The notes under the pieces are model-generated. The model saw nothing but the letters and a program-made list of their open reading frames with translations. It made no database searches and had not been told where the DNA came from. DNA of 64,000 nt from Candidatus Hopanoidivoransaceae bacterium (GTDB taxonomy: Bacteria; Actinomycetota; Acidimicrobiia; Acidimicrobiales; Hopanoidiivorantaceae), in NCBI GenBank assembly GCA_965204495.1, contig OZ241989.1, positions 1,641,214 to 1,705,213 of the forward strand, in the 5' to 3' direction. Both the position numbers and the translations under genes were made by a program. Every line of letters starts with the position of its first letter. Within the stretch, counting starts at the first letter, position 1. Shown here one piece after another: positions 1 through 64,000 of the stretch.

Positions 1-952
1 AAGCTTGCTGCCACGCGCTCTCGCCTATGGCCACGCCTTCCATCCCCACGGCTAGGCGGGCGTAGTTCATCATCGTGAACATATATGCCATGCCTTGCTG
101 CTCCTCGCCGATGATCTCGGCTACCGCTCCGCCGTTCTCGCCGTATTGGAGCACGCAGGTGGGACTGGCGTGGATGCCGAGCTTGTGCTCTATGGAGACG
201 CAAGCAATGTCGTTGCGTTCGCCTATGCTGCCGTCGGGATTCACCAAGTATTTCGGCGCGATGAAGCAAGAGATGCCCCGTGTGCCGGGCGCGGCGCCAG
301 TCGTGCGGGCCAGCACTAGATGCACGATGTTGTCGGTGAGGTCGTGCTCGCCCCAAGTGATGAAGATTTTCTGACCGAACAGGCGATAGGTGCCGTCGGG
401 CTGCGGCTCGGCTCGGGTGGTGAGCGCGCCCACATCGGAGCCGGCTTGCGGTTCGGTGAGGTTCATCGTGCCTGCCCACTCGCCGGAGATGAGCTTCGGC
501 AGCCAGCGGGCTTGCTGCTCCACATCGCCGTGAGCCGACAGCAGATGAATCGCCCCCTGCGTGAGCATCGGACACAGCGAAAATGCCATGTTCGCCGAGG
601 TGAGCATCTCAGAAACCACGCCGCCTATCACCCAAGGCTGATTTCCCCCGCCCCACTCAGCCGAGAAAGGCGCGGCCCCCCAGCCTGCCTGCTGGTACGA
701 ACGATAAGCCTCTTTGAACCCCAATGGGGTGGAAACCGAGCCGTCTTCGTTGCGGACGCTGCCCTGCTGGTCGCCAGTGCGGTTTGTGGGGGCTATGACT
801 TCCGAGACGAAGCGTCCTGCTTCTGCGAGCACCGCCTCCAAGTCGGCGGCATCCATATCTTCAAAGTCCTCCAGCGAGCAAATCCCCTCAGCATCGGCGA
901 TATGGCGCAAAGCGAACACCATATCTGCAATAGGGGCAGAGTATTCGCTCAT
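1..952 (-). CDS. Acyl-CoA dehydrogenase, long FadE/AidB-like type (N-terminal ~317 codons; 3' part lies beyond the left edge)
   Basis: Absent from the ORF track because it has no stop inside the window. Reverse-complement reading from ATG at 952-950 stays open to position 1. It gives MSEYSAPIADMVFALRH...GEWAGTMNLTEPQAGSDVGAL...GQKIFITWGEHDLTDNIVHLVLAR...EIIGEEQQGMAYMFTMMNYARLAVG, which matches acyl-CoA dehydrogenases by eye. The + strand ORFs 75-985 are antisense shadows. Confidence 0.75.
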   Translation of the reverse strand, partial: MSEYSAPIADMVFALRHIADAEGICSLEDFEDMDAADLEAVLAEAGRFVSEVIAPTNRTGDQQGSVRNEDGSVSTPLGFKEAYRSYQQAGWGAAPFSAEWGGGNQPWVIGGVVSEMLTSANMAFSLCPMLTQGAIHLLSAHGDVEQQARWLPKLISGEWAGTMNLTEPQAGSDVGALTTRAEPQPDGTYRLFGQKIFITWGEHDLTDNIVHLVLARTTGAAPGTRGISCFIAPKYLVNPDGSIGERNDIACVSIEHKLGIHASPTCVLQYGENGGAVAEIIGEEQQGMAYMFTMMNYARLAVGMEGVAIGESAWQQA

Positions 953-1044
953 ATAGGTGCTTCAGGTGCTGTGTTTGCCCGGTGAATTTGCTGGACGAAT
1001 CTGTTAGACGAATTTGCTCGGCGAATGTGCTTAGTGTATTTGCT

Positions 1045-2346
1045 TCAGTTGCCGTATATCTGGTGCGCTTCAATCAAGCTCCAGAGATCGGCCGTGCCCT
1101 CGCGAGAAGTCGCGGCAGTGGGGACCACAGGCGGACGCCACGAGCTTTCAAAGCCCATATCCAACATGCGCTCCAAATCTCGGCTGATTGAAGAAGCGTC
1201 TTGGCTGTCTGCCTTGTTCACGGCAAAGATGTCGGCGAACTCCAGCATTCCGGCTTTGCTGGCTTGGACGGCATCGCCATAGCCAGCAGTTACGACCGCC
1301 ACGAAGGTGTCGGCGAGGTCTGCGATGGCTTCGGGGCTGCTATCAGATGCTTCCACGAAAATCAAGTCAAAACCCGCTGCTGCGAAGAGCTTCACGGCAT
1401 CGGGCAGCCAAGCCACGGCTCCTCCGCTTTGCCCGCGAGCCGCTACGGAACGGAAAAAGATGTTATCGCCCACGCTGCTTTGAGGTTTCTGCATGGAAGA
1501 TGTCATGCGGATACGGTCGCCGAGCACAGCCCCGCCGCTGCGCCCGGAAGAGGGATCTACAGCGATGATGGCAATCTTGGGAGGCGGAGCATCAGATCTT
1601 TTAGGGCGGCCAGGGCCTCGTATTTTCCCGCTGGCAGCTTGGGTCAGACGGCCGATCAGAGTGGATTTGCCTGAACCGGGCACGCCGATGATGCCTATCG
1701 CGTGGGTTTTTGACCCTCCAGGTTTTTCCGACCCCCCAGGGCTTTCTGCCCCTCCAGAGCTTTCTGCCTCGCCGCCCATCGCACCGCTGCCGCCTAGTAG
1801 GAGTTCGCTCTCTCTGCCTTCGCCAGCACTTTCTTCGCCAGCCCCGTCTTCCAAGATGCTCAAGAGACGGCCCAGCGCACGGCTGCTGCCCGAGCGAGCT
1901 TGCCCCAGCAGATCATTCATACCGCCTGCGCCGCTTTCCGCTATGTTGCTTCCCGCCGCGCCGCCCCCGACTGCCTGACGCACCTGCTCTGCGACTCTTT
2001 CAGAAGATGTGCCTGCGGCGATAACAGTAGCGATGCCCGCGCTGCGAAGCTCCTCGGCTGCTCCCGCATCAACATCGCCGCCTAAAATCACGGGAGTATC
2101 CAACCCGGCCGCCCGCAGACCCTGCCTTATCTGGGTTATCTCAGCCAGCTGATCGGCAGCATCCAAAGCAATGGCGACAGCATCGGCGTCTTCCTGCTCA
2201 ACCGCCGAGACGAAACTCTCAGAAGTCTGTCTCACGCCCAAGTAGATGACTTCCATGCCAGCGTCTCGCAGGACGCGGGCAAAGTCTGGCAAGCCTCGTT
2301 CGCGTCCGCCGAGTTTTCCTAAAGCTATTCTGTTGGGCGATTTCAT
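1045..2346 (-). CDS. Fusion of a cobalamin-binding-like Rossmann domain and a MeaB/ArgK-like P-loop GTPase (mutase-chaperone-like)
   Basis: 433-aa ORF. The N-terminus resembles a B12-binding domain (GMEVIYLGVRQTSESFVSAVEQEDADAVAIA). A G/S/E-rich linker follows, then MeaB-type motifs GVPGSGKST, AVDPSS..GGAVLGDRIRM and NKAD. Confidence 0.65.
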   Translation of the reverse strand: MKSPNRIALGKLGGRERGLPDFARVLRDAGMEVIYLGVRQTSESFVSAVEQEDADAVAIALDAADQLAEITQIRQGLRAAGLDTPVILGGDVDAGAAEELRSAGIATVIAAGTSSERVAEQVRQAVGGGAAGSNIAESGAGGMNDLLGQARSGSSRALGRLLSILEDGAGEESAGEGRESELLLGGSGAMGGEAESSGGAESPGGSEKPGGSKTHAIGIIGVPGSGKSTLIGRLTQAASGKIRGPGRPKRSDAPPPKIAIIAVDPSSGRSGGAVLGDRIRMTSSMQKPQSSVGDNIFFRSVAARGQSGGAVAWLPDAVKLFAAAGFDLIFVEASDSSPEAIADLADTFVAVVTAGYGDAVQASKAGMLEFADIFAVNKADSQDASSISRDLERMLDMGFESSWRPPVVPTAATSREGTADLWSLIEAHQIYGN

Positions 2347-2646
2347 AGTGGCAACTTGTATAGATGCTAGCTTATAAAGTGCGTAAAATGAGGAGAGAAA
2401 AAATTCTAGCCAGAATTCTGGGACGACAACACGAGTGGCGACAACACGAGCTTCAGAAAGGCAAGTATAGTCTTTGTTATGGATTCAGATATTGAAGCTT
2501 ACGAGATTGACAAGTTATTGAAGTCCATGAGTGATAGCCTCCGCCAGTAGCCTTCAAGGATAAGATAGCGAAATTCCCCTTTCCCTCTCTCACGCAGTTC
2601 TCCCCTGACAGATTCCGCCCCTCAGCCGACTATCCGCGACGCCGTA

Positions 2647-4374
2647 ATGGCTCGCCGTGAGGATTCATCCACGGCGATCCTGTTTGAGGGCGAAGTTTGG
2701 AGCTATCGCGAATATGTGGCTGAATGCTCGGCTGTAGCGAATTTGCTGCTGGCCGAATACGGCAGGCGAGCTGGCAGCGCCGAGGGCGATGAATCCGCTA
2801 TGGGCGGCAATGCTAGCGGGGAAGACGAAGAGGCTGGCAGAGCGGATCTTAGCAGTGGCGGAGAGGATGAAGCAGGCGAGCGCAAGCCGTTCCATGTGGG
2901 CGTTCTGCTAGACAACGGCCCGCATTTTTCTGTCGCGCTGGGAGCGGCAGGGCTTTGCGGGGCCGTGATAGCGGGCATCAACCCCACAAGGCGTGGCAGC
3001 GAGCTGGTGCGCGATATAACTCACACCGAATGTCAGATGATCATCACCGAGAGCCGCTATCTGGAACTGCTGGAGCCGGTGGCGGAGAGCGTCAAAGGCA
3101 TTCGCATTTTTGATGCGGATTCACAGGCTTGGGCGCAAGCCCTTCAGCCTTATCGCAACCAGCCCGCCCCCGATGTGGAGATCGACCCGTCCGCGCCCTA
3201 TCTGCTGCTTTTCACCTCTGGCACCACAGGCCAGCCCAAAGCAGCCGTCTGCTCGCAGCAGCGCATCGCCCGCATCGGCAGCATCATCGCCGAGACTCAA
3301 GGTCTCACATCCGAAGATGTCTGCTATCAGTGCATGCCGATGTTTCACTCCAACGCCTTGATGGCAGGCTGGAGCCCCTGCCTCTTGACTGGAGCTACAG
3401 GAGCGTTCCGCCGCAAGTTCTCGGCCTCGGGCTGGCTGGAAGATGTGCGCAAGTTCGGGGCTACATATTTCAACTATGTAGGCAAGCCGCTCACCTACAT
3501 AATGGCCACCCCGCCACGCCCCGACGATGCCGATAACCCTCTGCGGGCAGTCTTCGGCAACGAAGGCGCGCCGCACGATCTGGAGCGTTTCGCCGAGCGG
3601 TTCGGCGTTGCCGCCCAAGACAGCTACGGCTCCACCGAAGGCGGCTTCGGCGTCTCCCGCACTGCTGACACGCCTTCTGGCGCGCTAGGCAAAGGCGACG
3701 ACCAGACCAGGATCTACGACGCCGACACAGGCAAGCAATGCCCGCCGGCTTTGTTTGCCGAAGACGGCAGCCTGGCTAATGCCGAAGAATGCATCGGCGA
3801 GATAGTCCACCTGCAGGCGGTCAGCGATTTTGAAGGATACTGGAACAACCCCGAAGCCGACGAAGAGCGCACCAGAGAAGGCATCTACTGGTCGGGCGAT
3901 TTAGGTTATATGGACGCAGAAGGCTTCGTGTATTTCGCTGGACGCAACTTCGACTGGCTCCGAGTAGACGGAGAAAACTTCGCCGCAGCCCCCCTAGAGC
4001 GCATCTTGGTGCGCCACGACGACATAGATTTGGCAGCAGTCTACGCCGTCCCCAACAGCGATGTAGGAGACGATGTAATGGCAGCCGTAATCCACCGTCC
4101 CAGTGCCGCATTCGACCCCGATGGATTCGCCGAGTTCCTAGCAGCCCAAAGCGACCTAGGAACCAAGTGGATCCCCAAATACATCCGCTGGGCGCAAGAC
4201 CTCCCGAAAACCGAGACAATGAAGATTCTAAAACGAGTAATGCGAGCCGAACGCTGGGAAGCGGCAGACGAAGTATGGCTAAAAGACGGCGACAACTACA
4301 GGCTGCTGACCGCCGAAGATGTGACAGCCATCCGTGAAGCTTTTGCCGCTCGCGATAGGTTGCATCTTTTGTAG
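2647..4374 (+). CDS. Acyl-CoA synthetase / AMP-dependent ligase (FadD-like)
   Basis: 575-aa ORF with AMP-binding signature LLFTSGTTGQPKAA and a conserved C-terminal K (KILKR). No earlier in-frame start is possible because of a stop at 2566. Confidence 0.85.
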   Translation: MARREDSSTAILFEGEVWSYREYVAECSAVANLLLAEYGRRAGSAEGDESAMGGNASGEDEEAGRADLSSGGEDEAGERKPFHVGVLLDNGPHFSVALGAAGLCGAVIAGINPTRRGSELVRDITHTECQMIITESRYLELLEPVAESVKGIRIFDADSQAWAQALQPYRNQPAPDVEIDPSAPYLLLFTSGTTGQPKAAVCSQQRIARIGSIIAETQGLTSEDVCYQCMPMFHSNALMAGWSPCLLTGATGAFRRKFSASGWLEDVRKFGATYFNYVGKPLTYIMATPPRPDDADNPLRAVFGNEGAPHDLERFAERFGVAAQDSYGSTEGGFGVSRTADTPSGALGKGDDQTRIYDADTGKQCPPALFAEDGSLANAEECIGEIVHLQAVSDFEGYWNNPEADEERTREGIYWSGDLGYMDAEGFVYFAGRNFDWLRVDGENFAAAPLERILVRHDDIDLAAVYAVPNSDVGDDVMAAVIHRPSAAFDPDGFAEFLAAQSDLGTKWIPKYIRWAQDLPKTETMKILKRVMRAERWEAADEVWLKDGDNYRLLTAEDVTAIREAFAARDRLHLL

Positions 4375-4397
4375 GATTTGCCCGCCAGCCCCCACAG

Positions 4398-5480
4398 CTA
4401 GACATTCCACCCCATATCCTGCAACAACCGTACAATCTGCGGCTTAACAGCCTCCATAGAAAGATGCCGTTCAACAGTCTGAAAATTTTCCTCCAGCAAC
4501 GCCAAATCAGGCTCTTCCAAAAACCCCGCAATAGCCCGAGTTTCCCAAGGATAAGCCCACTGAAACCCCAAGTCGCGCAACTCTTCTGCGGCAGGATAGT
4601 CGCTCACTATGGCAGGTTTCCGATAGATAGCGGATTCCACAGGCGGATTGCCAAAACCTTCCCAGACAGAAGGATAAACCACCACATCGCAGGCAGCGTA
4701 AATGTCTGCCACGCTCAGCCTGTCTTCGCCGTCTGCCGATTCGGTATCCCCAGACTCCGCAGCTATAGTCCCGTGCCCGTGAATCACCCTGCAATCCGCC
4801 GACTCCAAAATGAAATCCAAAGTCGGCCCGTAGCCGTCCTCAGCCGGACCCGCCAGCCAATATGTGCCCCCCAGCTTTTCGGCAATACGGATAGCACCCA
4901 AGATGTTCTTCCGCTGGATGGCCCTCACCGGATGAGCCACCAAAAGCTCGCCTTCCGCCACCCCGAGCCTCGCACGAGTGCCTTGCCTGTCGCCCGGCTC
5001 TGGGTCGGTGTCAAAGGGGTTGTAAATCCTGCGCACTTCGCGGATGCCTCGCTCTTTCATCTGGTTCAGGGTGAAGTCGTTGATCACCACGTGCTGCCAA
5101 GTGGGGTCGTGCATTGGAAAATCCATCAGGTGAGCGTATTGCACTCGCTGCCAAGGCGGGTCGTGGTGGTGCATGATGGCTTGTCGGTTTCTAAGCACTG
5201 TCATCAGCACCCTTGAGGCTCGCAGGTTGAGCGGAATGGAGTTCATGTTCTCCACTAGGGTTAGCTGGGAACTGGCAAGGACTTCTTGCAGTTCTTCGTG
5301 GCTGGGCGGTTCAGGGGCATGGGCTGCGAGACCGGGAATAATATGGTCGGCTTCTCCTGAGCCGGCTACCGTGAAGGTGTCAAAACCAATCTTCTCCAGG
5401 ATTTTCTGCCAGCTGCGGGTGGTGGCTGAAACCCCGTCATGGCTTCCGAGACGAAATGATACGATCGCGCACTCTGGCAT
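4398..5480 (-). CDS. Glycosyltransferase, GT4 (GT-B fold) family
   Basis: 360-aa ORF. The C-terminal GT-B donor-binding pattern is VVYPSVWEGFGNPPVESAIYRKPAIV. Confidence 0.65.
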   Translation of the reverse strand: MPECAIVSFRLGSHDGVSATTRSWQKILEKIGFDTFTVAGSGEADHIIPGLAAHAPEPPSHEELQEVLASSQLTLVENMNSIPLNLRASRVLMTVLRNRQAIMHHHDPPWQRVQYAHLMDFPMHDPTWQHVVINDFTLNQMKERGIREVRRIYNPFDTDPEPGDRQGTRARLGVAEGELLVAHPVRAIQRKNILGAIRIAEKLGGTYWLAGPAEDGYGPTLDFILESADCRVIHGHGTIAAESGDTESADGEDRLSVADIYAACDVVVYPSVWEGFGNPPVESAIYRKPAIVSDYPAAEELRDLGFQWAYPWETRAIAGFLEEPDLALLEENFQTVERHLSMEAVKPQIVRLLQDMGWNV

Positions 5481-5507
5481 ACTGAAAAAGCTTAATATGG
5501 AACATCA

Positions 5508-6785
5508 ATGAAACGGAGAGACTTGTCTGATCTGAGGGAGCGGTCCGCGGCGGTGATGGAGGCTCACTGGAGGCAGGGGAAGTCTGCTGAGCCGCACAAG
5601 AGATGGGGCTACACTTGCCCCAACCCCGAACGCTACGAGTGGCAATGGCTTTGGGATTCGTGTTTTCATGCCGTCATCTGGGCCGAGCTAGGGCAGGCGG
5701 ATCGCGGACTGCTGGAGCTTAAGACGCTTTTGGCGACCATGCAGCCGACTGGCTTTCTGCCCCACATTAACTATGTCGCCGACCCAGCAGCAGCCCAAGA
5801 GTTCTGGGGCAGAGCGGGCGCATCCACCATCACGCAGCCTCCCATGTTCGGCCACGCCATAGCCGAGCTGGTTCGCAGGGGAGCGGATGTGCCAGAAGAG
5901 TTGGCAGACAAGGCTGCCATCGCCTTGCGATTTTTCTTGGCGCATCGCATCGGCGAGCCGTCCGGCTTGGCAGTCCTCTGCCATCCGTGGGAGTCGGGCG
6001 CCGACGACAGCCTCCGCTGGGACGGCTTCTACCCAGTTCCCTACGGCCACCCCAGCTGGCAGAGCGAAAAAACCAAGCTGCTGGAGTCAATCCAGCGAGA
6101 CAACTACGGCACGCCCTTGAGCAATCCTCTTTTTCCAGCGGCATCTGCCTGGTTCACCGCTGTGGTCGCCTTCAACATCGCCGAGCTAGCCATTGCCACA
6201 GATGCCATAGCCGCAACCGAAGCAGACGGACTGGTTGAAGCTGTAGAAAACAGCTGGGACGATGACTTGCGCACCTGGGTTGATGCGGCCACACATGAAA
6301 ATCCAGATGCGAGCACTGAGGATGTTCAAACAAGGCGCATTGATGCAGCCACCTCCGAAAGTCAAATCTCAGATGATTCTGCTGGCGAGAAGGGTTCTCC
6401 TAGCAGCACCAGCAGTGCCCCGACTCTGGAAGCTTTACTAGGCATCCTGGCCGACCGCAGCGAAGACCGTCTGGCAAAAGTCTGCGAAGACCTGTTCAAC
6501 CCCCAGAAATACGGCGCACCCTACGGCCCAGCAGGCGCAAGCCAAAGCCACGAAGCCTATGACGGACACGGCTACTGGCGAGGCGCAGCCTGGCCCCAGC
6601 TGACCTATCTCCTAAGCCATGCCCTCCGCGCCAAAGGCCGTCTCAAAGAAGCCCAAGCCCTAACAGCACAACTCCAAAAGGGAGCCATCACCTCCGGCTT
6701 CGCCGAACACTGGCACCCCCAAACCGCCCACCCCGATGGAGCCACCCCCCAATCCTGGACAGCCCTAGCCGCAATACAGCCCTGA
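5508..6785 (+). CDS. (alpha/alpha)6 glycoside hydrolase, GH63-like (glucosylglycerate/mannosylglycerate-hydrolase-like)
   Basis: 425-aa ORF with WQWLWDSCFHA and GYWRGAAWPQLTYLL motifs typical of GH63/MGH-type six-hairpin glycosidases. It carries a low-complexity insert. Confidence 0.55.
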   Translation: MKRRDLSDLRERSAAVMEAHWRQGKSAEPHKRWGYTCPNPERYEWQWLWDSCFHAVIWAELGQADRGLLELKTLLATMQPTGFLPHINYVADPAAAQEFWGRAGASTITQPPMFGHAIAELVRRGADVPEELADKAAIALRFFLAHRIGEPSGLAVLCHPWESGADDSLRWDGFYPVPYGHPSWQSEKTKLLESIQRDNYGTPLSNPLFPAASAWFTAVVAFNIAELAIATDAIAATEADGLVEAVENSWDDDLRTWVDAATHENPDASTEDVQTRRIDAATSESQISDDSAGEKGSPSSTSSAPTLEALLGILADRSEDRLAKVCEDLFNPQKYGAPYGPAGASQSHEAYDGHGYWRGAAWPQLTYLLSHALRAKGRLKEAQALTAQLQKGAITSGFAEHWHPQTAHPDGATPQSWTALAAIQP

Positions 6786-6836
6786 CCAACCGCCTCTAGC
6801 TTTCTGCAGAGGCAACGCCCCAGCCGAGGGTGAAAC

Positions 6837-7808
6837 TTATTGCCTTAGAACGCAGTGGAGTATATGTTCTATTGCGGGTCTGTCAACCTGTGTGGTGACG
6901 CCATCCGATAGCACGCTGATCGGCAGGTCGACTAGGCGGGTTTCCATCTGGCAGTCGTCTAGTTGGTCTACGAACTCTTGTACTTGGTTGAGCCCGTATA
7001 GCCTTCGGTTTTCTGGCGGGACATAATTCTGAGTTCCGGGCGCACCGCCGGTCGCCGAGGGTTCGATCTCTGTGGGCGGGCAGATCATGTAGTCGAAAGA
7101 TTGCGATGCTCGCAGCTCAGGAAGCTCAATAGTGCATGACCATGCACCTGATGTCTGCTCAGTTCCGTATTCGCCTGGGGGATGGTTTATGCCTCTAGCC
7201 ACGACGCAGCGCACGCCCTCTGCCCAAGGCACACTGCAACCCGACAGCTGTATCGCCGCCGGGACAGTCGTTGTGGTTAGCGACAGCTGCTCGTTGGCTG
7301 CTGGCGGTGGGGCGACGGTTGTGGTTGTCGTTGTGGTGGTTGTCATTGTGGTGGGAGTTGGAGCAGCTGTAGTAGTGGTTGTCGTTGTGGTGGTTGGTGT
7401 TGGCGCAGCCGTGGTGGTGGTTGTTGTAGGCGTTGGCTCTGCTGTCGTGGTGGTCGTAGTCGTCGGGCCACTGCCTGTCGCCAAAGTGGTGGTAGTCGTG
7501 GTTGTAGTTGATGAAGAGGTTGGCGTCCCTTCTGTCGCCGGTTCACTGCCTGCTGCTGTGGTTGTGGTCGTAGTTGAGGAAGAAGTCGGCGTGGTTGTCC
7601 CATCCCCCGGATCGCCTGTCTCCGGCTGCGTGTCTTCAGTCGCAGGAGATGTCTCAGAGGGTTCAGTCTCCCCTTCAGAAGCTGCCAAGACCTGATCGGA
7701 CGAATCATTAGAGTCGCCCAGTTGCGCGATTCCCCACCCGCCAAACCCCCCGACTATCAGCCCGATAACTAGGAAGATGCTTCTCGCATCCAAGAAAATG
7801 CTTCTCAT
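6837..7808 (-). CDS. Membrane-anchored Thr-rich (poly-T) hypothetical surface protein
   Basis: 323-aa ORF. It has an N-terminal TM helix (FLVIGLIVGGFGGWGIA), a ~150-aa Thr/Pro/Ala low-complexity stalk and a Cys-containing C-terminal domain. Confidence 0.55.
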   Translation of the reverse strand: MRSIFLDARSIFLVIGLIVGGFGGWGIAQLGDSNDSSDQVLAASEGETEPSETSPATEDTQPETGDPGDGTTTPTSSSTTTTTTAAGSEPATEGTPTSSSTTTTTTTTLATGSGPTTTTTTTAEPTPTTTTTTAAPTPTTTTTTTTTAAPTPTTMTTTTTTTTTVAPPPAANEQLSLTTTTVPAAIQLSGCSVPWAEGVRCVVARGINHPPGEYGTEQTSGAWSCTIELPELRASQSFDYMICPPTEIEPSATGGAPGTQNYVPPENRRLYGLNQVQEFVDQLDDCQMETRLVDLPISVLSDGVTTQVDRPAIEHILHCVLRQ

Positions 7809-7860
7809 AGCGCCTTGGTTTTATTCTAATACTATTTAGCTGCGGCGGTCAAACTTATTC

Positions 7861-9705
7861 TCAGCCGCCTTCGGCTTGGAGGCCGCCTGTTATTCTTAGG
7901 GTGTAGAGGTTGTCGGGGGAGCAGTCCCATTGGCCGGGGGTTTCGGGGTGCTGGCGTTGCCAGGTGTTGGCGGGGGTGGTTGCGGCGGTTTCTTGGGAGG
8001 GTTGGTAGGCGAGCAGGACGAAGCAGTCGGTGGGGATTTTTTGGCCGGGGTTGGAGGGGGGGTGGATGCCGTGGGCGTCCCATTCTTCTATGGTGGAGAC
8101 TGCCTCTAGGACGGCTTCGGTCGTGAGGGGGGCGTCTGCTTCTGGCTGAGTTGCCCGCCTGACTGCTTCTTCAAAGAGACGGGCTGCCGCCCAGGCTGCT
8201 ACGCCTTGCAGGTCGGGGTCGGCGGGCAGGCGGCTGTCGGATCGGCTCAGGAACGAGAGCGTGGTGATGTATTGGGTTAGGTCTCTGTTGAGTTGCGCTT
8301 CTTCTATGGGCAGCAGATGGGTTGCCAGGCGAATGTTGGAGGTGTCGGTTGGCGTCTCGGCGATGGCAGCGGAGAAATCCGAGCGGTTGCAGGTGATGTC
8401 GCAGAGAGCGAATTCCAGACTCAGACGCTCGCGAGGATCGGCGGCATCGTCTTGCGATGTTTCGGGCTCATCGGTCACGGGGCAGTTGAAAGCCGAGATG
8501 GTAGTGCTGTCGGGGGAGGTTTCGGCGGCGGTTGGCTGCTGCTCTTCGCTTTCTTGGCTTCCCTCTTGGTTTTCTGGAACGGTGGAGGTTTCGCCGTCTT
8601 CTGCGACATCTTCAGCAGTTTCTTCGGAGGTGCCGTCGCTGGCGATGTCGCTTTCGCTGGCAGATGTTCCGGTCTCGCCTTCGCTGGCAGTGGTTCCAGC
8701 TTCGTTTTCGCTCTCGGCGTTCTCTTCGCTTCCTTCGTCCTCTTCGCTGCCATCGCCTTCTTCGGTAGCTAGGTCAGCATCTGCCGCATTCTCAGGATCT
8801 CCGCCAGCTAGAAATTGCGCCAGCCAAACTCCGTCCGTCGGCCACAGCAGCGAGCGCACCCCCTGCTCTGCCATCTGGTCGTACATCTCTTGGGGCGCGC
8901 AAATCAGCGAGCTGAGCTGTGTGGTCGGCTCCAGAATGGTCGTGTATCCCTGCGAAAGGGCGGCTTCGATTTTCTTTTCGCCACGGATGATGGAGGTCGG
9001 GAGGTCGTCCAGCAGGATCATGGCAGCGGCATTCACTCCGTCTGGAGCAGCCTCAGCCAGTGTTTGAAGCGGGCCGACTTGGGCTACGGCGGGAGGAGTG
9101 GGGTTGGAAAGAAAAGTCTCGGCACGACCTTGACGCTGCGGGCTGTGGGCGACTGCGGGGAAATCCAGCACGGGGCAGTCTTCGCCGCCGAGCTGCGACA
9201 AGCCTTCATGGTCGAACAGCGCATCGGAACCCACGATGGCGAAGATGTCGCCTTGGCACGCACTAGCGATGGCGTCTTCGTGATTGAAAAGCCCGGTGTC
9301 TATATAGACCACCTCAATTTGCCGCCCGCCCAGCCCGCCGAAGAGGTTGACAGCTTCAGCCCAAGCTGCCACTCCGCCCCACGCCGAGCGAGAACGCCCG
9401 TCGGCGATGCCCCCGGTCTCCACATCGGCGATGACGCCCACCCGAATAGTGGTGTCGGTGACGCCCGGCACCTCGGCGGCAGGGATAGTCGTGCCTGTAG
9501 GGTTGGGAATTGTTGTGGTCGGCGGAGGAGTCTCGCCGTCGGGGAGAGTTGTCGTGGTGGTAGGCGGTGCCGTTGTGGGCGGTGCGGAAGTGGAAGCTGG
9601 CGGCCCTGCCTCCGGGACGACTGGCGTGGTGCAAGCAACGGCTGCTAAACCGAGCACGGCAGCCGGGAACATGCCGAAGAAAAACAACCTGAACTTCACT
9701 GACAT
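7861..9705 (-). CDS. ABC transporter substrate-binding lipoprotein, LivK/type-1 PBP-like, with large acidic insert
   Basis: 614-aa ORF with a lipoprotein-like signal (LGLAAVACTT). It has the PBP1 pattern IRVGVIADVETGG...GGRQIEVVYIDTG, and a ~100-aa E/S/D-rich insertion. Confidence 0.6.
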   Translation of the reverse strand: MSVKFRLFFFGMFPAAVLGLAAVACTTPVVPEAGPPASTSAPPTTAPPTTTTTLPDGETPPPTTTIPNPTGTTIPAAEVPGVTDTTIRVGVIADVETGGIADGRSRSAWGGVAAWAEAVNLFGGLGGRQIEVVYIDTGLFNHEDAIASACQGDIFAIVGSDALFDHEGLSQLGGEDCPVLDFPAVAHSPQRQGRAETFLSNPTPPAVAQVGPLQTLAEAAPDGVNAAAMILLDDLPTSIIRGEKKIEAALSQGYTTILEPTTQLSSLICAPQEMYDQMAEQGVRSLLWPTDGVWLAQFLAGGDPENAADADLATEEGDGSEEDEGSEENAESENEAGTTASEGETGTSASESDIASDGTSEETAEDVAEDGETSTVPENQEGSQESEEQQPTAAETSPDSTTISAFNCPVTDEPETSQDDAADPRERLSLEFALCDITCNRSDFSAAIAETPTDTSNIRLATHLLPIEEAQLNRDLTQYITTLSFLSRSDSRLPADPDLQGVAAWAAARLFEEAVRRATQPEADAPLTTEAVLEAVSTIEEWDAHGIHPPSNPGQKIPTDCFVLLAYQPSQETAATTPANTWQRQHPETPGQWDCSPDNLYTLRITGGLQAEGG

Positions 9706-9848
9706 TGACTTTCCCGCTCGGCATGATCCAAATGTGCCATGCCTTATTTTGCCTCTGTTATCTGCAACTCAAACAAATTCGGGGCCAGGCAAAGCTAGAT
9801 AAGGAGACTGGCGGACTCACGCAAACAAAGGAATTCAAGCGAGTCGAC

Positions 9849-12362
9849 TCACGCAAACAAAGGCCGGTCGCCGATGACTTTTCGCTCTTGCAGACCTTCT
9901 ATGTCTTCGGCAGAATAGCCAAGCTCGGCGAATACCTCTTCGTTGTGCTCGCCGACGGTGGGAGGATGCCGGTTGATCCAAGGCTCAGTATGGCTGGCAT
10001 AGCGGAAAGGCACAGCAGGATAGCCATGCGCTCCAGCAACGGGGTGCTCTATCTCCACGAAAAACCCTCGCTCCCAAAGCAAGCTGTCTCGCCCCACATG
10101 CCTGTCTATCTCTACGACTGCAGCAGGCACTCCCGCTGCCAGCAGCAAGTCGGCGGCTTCTTCGCAGGCGTGCTGCTTAGACCATGCAGAGATTGCCTCG
10201 TCCAGCTCGTCTCGCCGCAGCCATCTATCTTGCCAAGTCGCCAGAGTCGGGTCGCTCGCCAAGCCAGCTTGCCCGATTGCCTGTGCCAAGGCCTGCCATT
10301 GCTGGTCGGTCGCAGCAGAAATTCCGACCCAAGTCTCATGCTCCGAGCAGGGATACACGCCCTGCGGGGCCAAGCCGTAGGAAGAGTTGCCCACTCGCTC
10401 CATCAAAATGTCGGTGGCCGAAAACTCCACCAAAGCTTCTGCGGCCACATTCAAAGCGGCATCAATCATCGCCACCTCCACCAGCTTGCCTTTGCCGCTT
10501 TGACGGCGTTCTTCCAGCGCGAGCAGCACGGCGAAACTGGCATGAAGACCAGCCACCGGGTCGCACGGGCCACGAGGAATCTGCGGCGGTTCGTCGGGAT
10601 AGCCGGTGAGATAAGCCATGCCGCTCATCTGCTCCATAGTCTGGGCGAAACCCGTGTTGTCGCGCCAAGGGCCTGAAAGCCCGAAACCGGGCATCCGCAC
10701 CATGATTAGCTCGGGATTGACCGCGCTCAGATGCTCCCAAGTGAGACCGAAGTTGTCCATGACTCGGGGCGTGTAGTTTTCAATCAGCACATCTGCTGTG
10801 GCGACCAGCTTCTCCAGCACCGCTCTGCCTTCAGGATCGGTGAGATTCAATGTGATAGCACGCTTGTTGGTGTTCACTCCGTGATAGACCATGCCCCACT
10901 CCCACCATTTGTCTTCGGTCGGAGGCTTCACGGAGGCAAAACGCATTCCGTCTGGCCGCTGAGTGGACTCCACCTTGATGATGTCCGCCCCGAGCTGCGC
11001 CAAAGTCTGCCCTGCAATCGGCCCTGCCCACCAGCCGGTGCATTCAATGATTCTTATGCCCTCTAGGGGCAGCGGGGGAGAGACGGACGGCTCAGTGTCA
11101 AGCTTGGTTTCAGACTTGGTTGCAGGATCAGCATCAAGCTTGGTTTCAGACTCGGCCTCAGCATCAGCCCCATCCGAAGCTGCCGCCTTGCGCTTCGCCA
11201 AAGACTCAACATCGGCGACTGTTGCCTCCCCCAACTCAGGCACAGGCTCAAGCTCGGGCATCTCCAAGCCGTGAATCAGATACGGCCGCCTCGGCTGGAT
11301 GAATCCGCCAGACGGGTTCTCCACGAACATGTCCCTGCCTTCAAAGGCTTCAAAAGTCGGCACGATCTCCCCGTTGCCGATAAGCGACACAGGGATGCGC
11401 AGCGAAGAGGCAATGCCGACTATCTCTTCGGTGGTGCGAGCTTTCGTCCAAGCGTGAACACGCTCAAAAAACATATCGCGGGCGGCCCAACGCTCGAACG
11501 GACTGGAAATCACAGGATCGTCCACCCAGTCTTCTGCCCCGATCATCCTCAGAAAATCCTGGAACTGCTGCTGAGCCATCGTGCAGAACCCCACGAAGCC
11601 ATCCGCAGAAGGCTCGATAGACGGCATCTCCAGATTTCTGTGGGGGATTTGCACATCCCAGTTTCCAGACAAGCTCGCCAGCAAGAAGGCATAGATGTTG
11701 GTGGAAATGACGAGACCTTCGTACAAGCTCACATCCACATGCTCGCCGTGCCCGGTGGCTTTAGCTCTCTGCGCGGCTGCCAGCCCGCCGACCGCGCCGC
11801 ATACTCCAGCCATCCACTCGCCGATCCTGCCTCCTGCTTGGACTGGCGGGTTTTCCAGTCTTCCCCGCTTGCCGATGCCGCCGGCACGGGCTTGAAGAGT
11901 GAATTCGGTGGCTGGCTGGCCGGCTTCAGAACTCAGCCTTCCGTAGGGCGAGAAAGAAATCACCACGACATCGGGTCGTTGCTGCTGCAATTCGCTCAGC
12001 AGGCTTTGGGGCAGGCTGTCTTCAATTACGATGTTGGCGATTTCCAGCAGTCGGGCAACGGCAGAGTCGTCTGCGAGAGAATCTGCCGCCCCCACCAGCG
12101 ACCGCTTGCCTGCGTTCAGATATTGGAAGAACGCGCCGTCTGCATCTTGTTGAACTCCAGTTTTCGCATTGCTGGACTTGCCAGATGCCTTGACGTCGGG
12201 CACACTCGCCACGCTCCACCCACGCAAAGCGCATCCCCCTTCTGGCTCCACTTTGACGACATCCGCCCCAGCGTCAGCCAGCATCTTACCCACATACTGC
12301 CCGGCCACCCCCTCGGCGAATTCTGCTGTCAGAAAGTCTTTGAGAATTTTAGTCATCGGCAT
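9849..12362 (-). CDS. Tandem-fused family III (CaiB/BaiF) CoA-transferase, two complete domains
   Basis: 837-aa ORF. Two copies of the CaiB-type N-terminal motif are present (GADVVKVEPEGG and GADIIKVESTQRPDGMR), separated by an acidic repeat linker. Confidence 0.8.
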   Translation of the reverse strand: MPMTKILKDFLTAEFAEGVAGQYVGKMLADAGADVVKVEPEGGCALRGWSVASVPDVKASGKSSNAKTGVQQDADGAFFQYLNAGKRSLVGAADSLADDSAVARLLEIANIVIEDSLPQSLLSELQQQRPDVVVISFSPYGRLSSEAGQPATEFTLQARAGGIGKRGRLENPPVQAGGRIGEWMAGVCGAVGGLAAAQRAKATGHGEHVDVSLYEGLVISTNIYAFLLASLSGNWDVQIPHRNLEMPSIEPSADGFVGFCTMAQQQFQDFLRMIGAEDWVDDPVISSPFERWAARDMFFERVHAWTKARTTEEIVGIASSLRIPVSLIGNGEIVPTFEAFEGRDMFVENPSGGFIQPRRPYLIHGLEMPELEPVPELGEATVADVESLAKRKAAASDGADAEAESETKLDADPATKSETKLDTEPSVSPPLPLEGIRIIECTGWWAGPIAGQTLAQLGADIIKVESTQRPDGMRFASVKPPTEDKWWEWGMVYHGVNTNKRAITLNLTDPEGRAVLEKLVATADVLIENYTPRVMDNFGLTWEHLSAVNPELIMVRMPGFGLSGPWRDNTGFAQTMEQMSGMAYLTGYPDEPPQIPRGPCDPVAGLHASFAVLLALEERRQSGKGKLVEVAMIDAALNVAAEALVEFSATDILMERVGNSSYGLAPQGVYPCSEHETWVGISAATDQQWQALAQAIGQAGLASDPTLATWQDRWLRRDELDEAISAWSKQHACEEAADLLLAAGVPAAVVEIDRHVGRDSLLWERGFFVEIEHPVAGAHGYPAVPFRYASHTEPWINRHPPTVGEHNEEVFAELGYSAEDIEGLQERKVIGDRPLFA

Positions 12363-12369
12363 ACAACTG

Positions 12370-13578
12370 CTAGTTCAGCCTCTGAACAATCATCGCCATT
12401 CCCTGTCCGCCTCCCACGCACATCGTCTCCAGTCCGACTTCGGCATCGGCATCCTCCAAGCCGTTCAGCAAGGTGTTCATTATGCGTGCGCCGGTCATGC
12501 CGAAGGGATGCCCCAAGGCGATAGCCCCGCCGTTCACATTCAGCTTCTCCCAGCTGATGCCCAAGTCGTCAGCCGAAGGCACCACCTGCGCTGCGAAAGC
12601 CTCGTTCAGCTCCACGAGGTCTATGTCGTCAATAGTCATGCTGGCACGCCCCAGTGCCTGGCGCACGGCCCCCACCGGCCCCAGCCCCATGATCTCCGGG
12701 TTGAGCGAAGACACTCCGCTCGCCACTATCCGGGCTATCGGCTTGATGCCCATCTCTGCCGCCTTGGTGTCGCTCATCACCACCACTGCCGCCGCTCCGT
12801 CGTTCAGCGGGCAGGCATTGCCAGCGGTGACGGTGCCTTCAGGTTTGAAGACGGGCTGCAGGTTGGAAAGAGCCTCAATTGTGGTGCCGGCTCGGATGCC
12901 GTCGTCTTTTGACACCGTGCTGCCGTCGGCTAGGGGATAGGGCGTGATCTCTCGTTCAAAAAATCCGCGATCCGAGGCAGCTTCGGCTCGGTTCTGCGAA
13001 AGGCAGGCGAACTCGTCTTGACGCTCACGGCTCACGCTTTTGTGCTCGGCTACATTTTCGGCGGTCTGGCCCATAGCGATGTAGATGTCGGGCAGGCCGT
13101 CAGGCGCAGACCATTCGCCGCCTTCGCCTGTAGTCCGCTCGGCTGAGCGAGCCAAGGCATCGGCGAACAGCCCGTTGTGGGTGCCCTTTGCGCCGTCCGA
13201 CATTCCACTTCCGAAACGGCTTACGCATTCCACCCCGCCCGAGATGAAGCAGTCGCCTTCGCCCGAGCGGATGGCGTGATCTGCCATGCGTATGGTCTGC
13301 AGCGACGAAGAGCAGTAGCGATTGACCGTGACTCCGGGCGTATGCAGCCCTGCCAGCAGACCGGCCACACGGGCGATGTTGTAGCCCTGCTCGCCGGCAG
13401 GCTGAGCGCAGCCCCAGATGACATCTTCCACCAAAGTCGGATCCAGCGAGGGTGCTTTGCTGAGCACATCTTTGATGATGAAAGCCGACATGTCGTCGGG
13501 GCGGACTTCGGTGAGTGAGCCTTTGTACGCTCGGCCTATCGGCGTTCTGGACGCTGCGACTATAACTGCTTCTGGCAT
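12370..13578 (-). CDS. Acetyl-CoA C-acyltransferase (thiolase)
   Basis: 402-aa ORF with the thiolase active-site Cys context NRYCSSSLQ and C-terminal NVNGGAIALGHPFG...CVGGGQG. Confidence 0.9.
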   Translation of the reverse strand: MPEAVIVAASRTPIGRAYKGSLTEVRPDDMSAFIIKDVLSKAPSLDPTLVEDVIWGCAQPAGEQGYNIARVAGLLAGLHTPGVTVNRYCSSSLQTIRMADHAIRSGEGDCFISGGVECVSRFGSGMSDGAKGTHNGLFADALARSAERTTGEGGEWSAPDGLPDIYIAMGQTAENVAEHKSVSRERQDEFACLSQNRAEAASDRGFFEREITPYPLADGSTVSKDDGIRAGTTIEALSNLQPVFKPEGTVTAGNACPLNDGAAAVVVMSDTKAAEMGIKPIARIVASGVSSLNPEIMGLGPVGAVRQALGRASMTIDDIDLVELNEAFAAQVVPSADDLGISWEKLNVNGGAIALGHPFGMTGARIMNTLLNGLEDADAEVGLETMCVGGGQGMAMIVQRLN

Positions 13579-13625
13579 TGGTTTCTCCTTTAGGTTTGTT
13601 TTTCTTAGATTGCTTTTTTAGACAA

Positions 13626-13700
13626 GGCGGGGGACGGCGTGTCTTTTTAGGCGAGTTCGCTTGCGTGTCTGAGCATAAAAAAGATGCGCCGTTGCCCGCC
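13626..13700 (+). repeat. Mosaic palindromic intergenic element, copy E1 (core type A, G-rich arm first)
   Basis: ggcgggggacggcgtgtcttttt-[core A]-aaaaagatgcgccgttgcccgcc. It is nearly the exact reverse complement of the copy at 26522-26595. Confidence 0.85.
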
Positions 13701-13737
13701 GTGCTCTAAGAGCTAAACATAGAGGGCACAAGTAAAG

Positions 13738-15468
13738 CTAGCCGATATCGGGGGTGTAGGTGTGGCTGCCGGAGCGCAGGACGGTGCCGGGGCGGGCTTG
13801 GGTGAACTCGCCGTTGCGCACTATCTCTTCGCCGTTGCAGACCACATGATCCATGCCTACTGCTTTGGCGAAAAGCCTGCCTGAGCCGCCGGGGACATCG
13901 TAGTTCATGCGGATTTCCTCAGAGTCGACGGTGGCTTCGTCAAAGACGATCACATCGGCGTGCCAGCCTTCTTGCAGGCGGCCTCGTTCGCTGATACCGT
14001 AAAGCTGAGCTTGCTCGTCGGTCATAAGCTGAATCGCCTCTTCCAATCCGAGCGCGCCGGCTTCGCGCACGCCTCTGCCCAGCAGATAGGTGCTGTAGTT
14101 GAAGCTGGCCAAGAAGTCCAAGTGGGCGCCTGCGTCGGATGCGCCGATGACGGCACGGCTGTCGCGGATCACATCCACGCGGGCTTTCCAATCTTCGTCG
14201 CTCTCTTTGGCGGCGGGAGTTCCGAAGGAAGTCTGCAGCTCGTCGGCTACCACGATGTCGCAAAGGGCGTCCCAAGGCGACTTGCCTTCTTCTTCGGCGA
14301 TCTCCGACACGAGACGGCCTCTGTATTGCTCGTTCTCAGGCGAAACCGTGTCGTAGATGACCTTGCTCTGCCAGTCGGCGAGACCACGCAACGGACTGGG
14401 CTGCTGAGCCAGCTCGTCCAAGTGCCGGCGGCGTTCCGGGTCTTTCAGCATGGCGATCTTCTCGCCTTTGCTGCCGAACATGTGCGTCTCCCATTCGGGC
14501 AGAGCGTCCAAGCCGAACCCGCTGGCAAAGCAGAGGCGCACGCCCAGATTCACAGGCACTGTGAGAGCCACGACCTTGCCGCCTTTCTCACGGGCCACAT
14601 CGCCGGCATGGAGTTTCTCCACGCAGTCGTCATAGTTGGCTGAGTTCACGAGCATCACATTCCAGTTGAGCTGCCTGCCAGCCGCCGCCGACATATCGGC
14701 CATGAGGTTCAAAGCCCAGTCTTCAAACGGCCCCACGCAGGGGATGAGCTCAAGAGAAGTGCCTTCATAATCACGGCAGACGCCAGCCAAAGCCACAAGC
14801 TCGTCTCTGGATGCATAACGAGAAGGCACCATTGCGCCATCGGCATCATTGTGGGTGCGCGCCCAAGAAGACGAGAACCCAAGCCCGCCGGCTTCAAGCC
14901 CGTCGCGCAGCAGCCGTTCCAGTTCCGCCATCTCTTCGGGTGTAGCTTCACGCTTAGTGGACTCTTCGCCCATCACGACCCTGCGAAGAGCAGAGTGCCC
15001 CACCATGAACCCCGCATTAATTGAGAGCGTGCCCTCCATGCGATCCAAGAATTCGCCGTAGGTAGTCCAATCCCAAGGCACCCCGTCCCGCAGCGGTTCT
15101 AGCGGCATCCCCTCAACCCGTGCCAGCATCCGCATGAGATACTCGCCGTCCGCAGGGTTCTTGGTGGAAGAATCAGGCCCGAGAGGCGCAATAGTAAACC
15201 CGCAGTTGCCGCCGATAACGGTCGTCACGCCGTGAAGCGGCGAAGGGCTGAGTGTCGGATCCCAAAATGCTTGCGCATCATAGTGCGTGTGGATATCCAC
15301 AAAGCCCGGCGCCACGATCTTGCCTTCGGCATCTATCACCTGCACAGCTTCCTCGTCTATGCCGTTGACGGCGACAATCCTGCCGTCCTTGATGCCGACA
15401 TTGGCTTTACGGCGAGCCGCGCCCGTGCCGTCAACCACATCTCCATTGCGAATGAGCATATCTAACAT
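13738..15468 (-). CDS. N-acyl-D-amino-acid deacylase (D-aminoacylase) family amidohydrolase
   Basis: 576-aa ORF. The N-terminus MLIRNGDVVDGTG...GIKDGRIVAV...GFVDIHTHYD is typical of this amidohydrolase family. Confidence 0.75.
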   Translation of the reverse strand: MLDMLIRNGDVVDGTGAARRKANVGIKDGRIVAVNGIDEEAVQVIDAEGKIVAPGFVDIHTHYDAQAFWDPTLSPSPLHGVTTVIGGNCGFTIAPLGPDSSTKNPADGEYLMRMLARVEGMPLEPLRDGVPWDWTTYGEFLDRMEGTLSINAGFMVGHSALRRVVMGEESTKREATPEEMAELERLLRDGLEAGGLGFSSSWARTHNDADGAMVPSRYASRDELVALAGVCRDYEGTSLELIPCVGPFEDWALNLMADMSAAAGRQLNWNVMLVNSANYDDCVEKLHAGDVAREKGGKVVALTVPVNLGVRLCFASGFGLDALPEWETHMFGSKGEKIAMLKDPERRRHLDELAQQPSPLRGLADWQSKVIYDTVSPENEQYRGRLVSEIAEEEGKSPWDALCDIVVADELQTSFGTPAAKESDEDWKARVDVIRDSRAVIGASDAGAHLDFLASFNYSTYLLGRGVREAGALGLEEAIQLMTDEQAQLYGISERGRLQEGWHADVIVFDEATVDSEEIRMNYDVPGGSGRLFAKAVGMDHVVCNGEEIVRNGEFTQARPGTVLRSGSHTYTPDIG

Positions 15469-15566
15469 AGCTCAACTCCTTTTGTTGCGAATAATCCCGA
15501 ATTCATAATAGTTGACTTGTCGGCTACTTGCTTGCGGAGTTGGTACTGGTCAGGGTTGTTGCTAGC

Positions 15567-15686
15567 GCAACGGCGGGCAGCGGCGCATCTTTTTTTGGCT
15601 GAACCTTACCCTTTTGTTAGCCAAGTTTTTTCGCTAAACCAGACACGCCAAAAAAAGACACACCGCCCCCCGCCTCACCTTGGAGT
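15567..15686 (-). repeat. Mosaic palindromic intergenic element, copy E2 (core type C, reverse orientation)
   Basis: ggcgggcagcggcgcatcttttttt-[core C]-aaaaaaagacacaccgccccccgcc, plus a conserved flank tcaccttggag. Confidence 0.85.
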
Positions 15687-15689
15687 CAC

Positions 15690-16334
15690 CTAGCTAGGGC
15701 ATAGCTTTTCCATGAACGACCACGACTGTCGGTGTATCGGGGTCGGACCGAGTTGTCGCAGAGCTTCTTTGTGCTTGGGGCTGGGGTAGCCTTTGTTGCT
15801 GGCGAAGTCGTATTTGGGGTAGCTCTCTGCAAGACGTCGCATGAGCCGGTCGCGAGTTACCTTCGCTATCACTGAAGCAGCCGCAATGGAAAGGCAGCAC
15901 CTGTCGCCGCCAACAACGGTCTGCACTCTGCCTGTCTGCACGAAATCCCAGCGGCCGTCTAGCAGTAAATAGTCGGGGGGATCTGTCAGCCCGTTCAAGG
16001 CTCGGTGTGCTGCTCGCCGCTGGGCTTCAGACATCCCGAATTCATCGCACTCTTGCGGCAGTGCGTGCCCTACCGACCAATCCAAGCACCATGCCAGTAT
16101 CCGCCCGTAAAGCTTCTCCCGCTCCGCCTCAGAAAGCATCTTGGAATCCCGCACCCTATTGATGCGCCTGTCTGGAGGCACCACAACCACCCCCACCGAT
16201 ACCGGCCCCGCCCAAGCTCCCCTCCCCACCTCATCACACCCCCCCACCATCCCAAACCCCGCCTGCCACAGCTTCCTTTCCTCCCCCAGCCGGGGAATCT
16301 CATCCTCCCCCCGTCGGGAAATCTGATGTTTCAT
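15690..16334 (-). CDS. rnhB: Ribonuclease HII
   Basis: 214-aa ORF with GCDEVGRGAWAGPV and the C-terminal GYPS..H pattern. Confidence 0.9.
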   Translation of the reverse strand: MKHQISRRGEDEIPRLGEERKLWQAGFGMVGGCDEVGRGAWAGPVSVGVVVVPPDRRINRVRDSKMLSEAEREKLYGRILAWCLDWSVGHALPQECDEFGMSEAQRRAAHRALNGLTDPPDYLLLDGRWDFVQTGRVQTVVGGDRCCLSIAAASVIAKVTRDRLMRRLAESYPKYDFASNKGYPSPKHKEALRQLGPTPIHRQSWSFMEKLCPS

Positions 16335-16427
16335 AGATTCAAAAATCCCTTCAAAAACCCTTTACACAAACCTCGCGCCAAACTCCAGAAACCACCCACT
16401 CAGCGACTTTACACAAAAATCCAGTTA

Positions 16428-16531
16428 GGCGGGGGACGGCATGTCTTTTTTGGGCGTATTGCGGTCAAATCCCAGACCCACTAAGAAACCGGGTAGCACC
16501 GTAGCCCAAAAAAGATATGCCGTTGCCCGCC
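16428..16531 (+). repeat. Mosaic palindromic intergenic element, copy E3 (core type B)
   Basis: ggcgggggacggcatgtctttttt-[core B: gggcgtattgcgg...gggtagcaccgtagccc]-aaaaaagatatgccgttgcccgcc. Confidence 0.85.
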
Positions 16532-16562
16532 CACCAGCAACCCAGTCCAAAATGAATCACTC

Positions 16563-18023
16563 CTAAGCCGGCCAATTAATCGACTGAACTTCCGAATAAG
16601 CATGCAACCCCCAAACCCCCCTGTCTCGCCCGACCCCAGACATCTTGAACCCGCCAAATGGCGCCTCCATATGCGGAGCCACCGTGTTCAAGGCGACATT
16701 GCCCGACTCCACCCGCTTGGCAAGCTCAAACCCGCGAGCCAAATCGCCTGAATACACATAGCTGAAAAGCCCGTAGTCGGAGTCGTTGGCCAGTGCCACA
16801 GCGTGGTCGTCCCCGTCGTGCGGCACCACCACGACCACCGGCCCGAACACTTCCTCCCTCACCACATGCATCTCCGGCTTGCAGTCGGCCAGCAGCGTAG
16901 GCGCAACGAAATAGCCCGGCAGATCAGGCCGTTCCCCGCCGCACACCAGAGTGGCACCCTCGTCTTGGCCGCCGGCGATAAAGCTCTCAACCCGCTCGCG
17001 ATGAACCTCGGTGATGACAGGCCCCACGATGGTATCCCGCTCGCAAGCATCCCCGACTTTCAAAAACTGCGACACGGCAGCCAGTTTCTCCACAGTCTCG
17101 TCGTAGATATCACGATGGCAGATGACCCTGGTGGGGGCCGTGCAGATTTGCCCGGAGTGGAAGCCCCAGACGCTGGCGATGCCTTGGACGGCTTTGTCCG
17201 TGTCGCAGTCTTCCGTCATTATCATGGCGCCTTTGCCGCCTAGTTCCATTAGCAGCCGCTTCATCGTCTTGCCGCCGGCTTCAAAGATTTTCGCCCCCAC
17301 GACAGAGCTGCCCGTGAAGCTGATCATGTTCACATCCGGCGAATCCACTAGGGCTGCGCCGACTTCCGCGCTGGCTCCGCTCACCACATTCACCACGCCC
17401 GGCGGGAACACCTCGTCTAATGTGCGCCCCAGCTCTATGACCGCCAGCGGGTCTTGCGGGGCGGGCTTGATGATGACCGTGTTGCCCATAGCCAGTGCGG
17501 GCGCGATCTTGCCGGCCACATTGGTAAGCGGGAAGTTGTAGGGGGTGATGCAGGCCACCACGCCTGCTGGCTGGCGCACCACATAGGCGCCCAGCAAGGC
17601 AGCTGGCGCCAAAGCGGTGGCGGGCGAGGTGAGCGGAGCGACAGGCACATTCACATCCATAGGCCGCGAGTAGTAGCGGAAACGGTCTATGAACGCTCCC
17701 GATACCTGCATGGTCTCGGCGACATTGATGGTGGAGCCTGTTTCGGCCTGCACCAGATCCACCCAGTCGGGGCATCGCTGCGCTATCAAGTCTGCTGCTT
17801 TGGCGAGATAGCTGCAACGCTCGGCCATGTCGGTGTCTCGCCAGCTGGGGAATGCTTGTTTTGCCGCAGCTGCCGCTTGGTGCGCGTGCTCGGCTGTGGC
17901 TTCGGGGGCATGGCCGACCACTTGCGTGGTGTTCGGGTCAATGACCTCGTAGGTGCCACCGGGAACTACCCGCTCGCCGCCGATAACGAGATCCCATACT
18001 TCGTCAACATTTATATTGTTCAT
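16563..18023 (-). CDS. NAD(P)+-dependent aldehyde dehydrogenase
   Basis: Motifs ELGGKGA and FHSGQICTAPTR are present. I moved the start from the track (18071) to Met17 (ATG 18023-18021) because the first 16 codons lie inside repeat element E4. Confidence 0.85.
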   Translation of the reverse strand: MNNINVDEVWDLVIGGERVVPGGTYEVIDPNTTQVVGHAPEATAEHAHQAAAAAKQAFPSWRDTDMAERCSYLAKAADLIAQRCPDWVDLVQAETGSTINVAETMQVSGAFIDRFRYYSRPMDVNVPVAPLTSPATALAPAALLGAYVVRQPAGVVACITPYNFPLTNVAGKIAPALAMGNTVIIKPAPQDPLAVIELGRTLDEVFPPGVVNVVSGASAEVGAALVDSPDVNMISFTGSSVVGAKIFEAGGKTMKRLLMELGGKGAMIMTEDCDTDKAVQGIASVWGFHSGQICTAPTRVICHRDIYDETVEKLAAVSQFLKVGDACERDTIVGPVITEVHRERVESFIAGGQDEGATLVCGGERPDLPGYFVAPTLLADCKPEMHVVREEVFGPVVVVVPHDGDDHAVALANDSDYGLFSYVYSGDLARGFELAKRVESGNVALNTVAPHMEAPFGGFKMSGVGRDRGVWGLHAYSEVQSINWPA

Positions 18024-18056
18024 GGTTTCAAGATTAGTCTTTTTGCTTATCTGTGT

Positions 18057-18203
18057 GGCAGGCAACGGCACATCTTTTTTGGCTCCACGGTGAGGCGGGG
18101 GGCGGTGTGTCTTTTTTGCACGACTTCAATGGTTTAGCGAAAAAACCCATACGGCAAAAGGGTAATGCGGAGGCAAAAAAGATGCGCCGCTGCCCGCCGT
18201 TGC
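18057..18203 (+). repeat. Mosaic palindromic intergenic element, copy E4 (extra half-arm + core type C)
   Basis: A solitary arm ggcaggcaacggcacatctttttt sits at 18057-18080. It is followed by ctccacggtgaggcggggggcggtgtgtctttttt-[core C]-aaaaaagatgcgccgctgcccgccgttgc. This is the reverse complement of E5. Confidence 0.85.
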
Positions 18204-18252
18204 TTTAGCAACAGCCTGCTAAAGAAAAAGCAACCCCCCGCCCCCTGAAGAA

Positions 18253-18483
18253 TCAACTCTTGGCTTTGGCGGCCCGTCTGCCCTTGGCTTTCGGGGCAGG
18301 CTCTTCAGCATCCTCCTCGTCTTCTTCCCCCTCGGCATCGCCTTCTTTCATTCCCTTGCGGAACTCCTTCTGGGCACTGCCGAGCGAGCGAGCCAGCTTT
18401 GGCAGCTGGGTGCTTCCGAAAAGCAGCAAAAGCACCACGAGGATGATTATCCATTCCCCCTGTCCGATGGTAACGCCAAGCAT
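18253..18483 (-). CDS. tatA: Twin-arginine translocase subunit TatA/E
   Basis: 76-aa ORF. A single TM helix is followed by FGSTQLPKLARSLGSAQKEFRKG and an acidic tail. Confidence 0.85.
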   Translation of the reverse strand: MLGVTIGQGEWIIILVVLLLLFGSTQLPKLARSLGSAQKEFRKGMKEGDAEGEEDEEDAEEPAPKAKGRRAAKAKS

Positions 18484-18537
18484 GTCTCTAGCTTAGCAGG
18501 TTTGTGCGGCAAAAAGCGCGCGGGCGGGGAGTATCTG

Positions 18538-18837
18538 TCAGATCGCCTGACGGTCGGAGCGAATTGCCACGACATTCTGATGGCGCAGCAGTCGACGTTC
18601 CCGGCGCAACACTCGCCGTTCCCGCTCGCTCATGCCGCCCCAGATGCCGAACTTCTCGCCGTTCTGCAAGGCGTACTCCAAGCACTCCTCTTTCACCACG
18701 CAGCCACGGCAGACGCTCTTGGCCTGCGCGCTGGAGACGCCTCGCTCTGGAAAGAAGAGGTCGGGGTCGATGCCAAGGCAGTTGGCTTCCTGCTTCCAAG
18801 AGAAGTCAGTGTCTTCTGGAATTGTCAAGTTCCTCAT
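18538..18837 (-). CDS. WhiB-family (Wbl) Fe-S transcriptional regulator
   Basis: 99-aa ORF with four Cys (C..x..C-x2-C-x5-C: CLG...CRGCVVKEEC) and the GIWGG turn followed by a basic tail. This is an actinobacterial hallmark. Confidence 0.9.
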   Translation of the reverse strand: MRNLTIPEDTDFSWKQEANCLGIDPDLFFPERGVSSAQAKSVCRGCVVKEECLEYALQNGEKFGIWGGMSERERRVLRRERRLLRHQNVVAIRSDRQAI

Positions 18838-19021
18838 TGTTTTCTCTTTCTGTTAGATGGTCGGTTGTCGGGTGTAAATAGCTGGCTTCTGCCGCTGAAA
18901 CCCTATAAGCCTAAGCCTATCAGCAACTTACAGCCATGTAATTTACACCCATGTAGTTTGCAGTCTGCCATAGAATTCCCCCCTTTGTCAAGTGCAATTT
19001 CAGAGAAAATTTTTGCCAGCT

Positions 19022-19141
19022 CAACGGCGGGCAACGGCGCATCTTTTTTGCCTCCGCATTACCCTTTTGCCGTATGGGTTTTTTCGCTAAACCATTGAAG
19101 TCGTGCAAAAAAGACACACCGCCCCCCGCCTCACCTTGGAG
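19022..19141 (-). repeat. Mosaic palindromic intergenic element, copy E5 (core type C, reverse orientation)
   Basis: caacggcgggcaacggcgcatctttttt-[core C]-aaaaaagacacaccgccccccgcctcaccttggag. Confidence 0.85.
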
Positions 19142-19273
19142 CCACCGAGCTACCCTCCACCACCAGCTGCAAAAGCCCCAGCCCAATTCCTCAAAAATTC
19201 TTTACACAACCCACCCCGCCACACTCCAGCAAACCGCTATCCAAGCAAAAGAAAGCCATCGAACCACAGGCAA

Positions 19274-19377
19274 GCAGGGGGACGGTGTTTGTTTTTTGGG
19301 CGTATTGCGGATGAGCTCCAGACCAGGCTAGAAAAAGGGTAGCACCGTAGCCCAAAAAATAAATGCCGTTGCCCTGC
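19274..19377 (+). repeat. Mosaic palindromic intergenic element, copy E6 (core type B)
   Basis: gcagggggacggtgtttgtttttt-[core B]-aaaaaataaatgccgttgccctgc. Both arms carry the same GGCGGG->GCAGGG change. Confidence 0.8.
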
Positions 19378-19402
19378 CGCACAGATAAAGAGCTACAAAA
19401 CC

Positions 19403-20707
19403 TCAACCCCTCCCGGCTAAATCAATCTCCTGACGGCTCAACCCCAGGAAGTACAGCACAGCATCCAAAAACGGCACATTCAGGCTGGTGTCAGCCGCTT
19501 CACGCACCTTCCTGCTGGCGCAAAAAGCTATGCCCAACCCAGCCACCTCCAACATGTCCAAGTCATTAGCCCCGTCCCCCACAGCCACAGTCTGCGCCAG
19601 AGGTATCGCTTCACGGGCAGCCAAGTCTCGCAGGAACTCAGCCTTAGCCCTGCGATCCACCACAGGCCCGACAATCCTGCCTGTGAGACAACCGTCCACG
19701 ATCTCCAGCTCGTTCGCATAAGTGAAATCCACGCCCAACTCCTCAGCCAGCCTGTCTGTAAAAAAGGTGAACCCCCCGCTAACCACAGCCGTGCGATAGC
19801 CGAGCCTGTGGAGAGTCCGCAGGAAAGTCCGGGCCCCAGTCGTCAGCTCGAGCTTCTTCCAAGCCCTGCCCAGCGCGCCTTCGTCTAACCCTTCCAGATG
19901 CGCCACCCGCTCCAAAAGCGACTCGGTGAAATCCAGCTCGCCGGCCACAGCCCGCTCGGTGATGCGGCTCACCTCCTCCACGCAGCCTGCTTCTTCGGCC
20001 AGCAGGTCTATCACTTCGTTCTGGATGAGCGTGGAATCCATGTCCATCGCCACGAGACGCTTAGCCCTGCGCACGATGCCTTCCATCTGGAAAGCGATGT
20101 CCAAGCGAGGGTGCGAGGCAGCGGTGCTCAGCAGCTCCTTGCGCATGTTCTCAAGGTCGCCGCCTTGCACATGAAGCTCGTAGCTGAAGACAGGCTTGCG
20201 GGAGAGACGGATGATTCTGTGGATGTTGCCGCCCCATTCGGCTATGGCGTTGGTGGCGTCTCGCAGGTCGGTGGCTGTGAGCTGCCTGCCCAGCAGCGTC
20301 ACGGCATAGGTCGGCTGGATTTTGGTGTGGGTCGGGTCTGCGACTTCAAATTCCACATTCAGGTCGTTCTGCCAGCCGTAGAAGAGCAGGTCTTTGAAGA
20401 GGTCGGGGCGGGCGTGGTCGTTGCCGTCTGCTGGCAGCGACACGATGAGGCCGAGGATCATGCGCTGGCGCACCGTTATCTGCTCTATGTCGCGCACAGT
20501 GGCACGGCAGCTGCTGAGCACCGCCAGAAGACTGGTGAGAATGCCCGGCCGGTCTATGCCGGTCACCCTCACATAAAAGGTTTCGTCGGGGCCTTGCTCG
20601 GAGAGATGCTGCTCTGACGGGCTTTCCTCGGAGAGATGCTGCTCGGAATCCGGGGGCTGCGTCGGCAAGTCTGCTTCCTCCATCTGGCTGTTTTCGGCTT
20701 TTTTCAT
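19403..20707 (-). CDS. serB: Phosphoserine phosphatase SerB with N-terminal ACT-like regulatory region
   Basis: 434-aa ORF with HAD motifs DMDSTLIQNEVID and GDGANDLDM. The N-terminal extension contains a duplicated SEQHLSE repeat. Confidence 0.85.
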   Translation of the reverse strand: MKKAENSQMEEADLPTQPPDSEQHLSEESPSEQHLSEQGPDETFYVRVTGIDRPGILTSLLAVLSSCRATVRDIEQITVRQRMILGLIVSLPADGNDHARPDLFKDLLFYGWQNDLNVEFEVADPTHTKIQPTYAVTLLGRQLTATDLRDATNAIAEWGGNIHRIIRLSRKPVFSYELHVQGGDLENMRKELLSTAASHPRLDIAFQMEGIVRRAKRLVAMDMDSTLIQNEVIDLLAEEAGCVEEVSRITERAVAGELDFTESLLERVAHLEGLDEGALGRAWKKLELTTGARTFLRTLHRLGYRTAVVSGGFTFFTDRLAEELGVDFTYANELEIVDGCLTGRIVGPVVDRRAKAEFLRDLAAREAIPLAQTVAVGDGANDLDMLEVAGLGIAFCASRKVREAADTSLNVPFLDAVLYFLGLSRQEIDLAGRG

Positions 20708-20731
20708 GCGTGCTCTCCGAAAGAATCTAAG

Positions 20732-22378
20732 TTACGATGTGCTGTCAGACGGCTTGTTTGCAGATAATGTGCTGTCAGACAAGTTGCTGTCAGACAAGTT
20801 GCTGTCAGACGACTTGCCTTCAGACGCGACCCGAACCGCAGCAGTGCCCACGAGCACAACCCCTAAAGCCGCCAGCATAGGCGCGGGAGGCAAGCTGAAA
20901 GCCAAAAGGAGGCTTCCGAACAAGCCGCAAACTGCAGCGATGCGAACGAAGACCTCGGCAGCTATCTGCGCTCTGCTCTGGGTTCGCTGAGCTATTTTTT
21001 CCCGCCGAGCCAGCGTGCGCTTGCTAGGGGGACGAGGTTCCAGCTGGTTGCGCTCGCGAAAACGATCGTCCAAAGTGCCTTCTGGCGGCGGTTTTACGGG
21101 CTTTTTGGGCAAGCGCAAGGCCAGAAAGCACAATACGGCCCCGTAAACAAGTGCGCAGAATGCTGCGAATGCCAAGCCCGCTCTGATGCTCACGAGCAGC
21201 ACCAGCACAAGCACGACCGCCCCGGATGTCGCATCGCTGTGGCGGGCAAACGGAGAGAGGGGTGGCGGACTTTGCTCTTCCTCCCAAGCAGAGGATTCGG
21301 GAGCCGGGTCAGCAGAGGGTTCGGGGGCCAGGTCAGCGGAGGATTCGGGGGCCAGCCCATCGGAGGGTTCACGAGCCGGCACAGCGGAGGATTTGAGAGC
21401 ACCAGACTTCCCAATGGCAGCAGCCACCGAGCCCGACACGCTGCGAAGCAGCGGCAACAGCACGCCGGCGCAAGCGATCACCACGCAAAGGCGAATGATT
21501 CCGCCCAGCCTGTTGAAACCGCCGAAATTGGCTGCTCGCACGAACGGGTCGTCGCCGATGGCAAGGTTGGCAGGAGACGACGAGGCGAACAACGATAGCG
21601 TCACCAAAATATAGACGGCGAAGACTGCCGCGATCATTCCTGCGGTGCCCCAAGGTATTGAAAACTGCGGACGCTTGGGACGCAAATCGGCAGTGCGGGC
21701 GTAGCCGGCAAAAGCAAAAAACAGCAACCCCGCAGCCGAGACTATGCCCCAACCTGCATCAGCCCCTTCTGAGAGATTGGAGATGTCTGCTTGCCGGCTG
21801 GAAGCCGATGCCACCGTCACCAGCAGCAGCACCAGAAGCACGAACCAAGCGATCAAGCGGTTGGCTGTGACGCCCAGCTCGTGAGCAGTGGCCTTGCGGT
21901 CGAAAAGCTTGGCTGTGTGCGCGCCTGTTGCGGGCGTGCCGGAGGTCTTCTTCGGTGTGCCCAAAAGGTCAGCCCAATTGACCCGATTGGCCAGCACTCC
22001 AGCCGCTACCACCCCGACTGCTGTCAGCTCCACTGCGTCGGGTGCTGCATAGGTGGCGATGACGAGGGCGAGCACGCAGCAAGCCATGATCTGTCCGCAG
22101 AAAAGGCTCCAAGCGGCAAGCGTGCTCAGAATTCCTGGCCGGGCAGTCTTGCCAAGCAGCGATTCCGCAAGAGTCGTTTCGCCTTCTGCTAGCCGCACGG
22201 CCGAGGTGGCGCAGCAGGCTGCTATCAAAGCCGCTATCGCCCAGCTCAAGAGCACCCAGCCTCCGGCTTCGTCAGCAGCTGCCCCCAGAGCTGCGAACAG
22301 CCCTGCTCCGAGCATCACTCGCATCCCTGCCAGCAGCACATCGCCGGTGCCGAGCTTGCGGCCGGGAGCAGTCAGCAC
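20732..22378 (-). CDS. APC-superfamily permease-like polytopic membrane protein with repeat-rich C-terminal extension
   Basis: Multiple TM segments are present, with an N-terminal pattern GAGLFAALGAAADEAGGWVLLSW. The track start (22540) overlaps the tRNA on the other strand. I use the in-frame GTG at 22378; ATG at 22324 is an alternative. The start is uncertain. Confidence 0.5.
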   Translation of the reverse strand: MLTAPGRKLGTGDVLLAGMRVMLGAGLFAALGAAADEAGGWVLLSWAIAALIAACCATSAVRLAEGETTLAESLLGKTARPGILSTLAAWSLFCGQIMACCVLALVIATYAAPDAVELTAVGVVAAGVLANRVNWADLLGTPKKTSGTPATGAHTAKLFDRKATAHELGVTANRLIAWFVLLVLLLVTVASASSRQADISNLSEGADAGWGIVSAAGLLFFAFAGYARTADLRPKRPQFSIPWGTAGMIAAVFAVYILVTLSLFASSSPANLAIGDDPFVRAANFGGFNRLGGIIRLCVVIACAGVLLPLLRSVSGSVAAAIGKSGALKSSAVPAREPSDGLAPESSADLAPEPSADPAPESSAWEEEQSPPPLSPFARHSDATSGAVVLVLVLLVSIRAGLAFAAFCALVYGAVLCFLALRLPKKPVKPPPEGTLDDRFRERNQLEPRPPSKRTLARREKIAQRTQSRAQIAAEVFVRIAAVCGLFGSLLLAFSLPPAPMLAALGVVLVGTAAVRVASEGKSSDSNLSDSNLSDSTLSANKPSDSTS

Positions 22379-22481
22379 ATCTGCTGTCAGTGCTTCGGCA
22401 GGCAGCCCATCAGAAGCCAGCGCGTCGGCTTCCGGGAGGTTGTCAAAAGAAGATTCTTCTGCTATAGTTGCAATAACCCGT

Positions 22482-22555
<74 letters not shown>

Positions 22556-22560
22556 CAAAG

Positions 22561-22630
22561 CAATTTGCAACTCAGCAATTCGCAACTTAGCAATTCGCAA
22601 CTCAGTAATTTGCTACTCAGCAATTTCATT
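22561..22630 (+). repeat. 15-bp tandem repeat (caattYgcaactYag) x ~4.5 immediately 3' of the tRNA
   Basis: Direct reading gives caatttgcaactcag / caattcgcaacttag / caattcgcaactcag / taatttgctactcag / caatttcatt. Confidence 0.9.
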
Positions 22631-22692
22631 TGAGGCACAGACATTTTGGCCCATTTTCTGCCCATTTTGCTTGTGCCCATTAGTTCTGTTTC

Positions 22693-25600
22693 TCAGCCCG
22701 CAGCTGCTGCGGCTGGTTCGGCGATATTCTCTGATGTTTCCGGCAGTTCGGATTCCAGCAGCTCAGAGAGTTTGCGCGTCAGTTCATTGTGATAGCGGTC
22801 TATGGATGCCAGCTTCACGGTGTCGTAGCCGCGAATCATGTCGGCCAGATCTGCGATCTCTACGACGAGATGGTAGTTTTCAGAAGTGATCTGCTCAGAC
22901 AGCTCATTGATCATGTCTATGTATTCCGCGATCAGTCGGCGTTCTATGCGCCGCTCTTTGGCGTAGCCGAAGACATCCAAGAAAGTCCCGCGAACTTTGC
23001 GCATCGGCCTTAGCAGGCGGAACAGCGCAGACGCCAGCCAGCGGGGAAGGGCCATCTTCTTTGCTAATCCCAGCTTCGTGAAGATAGGCGGCTGCAGCAA
23101 GAAAGAGACTTTGGCTTTTGTTGAGAAGCTGTCGTTTATCTGGCTGCGCAGTTCGGGCAGCAGGTGCAGCCTGGCCACTTCGTATTCGTCTTTGTAGGCC
23201 ATGAGCTTGTAAAGGTTCTTCGCCACAGCCAAGCTCAGGGGGCCGGTTTCGCCAGCTGCCTTTTGCCCCATGCCAACTGCACGCTCACGGCTAGAGATGT
23301 TGCCGACGGCGGCGAGATAACGCTTGGAGTAAGCCAGGCTCTGATAGCTGGCCAAGTCGTTGGCTCGCAAGGTCAGCAGATCGTGCAGCGCGCCGTCATG
23401 TTCTGCGCTGTCATCAAGTGAGCCGTCACGCCGTGCGCCGTCAACCTCCGAAGAACCTGTGATTTTGCCTATCTCTGCGGCAATGCGCTTGGACTTTTTG
23501 GTTTCTTTAGGCTCTGCCTGAGCCTCGGCTTCCCCGGTCTCCACAGCCAAGAGCTTCGCCTGCAGCGAAGGGTTGGCCGCCAGCGCACGGCCGAGACGAA
23601 AAGCTGCGATGTTCACATTGGCCGCCACGCCGTTTATCTCAATGGCATGTTCGATAGCCTCAGCGCGCATAGGCAACTGCCCGCTCTGATACGCCGCTCC
23701 CAGCACCAGAATGTTGGCGGGAGGCTGCGACTTGAAGAACAGCCGCGAAAGGCTTTCGGCATCCACCCATATCTGGCTCTTGGTGCGCTCTTTGATGCGG
23801 CCGTGAAGCTGCTCGGCCTCGGGGAAGCTCACATTCGCGTCTGAAATCATCTCGCCGGTGGGCAGCTCCGAAGTGGAGACGGCAGCAGCTGTGCGCCCGG
23901 CGGAAGCACGCTGCAGCACGGCCTCGTCAGATGCGGCCAGCTTGTCGAAAAGCAGCAGAGTGTCGGCTTGGCCGGTGCCGATCCGATTGGAGACATCTTC
24001 GGCATCTGCTGTGATCTTCAAATTGGAGATCACTTGGCCGCCTTTCTGGCTGAGACCGGTCTGGTCCAAACCGAGGCAGTGCTTGCCGTCCAGCAGAGCG
24101 GCAGTAGCCAGCACTTGGCTGGCAGTCACCACCCCGGTGCCGCCGATGCCGGCTAGCAGCATGTTTGCTTCGGCGGGGATGCTGGCAGGGTCGGGCAGCG
24201 ATTCGGCTGTGGCTTCGGCGAGGATTTTTTCGGCCACATCAAAGCGTTCGCCTCGGCTGCGGAGGTTGTGGTCGCCTCGGCCGTGCTGTTTCTGCCAAGT
24301 CTTCTCAATGGGATTGTCTTTTTCGTCGCTTTGACGGCGCTTCTGCTTGCGAAGCTGTCTGGGCGAAACCGCCACCTTCACGAACGAAGGGCAGTTGCCT
24401 TCCAAACATGTGAAGTCTTGATTGCAAGACTCTTGATGGATGCGGGTTTTCTGACCGAATTCCGTCTCCACCGGGAACACGCTCAAGCAGTTGGACACTT
24501 GAGCGCAGTCTCCGCAGCCTTCGCAGACGCGCTCGTTGATGACCACTCTGAAGGGCGGAGCCTCAACCTCGCGGCGGCGGCGTTTCTTGCGCAAATCGGC
24601 GGCGCATTCCTGGTCGTAGATGAGGGCAGTGGTGCCTTCGATCTCGCGCAGCTCCCGCTGCACATCCACCACATCGGTGCGGGGGCGAAGCTCCACATTC
24701 GGCGCCCAGTTGGCTTTGGCAGGGTATTTCTGGATGTCGTCGGCCACCACTATCGTGCGGCGCACTCCCTCTGCCGCCAGCAGCATCGTGAGGTCGGGCA
24801 CGGAAGTCTCGCCTGCGGCAGACTGCCCGCCCGTCATGGCCACCACGCTGTTGTAGAGAATCTTGAAGGTGATGTTCACGCCCGAAGCCACAGCTTGGCG
24901 AATAGCGAGCGATCCCGAATGGTATAAAGTGCCGTCGCCGATGTTCTGGAAACGGTGCTCGTCCGAGACGAAGGGCGCAGACCCGACCCAAGTGCAGCCT
25001 TCGCCGCCCATCTGGGTGAGACCTTCCACCTGGCGGGTCGGAATGAACAGCGACATGCTATGGCAGCCGATGCCGCCCAAGGTGATAGACCCTTCGGGAG
25101 TCACATTGGAGCGATTGTGAGGACAGCCGCTGCAGTAGTAAGGCGCGCGCTTCGGCAGGGCTTCGCCGTTCAGACTCTGGACGGATATGTGCTCGCTTCT
25201 GGGCAGAGCATCGGGGCCGAGGCGGTCGGTGAGCATCTCTCTGAGAGTATGCACCACCAAATCGGCTTCTATGTAGCCATAGTCGGGGAAAAGAGTCTTG
25301 CCCGATGTGTTCGTGCGGCCCGAGATGGCTGGTCTGTGATCCAAGGGGTAAAGGATGTCTCGCAGCTGCAGCTCAATGAACGGGTTTTTCTCCTCCACGA
25401 CCATGATTTCCGCAAGGCCTTCTGCGAACTCCGCCACCGCAGTCGGCTCCAGCGGCCAGATCATGGCCGGCTTCATTATGCGTATGCCGATCTTGCTCAG
25501 CGCGGCATCGTCTATGCCTAGCTGCTGGAGGGCTTCGCACACATCGTAATAGCTCTTGCCGGCAGAGACGATGCCCAGCCAGGCGTTGCTTCCCATCGCG

Positions 25601-26436
25601 CCGCGCATGTGCGTGAGGTTGTTGCGACGGGCGAACTCCACAGCGGCAGCCACGCGCTTTTCTCGCATCTCGCGCTCTATCTCCAGCACCCAAGGCGGCA
25701 GCAGCTGCTGAGTCTGCTGGAATTTCCAAGCTTCAGGGTCGGGCTCGGGCTGGACTCGGTCTGGCCCGACGCTTACAGTGGCGTAGGCATCGGCCACATC
25801 GGTAACGATCTTGAAGCCCACCCACAGACCGCTGGCCCTGGAAAGCTCGTAGCCCCAGCGGCCTAAGTCGATCACTTCTTGAACCGAGCCGGGATACAGC
25901 ACGGGCATCGGCGTCTCTGCCAGCACGCCTTCGCTGGCCGAAGGCACGGTGGAAGACTTGCAAGCCGGGTCGTCGCCTGCCACGCACAGAACGCCGCCGT
26001 GAGGTGAAGTGCCCGACATGTTGGCGTGGCGGAAGGCGTCGCCAGCGCGATCCACGCCCGGCGCTTTGCCGTACCACATTCCCATCACTCCGTCGAAGAG
26101 CGCGCCGCTCATCGTGGAAGAAAGCTGGCTGCCCCAGACCACGGTGGCCGCCAGCTCTTCGTTCACCCCGTTGATGAAGTTGATGTCTTTGCCCATCAGC
26201 AGGCTCTTGTAGCGCATGTATTGCGAATCGACTCCCGCCAGCGGCGAACCTCTGTAGCCGCATACCAGCCCGGCGGTGGCGAGGCCGTTGTCTTCGTCTG
26301 CCATGCGCTGATCCACCATCACTCGCAGCAGAGCGTCTATGCCCGACATCGCCACCCTGCCTTCGCGCAAGGTCATGCGATCTTTCGGCGCGAAGGAAAC
26401 TTCAGTGCGCAGAGACGGAGAGGTGAGGAGAGTCAT
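22693..26436 (-). CDS. Indolepyruvate/2-oxoacid:ferredoxin oxidoreductase family protein (fused alpha-beta)
   Basis: 1247-aa ORF with a TPP-domain pattern (GIGCHSM, GGEGCTWVG) and a ferredoxin-like Cys cluster CEGCGDCAQVSNC...C..C. The size is typical of fused Ior-family enzymes. Confidence 0.8.
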   Translation of the reverse strand: MTLLTSPSLRTEVSFAPKDRMTLREGRVAMSGIDALLRVMVDQRMADEDNGLATAGLVCGYRGSPLAGVDSQYMRYKSLLMGKDINFINGVNEELAATVVWGSQLSSTMSGALFDGVMGMWYGKAPGVDRAGDAFRHANMSGTSPHGGVLCVAGDDPACKSSTVPSASEGVLAETPMPVLYPGSVQEVIDLGRWGYELSRASGLWVGFKIVTDVADAYATVSVGPDRVQPEPDPEAWKFQQTQQLLPPWVLEIEREMREKRVAAAVEFARRNNLTHMRGAMGSNAWLGIVSAGKSYYDVCEALQQLGIDDAALSKIGIRIMKPAMIWPLEPTAVAEFAEGLAEIMVVEEKNPFIELQLRDILYPLDHRPAISGRTNTSGKTLFPDYGYIEADLVVHTLREMLTDRLGPDALPRSEHISVQSLNGEALPKRAPYYCSGCPHNRSNVTPEGSITLGGIGCHSMSLFIPTRQVEGLTQMGGEGCTWVGSAPFVSDEHRFQNIGDGTLYHSGSLAIRQAVASGVNITFKILYNSVVAMTGGQSAAGETSVPDLTMLLAAEGVRRTIVVADDIQKYPAKANWAPNVELRPRTDVVDVQRELREIEGTTALIYDQECAADLRKKRRRREVEAPPFRVVINERVCEGCGDCAQVSNCLSVFPVETEFGQKTRIHQESCNQDFTCLEGNCPSFVKVAVSPRQLRKQKRRQSDEKDNPIEKTWQKQHGRGDHNLRSRGERFDVAEKILAEATAESLPDPASIPAEANMLLAGIGGTGVVTASQVLATAALLDGKHCLGLDQTGLSQKGGQVISNLKITADAEDVSNRIGTGQADTLLLFDKLAASDEAVLQRASAGRTAAAVSTSELPTGEMISDANVSFPEAEQLHGRIKERTKSQIWVDAESLSRLFFKSQPPANILVLGAAYQSGQLPMRAEAIEHAIEINGVAANVNIAAFRLGRALAANPSLQAKLLAVETGEAEAQAEPKETKKSKRIAAEIGKITGSSEVDGARRDGSLDDSAEHDGALHDLLTLRANDLASYQSLAYSKRYLAAVGNISSRERAVGMGQKAAGETGPLSLAVAKNLYKLMAYKDEYEVARLHLLPELRSQINDSFSTKAKVSFLLQPPIFTKLGLAKKMALPRWLASALFRLLRPMRKVRGTFLDVFGYAKERRIERRLIAEYIDMINELSEQITSENYHLVVEIADLADMIRGYDTVKLASIDRYHNELTRKLSELLESELPETSENIAEPAAAAAG

Positions 26437-26521
26437 ATCAGCTTGTTTCTAAGACTAGTCAGCCTGCTTCTTAGACTAGTCGGCTTGCCCGCTGAACCCT
26501 GCACTCTTGCTAGTTGAACCC

Positions 26522-26595
26522 GCAGGGCAACGGCGCATCTTTTTATGCTCAGACACGCAAGCGAACTCGCCTAAAAAGACACGCCGTCCCCCTGC
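26522..26595 (-). repeat. Mosaic palindromic intergenic element, copy E7 (core type A, reverse orientation)
   Basis: gcagggcaacggcgcatcttttt-[core A]-aaaaagacacgccgtccccctgc. A second solitary arm gcagggcaacggggcattt at 26641-26659 overlaps the permease stop codon. Confidence 0.85.
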
Positions 26596-26657
26596 TACCC
26601 TGTTTGCTTGCTGAACCTACCCTGTTTTCTTTGCTCAACCGCAGGGCAACGGGGCAT

Positions 26658-27551
26658 TTAGTGATGGCGGACATCTGAGCGGTGTAGCAGTCGGTTGCCT
26701 ATGTAGTTGACCGAGAGCAGGGTCAGGAAGATCACTAGAGCGGGGAAGATCGTGAGGTGGGGGGCGCTTTCCAGTTTGCTGCTGCCAGCTGCCAAGATGC
26801 CGCCCCAGGTGATATCGGGGGCGGGCACGCTCTTGCCGATGAAACTCAGCGCGCCTTCGGCGATGATGATGATGGCAAAAGCCAGAAAAGCAAACGACAT
26901 CATCACAGGCAAAATATTGGGCAAGATTTCTCTGAAGATGATGCGGACGCGGCGAGCCCCCATGCCTTTGGCTGCCGTTACGAACTCGCGGTCGGCGAAG
27001 CGGATGGTCTGCGCTCTCGCCACGCGAGCGATTGCCGGAGTGGCGAGAATGGACACTGCGATGATCACATTGCGAAGATTCTGCTCCAGCACTGTGACTA
27101 TGAGCAAGGCAAACATGAGAGCAGGCAGAGAAAGCATGACATTTATGGTGCCGCCGATGATGTCGTCTGTCCAGCCTTTGAAATAGCCGGAGAAGAGACC
27201 TAGCAAGCCTCCCACTATCGTTCCGAAGGCAGTAGAAGCCAGAGCGATGAGCAGCGACAGGCGGCTGCCCCAAACCACCCTTGAGAACATGTCGCGCCCC
27301 AGTTCGTCTGTGCCGAAGAGCGCAGACCAGCCAGGGCCCAGGTTGACATTGCGCGAGAATCCTTTCGGATCAGGCAGGAATCCCATGAACGGCGCGAACA
27401 GCGCGAAGATGACGACCGCCGCCAGCCATCCCGCAGCCAGAACCAATCCGATTTGGAAGACTCTGCGGGGCACCGCTTGCTTAGCCTCTTTTTCGCCCCT
27501 TCGCATGATGGGACTAAGGTCTGCTCTGGAGACGGAAGACGGGGAGGTCAT
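26658..27551 (-). CDS. ABC transporter permease (DppC/OppC-like)
   Basis: 297-aa polytopic ORF. It overlaps the upstream permease by 4 nt, and peptide/nickel-type permease architecture is seen. Confidence 0.8.
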   Translation of the reverse strand: MTSPSSVSRADLSPIMRRGEKEAKQAVPRRVFQIGLVLAAGWLAAVVIFALFAPFMGFLPDPKGFSRNVNLGPGWSALFGTDELGRDMFSRVVWGSRLSLLIALASTAFGTIVGGLLGLFSGYFKGWTDDIIGGTINVMLSLPALMFALLIVTVLEQNLRNVIIAVSILATPAIARVARAQTIRFADREFVTAAKGMGARRVRIIFREILPNILPVMMSFAFLAFAIIIIAEGALSFIGKSVPAPDITWGGILAAGSSKLESAPHLTIFPALVIFLTLLSVNYIGNRLLHRSDVRHH

Positions 27552-28510
27552 CGGGCGCGCACTCTCGGATCCAGAGCGGGATAGATCGTATCCACCAAAG
27601 TGTTCAGCAGCACGAAGGCTGTCGCAATGACGGCGCAGATAGATTGAACTATCAAAAAGTCCTGGGCGTAGACAGAGGCGATCAGGAACGAACCGATCCC
27701 GTCCACATCAAAGAGGAACTCCACGATAATCGTGGAATTTATGAGCTGCGCCGCGTTGATGCCTGCGATCGTAACCAAGGTGAAGCTGGAAGGTCTCAGC
27801 ACATGTCTGAAAAGCAGCCGCCTGACGGGCATCCCTTTGGCTCTCACAAAAGCCGCGTAGTTCTCGTCCAAGTTCTGAGACATGTCGTCTCGCAGCAGAC
27901 GCACATATACGGGCAAAGCCCCGGCTGCCAAGGTAATTGCCGGCAACGCCAGCGATTTCCAGTGTTCAATCACGCTTTCGGTCGGCCCGACATACCCCCC
28001 CAGAGGGAACCAGTCAAAGCGGACGCTGAAGAGCAGTGCCAATATCACTCCCAGCACATAGGCAGGAACGGATAGCAGCCCGAACGAGGTGCTGGAGACG
28101 AGCGAATCAAACCACGAGCCACGCCGATAAGCCGCCAACATGCCGAGCGGAACCGACACCAGCAAAGTGAGCAGCATCGTGTATAAGACCAGCCACAGCG
28201 TGGCGGGCAGCTTCTGGGCGAGGCTGGTGGAGACATCGATTCTGTTGATATACGACTCGCCGAAGTAGCCGGTCAGAGCGTCGCCCAGCCAGCTGGCGTA
28301 GCGCACGAACAGATTGTCGCCGAAGTTGTTGTCAGATCTGCACTCTGCCAGCAATTCTTCTGTGGCCCCTGCGCCGAGCGTCACCTCGCAGGGGTCGCCT
28401 GGCACTAGATTCAGCAGCCAGTAGGTTATGAATGTAACGATGAGCACAACGGCCACAAGCCATACGAGCCTGCGGCCGATGTGGCGAGCCAAGAACGATG
28501 TAGATGACAC
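27548..28510 (-). CDS. ABC transporter permease (DppB/OppB-like)
   Basis: 320-aa polytopic ORF with the typical N-terminus RRLVWLVAVVLIVTFITYWLLNLVPGDP. Confidence 0.8.
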   Translation of the reverse strand: MSSTSFLARHIGRRLVWLVAVVLIVTFITYWLLNLVPGDPCEVTLGAGATEELLAECRSDNNFGDNLFVRYASWLGDALTGYFGESYINRIDVSTSLAQKLPATLWLVLYTMLLTLLVSVPLGMLAAYRRGSWFDSLVSSTSFGLLSVPAYVLGVILALLFSVRFDWFPLGGYVGPTESVIEHWKSLALPAITLAAGALPVYVRLLRDDMSQNLDENYAAFVRAKGMPVRRLLFRHVLRPSSFTLVTIAGINAAQLINSTIIVEFLFDVDGIGSFLIASVYAQDFLIVQSICAVIATAFVLLNTLVDTIYPALDPRVRAR

Positions 28511-28613
28511 GATCTCAGCAGAGTCTTTTCAAATTTGCTGGGGCTGTCGTATAGGCAGCAAAACAAAGGATCGCGTGACTGCCTGGGAGATGTCTGCCTG
28601 GGAGGTGCCCGGT

Positions 28614-30404
28614 TTATTCTTCCAGCCAGGTCTCTGTGAAATAGGCTTTCCCAGCGAAGAGCGGCAAGACTCGGCTGCCGTCCGGGAAAGTCAGGTAGGC
28701 GGCATTTTGCACAGAATTGGCGTGGATCATCTGCCAGATCGTCCAGTTGAGCCAGATGTTGTGAGTTTGTTCGCCGAATTGGCGGTTGATGTTTTCGGCT
28801 ATCTCTCTCAGTTCGTCCAAGTCGTCAGTCCCACGGGCTTCGTCCATCAGATTGTCCATGATGTCGTTGCGAATGCGGCCGAAATTCACAGCCAATCCTA
28901 CGGAGTTGTCGCTGTGCCACCAGATGCGCTCGCCTTCCACATGCTGGCCCGTGTGCTGACGCCATATCATCAGCTGGAAGCTGCCAGCTATGGCGTTGCT
29001 GATCAGCTGGCTTTGGTCTACTTGATCGATTTCCACATCAATGCCGCATTCTCCCCACATAGAGGCCAAAAGCTCTGCGCTAGTGCGGTTGAAGGGAACA
29101 TTGGTGGTAGACAGGCCAATTGTGCCTGGGTCGTCCAACTCGTTCCAAAGGGCGCGTCCTGCATCCTGATCGAAAGAGGGATAGCCGGTGTCTTCCAGAT
29201 ATCCGGGAGTTCCGGGACTGAACGGGCCATTCGCAGCAGGAACCACATTGTCTGTTCTCAGTGTCACATAAAGATCCAAATCGGTGCACATGGCGACTGC
29301 TTGGCGAGCCCTTATGTCGTCAAACGGCGGACGCTCGTTGTTGACGAGGATGTAGACGGTCTCTCTGAGTTTGTCTTCTTCCGCTACGACTCCGAAGTCG
29401 TCAGAATCTCTGAAGCTGGGATATTCATTTGCGGTGTTGTCGCTGTTTACATGCAGATCGCCAGACCGCAGGGACAGTCGCCGCGCATCCGAGTTGGGAT
29501 TGGGACGGAAGCGTATCTCGTCAAGATAGGGAAGCTGATTGCCCTGCTGGTCGGTTCGCCAGTAGTCGGGGTTCTTTTGCACCACCAACTCGTCATTGGT
29601 AACCCAAGATTCAAACACGAAAGGCCCGGTGCCAATCGGCATCTGGGCCGAGTCTGCGCCTAAATCGTATTGGGAGGGGGCAGCTAGGTAGCTGATTTGG
29701 GCTGAGAAGATCGAGGGGAATCCCGATACCGGGGCAGTCAAGCTGATCCGGACGCTGAGATCGTCAACGATTTCTATGGTCTCCTCGGGGTTTCCCAAGA
29801 GGGGGCGCATGATTATTCCAGTGAGCAGCCCTCCCACAGATTCAGCAATGTGACGCTTGAGGGCAGCCGAATCAGCTGGGGAGCCATCGTGGAAGAAGAT
29901 GTTCGGGCGCATCGTGAAAGTCCACACTGAGAAGTCGTCGTTGGGAGTGGCGGATTCCAGAAGATACGGCTTCATGTTGCCGTCAGTGTCTACTGCAAAG
30001 AGCGGATCAAAGATGGCGCTCATGACATAGTGGCAGGACACGGCGCAAGTCTGTGTGGCAGGGTTCCAGCCCGAAACGGTCTCGGCTTCCAGTCCGACTA
30101 CCAAACTGCCGCCGTAGACGGGTTGCGGCGCAGGTGGCTCTGTGGTCGGGGGAGCGGTTTCTTCGGGTTCTGTGCCGGTTGCATCAGTGCCGGCTGGTTC
30201 GGTGCCGGCTGGTTCTTGAGCGTCGGCTTGGGTGGTTGGGGTGGCAGCTGCTGTGGTGTCCGGAGTGCCTTCGTCGTCATCGTCGGAGCCGCAGGCTGAG
30301 GCTATGAGGGCGAGAGCCACCAAGACAGCTGGCAGTGCCAACTTGAGCTTCTTGGCGAGAGGCGAGTGTCTTTTTGATGTTGCCGATGCTGATCTTGATG
30401 TCAT
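28614..30404 (-). CDS. ABC transporter substrate-binding lipoprotein, family 5 (peptide/nickel type)
   Basis: 596-aa ORF with lipobox LIASACGS, then an acidic/Thr-Pro linker and an SBP_bac_5-like body (GGSLVVGLEAE...). Confidence 0.75.
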   Translation of the reverse strand: MTSRSASATSKRHSPLAKKLKLALPAVLVALALIASACGSDDDDEGTPDTTAAATPTTQADAQEPAGTEPAGTDATGTEPEETAPPTTEPPAPQPVYGGSLVVGLEAETVSGWNPATQTCAVSCHYVMSAIFDPLFAVDTDGNMKPYLLESATPNDDFSVWTFTMRPNIFFHDGSPADSAALKRHIAESVGGLLTGIIMRPLLGNPEETIEIVDDLSVRISLTAPVSGFPSIFSAQISYLAAPSQYDLGADSAQMPIGTGPFVFESWVTNDELVVQKNPDYWRTDQQGNQLPYLDEIRFRPNPNSDARRLSLRSGDLHVNSDNTANEYPSFRDSDDFGVVAEEDKLRETVYILVNNERPPFDDIRARQAVAMCTDLDLYVTLRTDNVVPAANGPFSPGTPGYLEDTGYPSFDQDAGRALWNELDDPGTIGLSTTNVPFNRTSAELLASMWGECGIDVEIDQVDQSQLISNAIAGSFQLMIWRQHTGQHVEGERIWWHSDNSVGLAVNFGRIRNDIMDNLMDEARGTDDLDELREIAENINRQFGEQTHNIWLNWTIWQMIHANSVQNAAYLTFPDGSRVLPLFAGKAYFTETWLEE

Positions 30405-30531
30405 GGTGATCTCCGTTCTTTGATTGCCTACATTGTGTCAGGGTTCCTATATTTTGTCAGTGCTCGTCTAAGTGCTTAGTGGCGAAAATATTTGCGGCAG
30501 CAATAGCTGCGACCGAGGCAGAAGCGACAAC

Positions 30532-31737
30532 TCAATCCGTCTCAAGTTCTCGCATCTCTGGGCCGATTTCTTCTGCTATGGGTTTCAGGGCTTCTAAGTC
30601 GAATTTGTAGACTTCAGCTGCCGTTCCGCCCACGATCATCTCCACTTCTTCAGTGGGGACATGGCCTAGCGACTCTCTCAAAGATTCGGCGGTGTGGGGC
30701 CAAGTGCCTTCCATGTGGGGGTAGTCGGAGCCCCACATGAGCTTGTCCACCCCGATCTGGTAGCGGGCATCGCTGTCGGAGGGGCGCAGAAAGGAAGCAC
30801 CCACATAGCACTGACGCTGGTAGTATTCGCTGGGCTTGAGGGGCAGGGTGCGGCGAAGCTGGCTGAACATCGGAAGTTCATAGTGGTAATCCAGCTTCTG
30901 GAGAGTCGGGGGTATCCATGTGGAGCCTTGCTCGGTCATCACGAACTTGAGGTCGGGGTGCCGCTCAAACACGCCCGACCAGATGAGCATCCAAAGCGGG
31001 CGATGCGCTCTCAGCGGCACTTCGTAGAGGAAAATCCCCAGCGAGCCCGGGTGATTGCCGAAGTTGGGCGTCCAGCCAGAGTGGGTATGGACAGGCATCT
31101 GCAGGTCTTCGCAGATGTCCCAAAGGGGTTCGTAATACGGGCTGTTGTAGTGGGGCAGGTCGTTGAGCACATTGTCGCCCACGCCTGTCGGCAGCAGAAT
31201 TCCGCCGAAGAGACCCATTTCGTGGATGGCTTTGACTTCGCTCACCGTTACATCCATGTCGTCCACGGTTATGAGGCCGATGCCGGCCCTGCGCCCCGGA
31301 GTGAGCGAGCAGAAGTCGGCTAGCCAGCGGTTGTATGTTCGGCAGCCTGCCAGCCAAACCGCAGGGTCTTCTTCGTATTGATAGGTCATCAGCCCTGCGT
31401 TGAAGGGGGAGACAGTGTCGCCGCCTCCGCCTGGGAAGATGACTTCCGCCACCACTCCGTCGGCGTCTTGTTCTTTCAGGCGGCGCTCGGAATCAAAAGC
31501 CCCGTCCCGTCCGCCCTCGGCGACTTCTTCCAGGCTTTCAAATTCCTCCAAGGCTTCTTCGCCGTAGACGGCCTGGCCGGTGTGGTTCGCCCTGCGCTGC
31601 TGCTGCGTCTCTGTGTCGCTCACCCAGTCGTCGTAGAGGCTGCGCATGTCTGGGTCGACATATTCCCGGTAGTCTTCGGCCAAGCCGCCGGCGTGTGAGT
31701 CGGCCGAGATGATGAGGTATCTGGAGTTTGCTTGCAT
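30532..31737 (-). CDS. Amidohydrolase-2 (ACMSD/LigW-like metal-dependent hydrolase/decarboxylase) family protein
   Basis: 401-aa ORF with N-terminal IISADSHAG and C-terminal KLMWGSDYPHMEGTWP patterns. Confidence 0.7.
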   Translation of the reverse strand: MQANSRYLIISADSHAGGLAEDYREYVDPDMRSLYDDWVSDTETQQQRRANHTGQAVYGEEALEEFESLEEVAEGGRDGAFDSERRLKEQDADGVVAEVIFPGGGGDTVSPFNAGLMTYQYEEDPAVWLAGCRTYNRWLADFCSLTPGRRAGIGLITVDDMDVTVSEVKAIHEMGLFGGILLPTGVGDNVLNDLPHYNSPYYEPLWDICEDLQMPVHTHSGWTPNFGNHPGSLGIFLYEVPLRAHRPLWMLIWSGVFERHPDLKFVMTEQGSTWIPPTLQKLDYHYELPMFSQLRRTLPLKPSEYYQRQCYVGASFLRPSDSDARYQIGVDKLMWGSDYPHMEGTWPHTAESLRESLGHVPTEEVEMIVGGTAAEVYKFDLEALKPIAEEIGPEMRELETD

Positions 31738-31778
31738 GTCGGATTTGCCTTTCGGATTTTTTCGGGCTTGTGGCCTTT

Positions 31779-33068
31779 CTACAGCGACACCATCGCTTCG
31801 GCTGGGTCGGAGTTCGTCTCCCAGAAACGGCCCACCTGCCTAGCGGCATCCCATTTGTGAAGGCTCTGGGAATCGTCTTGGCCTAGGTCGCTGGGCGTAG
31901 GGCCTATGCGTTCAACGGTGGGGGCGAGGGCATCAAGATCAAAGTTGTAGACCTCGGCTGCCACGCCTCCCAGCATCTGGGCAGTCTCGTCAATGGGGAT
32001 GTCGTGGAAGTTCTCGCGCAAGTACTCTGCGGTGTGAGGCCATGTGCCTTCGGGGTGGGGGAAGTCGTTGCCCCACATTATGTTGTGAATGCCGATGGCG
32101 TATCGTCTGGCGATTTCTACGCGCTTGGTGGTGGATGCTCCCAAGTAGCAGTTTTCGTCAAAATACTCCACAGGGCTGCGTGAAACCGCGGAACCCAGCT
32201 GCTTGGCGATCTTGGCTGCACCGCCCACAGACTGGTATTGGTTGTGCATCTGCCAAAGCATGTCGGGCACCCAGAAGGCGCCGCTCTCGGTCACCACGAA
32301 CTTGAGATCGGGGTGTCGTTCAAAAACTCCGCCCCAGAGCATGAACCGCAGCGGCCGATACGCCCACAGGATGACTTCGCTCACATAGATGCCCATGTTG
32401 TCCAGATATTCGTGGCGGGGGGCCGGGCCTGAATGCACATGCACTGGCATATTCAAGGCAGCGCAGCGTTCCCACACGATGTCGTATTTGGGATGGTGAT
32501 ACGGCTCGTAATCCACCCACATGGTGGGGATGGCTATGCCGCCGCGCAAGCCCATCTCGTGGGCTTCTTCCACCATCTTGGCTGCCCGATCCACATCGAA
32601 CACCATCGGCACGAGGGCCACTCCCGCTCGGCGCAGGGGGCTGTCGGCGCAAAGCTCGGCCAGCCAGCGGTTGTGTGCCTCTGCTCCAGCGAAAGCTAGG
32701 TCGCCTTCCAGCTCGCCGGTAGCCCCGATGCCTGCCCCGAACGGCGGGCAGGTCGTGCCCGAGATGGAGTCGGAGTCGGGGAACATGATTTCTCCCACGA
32801 CGCCGTCATTGTCCAGCTCTTTGTCGCGGGTAGCTGCATCCCAGCCGCCTGAGTAGCCCTCTTGAGAAGTCCACTCTTCTTCGTACTCCTCGTAGCTCAT
32901 GCCGGCTTCGGCTCGGGCTGCCAGCGCGGCTTTGCGCTGGGCGAGGAAGTCGTCCAAAGCTGCGTGATATTTGGAGTCCAGATAGGGCCGATACTGCTCG
33001 GTCGGAAGCCCAGCATGGCAGTCGGCCGAGATGATGGCGTAGTGATTGTTGTTCTGCGAGTCAGTCAT
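31779..33068 (-). CDS. Amidohydrolase-2 family protein (paralog of 30532-31737)
   Basis: 429-aa ORF with AIISADCHAG and NIMWGNDFPHPEGTWP. It is clearly homologous to the neighbour. Confidence 0.7.
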   Translation of the reverse strand: MTDSQNNNHYAIISADCHAGLPTEQYRPYLDSKYHAALDDFLAQRKAALAARAEAGMSYEEYEEEWTSQEGYSGGWDAATRDKELDNDGVVGEIMFPDSDSISGTTCPPFGAGIGATGELEGDLAFAGAEAHNRWLAELCADSPLRRAGVALVPMVFDVDRAAKMVEEAHEMGLRGGIAIPTMWVDYEPYHHPKYDIVWERCAALNMPVHVHSGPAPRHEYLDNMGIYVSEVILWAYRPLRFMLWGGVFERHPDLKFVVTESGAFWVPDMLWQMHNQYQSVGGAAKIAKQLGSAVSRSPVEYFDENCYLGASTTKRVEIARRYAIGIHNIMWGNDFPHPEGTWPHTAEYLRENFHDIPIDETAQMLGGVAAEVYNFDLDALAPTVERIGPTPSDLGQDDSQSLHKWDAARQVGRFWETNSDPAEAMVSL

Positions 33069-33157
33069 TTTTTTACTTCTCTCCTTGTATTTCCTGTATT
33101 TGAAACCGTATTTTGCACGAATTTCAAGCTCTTGTTCTGCCCTTTGCCTTGCCCCTT

Positions 33158-34090
33158 CTACTCCGCAGACGGCGCAGAAACCGCAGGCCTGGCAACTGGG
33201 GGCCTGGCAACCGGGGGCTTCCAGTCGCCGAAGTAGTCGGGGTTGCTTCTGGCCAGCATGGATTGGCTGCGGAGTTTGATCATGCTGTCGGATTTTTCGC
33301 TGTCTGCCAGCATCCAGAACTGCTGAGTTCTGATGCCATCCACAACTCTCACAGCTACTTCCTCCAAAGGCGTGGTCTCAAAAGGCTGGCCGGAGTCTTT
33401 GAACATCTTTTCCAAGTCTTCAAATGTCGTCCATTGGGTGCGAGGGTTGGCTTGCGCCAGATCTTCTGGTCGGTTGCGATGAGACGACCAGATATTGGTG
33501 TTCAGCCAGTTGGGGCCGGGATACAGCACAGAGGCTCGCACATTCTCGCTGGCTTGGATGAGCTGGGCTTGCAGGCATTCGGTGATGAGCGTCACCGCCC
33601 CTTTGCTGGCTGCATAAATGGGAGTCCCCGGCAGGGGAGAGAGGCCGCCGTTGCCGGAAGATGTGTTCACGATGTGCCCGCCCTCGCCGTGGCTCAGGAT
33701 TTCAGGCACGAAAGCGTTGATGCCATGCACCACCCCCATCACATTCACGCCCATCGCCCAGATCCAATCGTTGAGGTCGTGCTCCCACATCCAGCCTTGC
33801 GAGCCAGAGCCCACGCCGGCGTTGTTGCAGACCACATGCACCTTGCCGAAGCGATCCAAGGTGGCATCTCGCAAGGCAGCCACATCATCCCACTTGCGCA
33901 CATCGCAGAGCACGCCGTCAACATCAGATGCCACCTCTTCCAGCGCCACAAGGGCATCCTTCAAGGCAGCCTCTTCCACATCAGCCAGCATCACCGACAT
34001 GCCTTCGGCCAAGAACCGCTCAGCCATGGCGTAGCCGATGCCAGACGCCCCCCCAGTCACAACTGCGACTCTGCCAGCTAGCTCTTCCAT
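33158..34090 (-). CDS. Short-chain dehydrogenase/reductase (SDR)
   Basis: 310-aa ORF with VAVVTGGASGIGYA, NNAG and YAASK motifs. Confidence 0.85.
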   Translation of the reverse strand: MEELAGRVAVVTGGASGIGYAMAERFLAEGMSVMLADVEEAALKDALVALEEVASDVDGVLCDVRKWDDVAALRDATLDRFGKVHVVCNNAGVGSGSQGWMWEHDLNDWIWAMGVNVMGVVHGINAFVPEILSHGEGGHIVNTSSGNGGLSPLPGTPIYAASKGAVTLITECLQAQLIQASENVRASVLYPGPNWLNTNIWSSHRNRPEDLAQANPRTQWTTFEDLEKMFKDSGQPFETTPLEEVAVRVVDGIRTQQFWMLADSEKSDSMIKLRSQSMLARSNPDYFGDWKPPVARPPVARPAVSAPSAE

Positions 34091-34131
34091 GGCTCTGCGG
34101 TGCTTCTGCTCTAAGGCTTCGGGTTAGGCCG

Positions 34132-34899
34132 CTAAATCTTGCGGGTGAAGTTGTCGTAGCGTTGGTGCACGAACGGGATGATCCATTCGCTGGGCACACG
34201 GCTCACGATTTCGCCGCGCTGGAAAGTCTGCCTCTCGCTGGTGGTGATGGCCACCATGCGGCGAACTGGCAGGTCGGCTACCGGGTCTAGCGGGGAATCC
34301 CGAAGGATGAGCTCGCCATCCACCGACTCGTTGGAGCGCAAGGTGGCTTCCTTGTGGCAATACACCAAAGCCGGCTCGTCTGTGAAGCCCTTGCCGTCGG
34401 GCGAGAGCAGGAACTGGAAGTAGAAGTCCAGCTTCTTCTCGGGGCCGGCAGGCAGCGTGCCTGTGACCTTGCCGTTGATTTCAAAGATGGTGACTCCGCC
34501 TCTGGTTACGGAACCAGAGATGTCATCGCCGTCGCGATTCACGGTGATGTCGGCCATTTTCTTGGGTTCGCCGTACATCTCACGGCCGCCGATCACTGCC
34601 CTCTCGCTCGCCATAGGCATCAAAAGGGCATAGGCTCCGTCGGTGCCTTCGTGTCGGGCATTCACGCCGAACCAGCCTGCGCCGAACTCCAAGTCGCCCA
34701 TTTTTACCGAGCTGATAGAGGCTCGCACAAGTGGCTCTGCGCCAGGCTCCAAGGGTTTCGGCAGAATGGCGGCGATGAGGTCTGGGTCGGTCTCATAAAC
34801 CGCCGCGACTGATTGCGACCAAGCTTGTGCCGTCTCGGTCCTGGCAGGTTCTTGCTCGGCGAGGTCATCCACACGAGCTGCGTAACGAATAGTTGTCAT
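34132..34899 (-). CDS. Acetoacetate decarboxylase (ADC) family protein
   Basis: 255-aa ORF. The motif ERAVIGGREMYGEPKKMA matches the ADC-family GRE.wG.PKK pattern. Confidence 0.6.
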   Translation of the reverse strand: MTTIRYAARVDDLAEQEPARTETAQAWSQSVAAVYETDPDLIAAILPKPLEPGAEPLVRASISSVKMGDLEFGAGWFGVNARHEGTDGAYALLMPMASERAVIGGREMYGEPKKMADITVNRDGDDISGSVTRGGVTIFEINGKVTGTLPAGPEKKLDFYFQFLLSPDGKGFTDEPALVYCHKEATLRSNESVDGELILRDSPLDPVADLPVRRMVAITTSERQTFQRGEIVSRVPSEWIIPFVHQRYDNFTRKI

Positions 34900-35129
34900 G
34901 GTTTTTCTCCCTTTTTGTGGCTCTGATTTATATAAAGGTATCTTTCAGGGCTTGCTCAGCCAAGCCAGTCGGCTCAGCATCCTTGATTATAGTGCATACG
35001 CTTGGCGCGTGTCATCAGAAGTTGCGCTTTCTCTTAATTCTTTGGCTCTCAATTCTCTGCTCTCGGCTGCTTTGCCTCTGTTCTTGTCAGTTTCAGATTT
35101 CAATCCTCGGTATCTGCCTCCTTTCGCAT

Positions 35130-36500
35130 CTATGTTTCAGTATTCTCAACCAGAGCAATGGCAGGCGGCGCAATATCCAGATTGTCAGCATCCAACCCGC
35201 CAGCCTCTAGTTCGCCGACCTCTAGCTTGCCAGCCTCCAGTTCGCCGATCTCCAGCTTCCCCCTAGTCAGAAGCTCATCAGGCAGCGACTCCGCAAGCGA
35301 CTTCTTCGCTTCCACGCCAAGCTCTTCAAAATCGGCGGCCTTCTTCATCAGGTTGCCTCTCCCAGAGTGAAGCCGCTTCATGGCTGTATCGTAAGACTCT
35401 TGGGTTCTGCCGAGCCTTTCGCCCACTTCTCTCATAGCTTCCACCACTAGGCGAATTTGGTCGAGCAGCCCGTTGGCAGTCTCAACGATTTTCAAGGTGT
35501 TCTGCCCTTGTGCAGCAATCCGCCAGAGCTGTGCCACAATCAGCAAAGACGGCAAAAGCGTGGTGGGGGAGACGATGTAGACTTTCCGCTCCATGGCCGC
35601 TCCGAGCAGCTTCTCATTGTGTTGCAGAGCTGCCTGCAAAGCCGGCTCGCTGGGCACGAACAGAAACACGAATTCAGGCGAGTTCAACTCGGGAATTTTG
35701 CTGTAGTCTCGCTCGGCGAGTTCGTTCACGCGGTCTTCCACTGCTTTGGCGTGCTCGTCCAATGCTGCTGTCGCTTCTTCTTCGGTTTCAGCCTCAACGC
35801 AGCGAACAAAGGCTGTCAGGGAAGTCTTGGCGTCAATTATCAAATGCTTGCCCTCTGGCAGATGCACCACTGCGTCGGGCCGCAGCAGATTGCCTTCGCT
35901 GCCTCTGTACGACCTTTGCGTGTCGTATTCTTTGCCCTTCGTCAAGCCTGAAGCTTCCAGCACTCGTTCTAGCTGCAGCTCTCCCCATACCCCTTGAGTC
36001 CTATGCTCGCCACGAAGGGCTGTGGTCAGCGCGCTGGCGTCTTCAGAAAGCTGGCTGTTCTGTTCCATCAAGAGTTTGATAGTCGTTTCCATCTGGGCCT
36101 GCTGCTTGGTGTCTTGCGTGTGGATGCTCTCCACTTTCTCGCGAAACTCCTTTATCTGCGTCTTCATCGGGGCAAGCAAGGTGTTGATGCTCTCCGAGCT
36201 GGTCTCTTTGAAGCTCTTGGCTTTATCCTCCAAAATCTTGTTGGCCAGGTTCTCAAACTCCGTAGCCATCAATGCCTGATTCTGCTGCGCCGCCGCCTGA
36301 GCAGCCTTGATCTCAGCATTCTCCAGCAACAATGCCGTGCGCTCTTCGCGCAGCGCATCCCGCTCCCCCCGCAGGCTTTCGCCTTCAGCCTTAGCAGCCC
36401 CTAGCTCCCCCGCAAACTCCCTCGTCGTCATCCGCCTGACGGCTGCCCACACGACAACCCCCACAACCAACCCCACCACTATGGCAATAACTGCTGTCAT
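35130..36500 (-). CDS. rmuC: DNA recombination protein RmuC
   Basis: 456-aa ORF with an N-terminal TM, a long coiled coil and the nuclease-like core LRPDAVVHLPEGKHLIIDAKTSLTAF. A C-terminal 30-bp tandem repeat encodes GKLE(I/V)GELEA. Confidence 0.8.
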   Translation of the reverse strand: MTAVIAIVVGLVVGVVVWAAVRRMTTREFAGELGAAKAEGESLRGERDALREERTALLLENAEIKAAQAAAQQNQALMATEFENLANKILEDKAKSFKETSSESINTLLAPMKTQIKEFREKVESIHTQDTKQQAQMETTIKLLMEQNSQLSEDASALTTALRGEHRTQGVWGELQLERVLEASGLTKGKEYDTQRSYRGSEGNLLRPDAVVHLPEGKHLIIDAKTSLTAFVRCVEAETEEEATAALDEHAKAVEDRVNELAERDYSKIPELNSPEFVFLFVPSEPALQAALQHNEKLLGAAMERKVYIVSPTTLLPSLLIVAQLWRIAAQGQNTLKIVETANGLLDQIRLVVEAMREVGERLGRTQESYDTAMKRLHSGRGNLMKKAADFEELGVEAKKSLAESLPDELLTRGKLEIGELEAGKLEVGELEAGGLDADNLDIAPPAIALVENTET

Positions 36501-36610
36501 ATCTTTTGCTCCCTTCCGTAAGAACTAATTCCAACATACCGAAGGGTATGACACGCATCCGTTTAGACCCCCTATTTGTCATGCAAGCAAGCCCAAAAGG
36601 GCAAGCAGGC

Positions 36611-37096
36611 TCACTCGCCTTCGGAGAACATTTGTTGGGCTCGGCGGTGGAGTTCTTGGGGGGAGACATCTTCTGTGTGCATGGAGATCGTCCAGTGGTG
36701 GCCGAAGGGGTCTTTCAGTTGGCCGGAGCGTTTGCCGTAGAATTGATCTACCACCGCCTGCAGTTCTTCTGCGCCGTGCGCTAGGGCTTGCTGGAAGACG
36801 GCGTCTGCGTCTTCTACTTCTATGACTATCTGTATCGGGCTGCCGCCTAGGGTTTCGGGGCTGAGGGCGCCCATTTCTGGGAACTCGTCAGACAGCATGA
36901 TGCGGCCCTTGCCGATGGCGAGTTCCACATGGCCGATCTGCCCGTCGGGGGTTTCGATTCTTATGTCGGTTTCTTCAGCTCCGAAAGCGTTCACATAGAA
37001 CTCCACGGCCGCAGCAGCGTTCTTGCAGCACAGATAAGGCGTGATGGGCTGGATTTCGGTCATCTTGTAGGTGCCGGTCTGGTTCATAGCTATCAT
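36611..37096 (-). CDS. VOC/glyoxalase-fold protein (PhnB-like)
   Basis: 161-aa ORF with the pattern PYLCCKNAAAAVEFYVNAFGAEE...HVELAIGKGRIMLSDEFPE. Confidence 0.7.
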   Translation of the reverse strand: MIAMNQTGTYKMTEIQPITPYLCCKNAAAAVEFYVNAFGAEETDIRIETPDGQIGHVELAIGKGRIMLSDEFPEMGALSPETLGGSPIQIVIEVEDADAVFQQALAHGAEELQAVVDQFYGKRSGQLKDPFGHHWTISMHTEDVSPQELHRRAQQMFSEGE

Positions 37097-37198
37097 TCCT
37101 CAGAGAGTTGACAGGTTTCTGAGTTCCAGTCTATGGGATTGGCCGGCACCAGTCGGACGGCGGATTTATGCCAGAGTGCTCTTATCTGGCAGATGCTC

Positions 37199-40100
37199 TT
37201 ATCTGGTGAAGATTGATTGGAAGACTTGGTAGGTTTGGGTGTCTTCGTTCCAGCGTATGGTTAGGGGCTGGCGGGTTCTGGTGAAGATGTAGGTGGTGTC
37301 TGCGGGGGCGATGCTCATGAGAGGGCGATAGGGGGCGTTTTCGCCTGTGGTTAGTCTTCTTTGGGCTGTGGGGTGGCAGGGGAGCGATATTGACCATCTT
37401 CTGCTGCGTGTGCTGTAGCTGGCTATGGCTATGATGCCTTGCTGGTTGCGGCAGTCGGTGAGGGTGGGGTCTAGCAGGAAGTCGGTGTCGTCTGTGCGGG
37501 TGATGCCTTGGGGGATGCTGAGAGTAGACCAGCCTGTGGTTAGGCGCATTCTGGTGGTGCCGCCGCCTAGGTTGCTGGTTCTCATTTCTCTGTTGGTGAC
37601 GGCTTCTTCGGTGCGGAAGGAGACTCTTGTGCCTGCCGGTATTGCCTGCGAGGATCGGGTTGCGCGTGTCCAGGTTTGCCTGGCGGTGTTCCATGTGTAG
37701 ATGGTTTGGGTTGAGCCGAGGTTGAAGGCTTGGCGTATTTGGCCTGGGGTGGTGCCGCCTTGCTGTGCTGTGAGGGTGTTCCATCTGGGGCCTGGCTGGT
37801 CGGGTTCCAGGGTCGTGGTCGGACGAGAGGGGTCGGGTATCGTGGTCGTGGTGGTCGTGGTGGGCGGCGGCGGTGTGGGTCGCCGTGCGGGCGGGTCTAT
37901 CGGCTGGATCGGGCCAGCGGGGCGTTCCTCGGGTTCTACGGGTGCTGGGGTGATGGTGATGTGGACGGTGGCCAGGTGGGTGTCGCCGCCTGTTGATGTG
38001 TAGGTGATGTGGAAGTCGGCTTCGCCTGGTGTGCTGCCGGCTCTTATGGTGTAGACGCAGCCGTTGCGTGTTACCGAGGAGATTTCTGGGTCTATGTCGG
38101 TGGCGTCCAGGCATCCGATGGTGTAGGCGTCGTTGCCGGTGCCGTCTGTTGCGTAGGAAGACAGGTCTATGCCTTGTGCGCTGTTGGCTTGGAGGGTTAT
38201 GTCTGCGGGGGCGGTGTAGACGATGTCAGACGCCGGGCCGATGTTGATTGTGAAGCTGGCATTGTTGGTGTTTCCGCCGCTGGAGGTGTAGGTGAGGGTG
38301 AAGGTGGTGTTGCCCTGGGCTGCTGTGGCTGCGGCGGTGATGGTGTAGCGGCAGCCGTTGCGGTGTATGTCGGTCAGCTTGGCTGGTTCAGTGGCTGTGG
38401 CATTGCCGCAGGTTATGGAATACGGGCCGTCCGTGGCGTAAGAAGCGAGGCTGATCGTGCGGGTGTTGCCTGCGCCTATCCGCAGCCTGTCGGGGCCAGA
38501 AATCGGCGGCGGTGCGAAGACGATGCTGGATGTTGGCGTGACAGCCACTGTGATGCTGCCGTTGCGGGTCGCTCCGCCGCTGGAAGAATACGGCACGGTG
38601 AAGCTGCCGCTGCCCGTGCTCGTGCCCGGGGTCACCACGAAGTTGCAGGTGTTCGCGGTGCGGGCTACGGATGCGAACACGGACGGCACGCCGGTGGCGT
38701 CGCCGCAGGTTATGGTGTATGCGCTGTCTGCGGCGTAATCTGATGCGTCAATAGTCAAGGTGCTGCCTATCTGAACCGACAGACCAGTGGGCGCGGTGAA
38801 GGCGATGCTGGAACGCGGGCCGATGGTGATGGCTATCTGCGAGTTCAGGGTTGCTCCGCCGGTGGAGGTAAACGGAATGGTGAAACTGGCAGAACCAGCG
38901 ATGCTGCCTGCTCTTACCGCATAGCTGCAGCCCGTGCGGGAGACGCTCGCGATTCTGGGGTTCACGGCTGTTGCGTCGCCGCAGGAGACTGTGTAGCCGG
39001 TGTCAGCCGCGGTGGAAGCATCCACGGTGATCTGGCGGCCTGCTGCCACACTCAGACCTGTGGGAGCGGTGAAAGTAATAGTGGACTGCGGGCTGATGTT
39101 GACCGATATTGTCCCGGTGTGGGTGGCACCTCCGCTGCTGGTGTAGGGCACATTGAAAGTCCCGGTGCCTGTGCTAGACCCAGGCGTTATCGTGAAGTCG
39201 CAGGTGTTGGCGGTGCGAACCACCGATGTGAGCGATGCCGAGCGATTAGTAGCGTCAGCGCATTGCAGCGAATACGGCCCGTCGGACGCATAATCGTTCG
39301 CGTGAACTAGCAGCGTCTCTCCGACATGGACATCCAACCCCGAAGGAGCCGTGAACACGATACTGGAAGCCGGCCCCACACTCAGCGAAATCGTGCCGCT
39401 GAGAGCAGCTCCGCCCGCAGAGCGATACGGCACAACAAAGCTAGTCGCACCTTGATTAGCGGCGGCGGTGATTTCAAAGCTGCAGCTAGAACCCGTGTGG
39501 GTAACAGAAGCAAGCCTGCTGGCGTTGACACCAGTAGCGTCCCCGCAGGAGATCGCATAGCTGCCGTCTGCGGCATAGCTGCCGACATCAATAGTCCTAG
39601 CCGTGCTCACGGGGATGACAATGCCCGAAGGCGCGCTATAGACAATATTTGAAGCAGCCCCGATAGTAACAGACACCTGCCCGTCCCTTGTGTGCCCGCC
39701 GTCGGAGCTATACGGGATCGTGAAGGTAGCAGCACCGGTCATGCCAGAAACAGGCGTGATGGTGAAGCTGCAGCCGTTGCGGGTTATGTGATCTATCCGA
39801 GCGTGAATGCTCCTGGCGTCCCCGCAGGAAATCGTGTAGCTGCCGTCTGTGGCATAGCTGGAAGCGTCAATCGTCAAGGTGCGGTTGTGGCCCACCGTCA
39901 AAGCATTCGCCCCCACAGGAGCGGTATAGACGATAGTGGAAGCCGGCCCGACCCCGATGGTGAATTCTTGGTTCAGCACATGCCCGCCGGCGGAGCGATA
40001 AGGCACAGTGAAAGTGGCATCGCCCTGCTGCGATTGGGTCAGGGAGCTTATCGGGTTGATGGTGTAGCCGCAGCCGTTGCCCGAAGAGCTTCTCGTTACT

Positions 40101-43100
40101 GATGTCAGCTTCGTGCTGTCCACGCCGGTGGCGTCTAGGCAGGTAATCGTGTAGTTCCCGTCCCTCACATAATCCAAAGCGTCTATTGTGCGGGTGCGGT
40201 TGATGCCGATCTTCAGAGCGGGGTCGGGCGCGGTGAACACGATGGTAGAGGGCTGGCTTATGGCTATGGACACTGTGCCCGTAGAAGTAGCTCCGCCGTC
40301 TGAAGTAAACGGCACTCTGAAAGTGGCAGTTCCTAGGCTGGCTGTGGTGCGAGGCGCAGCGGCGAACACGCACGGGCTGGCTTGAGCGTCAGGGCGGGTA
40401 ACCGACGAGAGCCTGGAATGGACATTGGTAGCATCGCCGCAAGTCACGGTGTAGCTGCCGTCAGTAGCCGCGTTGGAGAGATCCACGCTCAAAGTCCTGT
40501 TCCGCCCCACTTGCAGACCAGCAGGAGCAGTGTAGACAATCGCGCTGTCGGGGCCGATGTTGACGGTGAAAGTCCCGCTGGCGGTAGCTCCGCCTGTGGA
40601 AGAAAATGCCACAACAAAAGTAGTGTCGCCCTGCGAGCCCACAGCCAGAGTATCCACTGGATCAACAGTGAAAGAACACCTGCTGCCGCTGGAGCTTCTG
40701 GTGACCGTCATCCTGTTGGCATCCACCCCCGTAGCATCCGCGCAAGACACCGTATAAGCAGCGTTCTCGCCGCTCACAGCAGCCAATGCGTCAATCACCA
40801 GCGTGCGGTTGCGGCCTATCTTCAAGCCTGTGGGCGCCGTGAAGGTGATCGCGCTGTCGGGGCCGATATTCACAGTAATCCGGCCCGTAGCGGTAGCTCC
40901 GCCGTCCGAGGTGTAAGGAATCGTGAAGCTGGTGTTGCCCTGCAAGCTCTGAGCCAATGTGTCAACAGGATCAATAGTGAAATCGCAGCTGCTGCCTGTG
41001 TGGGTTACCGTCAGCCTCGCGGCATCCACCCCGGTGGCATCGCCACAAGTCACCGTGTAAGCGGCATTCTCGTTTACATAGTCCAAAGCGTCAATGCTCA
41101 AAGTCAGGTTCCGGCCTATCCGCAACCTGTTCGGCCCGCTAGTCGGCGGGGCGGTGAAGCGGATGTTGCTGTCGGGGCCTACCTCCACCGAGATGGTCTC
41201 GGTGCGAGTGTGCCCGCCGTCTGAAGTGAATGCGATAGCGAAAGTGGCTGTGCCGACAGTTGCGAAGTTGTTGGGGTCTATCGTGTAGCTGCAGCTATTA
41301 GCCGTGCGTGCGACCGAGGTGAGCCTGCTGTGAATAGCGGTGGCGTCGCCGCAGGTGATGGTGTTGTTGCTGTCGGACTCCGAAACATAGCCGGAAGCGT
41401 CAATAGTCAAGGTGCGGTTGCGGCCGACCAGCAGCCCGGTGGGAGCATTGTAGGTGATAGTGCTGTCTGGGCCGATATTCACCGTGAATGTCCCAGAAGC
41501 CGTAGCCCCGCCTGTGGAAGTGAAAGCCACAGCGAAAGTGGTGTTGCCCTGCAAGCCGGTCGCCAGAGTGTCCACGGGATCGACAGTAAACACGCACCTG
41601 CTGCCTGTGGAGCTTCGGGTGACCGTCATCCTGTTGGCACTCACTCCGGTAGCGTCAGCGCAGGTAACCGTGTAGGCAGGATTCTCCGTCACCGCCGCCA
41701 GAGCGTTGATAGCCAAAGTCCTGTTCCGCCCCACCTTCAAACCAGTCGGCGCAGCGAAGACGATATTGCTGTCGGGCCCCACATTTACAGTAAACAAAGC
41801 GTTGCGAGCGTGCCCGCCTGTGGAAGACAGCGGCACCGTGAAGGTAGTGTTCCCCTGCAGCCCCGCAGCCAGAGTGTCAACAGGATCAACGGTGAAGGTG
41901 CAAGTATTGGCAGTGCGCGCTACAGAAGTGAGCCTGGTGTTGTCTATCCCGGTAGCGTCCCCGCAAGTCACGGTGTAGGTGCTGCTCTCTGTGAAGTGGT
42001 CTGTAGCGTCAATCTCCAAAGTCCTGTTCCGCGCCACCCTCAAGCCAGTCGGCGGGGTGTAGACGATGTTGGAATCCGGGCCCACTGTCACAGAAATCGC
42101 CCCAGCCACGCTGTGGCCGCCCTCAGAAGTGTAAGGCACGGTGAAGCTCGCAGAACCAGCCACATTCTTCGGATTGATGGTGAAAGTGCAGCTTCTGCCC
42201 GTGTGGGTTACAGACTGCAGCTCCACAGTGTCAATGCTGGTGGCATCCCCGCAGGAGATCGCGTAGTTCGTGGGGTTGGCTTCAACAGCATAGCCAGACA
42301 CATCAACCGTGATCGTGCGGTTCTTCGCCACCGAAAGCGCAGGAGACGGAGGAGTGAAAGTGATAGTAGAAGCCGGCCCGACTGTTATGGAGAACACTGC
42401 GTTCTCAGTGTCTCCGCCGTCAGAAGTCAAAGGCACGGTGAAGTTGGCAGAACCCTGCTGCGATTGCGTCAGAGTGCTGATCGGGGTGATCGTGTAGCCG
42501 CACCCGTTGCCGCTGGAGTCGCGCGCCACAGATGTCAGCTTCGTGGTGTCTATGCTGGTGGCTGTGCCGCAAGTAATCGTGTAGCCGCTGTCGGTGGCAT
42601 AGTCCAAAGCGTTGATAGTCTGAGTCCGATTGATGCCCACCTTCAAATCAGACGGCGCGGTGAACTGGATATTGGAAGCGACCCCCACATCTATGGAGAT
42701 GGAGCGGGTCGTGGTAGCTCCGCCGCTGGAGATGTAAGGCACAGAAATAAAAGCAGTGCCCGTGCTGGTAGCGGCAGTGATGGGGATGCTGCAGCCGGTC
42801 TGCGCGCCGAGGCTTATCAGAGCAGAGAACTCCGTGATAGTGCCGCAAGAAATCGTGTAGCTGCCGTCTGTGGCGTAGCTTGACACATCCAAAGTCAAAG
42901 TGCGGCTGGCAGCCACAGCAGGATTAGACGAAGGCGCCGAGAACACGATAGACGAAGCAGCCCCCACGGTTATCTGCACAGCCCTGCTGATCGCATGTCC
43001 GCCAGTAGATGTATAGGGCACAGTGAAACCAGTAGACCCCTGTGTGCCGTTCAAAACTATCCTGTAGCGACAGGAGTTAGACAGACGAGTCACGCTGGTT

Positions 43101-46100
43101 ATCTCAGTGGTATCCACGCTCGTAGCCGTGCCGCAAGAAATCGTGTAGCCGCTGCTGGCGGTTTCCGAAACATAATCCGAAGCGTCAATCGTGAAAGTCC
43201 GCAAGTTATTGCCGCGTTCCAGAGTCGGCGCATTGTAGGTGATAGTGCTGTCGGGGCCGACTTTGACTGAAATCGTCCCGTTAGCCGTAGCCCCGCCAGT
43301 AGATGAGTAAGGCACGGTGAAGGTAGCGTTAGTGGCCTGCAGCGTAGAACTCAAGCTGCTTACAGGCGTAACGGTAAACGAGCAGCTGCTGCCGGTGTGG
43401 GTAACCGATGCGAGCCTGGTGGTGTCAATGCTTGTGGCGTCCCCGCAGGTGATCGTGTAGCCGCTGCCGATGGTCTCTCTCGCATAGCTGCCAGCGTTAA
43501 CCACCAGAGCCCGGTTGCGGCCGACCAGCAGCCTGTTCGCCCCAGTAGTCGGCGGGGGAGTGAAAGTTATCGCCGAGTTCGCGCCCACATTGACTGTTAT
43601 CGTCCTGTCTATGCTGTGCCCGCCGGTGGAAGCGAAAGTCACAACGAAAGTAGCAGCACCCGGGAAAGCGAAGTTGTTGGGGTCTATCGTGTAGCGGCAG
43701 GTATTAGCCGTGCGAGCGACCGAGGTCAGCCTTGAATGAATGCTGCGGGCATCCGAGCAAGAAATCGTGTAGCCGCTGCTGGCTTCTGTCACATAATCCG
43801 AAGCGTCAATCTCCAAAGTCAAATTCCGCGCTACCAGCAGCCTGTTGGCCCCGGTAGCAGGCGGTATGTTCGCGGTGATAGTGGAATCCGGGCCGATGTT
43901 CACAGTGAAAGTCCCAGAAGCCGAAGCCCCGCCTGTGGAGGTGTATGGCACAGAGAAAGTCGCATCGCCCTGCGAACCGGTAGCGAGGGTATCCACCGGA
44001 TCAACAGTGAAAGAACAGCCATTGCCAGAAGAGCTGCGCGTGACTGTCATCTTGTTGGCATCCACCCCGGTAGCATCAGCGCAGCTCACCGTATAGGCAG
44101 CGTTCTCCCCGCTTATGGCAGCCAGAGCGTCTATCACCAATGTCCGGTTCCGCCCCAAAGTGAATGTGCTGGGAGCGGTGAAGGTCAGGTTGCTGTCGGG
44201 GCCGATGTTCACAGTAATTGTGCGGGTTATGCTGTGGCCGCCGTCTGATGTGAAGGGGATAGTGAAAGTCGTGGTGCCCTGGTTAGCCGGCGCCAGAGCA
44301 TCAACGGGGTCTATCGTGAAGGTGCAGCTATTGGCAGTGCGAGACACAGCCATCCTCGTGGCAATCACCCCGGTAGCGTCAGCGCAAGTGATGGTGTAGG
44401 CGGAGTTGTCAGAGACATAGCCAGAAGCGTTAATCTCCAAAGTCTGGTTGCGTCCCACTCTCAGAGTCCCAGGAGAGCTGTAGACGATGGTAGAAGGCGG
44501 CCCCACCGTGATGGAGATGTTCTCGCTTGATGTGTCGCCGCCAGCAGAAGTGTAAGGAATAGTAAAGGTGGCTGTGCCCTGCGTGGCAGTAGGCGTGATC
44601 GTGTAGCCGCAGCCGTTCCCGCTGGAATCGCGCACCACCGAAGCCAGAGCCACAGTGCCAGAAGTCGGCACATTAGCCCCGGTGTTAGTGGCTGTGCCGC
44701 AAGTGATGGTGTAGCCGCCGTCTGAGGCATAGTCCAGGGCGTTGATAGTCTGGGTGCGGTTAGTGCCGACCTTCAGTCCTGTAGGAGCAGTGAAGACGAT
44801 GCTGGATGCTGCGCCCACATCTATGCTCAAAGAAGAAGTCAGAGTATGCCCGCCAGAGGAGCGATAGGGGATAGAAATAGTAGCGGTGCCCATGCTGCTA
44901 CCAGAAGTCACAGGAATGCTGCAGCCGGTCTGCGAGCCGAGGCTTATCAAAGCAGACGACTCGGTGATAGCCCCGCAAGAGATCGTATAGCTCCCGTCAG
45001 CAGCGTAAGAGCTCACATCAATTGTGCGGGTTCTGCTGGCAGCGATAGCAGGATTGGAAGCAGGCGGCGTGAAAACGATGGTGCTGTCGGGGCCGACATT
45101 GACCGTAATAGTGCGTGTTATTTCGTGGCCGCCCGAGGAGGTGAAAGTGATAGAGAAAGTAGTGTCGCCTTGCAGGGCTGGGGTCAATGTGGTGATGGGG
45201 GTGATGGTGTAAGAACAGGTATTGGCTGTGCGTGTAACGGAAGTCAGTTTGGTGTTGTCCACCCCAGAGGCGTCTGAGCAGGTGATGGTGTGGCCGCTGC
45301 TGGCTATTTCTTCTACATAGCCCGATGCGTCAATAGTCAATGTCCGGTTCCGCCCCACTGTCAGAGTTCCCGGGCTGCTATAGGTGATAGTGGAATCCGT
45401 GCCCACTGTCACAGGTATAGCTCCGTTCACGCTGTGGCCGCCTTCAGAGGTGTAGGGCACGGTGAAGCTGGCAGAGCCTGCCACATTCTTCGGGGTGATG
45501 GTGAAGGTGCAGGTGTTGGCTGTGCGGGTTACCGACTGCAGCTCTACAGTGTCGATGCTGGTGGCATCCCCGCAGGAGATGGCATAGTTGGTGGGGTTGG
45601 CTTCAACGGCATAAGGGGCCGCATCAACGACTAGGGTGCGGTTCTTGGGCACCAGCAAAGCAGACGGAGGGGTGAATGTGATAGTAGAAGCAGGCCCCAC
45701 CGCAATGGAGAACACAGCGTTTTCGGTGTCGCCTCCGTCAGAGGTCAAAGGCACGGTGAAGCTGGCAGCTCCCTGCTGCGATTGAGTGAGTGTGCTTATC
45801 GGGGTGATCGTGTAGCCGCAGCCGTTCCCAGAAGCATCCCGCACCACAGATGTCAGCCTCGTGGTATCCACGCTGGTGGCTGTGCCGCAGGTAATCGTAT
45901 ATCCGCTGTCCGATGCGTAATCCAGGGCATTGATAGTCTGGGTGCGGTTGATGCCGACCTTCAAGTCAGACGGCGCGGTGAATGAGATATTGGAAGCGCC
46001 CCCCACATCAATGGTGATGCTACGGGTCAAGGTCGCCCCGCCGCTAGAGATATAAGGCACCGAGATAGCAGCAGTGCCAGTGCTGGTGCCGGCAATGATG

Positions 46101-49100
46101 GGGATGCTGCAGCTGCCCTGGGTCTGGTTGCCAAGGCTTATCAAAGCAGAAGACTCCGTGATAGTCCCGCAAGAAATCGTGTAGCTCCCGTCTGCGGCAT
46201 AGCTGCCGACATCCAAAGTCAAAGTGCGGCTGGCAGCCACCGCGGGATTAGACGCAGGAGCAGAGAACACGATAGCCGAAGCAGCACCCACAGTTATCTG
46301 CACAGCTCTGCTAATCGCATGTCCGCCAGTAGATGTATAAGGCACAGTGAAACCAGTAGACCCCTGTGTGCCGTTCAGAACGATCCTGTAGCGACAAGAG
46401 TTAGAAAGACGAGTCACGCTGGTTATCTCAGTGGTATCCACGCTCGTAGCAGTGCCGCAAGAAATGGTGTAGCCGCTGCCGCTAGTCTCGCTCACATAGT
46501 CCGAAGCGTCAATCGTGAAAGTCCGCAAGTTGCTGCCCCGCGCCAAAGTCGGAGCATTGTAGGTGATAGTGCTGTCGGGGCCGACCTTGACTGAGATGAT
46601 CCCGTCAGCTGTAGCCCCGCCGCTGGAAGCATAAGGCACGGTGAAAGTAGCGTTCGTGGCCTGCAGCGAAGAACTCAAGCTGCTCACCGGCGTAACCGTA
46701 AACGAGCAGCTGCTGCCGGTGTGGGTAACAGATGCGAGCCTGGCGGTGTCTATGCTGACAGCGTCCCCGCAGGTAATCGTGTAGCCGCTGCCGCTGGTCT
46801 CGCTCGCATAGCTGCCGGCATCCACCGCCAAAGTCCTATTGCGGCCTACCAGCAGCCTGTTCGCCCCAGAAGTCGGCGGGGCGGTGAAAGTTATCGCCGA
46901 GTTCGGCCCGACATTGACTGTTATCGTCCTGACTATGCTGTGGCCGCCAGTGGAGGTGAAAGTCACAACGAAGGTGGCAGTGCCAGAGGTAGCGGAATTC
47001 ACCGGGTCTATCGTGTAGGTGCATGTGCTGGCCGTGCGTGCGACCGAGGTCAGCCTTGAATGGATGCTGCGGGCATCAGAGCAAGAAATCGTGTAGCCGC
47101 TGCCGCTGGTCTCTGCCACATAATCCGAGGCGTCAATCTCCAAGGTCAGGTTCCGCGCCACCTGCAGCCTGCCCGCCCCGGTAGCAGGCGGAATGTTAGC
47201 GGTGATAGTGGAATCCGGGCCGATGTTCACAGTGAAAGTCCCAGTAGCAGTAGCCCCGCCTGTGGAAGAAAAGGCCACAGAGAAAGTAGTGTCGCCCTGC
47301 GACCCGACCGCCAGGGTATCCACAGGGTCAACAGTGAAGGAGCACCCGTCGCCAGAAGTGCTCCGCGTGACCGTCATCCTCGTGGCATCCGCGCCGGTAG
47401 CGTCGGCGCAGCTCACCGTGTAGGCAGCGTTCTCGCCGCTGATGGCAGCCGATGCGTCTATCACCAATGTCCGGTTCCGCCCCAGAGTGAAAGTCCCCGG
47501 CGCGGTGAAGGTCAGAGCGGAATCGGGGCCGATGTTCACAGTCACCGTGCCCGTGCCGGTAGCTCCGCCGTCAGAGGTGAACGGAATGGTGAAAGTCGTG
47601 GTGCCCTGGTCGCCGGGAGCCAGAGCATCCACAGGGTCTATCGTGAAGTCGCAGCTGCTCCCCGTGTGAGTAACAGCCAGCCTCGCACTAGCCACCCCGG
47701 TTGCATCGCCGCAAGAAATCGTGTAGGCGGCATTGTCAGCCGCATACCCCGAAGCGTCAATCTCCAAAGTCAAGTTCCGCGCCACGCTCAAAGTCCCAGG
47801 AGAGGTATAGACGATGTTGGAAGCCGGCCCCACCTCAATAGCAATAACGCCGTTCTGGGTGTCGCCGCCCGATGAGGTGTAAGGCACGGTGAAGTTGGCT
47901 GTGCCTTGCTGGGCCGGCGTCAAAGTGCTGATCGGGGTGATCGTGTAGCCGCAGCCGTTGCCCGAAGTGTCGCGCACCACCGACGCCAGCCTCGTGGTGT
48001 CCACATTCGTAGCCGTGCCGCAAGAAATAGTGTTGCCGCCGTCAGCCGCATAGTCCGAAGCGTCTATAGTCTGGGTGCGGTTGATGCCGACTTTCAGCCC
48101 GGTCGGAGCGGTAAAGACGATATTGGAAGCGACCCCGACATCCAAAGTCAGAGTCCCCGTGGTGCTGCCGCCGCCGGATGAGGTATACGGGATGGTGATG
48201 TCGGCGGTCTGGGGCGTCGTGGCCACCGAGGTGATCATCACGCTGCAGCCGGTCTGCGTTCCCAAGGTGATGTCGGCATCGGTCGTGGAGATAGTGCCGC
48301 AAGAAATCGTGTAGTTCCCGTCAGTGGCATAAGAACTCACATCAACAGCACGGGTGAGGCTGGCCCCCACCGCAGGATTAGTGGCGGGCGCAGTGAACAT
48401 GGGATCAGAATCAGGGCCGATATTGATCGTGAGGGTGCGGGTTATGGTGTGCCCGCCGGTGGAAGCGAAGGTGATAGCGAAGGTGGTGTCGCCCTGCAAT
48501 GCCGGCGCGAGGCGGTCGGCGGCGTTGGCCTCGCTGTTGCCTACGGGGGCGACAGTGTATTCGCAGGTGTTAGCCGTGCGGGCAACAGCCATTCTGTTGG
48601 CGGCCACGCCTGCGGCATCAGAGCAAGCGATGGTATAGCCGCTGCCCGATATCTCTGAAACATAATCCGAAGCGTCAATCACCAGCGTGAAGTTCCGCCC
48701 GATTTCCAAAGCGCCCGGAGCGGTGTAGGTGATAGTGGAATCAGGGCCGATATTCACGGTGAAAGTCCCCGTAGCGGTATCGCCCCCAGAAGAAGTGAAC
48801 GGCACGGTGAAGCTGGTGTCGCCCTGCGAGCCGGCAACCAGGCTGTTTATAGGATCAACAGTGAAGACGCAGCCATTCCGCGACACCGAGGTCAGCTTGG
48901 TGCTATCCACCCCGGTAGCATCCCCGCAGGTTATGGTGTAGCTGCTGTCTGTGGCATAATCAGTGGCGTCAATAGCGAGCGTGCGGTTGCGCCCCACTTG
49001 CAGACCGGCCGGCGCGTTAAAGACGATGCTGGAAGCAGGCCCCACATTGACAGCAACAGCAGCAGAGCGCACCTCCCCGCTGGTGATACTGAAGTTCACA

Positions 49101-52100
49101 TTGAAAGAAGCCGCGCCCTGCCTGCTCCCGGCGGTGATGATATAGCGGCAGCCCCTCAAAACCACAGAGATCTTGCCGTCTACATCGGTCGGCTCAAAGC
49201 AGAAATAAGTGTTGGCAGTAGAGAGACTGATATGTCTGCTCGCTTCAATCTCTATAGTCCTGCCGGCGGCCACAGACTGGGCGGGGAAGCTGAAAGACCG
49301 AAGATATGTGCCCAGGGATTGCGCCACATTAATGCTGGCTGTAGTCGTGGAGCCCCCAGCCGACCTGAAGCTCACATTAAAGCGGCCGAGGAAAGAAGGC
49401 GAGTAGTCGAAAACGCAGCTGTTGGCAGCGCGGTTGCTGATAGTGCCAGCAGTGGCAGACACAGAAGTGCAGAAAATCTCATAGTCCCCGTCGGTGGCGA
49501 AGCGTGAGAGGTTCACCTTCACACTGTTAGTGAAGAACAGCGTACCGGGAATATTCGTAGTCCGGATATTGGTATCCGGCCCGATATCCACAGTGAATGT
49601 CCCCGTAGTGGAAGACCCGCCAGAGGAGGTGAACATCGCGCTGAAGGTAGTCTCGCCCAGCAAGTTCGCCGCCAGGCTATTAACCGGATTCACCGTATAC
49701 ACGCAGCCTCTGCGAGTAACCGCCATTTTGTCGCTGTCAAAGCCGGTGGCATCCGCGCAGGTGATGGTGTTGGCGCCGTCTTCCACATGGTCGGTGGCGT
49801 CAATCCTCAAAATGCGGTTGCGGGGGACTGCGAGCGCGCCAGGGTCGGTAAACAGAATAGCCACATCGCCGCGGATGTTGACGGTGAAGGTGCCCGTTGT
49901 GCTGCTGCCGCCCTCGGAAGTGAAGACCACTCTGAAGATGGCATTGCCCCACCTGTTGGAAGGCAAGGTGTTCAAGGGATCCACCGTGAAAGCGCAGCCG
50001 TCGCCCGAAGTGCTGCGGGCTACCGACATGCGATATCTTATCAGCCCGAAGCCGATGTTAGGCAAGGTGGATATGTCGAACGCATCCGAGCAAGACACGG
50101 CGTAGGCGGTGTTTTCTCTCACATAGTCCAAAGCATTTATCACCAAAGTCCGGTTCCGCCCCACAGCCGGAACAGCAGGCGCGGTGAAGCTCACGCTGGA
50201 AGGCGGGCCGATGCTGAGATTGACAGTGCCGCTCTGCGTGTCGCCGCCTGTGGAAGTGTAATCCACCACCAAAGTAGCCGCGCCCTGCGCGCTGCCCGCC
50301 GCCAAAGTGAATCTGCAGCCGTTCACCGCAACCGATGTGAGCCTCGCGTGCCGTGTGCTCTGCTGGAAGCCGCACGAGATGGTGTAGCTGCCGTCTGCGG
50401 CATATGCGCCCACATCAATCGTCTTGGTGTTGCCCGCTCCGATCTTCACGGCCGCTGGAGCGGTGAAGACGATATCAGAAACAGGCGTTACGCTCATCGG
50501 AATCACGATGGATCGGGTAGCGCCGCCCGAAGAAGTCACCGGCACCGTGATAGCAACATTCTCCCCCGCTGCCGCAGCTGCTGTAGTTACAGTGAAGACG
50601 CAGTTGTTGCGAACCACCGAAGTGATCTTGGTGCTGTCTATATTGGTGGCATCGGCGCAGGTGAAGGTGTTGGCGCCGTCGGTCACATAGCTGGATGCCG
50701 TGATCTCTATGCTCCGCCCCGCCACCACCGACAGATCAGTGGGAGCTGTGTAGACGATGTTGTTTACATTCACGGTGAATGTGCCCGTGCCCGTGGCGCC
50801 GCCGCTGGAAGAATAAGGCACGGTGAAAGTCCCGTCGCCTGTGGAGGCCGTGCTGGCAATAGTAAACATGCAGCCGTTGCCAGAAGTGCTTCGCACCACC
50901 GAGGAGAACTTGGTGCTGTCAACGCCGGTGGCATCGCCGCAGGTGATCGCGTAAGGCCCGTCCGTAGCAGCGCCAGAGGCGTCTACCACCACCGTGCTGC
51001 TGGCGGACACGAACAGATTCTGCGGCGCGTTGAACGCGATGCTGGAAGCGGGCAGTATCCGCACCGTGACCACGCCGTTCACCTGGGTCGCTCCAGCCGA
51101 AACCTGCGTATAAGGCACATTGAAAGTAACATTTTCAAAAGCACGGCTGATAGGGCTAGGAGCCGGAGCTGTGACATAATACGAGCAGCCCGAACGGGTG
51201 ATAGTGAGCTTGCTGTCGTCTATAGCCGGGCCAGTGGCATCAGCGCAAGTAGCGGCATAATCCGAGCCGGTGAAATAGCTAGCGGCATTCACATAGACGC
51301 TCTCGCCCCCGGCCTGCACAGGCACCACTAATGGGGGAGCGAAGACGATATCCCCAGAAGCAGGCACAGCCATGGCATCCTGGCAGGCAACGGGGTTGAA
51401 GCCTTCGGAGATGGGATAGTCCTGCAGCACATATTGGCTGCTGGCGGTCTGCTGCAAGCCTGTCGGCAATGCTCCGGTGAAGTAGTTCCCGCAGATATAC
51501 ACCTGCCTCACCCCGGTGAATCTATTGCCTGCAGGATTGAGCGTTACCAGATTGCCCACAGCAGCAGGAATAGCACCGGTGAACTGGTTGTTGCTCAAGT
51601 CCAGCCTGAACAGATTCGTGAGACTGGATACACCAGCCGGTACGGAACCCGACAGCCTGTTGCCCTCCAGATCCAAAGTTACAAGGCTGGTGAGCGAACC
51701 TATCCCCGAAGGAATGCTCCCGGTGAGCAGGTTGTTGCTCAGCAGCAGATTCCTCATGGCGGTGAGCGAAGTCAGCTGCGAAGGAATAGAACCAGACAGG
51801 CGATTGCCGCTCAAGTTAAGATGCGTGAAAGCAGTGCTGGAAAGCGAACCCAACTGGCTCGGAATGCTCCCGGTGAGCTGGTTGCTGTCGAGATTCAGCT
51901 GCCTCAGATTGGAAAGCGAGCCCAACTGGCTGGGAATGCTCCCCGAGAGCTCATTACGATGCAGCGACAAGAACTGCAGGCTGCTGAGGTTGCCCAACTC
52001 AGAAGGAATCGGCCCCGAGAAATTATTGTCCGACAGATTAACATCATTCAAAGCAGACATAGACCCCAGCCACGAAGGAATATTCCCGGACAGCATGTGA

Positions 52101-55100
52101 TCGTCAGCTTCCAGCCTCTCCAGCGCAGTCAAATTCTGTATCTCGCTAGGCAAAGTCCCATGCACTATCGTGAATTGGCCCCCTACCGTACTCCTGGTGG
52201 CACTTATCACGAAATCGGTCACACGCCCGCCCGTCACCGTGATACCGATCCAATTCTGAACCAGCCTGTCCGAAGCCGTGCCCGTGCCCCACTCGACAGA
52301 AGCATCCCCCCACTCGCGAAACGCGTGAAACTCGGCCAAATCCCGGTTCGCTTCAAACCCGGCGAAATGATTCTGGATAGCCACCAGAGTCATGCAATCC
52401 TCAGCCAGATCGTTGTTAGCCCCCGTGACTCTCGGATTAGTCGTGAGATTCACGAAAGTCCCGTCCGTGCAACCCGCATTGCTCAAAAGCGGTATAGCCG
52501 TGCCCGACACCGCCCTGCTCACAGACAAAGTAATAGTGCCGGTAAGAGTGTCGCCCCCGCTAGAGGTATAAGGCACCGAAATCGCAGCCGTGCCCGCACC
52601 AGAAACAGCGGTGATGGGAACAACGCAGCCGCTTTGCGTGCCGAGGCTTATCAAAGCAGACGACTCCGCAATAGCCCCGCAAGAAATCGCATAATCGCCG
52701 TCCGCCGCGTAGCTGCTCGCATCCAGCACCAGCACCCGCCCCGCCAGCACCGACAAACTCCCCGCGCCTGTCGTGGGCGGAGCCGTGAAAACAATATCCG
52801 AAAGCGGGCGAATCAGCACAGAAATCACCCCGTCCGCAGAACCGCCCCTGCTGGAGCCATACGGCACAGTGAAACCAGCCGTGCCGCCCGCCCCCGCCCT
52901 AGCAGTAGCAGTAAACGAACAGCCGTTCCCGCCAGAATCGCGCACCACGCTCTGCCACAAAGACGAAACGCTCTCAGCATCACCGCAAGAAATCGTGTAG
53001 CTGCCGTCTGAAGCGTAAGCCGAAGCGTCAATCACGATGCTCTTCGTAGCCTCCACATTCAAACCCGAAGGAAAGCCCGCCACAGGAGCAGTAAAGACGA
53101 TATTAGCAGCCGCGCCCACAACCACAGGCACCACCCCGCTGACCGTAGCCCCCGTCTCAGAAGTATAAGGCACCGTGAAACTAGCCGCGCCCAGCGACGA
53201 GCCAGCAGTAACCCTGAACTCGCAAGTATCGCCCACACGCGCCACCGACGCGATCCTGGCGGTATTAGCAGTCGAATCGCCGCAAGTGACCCCCCAGAAA
53301 CCGCCATCAGTAGCATAGCTAGAAACATCAAACACCAAAGTCCCGCCCGCGCCGATAGCCAGAGCAGAAGGAGCCGTGAAAACCAGATTCCGAGCAGGCC
53401 CCACGCTCACAGGAATCACAGCCTGCCGAGTGTCGCCGCCAGCAGAAGAGTAAGTGATAGTGAAACTAGCCGAACCCGAAGCAGTGCCCGAAGAAGTGGT
53501 GGCGGTGAAAGTGCAAGAACTGCCCGTATGAGCAACCGAAGCCAGATTGCTGGTGAGCGCGCTGGCATCCGAACAAGTCAAAGCATAACTGCCGTCCGCC
53601 GCGAAACCGCCAGCATCAATCTCCAAAGTCCTGCTGCCAGCCTCAATGCGCAGATCGGCAGGAGCGGTATAGGCGATAATGCTGTCAGTGCCGATGTTTA
53701 TAGTGAAAGTGCCTGTAACAGTCGCGCTGCCCGTGGAAGTGAATTCCACAGAAAAAGTAGTATCGCCCTGATAGGACTGGGCGAGAGCGTTTTCGGGATC
53801 AACAGTGAAAGAACACCCATCGCCGGAAGTGCTGCGGGTTACTGTCATCCTGACGGCATCCACGCCTGTGGCATCAGCGCAGGTCACCGTGTATACGCCG
53901 GTTTCTGTGATCTGATCCAAGGCGTCAATCACCAGCGTGTAGTTCCGCCCAACCGTCAGAGTAGGCAGCGCAGTGAAAGCGAGAGTGCTGTCGGGGCCGA
54001 TATTGACAGTGAAAGTGCCTGTAGTCGTGGCACCGCCCGAAGAGGTGAAAGGCACAGAGAAAGTAGTGTCGCCTTGGTCGGCCGGCATCAAGGTGTCTAC
54101 GGGATCTATCGTGAAAGAACAGCTGCTGCCAGTGTGGGTAACAGTCATCTTCGTGGTATCCACTCCGGTGGCATCGCCGCAGGAGAAGGTGAAGCTGCCG
54201 TCGGTCGCGTAGCTGGAAGCGACAAAAGTCCGAGTGCGGTTCCGGGCCACTGTCAGAGTTCCCGGGTCGCTTAAGACAATGTTGGAGTCCGCGCCGATGT
54301 TTATTGTGAAAGTGCCGGTAGTGGTCGTTCCGCCTGTGGTAGTGAAGAGCACAGAGAAAGTCGTATCGCCTTGGTTGGCCGGCGTCAAGGTGTCTACAGG
54401 ATCAACGGTGAAAGAACAGCCATCGCCTGAAGTGCTGCGAGTGACAGTCATCTTGGTGGCATCCACGCCTGTGGGGTCAGCGCAGGTAACCGTGTGCCCG
54501 GTGTTCTCAGAGACATGATCCAAAGCGTCAATAACCAGCGTGTAGTTCCGCCCCACTGTCAGAGTAGACGGAGCAGTGAAAGAGAGATTGGAATCGGGGC
54601 CGATATTGACAGTAACCGTGCCCGTAGTGCTATGCCCGCCGCCTGAGGTGTAAGGAATGGTGAAAGTAGTATCGCCTTGGTTGGCCGGCGCCAGAGTGTC
54701 AACGGGGTCTATCGTGAAATTGCAGCTGCTGCCAGTGTGCGTAACAGCCAGCTTGTTGGCATCCACCCCGGTAGCGTCACCGCAGGTAACCGTGTAGGCG
54801 GGGTCCTCAGTCACATAGCCCAAAGCGTCTATCGCCAAAGTCTGATTCCGCCCGACCGTCAAAGTTCCAGGAGCGGTGTAAGCGACAGTAGATTCAGGGC
54901 CTACTTCAATGCTGATAGTGCCGTTCTCGGTGTCGCCGCCAGTTGAAGTGTAAGGCACCACGAAGCTAGCCGCGCCCTGAACTTGCTTGGGCGTTACAGT
55001 AAACACGCAGCCGCTGCGCGACACCGACATCAGCTCTGTGGTGTCAATGCTGGTGGCGTCCCCGCAAGTGATCGTGAAGTCGCTGTTAGCCTCAGTCGCG

Positions 55101-55927
55101 TAGTCCAACGCGTTGATCGTCTGCGTTCGGTTCGTGCCCACCTTCAACCCAGAAGGCGCGGTGAAGGTGATATTTGAAGCAGTGATCACACGCACAGTAA
55201 CAGTGCCCGTGTGGGTGTCGCCCCCGCTAGAGGTATAAGGAATCGAAATATTGGCGGTGCCCGTGGTGGAGCCGGCATTTACAGTAACATCGCAGCCCTG
55301 CTGATTGGAAAGGCTTATCAGGGCGGACGACTCGGTGATAGTCCCGCAAGTAATCGTGTAGCCGCCGGTGGAAGGACTGCTGTCAGAAGCATAAGTGTCC
55401 ATGCTGAGATTAAGCGAACCGCCGGCTTGGATAGTCGGGGCAGGCGAAGGCGCATTGAAAGTAATATCAGAGTTTCGAACGCAAAGTCGCCAAGTGCCGA
55501 AATCCCTCGTGCCACCACCTTGATGACCCCTCACCTCTCGGCCGCTGACTGCTAGATTTTCGCAGCCAACAGAGGCTGCAGTTTTGGCAGTTACCGTGAC
55601 TCTACAGCGGTTGATAGATACCGTAAACCTGGAAGTTGAAGGAACACTAACCGAACACTGAACATGCCAGTCTTGACCAGGAAAGTTTCTAGCATTAGAG
55701 CTGGTAGCGGGCACATCAACAGTTCTGCTTCCCCCTGGTGCTAATGTAAAACCACCGGCCCAACTGCCTCCGACGTATCCTGCCGCAGGCTGAGACACAG
55801 CCACCGAAACAGCAAATAGCAAAGCCGCGAACAAAGCCGCCGACACGAGCGAAGCGACAACCTTGCGAAGAGCCCGCCGTGCCAGCCGCGCATCACACTG
55901 GGGGGGGGTCTTACGCAGCGACTTCAT
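37199..55927 (-). CDS. Giant (6,242 aa) secreted/surface repeat protein: ~55 two-Cys ~97-aa modules + internal plant-type LRR block + Pro/Thr linker + unassigned C-terminal domain
   Basis: A single uninterrupted ORF of 18,729 nt. It has an N-terminal hydrophobic signal/anchor (VVASLVSAALFAALLFAVSVAVS). The module consensus read by eye is FTAP..L.VGRNRT..IDA..Y......YTI(S/T)C(G/A)DATG.....L.SV.R....C.FT(I/V).P.......G..TF.VPYTS.GG....G..TV.IGP.S.I. Confidence 0.85.
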   Translation of the reverse strand: MKSLRKTPPQCDARLARRALRKVVASLVSAALFAALLFAVSVAVSQPAAGYVGGSWAGGFTLAPGGSRTVDVPATSSNARNFPGQDWHVQCSVSVPSTSRFTVSINRCRVTVTAKTAASVGCENLAVSGREVRGHQGGGTRDFGTWRLCVRNSDITFNAPSPAPTIQAGGSLNLSMDTYASDSSPSTGGYTITCGTITESSALISLSNQQGCDVTVNAGSTTGTANISIPYTSSGGDTHTGTVTVRVITASNITFTAPSGLKVGTNRTQTINALDYATEANSDFTITCGDATSIDTTELMSVSRSGCVFTVTPKQVQGAASFVVPYTSTGGDTENGTISIEVGPESTVAYTAPGTLTVGRNQTLAIDALGYVTEDPAYTVTCGDATGVDANKLAVTHTGSSCNFTIDPVDTLAPANQGDTTFTIPYTSGGGHSTTGTVTVNIGPDSNLSFTAPSTLTVGRNYTLVIDALDHVSENTGHTVTCADPTGVDATKMTVTRSTSGDGCSFTVDPVDTLTPANQGDTTFSVLFTTTGGTTTTGTFTINIGADSNIVLSDPGTLTVARNRTRTFVASSYATDGSFTFSCGDATGVDTTKMTVTHTGSSCSFTIDPVDTLMPADQGDTTFSVPFTSSGGATTTGTFTVNIGPDSTLAFTALPTLTVGRNYTLVIDALDQITETGVYTVTCADATGVDAVRMTVTRSTSGDGCSFTVDPENALAQSYQGDTTFSVEFTSTGSATVTGTFTINIGTDSIIAYTAPADLRIEAGSRTLEIDAGGFAADGSYALTCSDASALTSNLASVAHTGSSCTFTATTSSGTASGSASFTITYSSAGGDTRQAVIPVSVGPARNLVFTAPSALAIGAGGTLVFDVSSYATDGGFWGVTCGDSTANTARIASVARVGDTCEFRVTAGSSLGAASFTVPYTSETGATVSGVVPVVVGAAANIVFTAPVAGFPSGLNVEATKSIVIDASAYASDGSYTISCGDAESVSSLWQSVVRDSGGNGCSFTATARAGAGGTAGFTVPYGSSRGGSADGVISVLIRPLSDIVFTAPPTTGAGSLSVLAGRVLVLDASSYAADGDYAISCGAIAESSALISLGTQSGCVVPITAVSGAGTAAISVPYTSSGGDTLTGTITLSVSRAVSGTAIPLLSNAGCTDGTFVNLTTNPRVTGANNDLAEDCMTLVAIQNHFAGFEANRDLAEFHAFREWGDASVEWGTGTASDRLVQNWIGITVTGGRVTDFVISATRSTVGGQFTIVHGTLPSEIQNLTALERLEADDHMLSGNIPSWLGSMSALNDVNLSDNNFSGPIPSELGNLSSLQFLSLHRNELSGSIPSQLGSLSNLRQLNLDSNQLTGSIPSQLGSLSSTAFTHLNLSGNRLSGSIPSQLTSLTAMRNLLLSNNLLTGSIPSGIGSLTSLVTLDLEGNRLSGSVPAGVSSLTNLFRLDLSNNQFTGAIPAAVGNLVTLNPAGNRFTGVRQVYICGNYFTGALPTGLQQTASSQYVLQDYPISEGFNPVACQDAMAVPASGDIVFAPPLVVPVQAGGESVYVNAASYFTGSDYAATCADATGPAIDDSKLTITRSGCSYYVTAPAPSPISRAFENVTFNVPYTQVSAGATQVNGVVTVRILPASSIAFNAPQNLFVSASSTVVVDASGAATDGPYAITCGDATGVDSTKFSSVVRSTSGNGCMFTIASTASTGDGTFTVPYSSSGGATGTGTFTVNVNNIVYTAPTDLSVVAGRSIEITASSYVTDGANTFTCADATNIDSTKITSVVRNNCVFTVTTAAAAAGENVAITVPVTSSGGATRSIVIPMSVTPVSDIVFTAPAAVKIGAGNTKTIDVGAYAADGSYTISCGFQQSTRHARLTSVAVNGCRFTLAAGSAQGAATLVVDYTSTGGDTQSGTVNLSIGPPSSVSFTAPAVPAVGRNRTLVINALDYVRENTAYAVSCSDAFDISTLPNIGFGLIRYRMSVARSTSGDGCAFTVDPLNTLPSNRWGNAIFRVVFTSEGGSSTTGTFTVNIRGDVAILFTDPGALAVPRNRILRIDATDHVEDGANTITCADATGFDSDKMAVTRRGCVYTVNPVNSLAANLLGETTFSAMFTSSGGSSTTGTFTVDIGPDTNIRTTNIPGTLFFTNSVKVNLSRFATDGDYEIFCTSVSATAGTISNRAANSCVFDYSPSFLGRFNVSFRSAGGSTTTASINVAQSLGTYLRSFSFPAQSVAAGRTIEIEASRHISLSTANTYFCFEPTDVDGKISVVLRGCRYIITAGSRQGAASFNVNFSITSGEVRSAAVAVNVGPASSIVFNAPAGLQVGRNRTLAIDATDYATDSSYTITCGDATGVDSTKLTSVSRNGCVFTVDPINSLVAGSQGDTSFTVPFTSSGGDTATGTFTVNIGPDSTITYTAPGALEIGRNFTLVIDASDYVSEISGSGYTIACSDAAGVAANRMAVARTANTCEYTVAPVGNSEANAADRLAPALQGDTTFAITFASTGGHTITRTLTINIGPDSDPMFTAPATNPAVGASLTRAVDVSSYATDGNYTISCGTISTTDADITLGTQTGCSVMITSVATTPQTADITIPYTSSGGGSTTGTLTLDVGVASNIVFTAPTGLKVGINRTQTIDASDYAADGGNTISCGTATNVDTTRLASVVRDTSGNGCGYTITPISTLTPAQQGTANFTVPYTSSGGDTQNGVIAIEVGPASNIVYTSPGTLSVARNLTLEIDASGYAADNAAYTISCGDATGVASARLAVTHTGSSCDFTIDPVDALAPGDQGTTTFTIPFTSDGGATGTGTVTVNIGPDSALTFTAPGTFTLGRNRTLVIDASAAISGENAAYTVSCADATGADATRMTVTRSTSGDGCSFTVDPVDTLAVGSQGDTTFSVAFSSTGGATATGTFTVNIGPDSTITANIPPATGAGRLQVARNLTLEIDASDYVAETSGSGYTISCSDARSIHSRLTSVARTASTCTYTIDPVNSATSGTATFVVTFTSTGGHSIVRTITVNVGPNSAITFTAPPTSGANRLLVGRNRTLAVDAGSYASETSGSGYTITCGDAVSIDTARLASVTHTGSSCSFTVTPVSSLSSSLQATNATFTVPYASSGGATADGIISVKVGPDSTITYNAPTLARGSNLRTFTIDASDYVSETSGSGYTISCGTATSVDTTEITSVTRLSNSCRYRIVLNGTQGSTGFTVPYTSTGGHAISRAVQITVGAASAIVFSAPASNPAVAASRTLTLDVGSYAADGSYTISCGTITESSALISLGNQTQGSCSIPIIAGTSTGTAAISVPYISSGGATLTRSITIDVGGASNISFTAPSDLKVGINRTQTINALDYASDSGYTITCGTATSVDTTRLTSVVRDASGNGCGYTITPISTLTQSQQGAASFTVPLTSDGGDTENAVFSIAVGPASTITFTPPSALLVPKNRTLVVDAAPYAVEANPTNYAISCGDATSIDTVELQSVTRTANTCTFTITPKNVAGSASFTVPYTSEGGHSVNGAIPVTVGTDSTITYSSPGTLTVGRNRTLTIDASGYVEEIASSGHTITCSDASGVDNTKLTSVTRTANTCSYTITPITTLTPALQGDTTFSITFTSSGGHEITRTITVNVGPDSTIVFTPPASNPAIAASRTRTIDVSSYAADGSYTISCGAITESSALISLGSQTGCSIPVTSGSSMGTATISIPYRSSGGHTLTSSLSIDVGAASSIVFTAPTGLKVGTNRTQTINALDYASDGGYTITCGTATNTGANVPTSGTVALASVVRDSSGNGCGYTITPTATQGTATFTIPYTSAGGDTSSENISITVGPPSTIVYSSPGTLRVGRNQTLEINASGYVSDNSAYTITCADATGVIATRMAVSRTANSCTFTIDPVDALAPANQGTTTFTIPFTSDGGHSITRTITVNIGPDSNLTFTAPSTFTLGRNRTLVIDALAAISGENAAYTVSCADATGVDANKMTVTRSSSGNGCSFTVDPVDTLATGSQGDATFSVPYTSTGGASASGTFTVNIGPDSTITANIPPATGANRLLVARNLTLEIDASDYVTEASSGYTISCSDARSIHSRLTSVARTANTCRYTIDPNNFAFPGAATFVVTFASTGGHSIDRTITVNVGANSAITFTPPPTTGANRLLVGRNRALVVNAGSYARETIGSGYTITCGDATSIDTTRLASVTHTGSSCSFTVTPVSSLSSTLQATNATFTVPYSSTGGATANGTISVKVGPDSTITYNAPTLERGNNLRTFTIDASDYVSETASSGYTISCGTATSVDTTEITSVTRLSNSCRYRIVLNGTQGSTGFTVPYTSTGGHAISRAVQITVGAASSIVFSAPSSNPAVAASRTLTLDVSSYATDGSYTISCGTITEFSALISLGAQTGCSIPITAATSTGTAFISVPYISSGGATTTRSISIDVGVASNIQFTAPSDLKVGINRTQTINALDYATDSGYTITCGTATSIDTTKLTSVARDSSGNGCGYTITPISTLTQSQQGSANFTVPLTSDGGDTENAVFSITVGPASTITFTPPSPALSVAKNRTITVDVSGYAVEANPTNYAISCGDATSIDTVELQSVTHTGRSCTFTINPKNVAGSASFTVPYTSEGGHSVAGAISVTVGPDSNIVYTPPTGLRVARNRTLEIDATDHFTESSTYTVTCGDATGIDNTRLTSVARTANTCTFTVDPVDTLAAGLQGNTTFTVPLSSTGGHARNALFTVNVGPDSNIVFAAPTGLKVGRNRTLAINALAAVTENPAYTVTCADATGVSANRMTVTRSSTGSRCVFTVDPVDTLATGLQGNTTFAVAFTSTGGATASGTFTVNIGPDSTITYNAPTGLLVGRNRTLTIDASGYVSESDSNNTITCGDATAIHSRLTSVARTANSCSYTIDPNNFATVGTATFAIAFTSDGGHTRTETISVEVGPDSNIRFTAPPTSGPNRLRIGRNLTLSIDALDYVNENAAYTVTCGDATGVDAARLTVTHTGSSCDFTIDPVDTLAQSLQGNTSFTIPYTSDGGATATGRITVNIGPDSAITFTAPTGLKIGRNRTLVIDALAAVSGENAAYTVSCADATGVDANRMTVTRSSSGSRCSFTVDPVDTLAVGSQGDTTFVVAFSSTGGATASGTFTVNIGPDSAIVYTAPAGLQVGRNRTLSVDLSNAATDGSYTVTCGDATNVHSRLSSVTRPDAQASPCVFAAAPRTTASLGTATFRVPFTSDGGATSTGTVSIAISQPSTIVFTAPDPALKIGINRTRTIDALDYVRDGNYTITCLDATGVDSTKLTSVTRSSSGNGCGYTINPISSLTQSQQGDATFTVPYRSAGGHVLNQEFTIGVGPASTIVYTAPVGANALTVGHNRTLTIDASSYATDGSYTISCGDARSIHARIDHITRNGCSFTITPVSGMTGAATFTIPYSSDGGHTRDGQVSVTIGAASNIVYSAPSGIVIPVSTARTIDVGSYAADGSYAISCGDATGVNASRLASVTHTGSSCSFEITAAANQGATSFVVPYRSAGGAALSGTISLSVGPASSIVFTAPSGLDVHVGETLLVHANDYASDGPYSLQCADATNRSASLTSVVRTANTCDFTITPGSSTGTGTFNVPYTSSGGATHTGTISVNISPQSTITFTAPTGLSVAAGRQITVDASTAADTGYTVSCGDATAVNPRIASVSRTGCSYAVRAGSIAGSASFTIPFTSTGGATLNSQIAITIGPRSSIAFTAPTGLSVQIGSTLTIDASDYAADSAYTITCGDATGVPSVFASVARTANTCNFVVTPGTSTGSGSFTVPYSSSGGATRNGSITVAVTPTSSIVFAPPPISGPDRLRIGAGNTRTISLASYATDGPYSITCGNATATEPAKLTDIHRNGCRYTITAAATAAQGNTTFTLTYTSSGGNTNNASFTINIGPASDIVYTAPADITLQANSAQGIDLSSYATDGTGNDAYTIGCLDATDIDPEISSVTRNGCVYTIRAGSTPGEADFHITYTSTGGDTHLATVHITITPAPVEPEERPAGPIQPIDPPARRPTPPPPTTTTTTTIPDPSRPTTTLEPDQPGPRWNTLTAQQGGTTPGQIRQAFNLGSTQTIYTWNTARQTWTRATRSSQAIPAGTRVSFRTEEAVTNREMRTSNLGGGTTRMRLTTGWSTLSIPQGITRTDDTDFLLDPTLTDCRNQQGIIAIASYSTRSRRWSISLPCHPTAQRRLTTGENAPYRPLMSIAPADTTYIFTRTRQPLTIRWNEDTQTYQVFQSIFTR
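51470..52500 (-). other. LRR block inside the giant ORF: LRRNT-like cap plus ~9-10 plant-specific-type 24-residue LRRs
   Basis: Approximate residues 1150-1485. The sequence reads ...NWIGITVTGGRVTDFVIS... then LTALERLEADDHMLSGNIPSWLGS / MSALNDVNLSDNNFSGPIPSELGN / LSSLQFLSLHRNELSGSIPSQLGS / LSNLRQLNLDSNQLTGSIPSQLGS, and so on. Confidence 0.8.
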
Positions 55928-56050
55928 TTTGACCTCACGCCGTGCCAGCCGCGCATCGCACGGGGGGGGGTCGCAGACGGCGATTTCATGCCAGCCTCAA
56001 GCCGCGCCAGCCGCGCATCGCACGGGGGGGGGGTGTCGTAGATGACTTTT
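55870..56050 (-). repeat. Triplicated ~62-nt start/leader unit of the giant gene, each copy with a poly-C (minus strand) tract: C9 (55900-55908), C9 (55962-55970), C10 (56024-56033)
   Basis: Minus-strand reading gives three units. Unit 1 is ATGAAGTCGCTGCGTAAGA-C9-AGTGTGATGCGCGGCTGGCACGGCGG. Unit 2 is ATGAAATCGCCGTCTGCGA-C9-GTGCGATGCGCGGCTGGCACGGCGTGAGGTCAAAATGA. Unit 3 is AAAAGTCATCTACGACA-C10-GTGCGATGCGCGGCTGGCGCGGC. Confidence 0.9.
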
Positions 56051-56079
56051 TCCTATAGGGGATTAATCTCATGTAAGGC

Positions 56080-56108
56080 ATTATAGCAATCAGAAGTATG
56101 TTTGACAC
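56080..56108 (-). promoter_or_regulatory. Candidate sigma-70-type promoter for the giant gene (GTGTCA-17 nt-TATAAT)
   Basis: Minus-strand TATAAT lies at 56085-56080 and GTGTCA at 56108-56103, in the only AT-rich stretch upstream of the leader repeats. This is sequence pattern only. Confidence 0.4.
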
Positions 56109-56170
56109 AGCATGACAAACAAAAAAATTGTGAGATTTTTACAGGTCAAGAATCCCCCCCCGCCATATCG

Positions 56171-56354
56171 CCAGCCGCCGACCCTAGCCCTACCCAGCCG
56201 CCGACCCTAGCCCTACCCAGCCGCCGTGCCTAGCCCTACCCAGCCGCCGTGCCTAGCCCTAGCCAGCCGCCGAGCCTCGCCCTAGCTAGCCGCCGAGCCT
56301 CGCCCTAGCTAGCCGCCGAGCCTCGCCCTAGCTAGCCGCCGAGCCTCGCCCTAG
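56171..56354 (+). repeat. 23-bp tandem array x8 (ccagccgccgagcctcgccctag family) with stepwise variant gradient
   Basis: The units, read directly, are 2x ccagccgccgaccctagccctac, ccagccgccgtgcctagccctac, ccagccgccgtgcctagccctag, ccagccgccgagcctcgccctag and 3x ctagccgccgagcctcgccctag. Confidence 0.9.
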
Positions 56355-56599
56355 CTAAGCGGCTGCGCTCCACAAGATGATCCGGGAGCTTCCCCAGCAG
56401 CGCAGCAGCTTCCATGCCAGTGTGGATGTGCGGCGCATCGGCTTGAAACAGCGCAGAAGACGCCTTCAGTTTCGCTTTCGGCGAGCGTGTGTTTTCTGCA
56501 GGTAACCTGCAAGAGTTCCCTAGAGGGTAGAGTTGCGGGGTGACGCTGACACGGCATCTGGTCTGCTGTCTTGTGGCTGAACCGCATAGTCAACAGCGA
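56355..56599 (+). repeat. Island scaffold element, full copy I: modules M1 (56357-56421), M2 (56422-56478), M3 (56479-56530), M4 (56535-56599)
   Basis: The same modules recur in whole or in part at 59025-59116 (M4'), 59623-59712 (23-mer + M1), 60127-60183 (M3), ~61429-61586 (diverged M2-M3), 62288-62586 (23-mer-like + M1-M3) and 63448-63572 (M3-M4). Confidence 0.85.
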
Positions 56600-56925
56600 A
56601 GCGGGCGGGCATATGACTGCCGAGTGCTGCTCAGAATTCTAGAAGGCTGTATTAGGGTTTTGCTGTTTCAGACTTGACAATCTCTCTTTTATGTGCTAAA
56701 GTGATCATGTGAAGAAAATGTGCCACAGCAAAATAGAGGAGAAGTTCCTCTTTCTGACCCGCAGCAGAGCCAATCTGCTGTGTCTGGCTTGCAGCATGGT
56801 GTGGAAGTTGAAGCAAGAAGTATCAACGAAGCAGTGCCGAGGGGTTGCCACGCAATTGACAGTTGTGGTAGAGATAACTGCCAGTGTTTGTATATTTGTA
56901 CAAAGATGTCTACAGAAAGGTTCGG

Positions 56926-58764
56926 ATGATGACTAGACTGCAATTTGACATTACTCCGTTTCTTGAACGAGAGGAGGGTCAGACATTTGAACGCAAATCG
57001 CTGTTTGAGGGCAAGCCGGGAAGCAAAAGCTCTCGGGATCGCAGAGTTATTCGCGATCAGATCGCCAGGTGGGTTGCTGGGTTTGCCAACGCTGACGGCG
57101 GCGTATTGATTCTGGGAATTGAAGACGATTTCTCTATTACTGGGCATGATCTAAGACCTGCCGACTTAAATACTCTTCTCAAAGTACCTGAGGATCGCTT
57201 AGATCCGGCACAAGAAAAAGGGTTTGTGATAAATATAGGTGAGTACGAACTCATTGTTTTTGATGTGCGAGCTTCAGATACTGAAGTAATGGTGATTGGC
57301 GACGGTTTCCCTTTGCGCATTGGTGACACAACTACGGAAGTGTCAGTTGAAGAAATTCGTTCAAGTAAGTTTTCCAGTATGTCTGAAAGCTGGTCAAGTC
57401 GCTCTTCATCTGGTTTGTTAGAGGATTTGGATGAAGAACTTCTGGGAGAAGCCAAAAAATCAGCTGGAAAAGAAAGTTGGACTGATGAAGAGTATCTGTT
57501 GCGTAGCAGTATGGCTCACAGAAGAGGACGACAAGTGATACTAAGAAATGCAGCAGAGTTGTTATTTAATCCATATGGCGGGAGTCACACAAACGCTGGT
57601 ATTCGAATTTTCCAGGTTGTTGGGACTGAACTACTGAGCGGAACAGAATACAATGCGAAAGAAATTGATCGTATTGAAGGGAACCTTCCCACGATTGTAG
57701 AAGAAGCAAGTTCAAGAATTTTGAATTTGCTTAAATCCTCAACGCCAATAATGGGTGGGAAATTTCGAGAAGTGCCTGAATATCCTTATTTTGCTTGGCA
57801 AGAAGCACTTGTCAATGCCGTCCTCCATAGAGATTATGCTGTTGAAGGGCAGTGCATAGAAATTCATTTATACAATGATCGTATCGAAATAACAAACCCT
57901 GGTGGGCTAGTTAAAGATGTTGATTTCGAAAAACTGATAAATTTGGAACGTGTTCACCGCAGTCGCAATTCTCTTATTGCCAAAGCAATGACTGATTTAG
58001 GTATAGTTCGCGACCAGGGTGAAGGAATTCCCCGTATGTTTTCTGAAATGGAGGATGCATTTCTCCCGAAACCGATAATAGAAACAAGTAATTTAGAATT
58101 TAAAGTCACTTTGAGGAATACTCCCACTTTAACCGCAGCTGACAAAAAATTTATTTCCCGACTAGGAAATTCACAATTTTCTGATGTAGAATTTAGAGCT
58201 TTGTTGCAAGCTCATCGCTATGGAAAGGTGGATAACGCATATTTGAGAAACCGATGTGGCCTTGATACTCTGAAATCAAGCAAACTTTTGAGCGGACTTT
58301 GTGATCAAAAATTTCTTAAGCTTCACCCACACGGACCCAATAGCTACTATACTCTCTCTGATTCTCTAGTTTCGCAAAACTATACAAATAATCTACCGCA
58401 GGAGAACGACGACAGAAATATGTCCAAAGCAGACAATGTTGCTTCAGATTCTGGTGAGACTCCCTTTAATGAAAGCAAACTTTTTGAGTCTCTCAGGGGT
58501 GACATAGACAATCTTGGCAAACGCCCAAGACGAGAAAAGCTGCGTCCGATAATCCACAAATTATGCTCACAGAATAGATGGATGACTTTAAATGAATTAT
58601 CTTCAATTTTGGGATACAGCCGAGGCGGGAATTTGAGAGATCACTTAAATCAAATGATAGATGAAGGTCAGATTGAACGGCGCTTTCCTCACAACCCCAA
58701 ACACCCTAAACAAGCATATCGCGCTACAAACACATTCTATGAAGATCCTAAGCAGGATTCATAG
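56926..58764 (+). CDS. AlbA_2 (Schlafen-like DNA-binding) + HATPase_c_4-type ATPase protein with C-terminal wHTH-like region
   Basis: Motifs EGQTFERKS...IARWVAGFANADGGVLILGIEDD and EALVNAVLHRDY are present. I placed the start at ATGATG 56926 (AAAGG 6 nt upstream) rather than the GTG at 56884. The gene is visibly AT-richer than the rest of the window. Confidence 0.7.
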   Translation: MMTRLQFDITPFLEREEGQTFERKSLFEGKPGSKSSRDRRVIRDQIARWVAGFANADGGVLILGIEDDFSITGHDLRPADLNTLLKVPEDRLDPAQEKGFVINIGEYELIVFDVRASDTEVMVIGDGFPLRIGDTTTEVSVEEIRSSKFSSMSESWSSRSSSGLLEDLDEELLGEAKKSAGKESWTDEEYLLRSSMAHRRGRQVILRNAAELLFNPYGGSHTNAGIRIFQVVGTELLSGTEYNAKEIDRIEGNLPTIVEEASSRILNLLKSSTPIMGGKFREVPEYPYFAWQEALVNAVLHRDYAVEGQCIEIHLYNDRIEITNPGGLVKDVDFEKLINLERVHRSRNSLIAKAMTDLGIVRDQGEGIPRMFSEMEDAFLPKPIIETSNLEFKVTLRNTPTLTAADKKFISRLGNSQFSDVEFRALLQAHRYGKVDNAYLRNRCGLDTLKSSKLLSGLCDQKFLKLHPHGPNSYYTLSDSLVSQNYTNNLPQENDDRNMSKADNVASDSGETPFNESKLFESLRGDIDNLGKRPRREKLRPIIHKLCSQNRWMTLNELSSILGYSRGGNLRDHLNQMIDEGQIERRFPHNPKHPKQAYRATNTFYEDPKQDS

Positions 58765-58808
58765 ATACAACCCATAATCCCCAATAGTCGTGATATTTGG
58801 AGAGTCCT

Positions 58809-59033
58809 ATGTCTGAAAGATTATTGGCTCGTATCCCCGAAGCTGCTGGTCGTATCCCCGAAGCTGCTGGTCGTATCCCCGATGCTGTTGGTCGTATCCC
58901 CGATGCTGTTGGTCGTATCCCCGATGCTGTTGGTCGTATCCCCGATGCTGTTGGTCGTATCCCCGATGCTGCTGGTCGTATCCCCGAAGCTGCATTGACA
59001 CCCCAAATGCAAAATATTTCTATAGCGGGGTGA
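58809..59033 (+). CDS. Possible 74-aa heptad-repeat micro-protein (MSERLLA-[RIPEAAG/RIPDAVG]x8-LTPQMQNISIAG)
   Basis: ATG at 58809 is preceded by GGAGAG 4 nt upstream. The body is the 21-bp tandem array, and the stop TGA lies inside module M4'. The coding status is unresolved because the opposite strand is also open. Confidence 0.35.
   Translation: MSERLLARIPEAAGRIPEAAGRIPDAVGRIPDAVGRIPDAVGRIPDAVGRIPDAAGRIPEAALTPQMQNISIAG
58827..58994. repeat. 21-bp tandem array x8 (ggtcgtatccccgaWgctgYt)
   Basis: The units were read directly. The outer units carry gaagctgct and the central four gatgctgtt. It is the same unit as the 16-copy array at 63573-63908. Confidence 0.95.
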
Positions 59034-59116
59034 CGCTGACACGGCATCTGGTCTATGCCGCTCCTTGCGGCTCGTCTGCGGCTTTGCTGGTGAGACGTCA
59101 GAGCCTCAACAGCGAA
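59025..59116 (+). repeat. Module M4' (conserved M4 ends gcggggtgacgctgacacggcatctggtct ... caacagcgaag with a different internal core)
   Basis: Direct comparison with 56535-56601 and 63505-63569. Confidence 0.75.
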
Positions 59117-59120
59117 GAGT

Positions 59121-59282
59121 TCAGAAAGAAGATTTTTTGGACTCCACTCTGAACGCCTGAACGAGTTCAGGGTCGCTCGTGTCGATCTGGGCGTTGCGGA
59201 GGACTTCCTCAACGGTGACCTCTTGGTTTTTCTTCGCTCTAGTGGCTCTGGGCCGGGAAGTGGCTTTGGATGCTTTCTTCAT
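59121..59282 (-). CDS. Small basic hypothetical protein (53 aa)
   Basis: Not in the track in this frame. ATG at 59282-59280 is preceded by AGAGAGGAAACAACCA (a strong SD). The product is MKKASKATSRPRATRAKKNQEVTVEEVLRNAQIDTSDPELVQAFRVESKKSSF, with stop TGA at 59123-59121. Confidence 0.5.
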   Translation of the reverse strand: MKKASKATSRPRATRAKKNQEVTVEEVLRNAQIDTSDPELVQAFRVESKKSSF

Positions 59283-59622
59283 TGGTTGTTTCCTCTCTTG
59301 TTATAGGAGACAATACTAGCATAATTATGACCAACGGCGTGAAAATCGCAAAAAGTGTGATATAGCGACGGGTGTGCCCAAGAATTTCGTCGCGCTCGTC
59401 TTCTTCCGCCACTCTCCTTACGCGCCAAAATCTCGCCTTGTATCGCATCTGAAGCCCAGCGCGAACTAGTGTAGCAGGACCTGCTGGGTTGCGGCGCGCT
59501 TTTCGGCGGTGGGTTTCGCTGGTTGCGGTTGTGTGGCTGTCCACGGCAGACTAGCCGCTGTCGGGAGCCACCGCAGGGTTTCGGCTTGTGAGCATCTGCC
59601 GCTTGCGCTGCCAGAAACACCG

Positions 59623-59712
59623 CCAGCCGCCGAGCCTCGCCCTAGCCAAGCGGCTGCGCTCCACAAGATGATCCGGGAGCTTCCCCAGCAGCGCAGCAGC
59701 TTCCATGCCAGT
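59623..59712 (+). repeat. One 23-mer unit + module M1
   Basis: ccagccgccgagcctcgccctag + ccaagcggctgcgctccacaagatgatccgggagcttccccagcagcgcagcagcttccatgccagt. Homology to copy I stops abruptly after ...gccagt. Confidence 0.85.
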
Positions 59713-59852
59713 AGCGTGCGAAGAAAAGGTTGCTTTTCCACTGAAAATGTGATATGGTTCTAGACATGAACAGATGCGTAGCCGTGAAGAGCGGAGCCAC
59801 CCGCCGCGTAGCGCGACGCAGCTACGCAGACGGTGCTAAAAGGAGCATCTCA

Positions 59853-60014
59853 ATGAAAATAAAAAGAAAAAAGGCATCGTCATCAGAACAGGCACCACTT
59901 CCGCGCGAGTTTCGTGCTGAAGACATTGTGCAAATCCCTGTTGGGGGCACAGGCAAGCCTTCACCCGATTCGCCTTTATACAACAAGTGGAAGGAGCAGA
60001 ACGGCAAAAAGTAG
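59853..60014 (+). CDS. Small hypothetical protein (53 aa)
   Basis: ATG at 59853 is preceded by AAAAGGAG 7 nt upstream. The product is MKIKRKKASSSEQAPLPREFRAEDIVQIPVGGTGKPSPDSPLYNKWKEQNGKK. The track ORF 59754-60014 is the same frame with an unlikely upstream start. Confidence 0.5.
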   Translation: MKIKRKKASSSEQAPLPREFRAEDIVQIPVGGTGKPSPDSPLYNKWKEQNGKK

Positions 60015-60126
60015 TTCTGCTCTGCTTCACAACCTGAAACCGAGACAGCAGGCACGCATCTGACGTGCCCGTATCACTCTGCTTGTCTTGGGAATTCAAG
60101 CAATTCACTTGCCGAGAACACCTGTT

Positions 60127-60183
60127 CGCCGAGCGTGTGTTCTCAGCAGGCGACCTGCAAGAGTTTCCTAGAGGCTAAGTTTG
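60127..60183 (+). repeat. Module M3 (solo copy)
   Basis: cgccgagcgtgtgttctcagcaggcgacctgcaagagtttcctagaggctaagttt. Confidence 0.8.
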
Positions 60184-60215
60184 CGTTTTGGGTTTTGTAG
60201 CTGGGTGTAGCAGTC

Positions 60216-60392
60216 ATGGCAAATAAATCTTCGAGTCCGCTGAATTTCGCGCCGTCTACTATTTTCACGGGCGATAATCTGCCTGTGATGCGTGGGATGA
60301 ATTCTGAGAGTGTGGATTTGATCTATTTGGATCTGCCTTTCAATAGTAAAGCTAATTACGCGGCACCTAAGCGGCTGCCAAGCAGCTTATGA
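60216..60392 (+). pseudogene. 5' fragment (58 codons) of an N6/N4 DNA methyltransferase
   Basis: MANKSSSPLNFAPSTIFTGDNLPVMRGMNSESVDLIYLDLPFNSKANYAAPKRLPSSL*. The N-terminal pattern of beta-class amino-MTases is present, with the DPPF motif degraded to DLPF. The reading frame ends about 50 aa into what should be a protein of more than 250 aa. Confidence 0.65.
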
Positions 60393-60814
60393 AGCAGGCG
60401 GACAAACAAGCGACGTAGCCGATTGAGTAGCAATGGACCAAGCTGCCATCCGAAGCCTATGGCTTGATCGGTCAACGCGTCCTTCATGTCTTTGTAGTGT
60501 TCGTTGGTTTCCCATGCGACAGTGACATGCGACGGCACAGGGTGACCGTCGCATTTGGGGTAGATATTGAACTGATGGAATGTTCCGGCTGTTACTGCAA
60601 CGACCCCTACAATTTGCGATTTGTCTGTTTCGGTTGTGCGCCGATAGTTCTTCAGAGCTTCTTTTGGTGTGTCTACAGTTGAGAGGTACAGAGACAACTT
60701 TTTCTCTTTCCTAGCGGAAAAAACTGTCTCCCTCAGATCGCTGATATTACCAGATGGACAATCCCATGTTTTAACTATCCGGTAGAGTCTTGCGTCGCCG
60801 TGGAGTTCTTCCAT
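60356..60814 (-). CDS. Hypothetical protein (152 aa), distal gene of an overlapping pair
   Basis: ORF-track entry. AAAGG lies upstream of the ATG. No family was recognised. Confidence 0.5.
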   Translation of the reverse strand: MEELHGDARLYRIVKTWDCPSGNISDLRETVFSARKEKKLSLYLSTVDTPKEALKNYRRTTETDKSQIVGVVAVTAGTFHQFNIYPKCDGHPVPSHVTVAWETNEHYKDMKDALTDQAIGFGWQLGPLLLNRLRRLFVRLLHKLLGSRLGAA

Positions 60815-61188
60815 TCCGATACCTTTCGAGAAAGCGTCTTCCAGCCTTCGCCTTTCAACGTATGCTGACCTTTTCCATGTGGCGCTAAGTCGTGAAGTAT
60901 CCTATGCTCTGCTTGTCTGGAAGGCAGATGCACATCTACACGCAAAGAATCAGAAGGATTCCGCCACACCAAAAGAATGTTGCCATCCTCTGCTGGCTGC
61001 ACCAGCGGGCAACCTATGTCGTTCTTGTCCAAGATGTTAACAGTGAAGTCTTCCAAAAAGCCTTCCAGTCCTTCCAGTCCGACAGGGTGGACGCCCCCAT
61101 CCTGATTCGGATCCGCGTCAATATAGCGTTGCAGGTTTTCTGTCATGTCGCGGACACGGTTGTCGTCTAGGTCTTTACCGGTAGTCAT
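60775..61188 (-). CDS. Hypothetical acidic protein (137 aa), proximal gene of an overlapping pair
   Basis: I placed the start at ATG 61188-61186, preceded by GAAAGAGAGGAAAAA (a strong SD). The track start 61224 has no SD. Confidence 0.5.
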   Translation of the reverse strand: MTTGKDLDDNRVRDMTENLQRYIDADPNQDGGVHPVGLEGLEGFLEDFTVNILDKNDIGCPLVQPAEDGNILLVWRNPSDSLRVDVHLPSRQAEHRILHDLAPHGKGQHTLKGEGWKTLSRKVSEWKNSTATQDSTG

Positions 61189-61428
61189 TTTTTCCTCTCT
61201 TTCAGTGTTTTGTTGCGGAGTCATCTGATTCCACTATAGCCTATGTGCGATGCAGTCTCCTATCCACTAGCGGTTCCGGCTAATGTTTCTGCTCTGCTCA
61301 TGGTTCAAGTATACATTAACTTTTTCGCGTTTGCAACGCATGCACTTGAAATTTGCCAATTCAGGAAATTTCCTCATTCTGGAACCGCCCCAGCGAAAAA
61401 TCGCTATCGCAGCAGCGTCTGCCGCCTC

Positions 61429-61586
61429 CGTCGATGTGCGCTGGGGGACCACCAGCCCAGCGGCGGCAGGAAACCCGGCGGCGAGTGCGCCCGTTCGTTG
61501 AAGCCGCGAGGCCCTGCCGCGTGGATCTCCCTGCTGCTGCAAGACACCTGTCAGCTTCGGCGAGCGTGTGTTCACTGCGGGTGACC
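61429..61586 (+). repeat. Diverged M2-M3 copy
   Basis: gtcgatgtgcgctggg...cctgtcagcttcggcgagcgtgtgttcactgcgggtgacc versus gtggatgtgcggcgca...ccttcagtttcgctttcggcgagcgtgtgttttctgcaggtaacc. Confidence 0.45.
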
Positions 61587-61709
61587 TTCTGCCGTTCACC
61601 AGAACGAACAGATAAACACCAACCTGCCGCGTTCCTGCGCCAGTCTGCTATCATAGATGTCATGTCTCCAAACCTCAATCCCCTGAATCAATGAAAGAAG
61701 GTTAGCACG

Positions 61710-62288
61710 ATGGAGCCAGCAGCCGTGCAGTCGGATCTAGCAGATAGGGCAGGGGAAACATCCGCCAAAACCTCGTCCCCGACTACGGGACACAGCGCCC
61801 CTATAGTGATTCCAGAGAACAATAGCCTTCTGTCCGACGGCTGGGCAGGAGCTATGATGCTTGCCAGCGAATTCAGGCCACTGCTGGAAGAAACCGAGAT
61901 GCTTGCCAGCGAATTCGTGTCGCTGCTGGAAGAAACCGTGACCCGTGCCGGCGAATTCGTGTCGCTGCTGGAAGAAGACGCAGAGTCAGAAGAGATCCCC
62001 GCCCTAGAGCATCTGCCTGCTTTTATGGTGTCTGTCGGCATAACCTCTTCAAAGTCTTCTGTCCCTTTGCCGTATATTTTCGAAGGCGGGCACGGCAGGG
62101 TCTGTTTCACATGGCTCCGCGAAGGAAAAGGCGATTGCTACCTTTACGCGAAACTGGACAGCATGAAAGCGAAATGGGTGGAAAGCGACAACGGCGAACA
62201 CATCAGAACCGAAATTCTGGATGTTAGCTGCGGTTCAGAAGACTGGGCTTCCCTGGCCCGATATCTGCGGGCAGCCTATGCTAAATGA
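61710..62288 (+). CDS. Hypothetical protein (192 aa) with 3 x 14-aa (42-bp) internal repeat
   Basis: GAAGG lies upstream of the ATG. The repeats MLASEFRPLLEETE / MLASEFVSLLEETV / TRAGEFVSLLEEDA span 61857-61982. Confidence 0.55.
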   Translation: MEPAAVQSDLADRAGETSAKTSSPTTGHSAPIVIPENNSLLSDGWAGAMMLASEFRPLLEETEMLASEFVSLLEETVTRAGEFVSLLEEDAESEEIPALEHLPAFMVSVGITSSKSSVPLPYIFEGGHGRVCFTWLREGKGDCYLYAKLDSMKAKWVESDNGEHIRTEILDVSCGSEDWASLARYLRAAYAK

Positions 62289-62586
62289 CCCCCGCCAAGC
62301 CTAGCCCTTGCCAGACGGCTGAGCCTAGCTCTCGCCTGAGCCGCCGAGCCTAGCCCTTGTCAGACGGCTGCGCCTAGCTCTCGCCTGAGCCGCCGAGCCT
62401 CGTCCTCGCCAGACGGCTGCGCTCCACAAGATGATCCGGGAGCTTCCCCAGCAGCGCAGCAGCTTCCATGCCAGTGTGGATGTGCGGCACATCGGCTTGA
62501 AACAGCGCAGAAGACGCCTTCAGGTTCGCTTTCGGCGAGCGTGTGTTTTCTTCAGGCGACCTGCAAGGGTTTCCTAGGGGCTGAGT
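62288..62586 (+). repeat. Island scaffold element: degenerate 23-mer-like repeats (62288-62410) + M1-M2-M3
   Basis: It is near-identical to 56357-56530 apart from a few substitutions. M4 is absent. Confidence 0.85.
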
Positions 62587-62646
62587 TTATATATTAATAA
62601 ATAAAAATCTGGCAAAGATGAAGTCATAAGAAGTGACGAAAATCTT

Positions 62647-63390
62647 TTAATGTTCCAAAACATCTAAAACTGCTTCAGGGTGCACTCGCCACAAAACTTT
62701 ATGCTTCCTGTCTTTAAACACCACAGGTCTGCACCCTGCCTGTTCCCTCTGAGGTGATATTTCTATCCAACGATCAGCCTTAGCCGCAGAAGATACAGAG
62801 TTCAGAAATTCCGTATCATTTCCATTCGGCATATCATGTTTGCTGAATTGGGAACCAGCCGACGCTATCCTGCGAACTCCATCATTGAACCCCATCTGCA
62901 GCGAAAGACATAAAAGAGACTTCCAAAAATCTTGCTTTTCAGAGAGCACTCCAGCGTAGAACACCAGCATCAATGTCTCCTCGGCAGCTAAATTCGGACA
63001 GTCCTGCGCATACTCCAACAGCGCACGTTCAGGAGAAGACAGCCAAGTTCTGCTGTCTATTTGTCGCGCCGAAATTCGCAACGTTTCGCTGTCTTCACGA
63101 TGATGCCAAATGAAATAGCCGGCCGCGGTTCCCTTGTCATCCATATCCGCAGAAACGGAAAGCCCAGCTTTCATCGGCATTCCAGCCTCCAGCAAAGCGG
63201 AATCATGCGAGATTCTCCTCACGATGCTGCCATAAAACCCATCCAACCTCTCCGCGCGCGACAATCCCTGCAGAGGTGTCCACGCCAAGCCATTGCGACG
63301 CCAACTGTCGGATTTTATCGTCACATGACTATCGTTGCCTGTTTTCACCACTGTATCTGGTTGTTCTGCGAACATCTGCTTGGTGCTCAT
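62647..63390 (-). CDS. Hypothetical protein (247 aa); weak resemblance to AbiEi-type antitoxin C-terminal region
   Basis: ORF-track entry. Only the stretch WLSSPERALLEYAQD recalls the (S/T)PERTLLD motif, so the family call is tentative. Confidence 0.45.
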   Translation of the reverse strand: MSTKQMFAEQPDTVVKTGNDSHVTIKSDSWRRNGLAWTPLQGLSRAERLDGFYGSIVRRISHDSALLEAGMPMKAGLSVSADMDDKGTAAGYFIWHHREDSETLRISARQIDSRTWLSSPERALLEYAQDCPNLAAEETLMLVFYAGVLSEKQDFWKSLLCLSLQMGFNDGVRRIASAGSQFSKHDMPNGNDTEFLNSVSSAAKADRWIEISPQREQAGCRPVVFKDRKHKVLWRVHPEAVLDVLEH

Positions 63391-63447
63391 GTTTACCAGT
63401 ATAGAGTGCGTTTCCTGAAATTACAACTCTAGAATAGATTTTCCGTT

Positions 63448-63572
63448 CCGGCGAGCGTATGTTTTCTGCTGGCGACCTGCAGGGATTTCCTATAGGGTGG
63501 GGTTGCGGGGTGACGCTGGCGCGGCTTCTGGTCTGCTGTCTTGTGGCTGAACCGCATAGTCAACAGCGATTG
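63448..63572 (+). repeat. Island scaffold element: M3 + M4, joined directly to the 21-bp array
   Basis: ccggcgagcgtatgttttctgctggcgacctgcagggatttcctatagggtggggttgcggggtgacgctggcgcggcttctggtctgctgtcttgtggctgaaccgcatagtcaacagcga. Confidence 0.85.
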
Positions 63573-63908
63573 GCTCGTATCCCCGATGCTGTTGGTCGTA
63601 TCCCCGATGCTGTTGGTCGTATCCCCGATGCTGTTGGTCGTATCCCCGATGCTGTTGGTCGTATCCCCGATGCTGTTGGTCGTATCCCCGATGCTGTTGG
63701 TCGTATCCCCGATGCTGTTGGTCGTATCCCCGATGCTGTTGGTCGTATCCCCGATGCTGTTGGTCGTATCCCCGATGCTGTTGGTCGTATCCCCGATGCT
63801 GTTGGTCGTATCCCCGATGCTGTTGGTCGTATCCCCGATGCTGTTGGTCGTATCCCCGATGCTGTTGGTCGTATCCCCGATGCTGTTGGTCGTATCCCCG
63901 ATGCTGCA
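63573..63908. repeat. 21-bp tandem array x16 (ggtcgtatccccgatgctgtt), essentially perfect
   Basis: 336 bp = 16 x 21. The first unit starts gct and the last ends gca. It is followed by the same tail (ttgacaccYcaaatgcaaaatatttctata) as the 8-copy array. Confidence 0.95.
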
Positions 63909-64000
63909 TTGACACCTCAAATGCAAAATATTTCTATATTTGCAAAGACTTTATCAGGTTTTCGGTAAAACAGCAACCCTTTCTTCCAGCACCCCGAAGG

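Follow-up and report, generated by a model that had tools for sequence, protein, structure and literature searches.

A clade-specific family of hairpin-forming intergenic repeats at inversion breakpoints in an uncultured actinobacterium

Elements and genes at the locus

The window analyzed here, a 64,000-nt stretch of contig OZ241989.1 from a Candidatus Hopanoidivoransaceae bacterium, contains seven copies of an intergenic element (E1–E7), one solitary arm, and one half-arm, all at the positions given in a preliminary description. A search for the left (L) and right (R) arms with at most three mismatches recovers six L arms and seven R arms, compared with none in 100 shuffles; with up to six mismatches, the L and R arms pair into all seven elements.

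The copies differ in the core enclosed by the arms (types A, B, and C). Type A is represented by E1 (13626–13700, plus strand; L arm, 27-nt core, R arm) in the amidohydrolase/thiolase gap and by E7 (26522–26595, minus strand), which has GCA/TGC outer arms and lies in the ABC permease/POR gap. Type C comprises E2 (15572–15674, minus strand; arms 15572–15595 and 15651–15674; 15556–15688 with conserved flanks), E4 (18094–18198, plus strand; arms 18094–18117 and 18175–18198; 18080–18213 with flanks), and E5 (19026–19130, minus strand; arms 19026–19049 and 19107–19130; 19013–19144 with flanks), the last upstream of the WhiB gene. As first described, some copies are mutual reverse complements: E4 and E5 form an inverted repeat (132 nt, 95%), and E1 and E7 are identical over a shared 53 nt. 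Type B is found in E3 (16428–16531, plus strand) and E6 (19274–19377, plus strand); the arms of E6 are the most divergent of all, with compensated changes. Both type B copies are associated with an additional module on the plus strand. The first (16340–16427) adjoins the L arm of E3 immediately upstream of where RNase HII starts, reads CTTTACACAA...ACTCCAG, and is 72–74% similar to the second (19190–19273); copies of the module also adjoin type B elements in three relatives (L027, L021, and L022).

Two gene blocks are bracketed by inverted pairs of type C elements. Block b (15675–18056, minus strand), with E2 at one edge and E4 at the other, carries the RNase HII gene (15690–16334), E3, and the aldehyde dehydrogenase gene (16563–18023 or 18071, depending on the start). 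Block c (18199–19025, minus strand), between E4 and E5, carries TatA (18253–18483) and WhiB (18538–18837), both with Pfam matches, and the WhiB promoter region; E4 is thus the boundary common to both blocks. The statement that every intergenic gap of this region holds an element is slightly overstated, because the 55-nt TatA-WhiB gap (18484–18537) has none.

The solitary R arm (18057–18080, minus strand) lies upstream of the aldehyde dehydrogenase gene, and the R-arm remnant, or half-arm (26641–26659, minus strand), continues into the usual right flank (ggttgagcaa). The two had been reported to overlap a predicted start and a stop codon, respectively. The latter holds, with a 2-nt overlap of the ABC permease stop codon. 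The former involves only the GTG start of the longest open reading frame and is probably an artefact of gene calling, because several relatives have the aldehyde dehydrogenase called at 486 aa, which would place the start in the window at the ATG at 18023. As judged by comparison with relatives, the solitary arm is the remnant of a former type B element: at the same site L022 has an intact element with L arm, core B, and R arm, and an identical 3' flank (acacaga.aagcaaaaagactaatc).

Unit architecture and strand-specific folding

In each unit the core is enclosed by two 24-nt arms, a G-rich one on the left that closes with T6 and a second one on the right that opens with A6, and the arms are in turn flanked by about 12 nt of unit sequence on the left and about 14 nt on the right. 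Conservation therefore exceeds the arms on both sides (TCCAAGGTGA-like on the left, GTTGNNCTAGCAA-like on the right), and it does so asymmetrically. The cores are mutually unrelated and differ in length (24–28 nt in type A, about 56 nt in type B, and 55–57 nt in type C). Elements measure about 72–105 nt, have no coding capacity, and occur in both orientations, nearly all of them separating genes of unrelated function. Orientation with respect to transcription is random: between co-directional genes, the G-rich strand is sense at about six sites and antisense at about six.

Pairing was evaluated on 24 distinct pairs of arms, drawn from 75 instances at 15 loci (61 of them distinct when flanks are included). 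Over the distinct arm pairs 95.1% of the cells are paired, and pairing falls to 50–70% in slid registers. The observed paired fraction and covariation score were reached in none of 500 shuffles. Changes on both sides occur in 8 of the 24 pairs, a count matched by a single shuffle of 500, so the covariation noted in the window has statistical support; compensated substitutions evidently keep the two arms complementary.

The arm asymmetry was likewise borne out, as the non-Watson-Crick positions of the G-rich strand are G·U wobbles (about 14% of paired cells) and one G·G. The mismatch G7·G46 is retained in 23 of the 24 arm pairs and the wobble G8·U45 in all 24, whereas other wobbles have been converted to Watson-Crick pairs within the set. 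As these two positions are almost never repaired, the hairpin is strand-specific, and only the G-rich strand folds well. Predicted RNA folds of the G-rich strand span −52 to −63 kcal/mol (z scores −4.4 to −7.7); paired comparisons with the C-rich strand give −52.6 versus −38.8, −57.5 versus −43.3, and −55.2 versus −42.3 kcal/mol, the advantage amounting to 14–15 kcal/mol for types A and C. DNA parameters yield the same direction of asymmetry. Single arms are non-palindromic, save the E1 left arm, which is palindromic together with its local flank (z −5.1) and was treated as site-specific.

Variation and inversions among relatives

Orthologous sites in 10 related genomes (88–97% identity) contain differing cores within identical arms, in agreement with the proposed interchangeability of the three cores. 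At the TatA-aldehyde dehydrogenase site (E4), core C is present in the window and in L023, core A in L002 and L017; the site upstream of WhiB (E5) has core C in the window and core A in L016, L019, and L021. Where E1 and E7 lie, core A comes as a 24-nt or a 28-nt variant, depending on the genome. Core variants are alike within one genome and unlike their orthologs, and therefore evolve in concert.

Copy number varies as well. Upstream of a lipoprotein gene there are one or two tandem copies in at least 10 strains. E1 is missing from L002 through a 146-nt deletion, and the E7 site of L019 and L023 is a deletion derivative at the microhomology AGATGC. At positions 4378–4386 (plus strand) the window retains the terminal 9 nt of an R arm (TTGCCCGCC), at a site where L027 has two complete elements spanning about 400 nt. 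Clean insertions were not encountered: every well-resolved element-less site bears an arm remnant or a deletion, and a target-site duplication was found in none of 25 compared copies. The alignments reveal that copies exchange sequence through core replacement, tandem amplification, and microhomology deletions that leave arm stubs.

The two bracketed blocks are flipped independently. Block b is inverted in L016, L019, L020, L022, L024, and L025, and block c is inverted relative to the HAD and amidohydrolase genes in L016, L019, L021, L022, and L024, with all four combinations of orientation present among strains of 94–97% identity. The inversion breakpoints coincide with E2, E4, and E5 (e.g., the breakpoint 15579/15703 with respect to L020 falls at E2). 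E3 travels with block b in every arrangement; in L021, E6 and its module are located between RNase HII and the amidohydrolase gene. The arrangement is incongruent with relatedness, since L019 and L023 are 96.9% identical and differ in it. The elements mark points where neighboring housekeeping genes were flipped in related strains.

Both the core exchange at orthologous sites and the position at inversion breakpoints extend beyond what the preliminary description had seen.

Distribution of the family

Further copies, which had been anticipated outside the described range, were indeed found: five lie immediately left of the window, and relatives have others at the hom, dxr, and tyrS-rrn loci. 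The family is spread across several chromosomal regions and is restricted to one deep-branching actinobacterial clade. In a sister species, arms are 95.8% identical, compared with about 55% for 60-nt flanks, and the ortholog of E1 keeps its arms at 21–24 of 24 positions. No match to the family was obtained in Rfam, GTDB species genomes, JGI metagenomes, plasmids, or phages, and no named repeat or RNA family corresponds to it. The search for a RAYT/TnpA-like gene was negative: in the roughly 100 kb of the clade examined, no Y1/RAYT or other transposase or recombinase gene was called. The hairpin repeat family is real and previously undescribed, and its host is an uncultured, deep-branching actinobacterium.

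Comparison with known systems

The closest comparison is with the RAYT/TnpA(REP)-associated REP/BIME elements and REPINs of Enterobacteria and Pseudomonas (PMC3333891, PMC3116915). In both cases two slightly different inverse repeats form a hairpin of about 75–105 nt, are extragenic, and are joined in mosaics by variable linkers, those of the heads corresponding to cores A, B, and C and those of the tails to the outer flanks. Compensated substitutions, a conserved stem mismatch, strain-variable numbers of tandem units, and solitary units as decay products are also shared. Unlike a REP, a single arm is not an imperfect palindrome and lacks the conserved 5' GTAG/GTGG foot (no consistent 5' GT(A/G)G was found on single arms), no RAYT was found in the DNA examined, the three cores, which are mutually unrelated, replace one another at orthologous sites, and the host is an actinobacterium instead of a proteobacterium. 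The suggested REP/BIME likeness hence applies to the kind of hairpin and not to strict membership, and an identity as canonical REPs was rejected on account of the non-palindromic arms and of no RAYT having been seen in that DNA.

Correia repeat enclosed elements (CREE) of Neisseria (PMC2649163, PMC3454330) resemble the family in having terminal inverted repeats of about 24–26 nt, a core that varies between discrete size classes, an intergenic location beside gene starts and ends, solitary repeats as deletion remnants, and an inversion breakpoint with one copy in one strain and two in the other. However, CREE duplicate a TA target, their cores are deletion variants of one sequence, and they are not defined by strand-specific wobble pairs and compensated changes. 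Integron attC sites are, like the elements, imperfect palindromes with a variable center between gene cassettes, and for each of the two, reading in folded single-stranded form is conceivable, with constant imperfections of the fold telling the strands apart. The elements differ from attC in occurring in both orientations, in the absence of an integrase nearby, in not having the RYYYAAC/GTTRRRY pair at the two ends of one strand, and in that the intervening genes are syntenic housekeeping genes. Intrinsic (Rho-independent) terminators share the GC-rich stem beside T and A runs at gene ends; in the elements, though, the T run is on the loop side, between the stem arm and a loop of 24–57 nt, no U tract follows the stem, and a terminator scan picked up none of them. 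An identity as terminators was rejected on these grounds. With the better fold of the G-rich strand and its share of G·U pairs, this upholds the earlier view that a strand-specific hairpin, as in REP/BIME, fits better than a simple terminator.

Possible origin of the elements

We see about an even chance that the elements are REPIN/BIME-like, clade-specific intergenic repeats that are recognized as hairpins, evolve in concert, and drive local inversions. REPINs constitute a replicative hairpin unit (PMC3116915). Here, the hairpin with its fixed distortion would be the recognition structure of a trans-acting, structure-specific enzyme, most likely an HUH/Y1-like ssDNA nuclease-transposase working on extruded or single-stranded DNA. 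Such an enzyme might both copy and recombine the units, while arm homology would suffice both for the conversion of short tracts and for inversion, homologous or replicative, where copies are inverted. Against this reading count the non-palindromic single arms, the absence of a called transposase or recombinase gene from the roughly 100 kb examined, and the arm remnant or deletion at every well-resolved element-less site; the copy number across the genome is an extrapolation. Host recombination alone could also be the source of core exchange and inversion, and selection on RNA would account for the G·U pairs just as well. The second point underlies a tentative alternative, to which we assign a rather low probability: the hairpin might act in cis on RNA, stabilizing 3' ends, serving as a processing site, or insulating unrelated neighbors from each other, the DNA rearrangements being side effects of many similar copies. 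RNA-level roles are documented for CREE and REP (PMC2649163, PMC2229807), the G-rich RNA is very stable, G·U is tolerated and C·A is not, and nearly all copies separate functionally unrelated genes. Against it stand the random orientation to transcription, the negative terminator scan with no U tract after the stem, and the absence of a matching Rfam family. Moreover, G·T is the most stable mismatch in DNA as well.

The copies could instead be passive, old duplicated intergenic palindromes with no dedicated machinery, homogenized by RecA-dependent gene conversion together with template switching at replication hairpins; inversions, deletions, and core swaps would be by-products. The remnants at element-less sites, the microhomology used by deletions, the concerted evolution of core variants within one genome, and the negative search for an enzyme gene in the DNA examined agree with this unlikely scenario; it leaves unexplained why G·G and G·U are retained at positions 7–8 when other wobbles are repaired, how the unit spread to the unlinked hom, dxr, and tyrS-rrn loci, and why arms are so much better conserved between species than flanks. 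The elements might also be ordinary MITEs, derived by internal deletion from a DDE-type insertion sequence, with arms bound as double-stranded terminal inverted repeats and the three cores as different deletion remnants. Their layout fits (24-nt imperfect terminal inverted repeats, 72–105 nt, noncoding, intergenic, both orientations), and CREE likewise fall into size classes, are reduced by deletion to solitary repeats, and occupy an inversion breakpoint (PMC2649163, PMC3454330). We regard this origin as quite unlikely, given the asymmetric conservation past the arms, the unrelated cores exchanged at fixed sites, and the mirrored arm changes and preserved mismatch, neither of which double-stranded end binding requires; no parent insertion sequence with these ends was present in plasmids, phages, GTDB species genomes, or JGI metagenomes, and the lack of target duplication in the 25 compared copies led to the rejection of a typical MITE.

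The inversions themselves could be programmed, a dedicated invertase flipping the WhiB-TatA and aldehyde dehydrogenase-RNase HII cassettes as a regulated switch. Inverted copies do bracket both blocks in the window, and the four orientation states, incongruent with relatedness, would suit a switch. Yet this is highly improbable: no recombinase gene lies within 10–20 kb at any of 12 loci, the states differ in the number of junction elements in addition to orientation, they belong to different strains (3–6% diverged) and are not variants of one population, and copies elsewhere bracket nothing.

Seven elements in the window

The seven-copy family of intergenic elements proposed in the preliminary description proved to be real. 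A search with the arm consensus, allowing up to 3 mismatches, gave 6 matches in the window for one arm and 7 for the other, versus 0 in 100 dinucleotide-preserving shuffles of the same 64 kb, and a looser mismatch threshold recovered all seven units consisting of a left arm, a core and a right arm (L-core-R). E1 (13626-13700), E3 (16428-16531), E4 (18094-18198) and E6 (19274-19377) are located on the plus strand, and E2 (15572-15674), E5 (19026-19130) and E7 (26522-26595) on the minus strand; the search also returned a solitary R arm at 18057-18080. Together, E4 and E5 form an inverted repeat of 132 nt with 95% complementarity, while E1 and E7 have 53 nt perfectly in common. The conserved unit reaches about 12 nt to the left and about 14 nt to the right beyond the arms.

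The genes around the elements (12.3-28.5 kb) all lie on the minus strand and are functionally unrelated to one another: they encode thiolase, amidohydrolase, RNase HII, aldehyde dehydrogenase (Aldh), TatA, WhiB, a SerB-like HAD phosphatase, permease, a POR/DUF6537 oxidoreductase and ABC permeases. Presence of an element in every intergenic gap does not hold, as the 55-nt gap between TatA and WhiB has none. Likewise, only the longest Aldh ORF has the start codon thought to be overlapped by the solitary arm; the calls of 486 aa in several relatives would correspond to a start at the ATG at 18023.

A module of about 90 nt (CTTTACACAA ... ACTCCAGCAAACC) always adjoins the L arm of type-B elements. 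Its copies (window 16340-16427 and 19190-19273; 17230-17330 and 7100-7224 in the related loci L027 and L022, respectively) are 72-74% alike, and one of the window copies is directly upstream of the RNase HII start. The module may serve as a promoter or may itself belong to the type-B unit; no convincing sigma-70-like promoter was found in the cores or in the module, either by eye or with the scan used for terminators.

Host and spread of the family

Relatives were gathered by exact-protein look-ups of the window RNase HII and WhiB, which led to long-read metagenome contigs in ENA. These represent the same strain (99.7% identical) and about ten relatives, with pairwise identities of 94-97% inside the main group, falling to 88-89% in comparisons with the outgroup contigs L020 and L025. 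By its 16S and WhiB, the host is a deep-branching actinobacterium, and its genome has approximately 2.1-2.6 Mb; the 16S from a relative's contig with a full rrn operon is only 84-85% identical to those of Actinomycetes. We know of no intergenic palindromic repeat family described in this lineage.

The element family is dispersed and extends beyond the seven copies originally listed. Five more occur in the same strain within 4.5 kb left of the window, giving at least 12 copies in 68 kb, and one relative has seven in 21 kb of that left-hand region. In relatives, copies occur in at least three other regions, including beside dxr and hom and between tyrS and the 16S gene. These loci were found by searching a protein database with translated elements: a 787-aa six-frame chimera was too insensitive as a query (1 match), whereas a 232-aa query returned 11 proteins, all of this clade, which match because gene calling wrongly extended their genes through an element. 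Element densities outside the window region are biased upward, since these loci were found through the elements themselves. Between two sister species, orthologous elements are 95.8% identical in the arms and 86% in the cores, and their 60-nt flanks about 55%.

Arms that supply in-frame GTG or ATG codons and open frames are located at 18024-18071 in the window and at 10001 in L026, 10001-10300 in L027 and 1297-1459 in L030. Mis-extended calls include Aldh (502 versus 486 aa), homoserine dehydrogenase P0001 (hom), TyrS P0007 and the lipoprotein (P0002-P0012). In practical terms, automatic gene calling is misled by the starts that the arms provide and extends proteins wrongly at their N or C terminus.

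Arm pairing and strand-specific folding

The window and 14 related loci supplied 75 instances for assessing how the arms pair; 61 of them are distinct with their flanks, and they represent 24 distinct arm pairs. Standard pairs make up 95.1% of cells in the 24 arm pairs, versus 87.5 ± 0.7% in shuffles. All 500 shuffles stayed below the observed paired fraction and covariation score, and only 1/500 reached the count of arm pairs with both-sided changes (8/24). When the 3' partner is slid by 1-3 columns, pairing falls to 50-70%. The mirrored changes noted earlier in the two arms are therefore statistically supported as covariation.

The G7.G46 mismatch is kept in 23/24 arm pairs and the G8.U45 wobble in all 24, whereas the wobbles in columns 15 and 16 repeatedly became U-A, C-G or A-U. 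Because the former were retained while the latter were converted, the arm asymmetry is more than inheritance alone. The share of G.U is about 14% of cells, so that the opposite strand would pair in only about 81%. This strand difference is reflected by the predicted RNA folds: -52.6, -57.5 and -55.2 kcal/mol for the G-rich strand of E1, E4 and E6, respectively, versus -38.8, -43.3 and -42.3 kcal/mol for the other strand. DNA folding parameters give a difference in the same direction.

Core exchange, tandem copies and decay

The cores proved interchangeable, as was proposed: the same arms enclose core C at the TatA-Aldh site of the window and L023 and core A in L002 and L017, and at the site upstream of WhiB core C is found in the window, L002 and L022-L024 and core A in L016, L019 and L021. 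Core A itself occurs in two length variants. In the window it has 28 nt at both the E1 and the E7 site, in L017 and L024 it has 24 nt at both, and in the outgroup (L020 and L025) it has 28 nt at the E1 site and 24 nt at the E7 site; the outer arm type is fixed per site (GGC/GCC at E1, GCA/TGC at E7). The pattern is one of concerted evolution, in which dispersed units copy short tracts from one another by way of the roughly 20 nt over which their inner arms are identical on either side. Copy number varies as well: the site upstream of the lipoprotein gene contains one or two tandem copies, depending on the strain, and L026 has a 57-nt duplication comprising an R arm and its flank.

Sites without an element are not clean. 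Positions 4378-4386 of the window retain TTGCCCGCC, where L027 has two elements. In L019 and L023, the L arm and core of E7 were deleted at the microhomology AGATGC, in L002 E1 is gone within a 146-nt deletion, and 10-13 nt of an R arm are left at junctions in L019 and L020. A type-B element that is still intact in L022 has been reduced in the window to the solitary arm at 18057-18080. No target-site duplication, as a direct repeat beside the arms or the extended conserved flanks, was found in 25 copies, so no recent insertion is documented.

Inversions of gene blocks between elements

Two blocks bounded by elements, WhiB-TatA (18199-19025, between E4 and E5) and Aldh-E3-RNase HII (15675-18056, between E2 and E4), occur in all four combinations of orientation, scored with the HAD and amidohydrolase genes on either side as reference. 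Both have the orientation of the window in L002, L017 and L023; only WhiB-TatA is inverted in L021, only Aldh-RNase HII in L020 and L025, and both are inverted in L016, L019, L022 and L024. Breakpoints lie at 15579/15703 (E2) and 18045/18246 (the solitary arm and E4), and also where arm and core meet in E4 and E5. The contigs L019 and L023 are 96.9% identical, yet both blocks are arranged differently. As arrangement is incongruent with relatedness, the events either recurred or were carried from strain to strain by recombination.

The number of elements at the junctions also varies among the arrangement states. L021 has the arrangement of L019 with one extra inverted copy, and the segment between the two copies is flipped, which fits either an insertion followed by homologous recombination or a replicative inversion. 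The same picture of one versus two copies was seen in one case of CREE-mediated inversion in Neisseria (PMC3454330). The contigs come from different strains rather than from variants of one population and do not establish programmed switching. L017 and L024 were considered as two inversion states of one strain because both have 49.6x coverage, a reading rejected on their identity of only 95.2%.

An RmuC-family gene (35130-36500, minus strand) is located 16 kb from the inversion-prone region. The RmuC family was first found via E. coli mutants with raised inversion at short inverted repeats.

Relation to known repeats, RNAs and mobile elements

No named repeat or RNA family fits the arms. At the gathering score, Rfam recognizes only a tRNA-Met and no family matching the elements; with E-values up to 5, a single spurious miRNA hairpin appears (20.5 bits versus a gathering score of 91). 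An intrinsic terminator consists of a GC-rich stem, a short loop and a direct U tract, whereas here a T6 run precedes the loop, lying between it and the arm, the loops have 24-57 nt, and no element was reported by the terminator scan. Among co-directional sites, the G-rich strand is sense at about six copies and antisense at about six; this random orientation with respect to transcription counts against a cis-acting RNA role without excluding it. Arrays of integron attC sites are uniformly oriented beside an integrase and have R''/R' core sites at both ends. Here, orientations are mixed, no integrase is present, and only some copies have a GTTRRRY-like motif, at just one end, which led to rejection of this class.

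Terminal inverted repeats, small size and lack of coding capacity are all features of the elements, and in these they resemble CREE and other MITEs of DDE-type insertion sequences. The lack of target duplications and the mirrored changes in the arms speak against this origin. A parental insertion sequence was sought through paired arms in GTDB species genomes and JGI metagenomes, the clade's own genomes lying outside the search, and none were found: the exact arm pattern GGGGGRCGGYRTGTCTTTTT is present in 4 and 9 stretches, respectively, all of them single arms without a partner and hence chance matches. BLASTN of E4 gave no real match in plasmids or phages. Pfam scans of the window, its low-GC part at 56-64 kb included, revealed no transposase or recombinase, only the RmuC gene.

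The closest correspondence is to the REP/BIME-REPIN repeats, with which the elements share two inverse repeat units and a spacer forming one hairpin, mosaic linkers (here cores A, B and C and the outer linker ggttgaac...attcgggta) and tandem variation, with one versus two units at the same locus. The stem mismatch through which REPs are recognised by their enzyme may have an analogue in the G.G of 23/24 arm pairs and the adjacent G.U of all 24. The arms as self-folding REPs were rejected, as 5/6 single arms with flanks fold like shuffles as ssDNA (z from -1.1 to +1.2); the sole exception, the left arm of E1 with its local flank (z = -5.1), is treated as site-specific. The 5' GT(A/G)G of REPs is represented only by a GTAG arising by overlap in GCA-type arms (gggtaGCAGGG) and is absent from GGC types. 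In REP systems the genome also has a RAYT (Y1 HUH) gene, usually with repeats on both sides; no match to Y1_Tnp was obtained among the called genes in about 100 kb of clade DNA. The family is REPIN/BIME-like in its working, yet outside the REP definition, as its single arms are not themselves palindromes, a GT(A/G)G is not consistently present and no RAYT is known.

Possible mechanism and significance

The hairpin is strand-specific and under selection, its helix defect is fixed, and the family is dispersed, concerted and recombinogenic; its closest working model is the REP/BIME-REPIN system. In that system, TnpA(REP) binds single-stranded REP only with its stem mismatch and recombines BIMEs in vitro, the tandem number of BIMEs differs among strains (PMC3333891), and the REP doublet hairpin is the replicative unit (PMC3116915). 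Correspondingly, a structure-specific enzyme is inferred to read the G.G/G.U distortion of the hairpin; no gene for such an enzyme was found in the approximately 100 kb of clade DNA examined. An extended version, in which the hairpins are substrates of a structure-specific recombinase that reads G.G/G.U, copies units, swaps cores as cargo and flips or reshuffles adjacent housekeeping cassettes (WhiB-TatA, Aldh-RNase HII), is improbable. If true, it would constitute a chromosomal cassette-shuffling system unlike REP/RAYT, DDE-type MITEs and integrons.

To our knowledge, the understanding of REPIN/BIME-type repeats comes almost entirely from proteobacteria. The present family, from an uncultured actinobacterial lineage, follows the same logic in its strand-specific hairpin, its conserved stem defect, its mosaic linkers and its concerted evolution, although it lacks the palindrome by which REPs are defined. 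Strains of 88-97% identity constitute natural experiments in core replacement at fixed sites, gain and loss of tandem units, and the inversion of two housekeeping blocks independently of each other. They offer a tractable case for asking what maintains such repeats and whether these actively restructure gene order, in this instance also the way in which the WhiB regulator and TatA are oriented with respect to the genes beside them.

Other features of the region

A single ORF of 6242 aa (37199-55927, minus strand) is made up of a repeat of about 300 nt (about 100 aa), present dozens of times in versions that are 60-85% alike. No Pfam match was obtained for the N-terminal 642 aa; the ORF probably encodes a giant protein of surface or adhesin-like type. 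The adjacent part (56000-64000) has a GC content of 49-52%, versus 58-60% elsewhere, and encodes a Schlafen/AlbA_2 and HATPase_c_4 protein (56884-58764) and several ORFs without a Pfam match. It includes near-perfect tandem arrays, which consist of 23 nt x8 (56170-56355), of one and the same 21-nt unit at two places (58829-58993, x8; 63570-63906, x16) and of 24/49-nt units (62292-62422).

A tRNA-Met (CAT) gene at 22482-22556 (plus) is on the strand opposite to all surrounding genes. The longest permease ORF (20732-22540) extends over part of it; the actual start of the permease gene must be further downstream. Between the Peripla_BP_6 gene and its neighbour, L002 (18443-20225) and L029 (12636-14433) encode an N6/N4 DNA methyltransferase and a protein of 263-268 aa with no recorded Pfam family. 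The window strain has neither, which makes the pair a strain-specific, restriction-modification-like insertion. The two ABC permease genes beside E7 (26658-28510) have 70-75% protein identity to those of L017, L019, L023 and L024, where the neighbouring genes are 95-99% identical. Such a distribution of identity suggests that the ABC transporter cluster was allelically replaced by recombination, with a boundary near E7.

What the first reader, a model, noticed from the sequence alone, without database searches (positions are those of the whole stretch)
51470..52500. Plant-specific-type LRR receptor-like ectodomain embedded in the middle of the bacterial repeat protein
Between modules 10 and 11 the ORF switches to a Cys-flanked cap (CTDGTF...DCMTLVAIQNHF...NWIGITVTGGRVTDFVIS). 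About 9-10 repeats of exactly the 24-residue plant LRR-RLK/PGIP consensus L..L..L.L..N.L(S/T)G.IP..LG. follow, for example LSSLQFLSLHRNELSGSIPSQLGS. The block ends ...YICGNYFTGALPTGL...ACQD. The W-x-G(I/V)-x-(V/C)...RVT-x-L cap is also plant-like. An internal, rather than terminal, eukaryote-like LRR cassette inside a bacterial Ig-like array is unusual. It suggests domain capture and a protein-ligand binding centre held out on two long stalks.
Basis: partly seen in the sequence, partly recalled or inferred. Interest (0 to 1): 0.6.

Follow-up and report, generated by a model that had tools for sequence, protein, structure and literature searches.

The report
LRR cassette in giant bacterial protein
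The plant-receptor-style leucine-rich-repeat block is real, but it is a standard, disulfide-capped bacterial building block that a small group of probably sponge-associated Acidimicrobiia insert many times over into giant Ig-like surface proteins, not a one-off capture of a plant gene.

Summary
A 384-aa insert (aa 1141-1524 of a 6,242-aa minus-strand ORF, window 51356-52507) carries 8 canonical 24-residue plant-specific-class LRR units plus irregular end units, between two Cys-pair caps. By sequence and AF2 model its nearest solved structures are all plant LRR-RLK/PGIP ectodomains.

- The N-cap is not Pfam LRRNT_2.
- GC3 is native.
- The closest sequences are bacterial.
- The capped cassette recurs with stereotyped junctions in homologous giant proteins.

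One 2.29-Mb Acidimicrobiales MAG holds at least 55 cassettes, up to ten per ORF, and the family fills at least 7% of that genome. Of 27 large array proteins found in 1.84 billion representatives, 16 carry cassettes.

All relatives of traceable habitat come from Agelas sponges. The 96-aa array module is a divergent two-Cys Big_9/cadherin-like Ig domain. The C-terminal ~190-aa domain is new and unassigned.

New here: between the window protein and a close homologue, replacements concentrate on the concave xxLxLxx positions (13/40 vs 6/154, p=2e-6; dN/dS 1.7 vs 0.14). This marks the cassette as a fast-evolving binding face. Verdict: an undescribed variant of bacterial LRR surface proteins, of moderate interest.

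The parts
37199..55927 (-). Giant ORF, 6,242 aa. Order: N-terminal hydrophobic export signal, 11 Ig-like modules, capped LRR cassette, 45 Ig-like modules, P/T-rich linker, C-terminal domain.
   Evidence: A close homologue, P0139 (7,058 aa), has the same architecture M10-[cassette]-M53-CTD.
55778..55927 (-). N-terminal ~50 aa: basic n-region plus a 22-residue hydrophobic stretch (VVASLVSAALFAALLFAVSVAV), then SQPAAG. Presumed Sec signal peptide or signal anchor.
   Evidence: Read directly from the translation. Small paralogues have typical signal peptides. Export itself is inferred.
52508..55756 (-). Modules 1-11 (aa 58-1140): ~96-aa repeats with two invariant Cys. They are divergent Big_9/cadherin-like bacterial Ig domains.
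   Evidence: Self-HMM and alignment A5. The profile hits Big_9/Cadherin_5 arrays over nearly its full length. No Pfam hit above cut-off on the modules themselves.
52133..52495 (-). Cassette N-cap (aa 1145-1265): IPLLSNAGC-TDGTFV...ANNDLAEDC-MTLVAIQNHF...NWIGITVTGGRVTDFVIS plus an irregular first rung. Cys1153 (52469-52471) and Cys1178 (52394-52396).
   Evidence: The cap is conserved in bacterial relatives. It is not LRRNT_2. AF2 predicts a helix at insert residues 33-49, then beta strands.
51551..52132 (-). Eight canonical plant-specific-class LRR units (aa 1266-1459), consensus LTxLxxLxLxxNxLSGSIPSxLGS. The concave xxLxLxx positions are hypervariable.
   Evidence: dN/dS is 1.73 on concave positions against 0.14 elsewhere. 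Entropy among paralogues is 1.13 vs 0.56 bits.
51356..51550 (-). Cassette C-cap (aa 1460-1524): two degenerate rungs, then VYIC-GNYFTGALPTGL...DYPISEGFNPVAC-QD. Cys1479 (51491-51493) and Cys1515 (51383-51385).
   Evidence: The motif F-x-F-C-x-N-x-L-T-G...Y-P...G-Y-x-P-[IV]-x-C-Q is conserved in family cassettes, and a related form occurs in SLH-type proteins. The AF2 tail has low confidence.
37940..51355 (-). Modules 12-56 (aa 1525-5996), contiguous with no linkers. They include a ~9-module segmental duplication (aa 2596-3512 vs 3703-4619, 82.7% nt identity).
37793..37939 (-). P/T-rich linker (aa ~5997-6045), including a TTTTTTT run.
   Evidence: Read from the translation. Equivalent linkers precede the CTD in P0072, P0058 and P0135.
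37202..37792 (-). C-terminal domain (CTD, ~190 aa) with invariant W/C/P positions (C120 and C145 of alignment A4). No known family. Presumed envelope-attachment or sorting domain.
   Evidence: 44-55% identical CTDs end the small and large family members. No Pfam, NCBIfam or PDB match. Only 5 further database hits. The AF2 model is poor, pLDDT 54.9.

Best explanation
The block is one copy of a self-contained, double-disulfide-capped LRR cassette: N-cap, about 7-13 plant-specific-class repeats, then C-cap. The cassette is a standard interchangeable building block of a narrow family of secreted, Cys-rich, giant mosaic surface proteins in Acidimicrobiia-like bacteria that appear to live in sponges. 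Family members string divergent Big_9-type Ig modules and these cassettes together at fixed module boundaries, and end in a family-specific C-terminal domain. In the window's protein the Ig modules act as a long spacer. The single cassette presents its concave beta-sheet as a protein-binding surface, most likely for a host (sponge) or neighbouring-cell ligand. That surface changes fast between strains and paralogues.

Shown: anatomy, family membership, repeat class, native composition, recurrence, hypervariable concave face.

Inferred: export, surface display, anchoring through the CTD, and the identity of the ligand.
For: Anatomy:
- 56 contiguous modules with one clean 384-aa insert.
- PS-class repeat consensus.
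- Confident solenoid model, pLDDT 86.7 and pTM 0.87, superposing on plant ectodomains.

The cassette is a bacterial module:
- P0072, P0058 and four adjacent genes in L001 consist of signal peptide, 1-2 capped cassettes, P/T linker and the same CTD.
- SLH-anchored proteins share related N- and C-caps.

Recurrence inside giant arrays:
- A cap-pattern scan of 185,579 species genomes hit only MAG OY282367.1 (Acidimicrobiales), with 22 matches.
- Its ORFs are mosaics M(n)-[cassette]-M(n) with up to 10 or more cassettes.
- Junctions are stereotyped...VISLVIG|AVPTLAATGCTDGTFVD and ...GYTPIACQ|NAVSNIVFTAP.
- The MAG holds at least 55 cassettes, and the family fills at least 7.2% of the genome.

The family is narrow: the module profile finds 212 of 1.84 billion representatives, and 16 of 27 large ones carry cassettes.

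Native composition.

Binding face:
- Window protein vs P0139/L018: replacements 13/40 on concave positions vs 6/154 elsewhere, Fisher p=2.2e-6.
- dN/dS is 1.73 vs 0.14, against 0.19 and 0.08 for the modules.
- Paralogue entropy is 1.13 vs 0.56 bits, p=8e-6.

Habitat of relatives:
- Agelas dispar and A. tubulata tissue metagenomes.
- An actinobacterial CrgA gene is a neighbour.
- LRR domains are statistically enriched in sponge-symbiotic Acidimicrobiia (PMC11706023).
Against: - The window's own habitat and taxon are not established. Its assemblies (ERZ26167708, ERZ25070167) are not in the reef database, and the best named genome is only 52-58% identical in the cap.
- No ligand, expression or localisation data exist.
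- dN/dS above 1 rests on one pair with few changes (20.2 non-synonymous, 2.8 synonymous). P0139 has different flanking genes, so it may be a paralogue or a recombinant.
- Among paralogues omega is 0.23 on the concave positions, not above 1.
- The CTD's role is a guess: no homology and a poor model.
- An ancient plant-bacterium exchange of the PS-type repeat cannot be excluded (Miyashita et al. 2013, cited).
Confidence: 0.7

Rival explanations
1. One reading: a eukaryotic (plant-type) LRR receptor ectodomain was captured by horizontal transfer and inserted once into a bacterial Ig-like adhesin.
For: - The repeat class and the nearest solved structures are plant LRR-RLK/PGIP.
- The literature proposes plant-bacterium HGT of PS-LRRs (Miyashita et al. 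2013, reference seen).
- Sponge-symbiont LRR proteins are commonly called 'eukaryotic-like' and are thought to be HGT-derived (PMC11706023).
Against: - The N-cap is not LRRNT_2, and both caps are shared with bacterial proteins.
- GC3 is native.
- The LRR core is 46-50% identical to several bacterial groups against a median of 37% for plants.
- The top 120 database hits are mostly bacterial-type architectures with SLH, T9SS tail, fn3 or dockerin.
- The cassette occurs dozens of times in related giant proteins with fixed junctions, so the insertion in this gene is intra-family shuffling.
Confidence: 0.07
2. The cassette binds non-host targets. Examples: self-association or cell-cell aggregation in the symbiont consortium, capture of food polymers or enzymes (PGIP-like inhibition), or a decoy or sensor against phages and predators.
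For: - LRR solenoids bind very diverse ligands, and PGIP and an ice-binding protein are among the structural matches.
- Fast change of the binding face fits antagonistic co-evolution with phage or grazers as well as with a host.
- Related cassettes occur on SLH-, dockerin- and T9SS-linked proteins of bacteria not known as symbionts.
Against: - Every family member of traceable origin is from sponge tissue.
- LRR enrichment tracks the symbiotic lifestyle in Acidimicrobiia.
- No enzyme or toxin domain is present in the protein.
Confidence: 0.18
3. The giant ORF or its insert is an assembly or annotation artefact: a collapsed repeat, a chimera or a pseudogene.
For: Long repetitive genes are prone to misassembly. 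In the related contig L015 the CTD is split from the main ORF. High-GC antisense ORFs overlap the region.
Against: - The reading frame is open for 18.7 kb.
- The same architecture appears in an independent assembly (P0139/L018).
- Purifying selection acts on the modules (omega 0.08-0.19).
- The insert sits exactly at a module boundary.
Confidence: 0.02

Closest known systems
Plant LRR-RLK / RLP / PGIP ectodomains (plant-specific LRR class)
   Same: 24-residue unit LxxLxxLxLxxNxL(S/T)GxIPxxLGx. The solenoid superposes on ERL1, FLS2, MIK2 and PGIP. Disulfide-bonded caps flank the repeats. The variable xxLxLxx face is hypervariable.
   Different: The N-cap is not LRRNT_2, and its Cys pair lies upstream of the helix. 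The C-cap motif (FxFCxNxLTG...GYxPxxCQ) differs. There is no transmembrane helix or kinase. The cassette is embedded in a bacterial Ig array, and its nearest sequences are bacterial.
Bacterial proteins with plant-specific-class LRRs (catalogued by Miyashita, Kuroki, Kretsinger & Matsushima 2013; e.g. Xanthomonas XopAC/AvrAC)
   Same: PS-type repeats in a bacterial protein. Partial NCBIfam hits to the XopAC and XopAE LRR regions.
   Different: The scores are far below family cut-offs (73 vs 450 bits). There is no Fic or effector domain. This protein is Sec-exported and surface-displayed rather than a type III effector. It also has the double-capped cassette and the giant mosaic context.
'Eukaryotic-like proteins' (LRR class) of sponge symbionts, enriched in symbiotic Acidimicrobiia (Poriferisodalaceae/TK06, UBA11606)
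   Same: Same Pfam LRR families, same bacterial class and the same habitat for relatives. Multi-domain proteins carrying several such domains are reported.
   Different: Published work counts Pfam domains. I found no description of the capped cassette, the two-Cys Ig module, the CTD, the giant mosaics or the concave-face hypervariability.
Listeria internalins and other LRR-plus-Ig-like bacterial surface proteins
   Same: An LRR binding domain joined to Ig-like domains and a C-terminal wall-association region. The concave face binds a host receptor.
   Different: Internalins have 22-residue units, an N-terminal helical cap, a terminal LRR domain and LPXTG/GW anchors. Here the units are 24-residue PS type, the position is internal, no LPXTG is present, and the NCBIfam internalin_A score is 43 against a 1600 cut-off.
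Giant repetitive adhesins with Big-domain extenders (e.g. RTX adhesins such as MpIBP, SiiE, LapA; from general knowledge)
   Same: Tens of Ig-like extender domains hold ligand-binding modules away from the cell.
   Different: Those are Gram-negative, T1SS-secreted and Ca2+-stiffened, with binding modules near one end. Here there is an N-terminal signal, disulfide-containing modules without the DxDxD motif, LRR cassettes interspersed along the array, and a novel CTD.

Membership tests
Plant-specific (PS) class of LRR (Kobe & Kajava / Matsushima classification) | Repeat length of 24 residues | tested here: met
   Seven of the spacings between eight canonical units are 24 aa and one is 26.
Plant-specific (PS) class of LRR (Kobe & Kajava / Matsushima classification) | Consensus LxxLxxLxLxxNxL(S/T)GxIPxxLGx in the variable segment | tested here: met
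   Consensus LTxLxxLxLxxNxLSGSIPSxLGS. 6/8 units match the PS pattern, 0/8 match 'typical' and 1/8 match SDS22-like.
Plant-specific (PS) class of LRR (Kobe & Kajava / Matsushima classification) | Solenoid geometry like solved PS-LRR proteins | tested here: met
   The AF2 model (pLDDT 86.7) gives plant ectodomains as top Foldseek hits: ERL1 at rmsd 1.2 A over 240 columns, and PGIP.
Pfam LRRNT_2 (PF08263), the plant-type LRR N-terminal cap | Profile match above the gathering score (20.7 bits), with the C-x-W-x-G-V-x-C Cys pair after the helix | tested here: not met
   No hit at E<=10 for the window's cap or for two relatives' caps. The controls P0014 (30.5 bits) and Acorus P0034 (48.7 bits) do hit. 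The Cys pair lies at 1153/1178, upstream of and at the start of the helix.
Plant LRR receptor-like kinase / receptor-like protein | Single-pass transmembrane helix (with or without a kinase) after the ectodomain | tested here: not met
   The cassette is followed directly by Ig-like module 12. No kinase or other Pfam domain is present.
Acidimicrobiia mosaic family described here (module / capped cassette / CTD) | N-cap motif C-x-DG-x-[FY]-V...ANNDL-x-x-DC-x-x-LVA-x-QN...W-x-G-[IV]-x-V...RV | tested here: met
   45-56% identity to family caps, with 29 invariant columns. The HMM places it at aa 1145.
Acidimicrobiia mosaic family described here (module / capped cassette / CTD) | C-cap with Cys in the last rung and a terminal ...P-[IV]-x-C-Q | tested here: met
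   VYICGNYFTGALP...NPVACQ aligns with family C-caps.
Acidimicrobiia mosaic family described here (module / capped cassette / CTD) | Arrays of the ~96-aa two-Cys module, with the cassette placed at module boundaries | tested here: met
   56 modules with the insert at the 11|12 boundary. Modules are 38-55% identical to those of the MAG. The same layout appears in P0139 and in 16/27 large relatives.
Acidimicrobiia mosaic family described here (module / capped cassette / CTD) | C-terminal ~190-aa CTD after a P/T-rich linker | tested here: met
   aa 6040-6241. It is 44-55% identical to the CTDs of L001, the MAG ORFs, P0058 and P0134.
Internalin family (NCBIfam NF033189 and relatives) | Whole-protein score above cut-off; 22-residue units; LPXTG or GW anchor | tested here: not met
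   43 bits against a cut-off of 1600. Units are 24 residues. No LPXTG near the C-terminus.
XopAC/AvrAC type III effector (NCBIfam NF041381) | Whole-protein score above cut-off, with a Fic domain | tested here: not met
   73 bits against a cut-off of 450, matching only the LRR part. No Fic domain.
Bacterial Ig-like domain Big_9 / cadherin-like (for the array module) | Homology to Pfam Big_9 (PF17963) domains | tested here: inconclusive
   No direct Pfam hit above cut-off on the window's modules. However, the module profile matches 19 consecutive repeats of P0209 over nearly its full length (per-domain E 2e-8 to 5e-5, whole-protein E 3e-46). Pfam calls those same repeats Big_9/Cadherin_5. No structure was predicted for the module.
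Sponge-symbiont 'eukaryotic-like protein' (operational class) | Pfam LRR_1/LRR_4/LRR_8 domain in a genome of a sponge symbiont | tested here: inconclusive
   The Pfam criterion is met. Relatives come from Agelas sponge tissue. The window's own source could not be traced.

The most novel reading that the evidence does not exclude
The capped LRR cassettes form a combinatorial, hypervariable surface-recognition repertoire. Dozens of cassettes per genome are shuffled at fixed junctions into giant Ig-like scaffolds. Their concave faces diversify under positive selection between strains. This would be a bacterial analogue of plant RLP/R-gene or lamprey VLR diversity, used by sponge symbionts to recognise, or avoid recognition by, their host or phages. 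The family consumes more than 7% of a 2.3-Mb genome.
Probability: 0.25. Interest if true: 0.7.

Novelty: new variant of a known kind. Interest (0 to 1): 0.45.

Why it matters
LRR 'eukaryotic-like proteins' are a recurring but mechanistically opaque signature of sponge symbionts. This locus and its relatives turn a Pfam count into defined parts that can be tested:
- a capped cassette that can be expressed on its own;
- a mapped hypervariable binding face;
- a scaffold module;
- a candidate anchoring domain.

The result also shows that plant-receptor-like repeats in a bacterial giant protein need no recent transfer from a eukaryote. Finally, it identifies three sequence families absent from Pfam and NCBIfam: the caps, the two-Cys module and the CTD.

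Tried and rejected
- Homology search with the N-cap alone returned only three short fragments, because of the word-index limit. The CTD-profile search returned five. Neither gave taxonomy.
- The first cap alignment (A1) was too diverse for the genome scan. A2 worked.
- The AF2 model of the CTD was poor (pLDDT 54.9), so I ran no fold search on it. The CTD fold remains unknown.
- The afdb50 fold library was unavailable, so I obtained no taxon-labelled structural neighbours.
- Model coordinates are not exposed. I could not check disulfide distances or the 3D position of the variable residues.
- Accession strings are absent from paper full texts. ERZ26167708 and ERZ25070167 are absent from the reef-database supplement, so the window's habitat is unresolved.
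- The P0143 look-up found no contig.
- The LRR region of the syntenic orthologue in L015 lies outside the fetched flank. The dN/dS test therefore used P0139/L018, whose flanks differ from the window's.
- The listing of cluster members gave no names.
- Codon-usage correlation of the LRR block with other genes (0.64) is lower than the control mean (0.80+-0.09) but within the control range. I judged this uninformative, given the small, compositionally skewed sample.
- I considered and rejected membership of the internalin and XopAC families, and an assembly artefact.

Full report
OBSERVATION

The window holds a single 18.7-kb ORF on the minus strand (37199..55927, 6,242 aa). An HMM trained on the protein's own repeats finds 56 modules of about 96 aa that abut one another without linkers. 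The only interruption is a clean 384-aa insert, aa 1141-1524 (window 51356-52507). It falls exactly at the boundary of modules 11 and 12, or 10 and 11 if the degenerate first module is ignored.

It has eight canonical repeats starting at aa 1266, 1290, 1314, 1338, 1364, 1388, 1412 and 1436. Seven spacings are 24 residues and one is 26. The consensus is LTxLxxLxLxxNxLSGSIPSxLGS. Six of eight units fit the plant-specific pattern, none fits the 'typical' pattern and one fits SDS22-like. An irregular first rung and two degenerate last rungs complete about eleven rungs. The insert has exactly four cysteines, two in each cap: 1153 and 1178, then 1479 and 1515. Pfam scores LRR_1 at 5.7e-29, LRR_8 at 1.7e-18 and LRR_14 at 2.1e-19.

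REPEAT CLASS

Against all PDB sequences, the best matches are exclusively plant LRR-RLK ectodomains: GSO1 at 5.6e-131, then FLS2, PEPR1, TDR, MIK2 and BRI1. An AlphaFold2 model of the insert, built with ten homologues, is confident (pLDDT 86.7, pTM 0.87). Its best Foldseek matches are again plant ectodomains and PGIP, for example ERL1 at rmsd 1.2 A over 240 columns with 40% identity.

THE CAPS ARE NOT THE PLANT CAPS

Two positive controls score 30.5 and 48.7 bits against a cut-off of 20.7. The cysteine pair sits before and at the start of the cap helix (C-TDGTFV...ANNDLAEDC-MTLVAIQNHF), not in the plant C-x-W-x-G-V-x-C position. Only the last strand (W-x-G-I-x-V...RV) resembles the plant cap, and this is the part that aligns to PEPR1 and HPCA1. 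The C-cap carries a Cys inside the last rung, then ...YP...G[FY]xP[IV]xCQ. It is likewise shared with bacterial proteins.

NO SIGN OF RECENT FOREIGN ORIGIN

- GC3 of the insert is 0.676. Sliding windows of the same gene give 0.677+-0.040, and thirteen other genes of the window give 0.682.
- The LRR core is 46-50% identical to several unrelated bacterial groups: the family itself, SLH-anchored proteins, T9SS-tailed proteins, and named Anaerolineae, Chloroflexota and Acidobacteria. Named plants reach a median of 37% and a best of 45%.
- Of the 120 best database hits, most carry bacterial partner domains (SLH, Por_Secre_tail, fn3, dockerin, Big). Only a handful are plant proteins.

THE CASSETTE IS A FAMILY BUILDING BLOCK

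The hits that cover the whole query, caps included, are bacterial. P0072 and P0058 consist of signal peptide, capped cassette, P/T-rich linker and a ~190-aa C-terminal domain (CTD). That CTD is 47-54% identical to the C-terminus of the window protein. P0002 has two cassettes in tandem. Locus L001 has four adjacent paralogues, each with one or two cassettes, and three of them carry the CTD.

A pattern scan of one genome per 185,579 species with the cap alignment found 22 confirmed matches. All lie in one genome, the 2.29-Mb MAG OY282367.1, 'uncultured Acidimicrobiales bacterium'. Its loci contain ORFs longer than 6,756 aa that run off both ends of the fetched DNA. These ORFs are made of the same module (38-55% identity) interrupted by the same capped cassettes. 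Where the ORF end is visible, they finish with the same CTD (50-55% identity).

Architectures read M15-[cas]-M16-[cas]-M11-[cas]-M12-[cas]-M4 (L010), or carry ten or more cassettes (L004, L005), some in tandem. The junctions are stereotyped...GVISLVIG|AVPTLAATGCTDGTFVD at the N side and ...GYTPIACQ|NAVSNIVFTAP at the C side. Counted on unique coordinates, the fetched loci alone hold at least 55 cassettes and at least 164.5 kb of family domains, or 7.2% of that chromosome.

An exhaustive profile search with the window's own modules against 1.84 billion representative proteins finds only 212 proteins at E<=1e-3, and 87 at E<=1e-30. Of the 27 large ones, 16 carry at least one capped cassette. P0139 (7,058 aa) has the same layout as the window protein, M10-[cassette]-M53-CTD. 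Fragments P0090, P0131 and P0133 are further module-to-cap junctions.

SCAFFOLD AND C-TERMINUS

The module has no Pfam hit above threshold. Its profile, however, matches 19 consecutive repeats of P0209 over nearly its full length, and Pfam annotates those repeats as Big_9/Cadherin_5/K319L-PKD. I therefore read the module as a divergent bacterial Ig-like domain that has gained two invariant cysteines. I did not predict its structure.

The CTD has no Pfam, NCBIfam or PDB relative and only five further database hits. Its AF2 model is unreliable. It follows a P/T-rich linker at the C-terminus, the position that SLH domains occupy in the related SLH-type LRR proteins. This suggests an envelope-attachment or sorting role, but that is inference only.

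ORGANISM AND HABITAT

The window's neighbours are ordinary bacterial metabolic genes: MeaB, CoA-transferase, amidohydrolases, SBP_bac_5 and RmuC. L015, from another assembly, is syntenic. It has a 6,847-aa LRR-bearing giant gene followed by RmuC, ADC, adh_short, two Amidohydro_2 genes and SBP_bac_5.

The habitat of the window's own assemblies could not be traced. Every relative with traceable metadata comes from sponge tissue. L001 and L016 are from Agelas dispar (St Croix). L017 is from a second A. dispar sample. P0140, with nine cassettes, is from A. tubulata (Grand Cayman) and lies next to the actinobacterial gene crgA (metadata from the supplement of PMC13083261).

Published comparative genomics reports significant enrichment of LRR, cadherin, fn3 and Calx-beta domains in sponge-symbiotic Acidimicrobiia relative to free-living sister lineages (PMC11706023). 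Plant-specific-class LRRs in bacteria are also an established topic (Miyashita et al. 2013, reference seen). I found no description of this architecture.

HOW IT PROBABLY WORKS

I compared the window protein with P0139, whose gene DNA is in L018.
- Modules 2-11 differ at 2.9% of residues, the N-cap at 0% and the LRR units at 8.7%.
- In the eight canonical units, 13 of 40 concave xxLxLxx positions are replaced against 6 of 154 other positions (Fisher p=2.2e-6).
- Nei-Gojobori dN/dS is 1.73 on the concave positions, 0.14 on the rest of the LRR, 0.19 on modules 2-11 and 0.08 on module 12.

Among 19 distinct seven-unit paralogous cassettes of the MAG, the same positions have twice the entropy (1.13 vs 0.56 bits, p=8e-6). 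Pairwise omega there is 0.23, with synonymous sites near saturation. The concave sheet is thus the variable face, as in plant receptors and internalins. Positive selection is suggested by the close pair but not proven. The counts are small, and P0139 has different flanking genes, so it may be a paralogue or a recombinant.

My working model has five steps:
1. The protein is exported through its N-terminal signal (inferred from sequence).
2. It is stabilised by disulfides in every module and in both caps (inferred from invariant Cys).
3. It is held at the envelope by the CTD (speculative).
4. The Ig array acts as a long spacer.
5. The cassette is a rapidly evolving protein-binding site, most likely aimed at a sponge or neighbouring-cell ligand (inferred from habitat and the literature).

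'Two stalks' is a fair description of this one protein, with 11 modules on one side of the cassette and 45 on the other. The family as a whole is better described as beads on a string.

VERDICT

The feature is real, and its repeat class was correctly recognised. The ideas of an unusual one-off capture and of a plant-like cap are not supported.

What is present is an undescribed variant of bacterial LRR surface proteins. It is a narrow, heavily expanded family of giant mosaics, built from a two-Cys Ig module, a double-capped PS-type LRR cassette and a novel CTD. The LRR binding face is hypervariable.

I rate interest as moderate (0.45). Sponge-symbiont LRR proteins and bacterial PS-LRRs are both known. 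The defined cassette, the scale of the expansion and the selection signal make a long-standing vague category experimentally tractable.

Noticed in passing
window 56884-58764 (+), within the low-GC stretch 57001-59000: GC drops to 0.43 against ~0.58 elsewhere. The stretch carries a 626-aa gene with Schlafen AlbA_2 and HATPase_c_4 domains. It sits immediately upstream of the giant gene and looks like a horizontally acquired island, possibly a regulator or defence gene.
   Followed up: no
window 42071-48139 (-): aa 2596-3512 vs aa 3703-4619 of the giant ORF: A ~2.8-kb segmental duplication of about nine modules at 82.7% nucleotide identity. The array grows by block duplication.
   Followed up: partly
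window 37202-37792 (-); also L001, L003, L008, L013, L014, P0058, P0134-P0138: The ~190-aa C-terminal domain, with invariant Trp/Cys/Pro positions, has no Pfam, NCBIfam or PDB relative. It is very rare in the databases, and its AF2 model is poor. It is a candidate new anchoring or sorting domain.
   Followed up: partly
window 55472-55756 (-), aa 58-152 (first, degenerate module after the signal peptide): The N-terminal tip differs at 20% of residues from the close homologue P0139, against 2.9% for modules 2-11. It is a second fast-evolving region, at the presumed distal end.
   Followed up: no
window 51356-52507 (-) vs L018: Synonymous divergence is mosaic between the two homologues: dS is 0.011 in the N-cap, 0.154 in the LRR units and 0.09 in modules 2-11. 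This hints at recombination or gene conversion inside the gene.
   Followed up: no
L003-L014 (MAG OY282367.1; e.g. contig 158-242 kb): An ~84-kb stretch of a 2.29-Mb Acidimicrobiales chromosome is almost entirely giant mosaic genes of this family. In total the family takes up at least 7.2% of the genome, with at least 55 LRR cassettes.
   Followed up: yes
L001 889-11947; L016 10001-21662: Agelas dispar metagenome contigs carry clusters of small paralogues (signal peptide, 1-2 capped cassettes, with or without the CTD) and no Ig array. These are a 'minimal' form of the family.
   Followed up: partly
L015 1-10351: In the syntenic orthologous locus, the last 116 aa of the CTD are called as a separate gene, about 540 bp after the 6,847-aa ORF. 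This is probably a frameshift or a low-coverage long-read error rather than biology. Three extra genes (NYN, DNA_alkylation and a 129-aa ORF) lie between it and RmuC and are absent from the window.
   Followed up: no
window 51434-53011 (+) and other + strand ORFs of 170-525 aa between 40 and 54 kb: Long antisense ORFs overlap the giant gene. They are most likely artefacts of high GC and repetitive coding sequence, not genes.
   Followed up: no
whole giant ORF: The composition is extreme: Thr 15.8%, Ser 11.8%, Lys only 0.6% (37 of 6,242) and Cys 1.9%, with two Cys per module.
   Followed up: no
window 22482-22556 (+): A single tRNA-Met (CAT) gene is the only tRNA in the window.
   Followed up: no

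Follow-up and report, generated by a model that had tools for sequence, protein, structure and literature searches.

The 64 kb window, the whole stretch of DNA analysed here, contains a giant ORF of 6242 codons (18.7 kb; 37199..55927 on the minus strand in the ORF listing) with a run of nine cytosines shortly after its start codon, raising the question of whether production of the encoded protein is switched by changes in the length of this run. A first-pass annotation had described a phase variation locus in which three poly-C tracts together control the frame of the gene; direct reading and the ORF listing found all of its coordinates to be correct. On the basis of the comparisons below, we consider it rather probable that the C9 run at 55900-55908 acts as a frame switch for a giant secreted protein, operating through slipped-strand mispairing.

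The giant gene and its product

On the minus strand the ORF begins, as had been annotated, ATG AAG TCG CTG CGT AAG ACC CCC CCC CAG, such that the C9 run (tract 1; 55900..55908, minus strand) occupies codons 7-10. Translation of codons 1-50 (55778..55927, minus strand) gives a signal-peptide-like N-terminus, composed of a basic n-region, MKSLRKTPPQCDARLARRALRK, and a hydrophobic core, VVASLVSAALFAALLFAVSVAV, followed by SQPAAG. As this signal peptide was assigned by eye, the product of the 18.7 kb gene is described here as a putative secreted protein, which may well be exposed at the cell surface. In addition to the signal peptide, the ORF encodes dozens of repeats of approximately 95-100 aa, an LRR block of plant type, a linker rich in Pro and Thr, and a C-terminal domain of around 190 aa that is conserved. 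The LRR block has matches to Pfam LRR families and to the ectodomains of GSO1, FLS2 and PEPR1 (E values from 8e-131 to 2e-103), and the C-terminal domain is 43-47% identical to those of P0060 and P0015. These two proteins, along with P0019, P0033, P0020 and P0044, also have the same h-region and AVSQPAAG motif.

The tract might instead be a static feature, inherited because it codes for Thr-Pro-Pro(-Pro) within the signal peptide n-region, where it might cause an EF-P-dependent pause, and changing only slowly; the in- and out-of-frame states found elsewhere would then represent drift, pseudogenisation or assembly error. We regard this as unlikely. A PPP motif needs no homopolymer, and the 16 PP, PPP or PPPP motifs elsewhere in the giant gene all avoid CCC-CCC (0/16).

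A tandemly triplicated start unit

The sequence of about 62 nt containing the start was annotated as being present in three copies, and Tandem Repeats Finder, the repeat finder (repeat families D2/D3) and an alignment all agree on a tandem triplication of a 62/63 nt unit (55866..56064, minus strand). Tandem Repeats Finder identified 2.5 copies of period 62 at 55875-56032, with 84% matches; the repeat finder gave three copies at spacings of 63 and 62 nt, which have a mean column identity of 80% when aligned, and a 23 nt core of the unit has three matches against an expectation of zero. Each unit comprises pre-tract codons, a poly-C run and GTG(C/T)GATGCGCGGCTGGC(A/G)CGGC, with the conserved core GTGYGATGCGCGGCTGGC located 3' of each of the three tracts. 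Tract 2 (C9; 55962..55970, minus strand) is found within one short upstream ORF, uORF2, and tract 3 (C10; 56024..56033, minus strand) within another, uORF3.

These three tracts are the only homopolymers of at least 9 nt in the 64 kb window. A first-order Markov model predicts 0.63 C/G runs of this length per 64 kb, against the three observed, and none of 60 simulations produced clustering comparable to that of these three C tracts, which fall within 134 nt. However, they are non-independent events, because it was the duplication of one unit that produced them. Outside the locus, no C/G runs of 8 nt or more were present in the window, where 1.9 would be expected, a scarcity that speaks against a static tract.

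The repetition of GTGYGATGCGCGGCTGGC after each tract could suggest that the region is not a mutational switch but a structured RNA leader or an element bound by protein, for example a riboswitch, an attenuator or a poly(C)-binding site. This seems highly improbable: the predicted fold (-88.4 kcal/mol) is no more stable than that of shuffled sequence (-88.9 kcal/mol; z-score 0.10), an Rfam search gave no family match at E values up to 1, and the core is n-region coding sequence (CDARLAR) that the other family loci do not share.

Tract 1 alone sets the reading frame

The effect of tract length was followed by enumerating 48 combinations of the three tracts. For the ATG at 55927 to be in frame with the giant ORF, the length of tract 1 must be divisible by three, and no length of tract 2 or tract 3 among the 48 combinations rescues a slip in tract 1. 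Hence joint control of the frame by the three tracts, as originally proposed, does not hold; tract 1 alone decides, and the expectation that a slip of one base in either direction would frameshift the gene was borne out, the product being 61 aa with C8 and 11 aa with C10. No in-frame ATG, GTG or TTG codon intervenes between tract 1 and the signal-peptide hydrophobic core, and tract 1 lies within the only start that is plausible for the coding sequence of the giant gene.

In the proposed switch, a tract of C9 (or C6 or C12) would allow translation from the ATG at 55927 to read into the signal peptide and the rest of the 6242 codons, whilst C8 or C10 would stop translation after 61 or 11 codons, so that no protein would be exported. 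Slippage at tract 1 would presumably be reversible and of high frequency.

Upstream ORFs and a promoter-like site

The two upstream copies of the unit no longer encode any part of the protein and are instead short uORFs, one of 28 codons and the other of 21. The 21 codon uORF2 (MKSPSATPPRAMRGWHGVRSK; 55924..55989, minus strand, from the ORF listing and frame enumeration) had been recognised previously, along with the ATGA formed where its TGA overlaps the main ATG; a GAGG (55998-55995) lies ahead of uORF2. The enumeration also bears out the suggestion that uORF2 would be joined in frame to the giant ORF if tract 2 were C10. The other, uORF3 (55986..56072, minus strand, in the ORF listing), was missed: its ATG at 56072 reads MRLIPYRKKSSTTPPPRAMRGWRGLRLA through the C10 run to a TGA that overlaps the uORF2 start at 55989, again as ATGA. 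Copy 3 had instead been read as TPPPCDARLAR, which is in frame with the ATG at 55989, although that frame is not opened by any start codon.

The promoter-like site upstream was as described (56080..56108, minus strand), with a -35 hexamer GTGTCA (56108-56103) separated by a 17 nt spacer from an extended TGc-TATAAT -10 box (56085-56080); three such sites are found in the region, against 0.4 expected. The ATG at 56072 is the first following this promoter, and as it is just 7 nt 3' of TATAAT, it is probably the start of a leaderless mRNA. Whatever the tract state, each uORF ends in one of three ways, with an ATGA overlap with the next ATG, a stop 7 nt short of that ATG or an in-frame fusion to it; therefore this sequence would appear to be a leader that passes ribosomes from the 5'-terminal AUG to the ATG at 55927, perhaps through reinitiation at the ATGA overlaps. 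The latter ATG would additionally be served by its own Shine-Dalgarno-like motif (55925..55936, minus strand), which on direct reading consists of GAGGT (55936-55932), a 4 nt spacer and the ATG (55927-55925).

Recurrence of the tract in a protein family

Tract 1 appears to be one instance of a design common to a family of genes for repeat/LRR surface proteins, the likely layout of which is a TANNNT -10 box, 7-8 nt, the first ATG, 5-28 codons, a C9-C10 run and then the signal peptide; the short distance between the -10 box and the ATG suggests a leaderless, or nearly leaderless, mRNA. The window departs from this layout in the tandem triplication of its tract-bearing unit. All nine of the closer family loci have TANNNT followed after 7-8 nt by an ATG, lacking a Shine-Dalgarno sequence. 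Five other family genes, from other metagenome assemblies, have C9 or C10 between the start and the same signal peptide: in L084 (C9) and L085 (C10) the tract is in frame, whereas it is C9 and out of frame in L086, L088 and L089. The presence of C9 and C10 at the homologous position, in both frame states, supports the reading of the site as a contingency locus. Furthermore, the L089 DNA yields the exact N-terminus of P0075 only when its C9 is replaced by C10, so that one family gene differs between two assemblies, with C9 in one and C10 in the other.

Runs of 8 nt or more are confined to such 5' ends in 155 kb of sequence (the window and family loci), and just one was found in 426 kb of unrelated loci. 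Comparing L084 with L085 over the pre-tract codons, the frame of the first ATG has six synonymous and six nonsynonymous codon differences (17.7 synonymous and 63.3 nonsynonymous sites), as against ratios of 2:10 and 1:9 in the remaining two frames, indicating that these codons have evolved under coding constraint when read from the first ATG. All four members of the cluster containing L088 start at the ATG that follows the tract, so that this paralogue is also compatible with a start codon 3' of the tract.

A static tract is consistent with the ortholog of L086, L087, which is in frame and works without one. However, at least six independent genes with diverged flanks carry the run at the corresponding position, out-of-frame states occur in high-coverage-style scaffolds (L088, of 274 kb, and L089), and the same gene shows C9 and C10 in two assemblies.

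Alternatively, the frame could be set from fixed DNA during transcription, by slippage of RNA polymerase, or during translation, by +1/-1 ribosomal frameshifting on CCC-C, with the out-of-frame genes being partly expressed and the tract tuning the amount of product instead of switching it. Runs of at least nine identical bases are known RNA polymerase slippage sites, and tRNA-Pro is known to undergo +1 frameshifting on CCC-C. Moreover, three of the five family genes have an intact ORF 3' of the tract even though the tract puts it out of frame with the first ATG. Even so, recoding at this level is improbable: transcriptional slippage is best documented on A/T runs, and less so on C runs; the gene in the window is already in frame, making recoding unnecessary; neither the fold z-score nor the Rfam search revealed a stimulatory RNA structure; and tract length differs between assemblies in the DNA itself.

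Relation to known systems

A frame switch at tract 1 would not be without parallel. The mismatch repair of actinobacteria, based on NucS, leaves indels uncorrected (PMC8228993), and actinobacterial precedents demonstrated experimentally include the poly-C tract of Gardnerella nanH3 and the G-tracts of Bifidobacterium breve pili; homopolymer phase variants of M. tuberculosis provide a further example. The remark that such loci are rarely described in high-GC Gram positive bacteria is therefore dated, and this poly-C locus is probably a further homopolymer contingency locus, in an uncultured, probably Acidimicrobiia-like actinobacterial lineage. Cutibacterium acnes, with 54 G/C tracts, is another precedent; there, however, G/C tract variation follows clades and was judged to be slow accumulation, not active switching (PMC4746626), which favours a static tract.

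Comparison with a near-identical strain

The near-identical strain L001 has the same C9 at tract 1, C10 at tract 3 and G8 run as the window, as would be expected of a static tract; this argues against very fast switching, or else reflects very recent divergence, the flanks being 99-100% identical. Tract 3 and the G8 run are identical despite being under no obvious selection for frame. The gene body is less conserved (90-97% identity) than the flanks, matching the expectation for a variable surface protein. Tract 2 in L001 is C10 with an extra A, a 2 nt 'CA' insertion relative to the window that breaks the ORF of copy 2 in a different manner, whilst copy 1 is intact; therefore the upstream copies appear to be unconstrained as coding sequence. 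Several of the comparison contigs have coverage of 1-4x and the giant gene of L001 is broken by two 1 nt indels, hence single-base tract differences in such contigs could be errors; indel errors of this type likewise suit a static tract.

Long homopolymers tend to be under-called, and the observed lengths of C10, C9 and C9 (tracts 3, 2 and 1) could be an artefact of this kind, the true lengths of C11, C10 and C9 giving a continuous ORF from the ATG at 56072 with a triplicated N-terminal extension. In the enumeration, only C11 or C8, with C10 and C9, gives such an ORF; relative to C11, C10 and C9, the observed lengths lack exactly one base at each of the two longest tracts. This is nevertheless very improbable, as the independent L001 assembly also lacks a continuous ORF, for a different cause (its tract 2 would need to be C9), the ATG at 55927 is in frame with the giant ORF in both assemblies, and the 'CA' insertion is not a homopolymer miscall.

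The G8 run shared by the two strains corresponds to the C8 annotated at 56154-56161 (56154..56161, minus strand), which is present on the plus strand; on the sense strand it is G8, located 46 nt 5' of the -35 hexamer and not included in the predicted transcript. Also upstream of the promoter, repeat searches revealed a tandem array of 8.1 copies of a 23 nt sequence (56170..56355), which has approximately one unit more in L001 (a 24 nt insertion) and is thus a variable-number repeat.

A triplicated gene start carrying three poly-C tracts

The giant open reading frame (ORF) runs on the minus strand from the ATG at 55927 down to 37199, a length of 6242 codons, and opens with ATG AAG TCG CTG CGT AAG ACC CCC CCC CAG, such that a run of nine cytosines (tract 1, 55900-55908) occupies codons 7-10, exactly as the first-pass annotation had described. 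This start is part of a tandem repeat, which Tandem Repeats Finder places at 55875-56032 with a period of 62, 2.5 copies and 84% matches. A repeat finder resolved three copies, spaced 63 and 62 nt apart, the three-way alignment of which has a mean column identity of 80%; a 23 nt core, GTGYGATGCGCGGCTGGCRCGGC, occurs three times against zero occurrences expected. Each copy includes a poly-C run on the minus (sense) strand: the nine cytosines of tract 1, another nine in tract 2 (55962-55970) and ten in tract 3 (56024-56033). Hence the triplicated start unit with C9, C9 and C10 tracts, originally proposed by eye, is borne out by both the repeat finders and the alignment; as the tracts have been copied along with the repeat unit, they do not represent independent events.

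These tracts are the only homopolymers of at least 9 nt in the window. A first-order Markov model predicts 0.63 C or G runs of this size per 64 kb, against the three observed, and none of 60 simulations placed three such runs inside 200 nt. Elsewhere in the window there are no C or G runs of at least 8 nt, where 1.9 would be expected. A further C8 run had been listed at 56154-56161; it exists on the plus strand, but on the strand of the gene it is a G8 run lying upstream of the -35 box rather than a C tract. Formation of a G-quadruplex or i-motif was considered and rejected, the runs being around 53 nt apart and the fourth being on the opposite strand.

The previously suggested GTGTCA-17-TATAAT promoter is found at 56108..56080 on the minus strand, in the form GTGTCA-17-TGcTATAAT. 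The first ATG 3' of its -10 box, overlooked in the first-pass annotation, is at 56072, just 7 nt past the TATAAT. It begins a 28 codon upstream ORF (uORF3), MRLIPYRKKSSTTPPPRAMRGWRGLRLA, which crosses tract 3 and terminates in a TGA overlapping the ATG at 55989 as ATGA (55989/55986). From this second ATG extends uORF2, the 21 codon frame already recognised in copy 2, the TGA of which again forms an ATGA with the start of the giant ORF (55927/55924), in agreement with the ORF listing. All three are in different frames. The copy 3 frame earlier read as TPPPCDARLAR is indeed open, but has no start codon. GAGG precedes the ATGs at both 55989 and 55927, with a 5 nt spacing in each case, whilst there is no Shine-Dalgarno sequence upstream of the ATG at 56072.

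Stop-start ATGA overlaps can couple uORFs translationally, and leaderless translation occurs in Actinobacteria. On the basis of this geometry, translation of the three frames may be coupled through the ATGA overlaps, although the main ATG has its own GAGGT, such that coupling may be dispensable. We know of no comparable chain of two tract-bearing uORFs derived from a duplicated gene start. That the region is instead a structured RNA leader is hardly credible: the z-score of the predicted fold is 0.10 and Rfam gave no match at E values of up to 1, on which grounds an RNA element was rejected.

Variation between two closely related strains

The one close strain is represented by L001, a 96 kb contig from ENA assembly ERZ26167708, labelled as having 4x coverage. 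Whilst the flanks of the giant gene are 99-100% identical between L001 and the window, the gene body is only 90-97% identical; these values correspond to 6 kb of upstream flank and to an alignment of window positions 44916-55927 with L001 positions 10001-21026, respectively. The giant gene appears to be evolving much faster than its surroundings, through either diversifying selection or recombination between its repeats.

The same triplicated unit is present in L001, hence the triplication is real rather than an artefact of assembly. Tract 1 is C9 in both strains, tract 3 is C10 in both and the G8 run is likewise unchanged. Tract 2 of L001, however, consists of C10 and an extra A, equivalent to a 2 nt 'CA' insertion relative to the C9 of the window, which shortens uORF2 to 18 codons with a TGAGG stop; the ATG at 55927 is still in frame with the giant ORF. 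This alteration of uORF2 suggests a lack of coding conservation in the upstream copies. The giant ORF of L001 is broken further down by two 1 nt insertions, one of them in a C run, which are probably errors resulting from low coverage; single base differences between tracts in such contigs should therefore be treated with caution. Immediately upstream of the promoter, a 23 nt unit is tandemly repeated in 8.1 copies (56170-56355; L001 9550-9745), with one more unit in L001.

Only tract 1 determines the frame of the giant gene

The start region was rebuilt in silico with all combinations of C8-C11, C8-C11 and C8-C10 tracts. The giant ORF is in frame from the ATG at 55927 only if the length of tract 1 is divisible by three: C9 gives the 6242 aa product, whereas C10 and C8 give products of 11 and 61 residues respectively. 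As none of the enumerated states of tract 2 or tract 3 rescued a slipped tract 1, tract 1 is the sole controller of the frame, contrary to the original proposal that the three tracts set it jointly. An uninterrupted ORF from the ATG at 56072 requires C11 or C8 in tract 3, C10 in tract 2 and C9 in tract 1. In all other states, each uORF terminates 4 nt into the following ATG, as an ATGA overlap, or else 7 nt ahead of it, at TGAGG. As every uORF state ends at or near the next ATG, the upstream copies would act as a leader that always brings ribosomes close to the following start codon.

It is conceivable that a continuous ORF needing C11, C10 and C9 has been masked by under-calling of the homopolymers, but this is very improbable, given that the interruption of copy 2 in L001 is of another kind. 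Slippage of RNA polymerase or the ribosome on a fixed template is also an improbable explanation, if slightly less so: it would be superfluous, as the giant gene is already in frame from the ATG at 55927 in both the window and L001, which is not the arrangement of a programmed frameshift, and a stimulatory structure is absent. The first-pass annotation had allowed that the true start codon might lie beyond the tract. However, the first in-frame ATG, GTG or TTG 3' of tract 1 is a GTG at codon 28, within the hydrophobic core of the signal peptide, making such a downstream start implausible for the giant gene.

Poly-C tracts recur at the starts of related genes

Searching with the N terminal portion of the giant protein matched only the L001 protein, but a query composed of repeats from another contig identified 70 fragmentary relatives, all in ENA metagenome assemblies; for those that share the signal peptide of the giant protein at their start, the encoding DNA was located. 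A query with the adjacent 417 aa, aimed at the missing 5' end of L082, did not retrieve the 757 aa fragment, but did reveal the family. In L084 and L085, which have C9 and C10 tracts respectively, the signal peptide is read in frame from the first ATG. The C9 tracts of three other loci leave the first ATG out of frame: L086, found on a 1x contig, would need C10, whilst L088, which has an ATG directly after the tract, and L089 would each need C8 or C11. L087, the orthologue of L086, has AACCACCTTTCCCCAGTCCGC in place of the tract and is in frame. A profile search for further N termini added a single protein, P0078, another tract-less copy of the L087 type, and the three more distant members, L090-L092, lack a tract. 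At the level of predicted reading frames, the gate that tract 1 places on the giant ORF can thus be seen to recur across the family in both states. Outside these assemblies, an exact DNA pattern of tract plus core, CCCCCCCN{0,3}GTGYGATGCGCGGCTGG, had no match in GTDB representative genomes or JGI metagenome contigs, and a signal peptide profile scan of the JGI metagenomes produced 358 pattern matches, none of which was confirmed as a relative.

One comparison suggests a change in tract length within a single gene. The protein P0075 shares a 90% identity cluster with the L089 protein, yet is from a different contig, and begins MKPPENKVANQESSHYNAWYESVFDDPPPIVIMKIVKVF. This N terminus is exactly reproduced from the L089 DNA only if C9 is changed to C10, hence the same gene appears to have tracts of different lengths, C9 and C10, in two assemblies, several of the comparison contigs being of just 1-4x coverage. 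In the cluster containing the L088 protein, all four members start at the ATG after the tract and none is in frame with the first ATG; the probability of all four being out of frame by chance is approximately 0.2, and the pattern also fits the use of a downstream start codon in this paralogue.

The placement of the runs is non-random. In the 155 kb comprising the window and the family loci, every homopolymer of at least 8 nt is at the 5' end of a family gene, whereas 426 kb of unrelated loci contain one C or G run of this size. The proline codons of the giant gene are CCG (100), CCT (96), CCC (83) and CCA (14), but CCC-CCC is not used for any of its 16 other PP, PPP or PPPP motifs. These data bear on whether the tract is static, merely encoding PPP, or subject only to slow drift. 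Such an explanation accords with the identical lengths of tracts 1 and 3 and the G8 run in the two strains, and has a precedent in the clade-bound tract variation of Cutibacterium acnes (PMC4746626); nevertheless, it seems unlikely in view of the avoidance of CCC-CCC at the codon level elsewhere, the recurrence of the run across diverged paralogues and the C9/C10 difference.

The combination of a TANNNT hexamer, a short gap and an ATG lacking a Shine-Dalgarno sequence is the geometry of leaderless actinobacterial genes. It is found in all nine of the closer loci (the window and eight others), with the TANNNT ending 7-8 nt before the first ATG; in the window, it takes the form of TATAAT, 7 nt and the ATG at 56072. 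Between L084 and L085, the 27 codons preceding the tract have six synonymous and six nonsynonymous codon differences, over 17.7 synonymous and 63.3 nonsynonymous sites. As the corresponding ratios in the other two frames are 2:10 and 1:9, this segment is evolving as coding sequence in the frame of the first ATG. Together with the tract-less L087, in which the signal peptide can be read in frame from the first ATG, these observations support a design consisting of a first ATG, a few codons, the poly-C run and then the signal peptide, such that the tract forms part of the coding sequence; transcription would begin at the first ATG itself. Gene callers truncate or extend family genes at the tract, as a comparison of P0015 with P0075 illustrates, leading to mis-assignment of both the signal peptides and the true starts throughout the family.

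In nearly all of the assemblies, an Illumina-type scaffold among them, the giant genes of this family are broken into several ORFs (L084 3350-3424; L001 11013 and 19060; gene tables of L082 and L083), a strikingly frequent occurrence that could result from assembly errors in repeats or from real frameshifts. Within L085, positions 1-138 encode the end of an upstream ORF, the product of which matches the conserved C terminal domain of the family, with the next family promoter and tract around 70 nt beyond (compare L084 1-1408). This suggests that family genes are arranged head-to-tail in arrays.

A putative slippage switch

At the level of sequence, the locus has the properties of a homopolymer contingency locus: long runs, with C9 in codons 7-10 and C9 and C10 in the leader; a non-random placement, with runs of at least 8 nt restricted to the 5' ends of family genes and CCC-CCC avoided elsewhere; and a simple frame logic. 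The contingency locus envisaged in the first-pass annotation is therefore retained, shorn of its triple control, and we judge it reasonably probable that the tract is a genuine slippage switch. Replication slippage would alter the length of the run at an appreciable frequency, consistent with the failure of actinobacterial NucS mismatch repair to correct indels (PMC8228993), such that a secreted or surface protein would be switched ON and OFF heritably yet reversibly. In the window, transcription would start at about 56072, with ribosomes either loading on the 5' terminal AUG and being relayed through the two ATGA overlaps, or binding directly at the GAGGT-ATG of 55927.

A more elaborate possibility, which we regard as doubtful, is that a genome-wide contingency system operates in a possibly sponge-associated, Acidimicrobiia-like lineage and that triplication of the gate has produced a multi-state device. 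The poly-C run between leaderless start and signal peptide would then gate the export of a whole family of eukaryote-like giant surface proteins with plant-type leucine-rich repeats (LRRs), with tract 1 as the ON/OFF master and tracts 2 and 3 choosing between read-through, giving N terminal extensions of 21 or 49 residues, and stop-start reinitiation, such that output would be graded rather than binary.

The closest analogue of the proposed switch appears to be nanH3 of Gardnerella piotii, encoding an extracellular, cell-associated sialidase, in which a run of C8-C14 lies around 100 nt into the ORF, adjoining the signal peptide region, and the full-length protein is produced only at C9 and C12 (bioRxiv 10.1101/2020.09.16.300947). 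Both have actinobacterial hosts, a tract beside the signal peptide and a requirement for multiples of three, and frame-shifted nanH3 alleles are annotated from a downstream start without the signal peptide, as are L086, L088 and L089. However, the nanH3 tract follows the signal peptide, whereas that of the giant gene precedes the hydrophobic core; length heterogeneity in nanH3 was demonstrated experimentally in clone libraries (bioRxiv 10.1101/2020.09.16.300947), whereas in the giant gene family it consists of differences between assemblies; and nanH3 lacks the triplicated start unit and uORF chain of the window.

In Bifidobacterium breve UCC2003, intragenic G-tracts act through replication slippage as an ON/OFF switch for a sortase-dependent pilus, established through maximum-depth sequencing and in vivo enrichment, and, as in the giant gene family, equivalent tracts are found in related genes, in this case across the genus (PMC9187656). 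The products are pilins, as opposed to a 6242 aa repeat and LRR protein, and the position of the tract relative to the start differs. In Neisseria, Haemophilus, Campylobacter and Helicobacter, the classical contingency loci (for example PMC5084427, PMC8355987) have G or C tracts in the 5' coding regions of surface genes; these too involve paralogue families in which each gene has its own tract and is ON or OFF according to length modulo three, but differ from the window, in which the start is probably leaderless and the unit bearing the tract has been tandemly triplicated. Switching has been demonstrated in B. breve, and its rates measured in these classical Gram negative or epsilonproteobacterial pathogens, whereas in this uncultured environmental or host-associated actinobacterium it is a prediction from assembled sequence.

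C. acnes (formerly Propionibacterium), also an actinobacterium, has polymorphic tracts, nearly all of G or C, in or upstream of genes including those for putative surface adhesins, and leaderless transcripts have been noted; tract variation follows its clades, indicative of slow accumulation and not active switching (PMC4746626), making it the cautionary model for a static tract. Reversible frameshifts in short C or G runs also generate phase variants of glpK and ESX-1 in Mycobacterium tuberculosis (PMC10334774, PMC11898584, bioRxiv 10.1101/717272), another actinobacterium without MutS/L indel repair, but these runs are around 7 nt long, in metabolic or secretion genes, and away from the junction of start and signal peptide of a surface protein family. 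What seems to distinguish the present locus is a tract preceding the signal peptide core on what is probably a leaderless mRNA, a giant product with apparently plant-type LRRs, and the triplication of a tract-bearing start into a chain of two predicted uORFs. Should the tract switch, uncultured actinobacterial symbionts or environmental Acidimicrobiia would share the stochastic surface variation of mucosal pathogens, applied to giant proteins with plant-type LRR ectodomains; such 'eukaryote-like proteins' are thought to mediate host recognition. The ratio of in-frame to out-of-frame sequences at a 9 nt site could be read from existing metagenomic reads across host individuals.

The giant protein, its lineage and genomic neighbourhood

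The N terminus of the giant protein resembles a signal peptide, with a basic n-region, the core VVASLVSAALFAALLFAVSVAV and then SQPAAG, and this character is conserved across the family. Twin-arginine (Tat) export was considered on the basis of the motif ARRALRK (codons 17-20, 55866-55877, minus strand) and rejected, as the signal peptides of the other family members lack the RR. Dozens of repeats of around 95-100 aa follow, which match no Pfam family and nothing meaningful in the PDB (best E value 0.45). Approximately residues 1100-1500 (51428-52627, minus strand) form an LRR block that phmmer matched in the PDB to GSO1 (E value 8e-131), FLS2 (3e-112) and PEPR1 (2e-103), and hence appears to be a eukaryote-like ectodomain of the plant receptor kinase type within a bacterial giant protein. 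A Pro/Thr-rich linker leads to a C terminal domain of about 190 aa (37202-37801, minus strand), 43-47% identical to the small family members P0060 and P0015 and having invariant W, C, H and P positions. This domain has no Pfam match, and an AlphaFold2 model built with three sequences had an unusable mean pLDDT of 45.7; it may serve in anchoring or export, although no anchor motif was found in the giant protein.

For the indolepyruvate oxidoreductase encoded in the window, the best matches are proteins of Acidimicrobiales MAGs, Candidatus Poriferisodalis and Candidatus Microthrix, with no more than 47-48% identity. WhiB genes adjoin the family members in each of L086, L087 and L088, whilst L090 contains a CrgA gene; the lineage is therefore actinobacterial and probably Acidimicrobiia-like, lacking any representative genome close to it. 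The names of the best matches and of the samples merely hint at an origin in sponges.

Short tandem repeats are also found upstream of promoters in L084 (22 nt, two copies, near 1400-1445) and L090 (11-12 nt units). Elsewhere in the window, a 21 nt unit, TCGTATCCCCGATGCTGCTGG, is repeated in two arrays around 5 kb apart, with 7.9 copies in one and 16 in the other (58829-58993 and 63570-63906, respectively); L001 differs in the first array by a gap of 63 nt, equal to three units, and a 24/49 nt array at 62292-62422 is related to the 23-mer. The region from 56400 to 64000 has a GC content of 0.49-0.52, compared to around 0.58 elsewhere, and is rich in small ORFs, such that a mobile or defence island may adjoin the giant gene here. 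A protein with Schlafen/AlbA_2 and HATPase_c_4 domains is encoded at 56884-58764, partially matching a pAgo-associated PADLOC model (E value 2e-25), and the candidate defence pair PDC-M32A/B is matched by two small ORFs located at 60356-61224.
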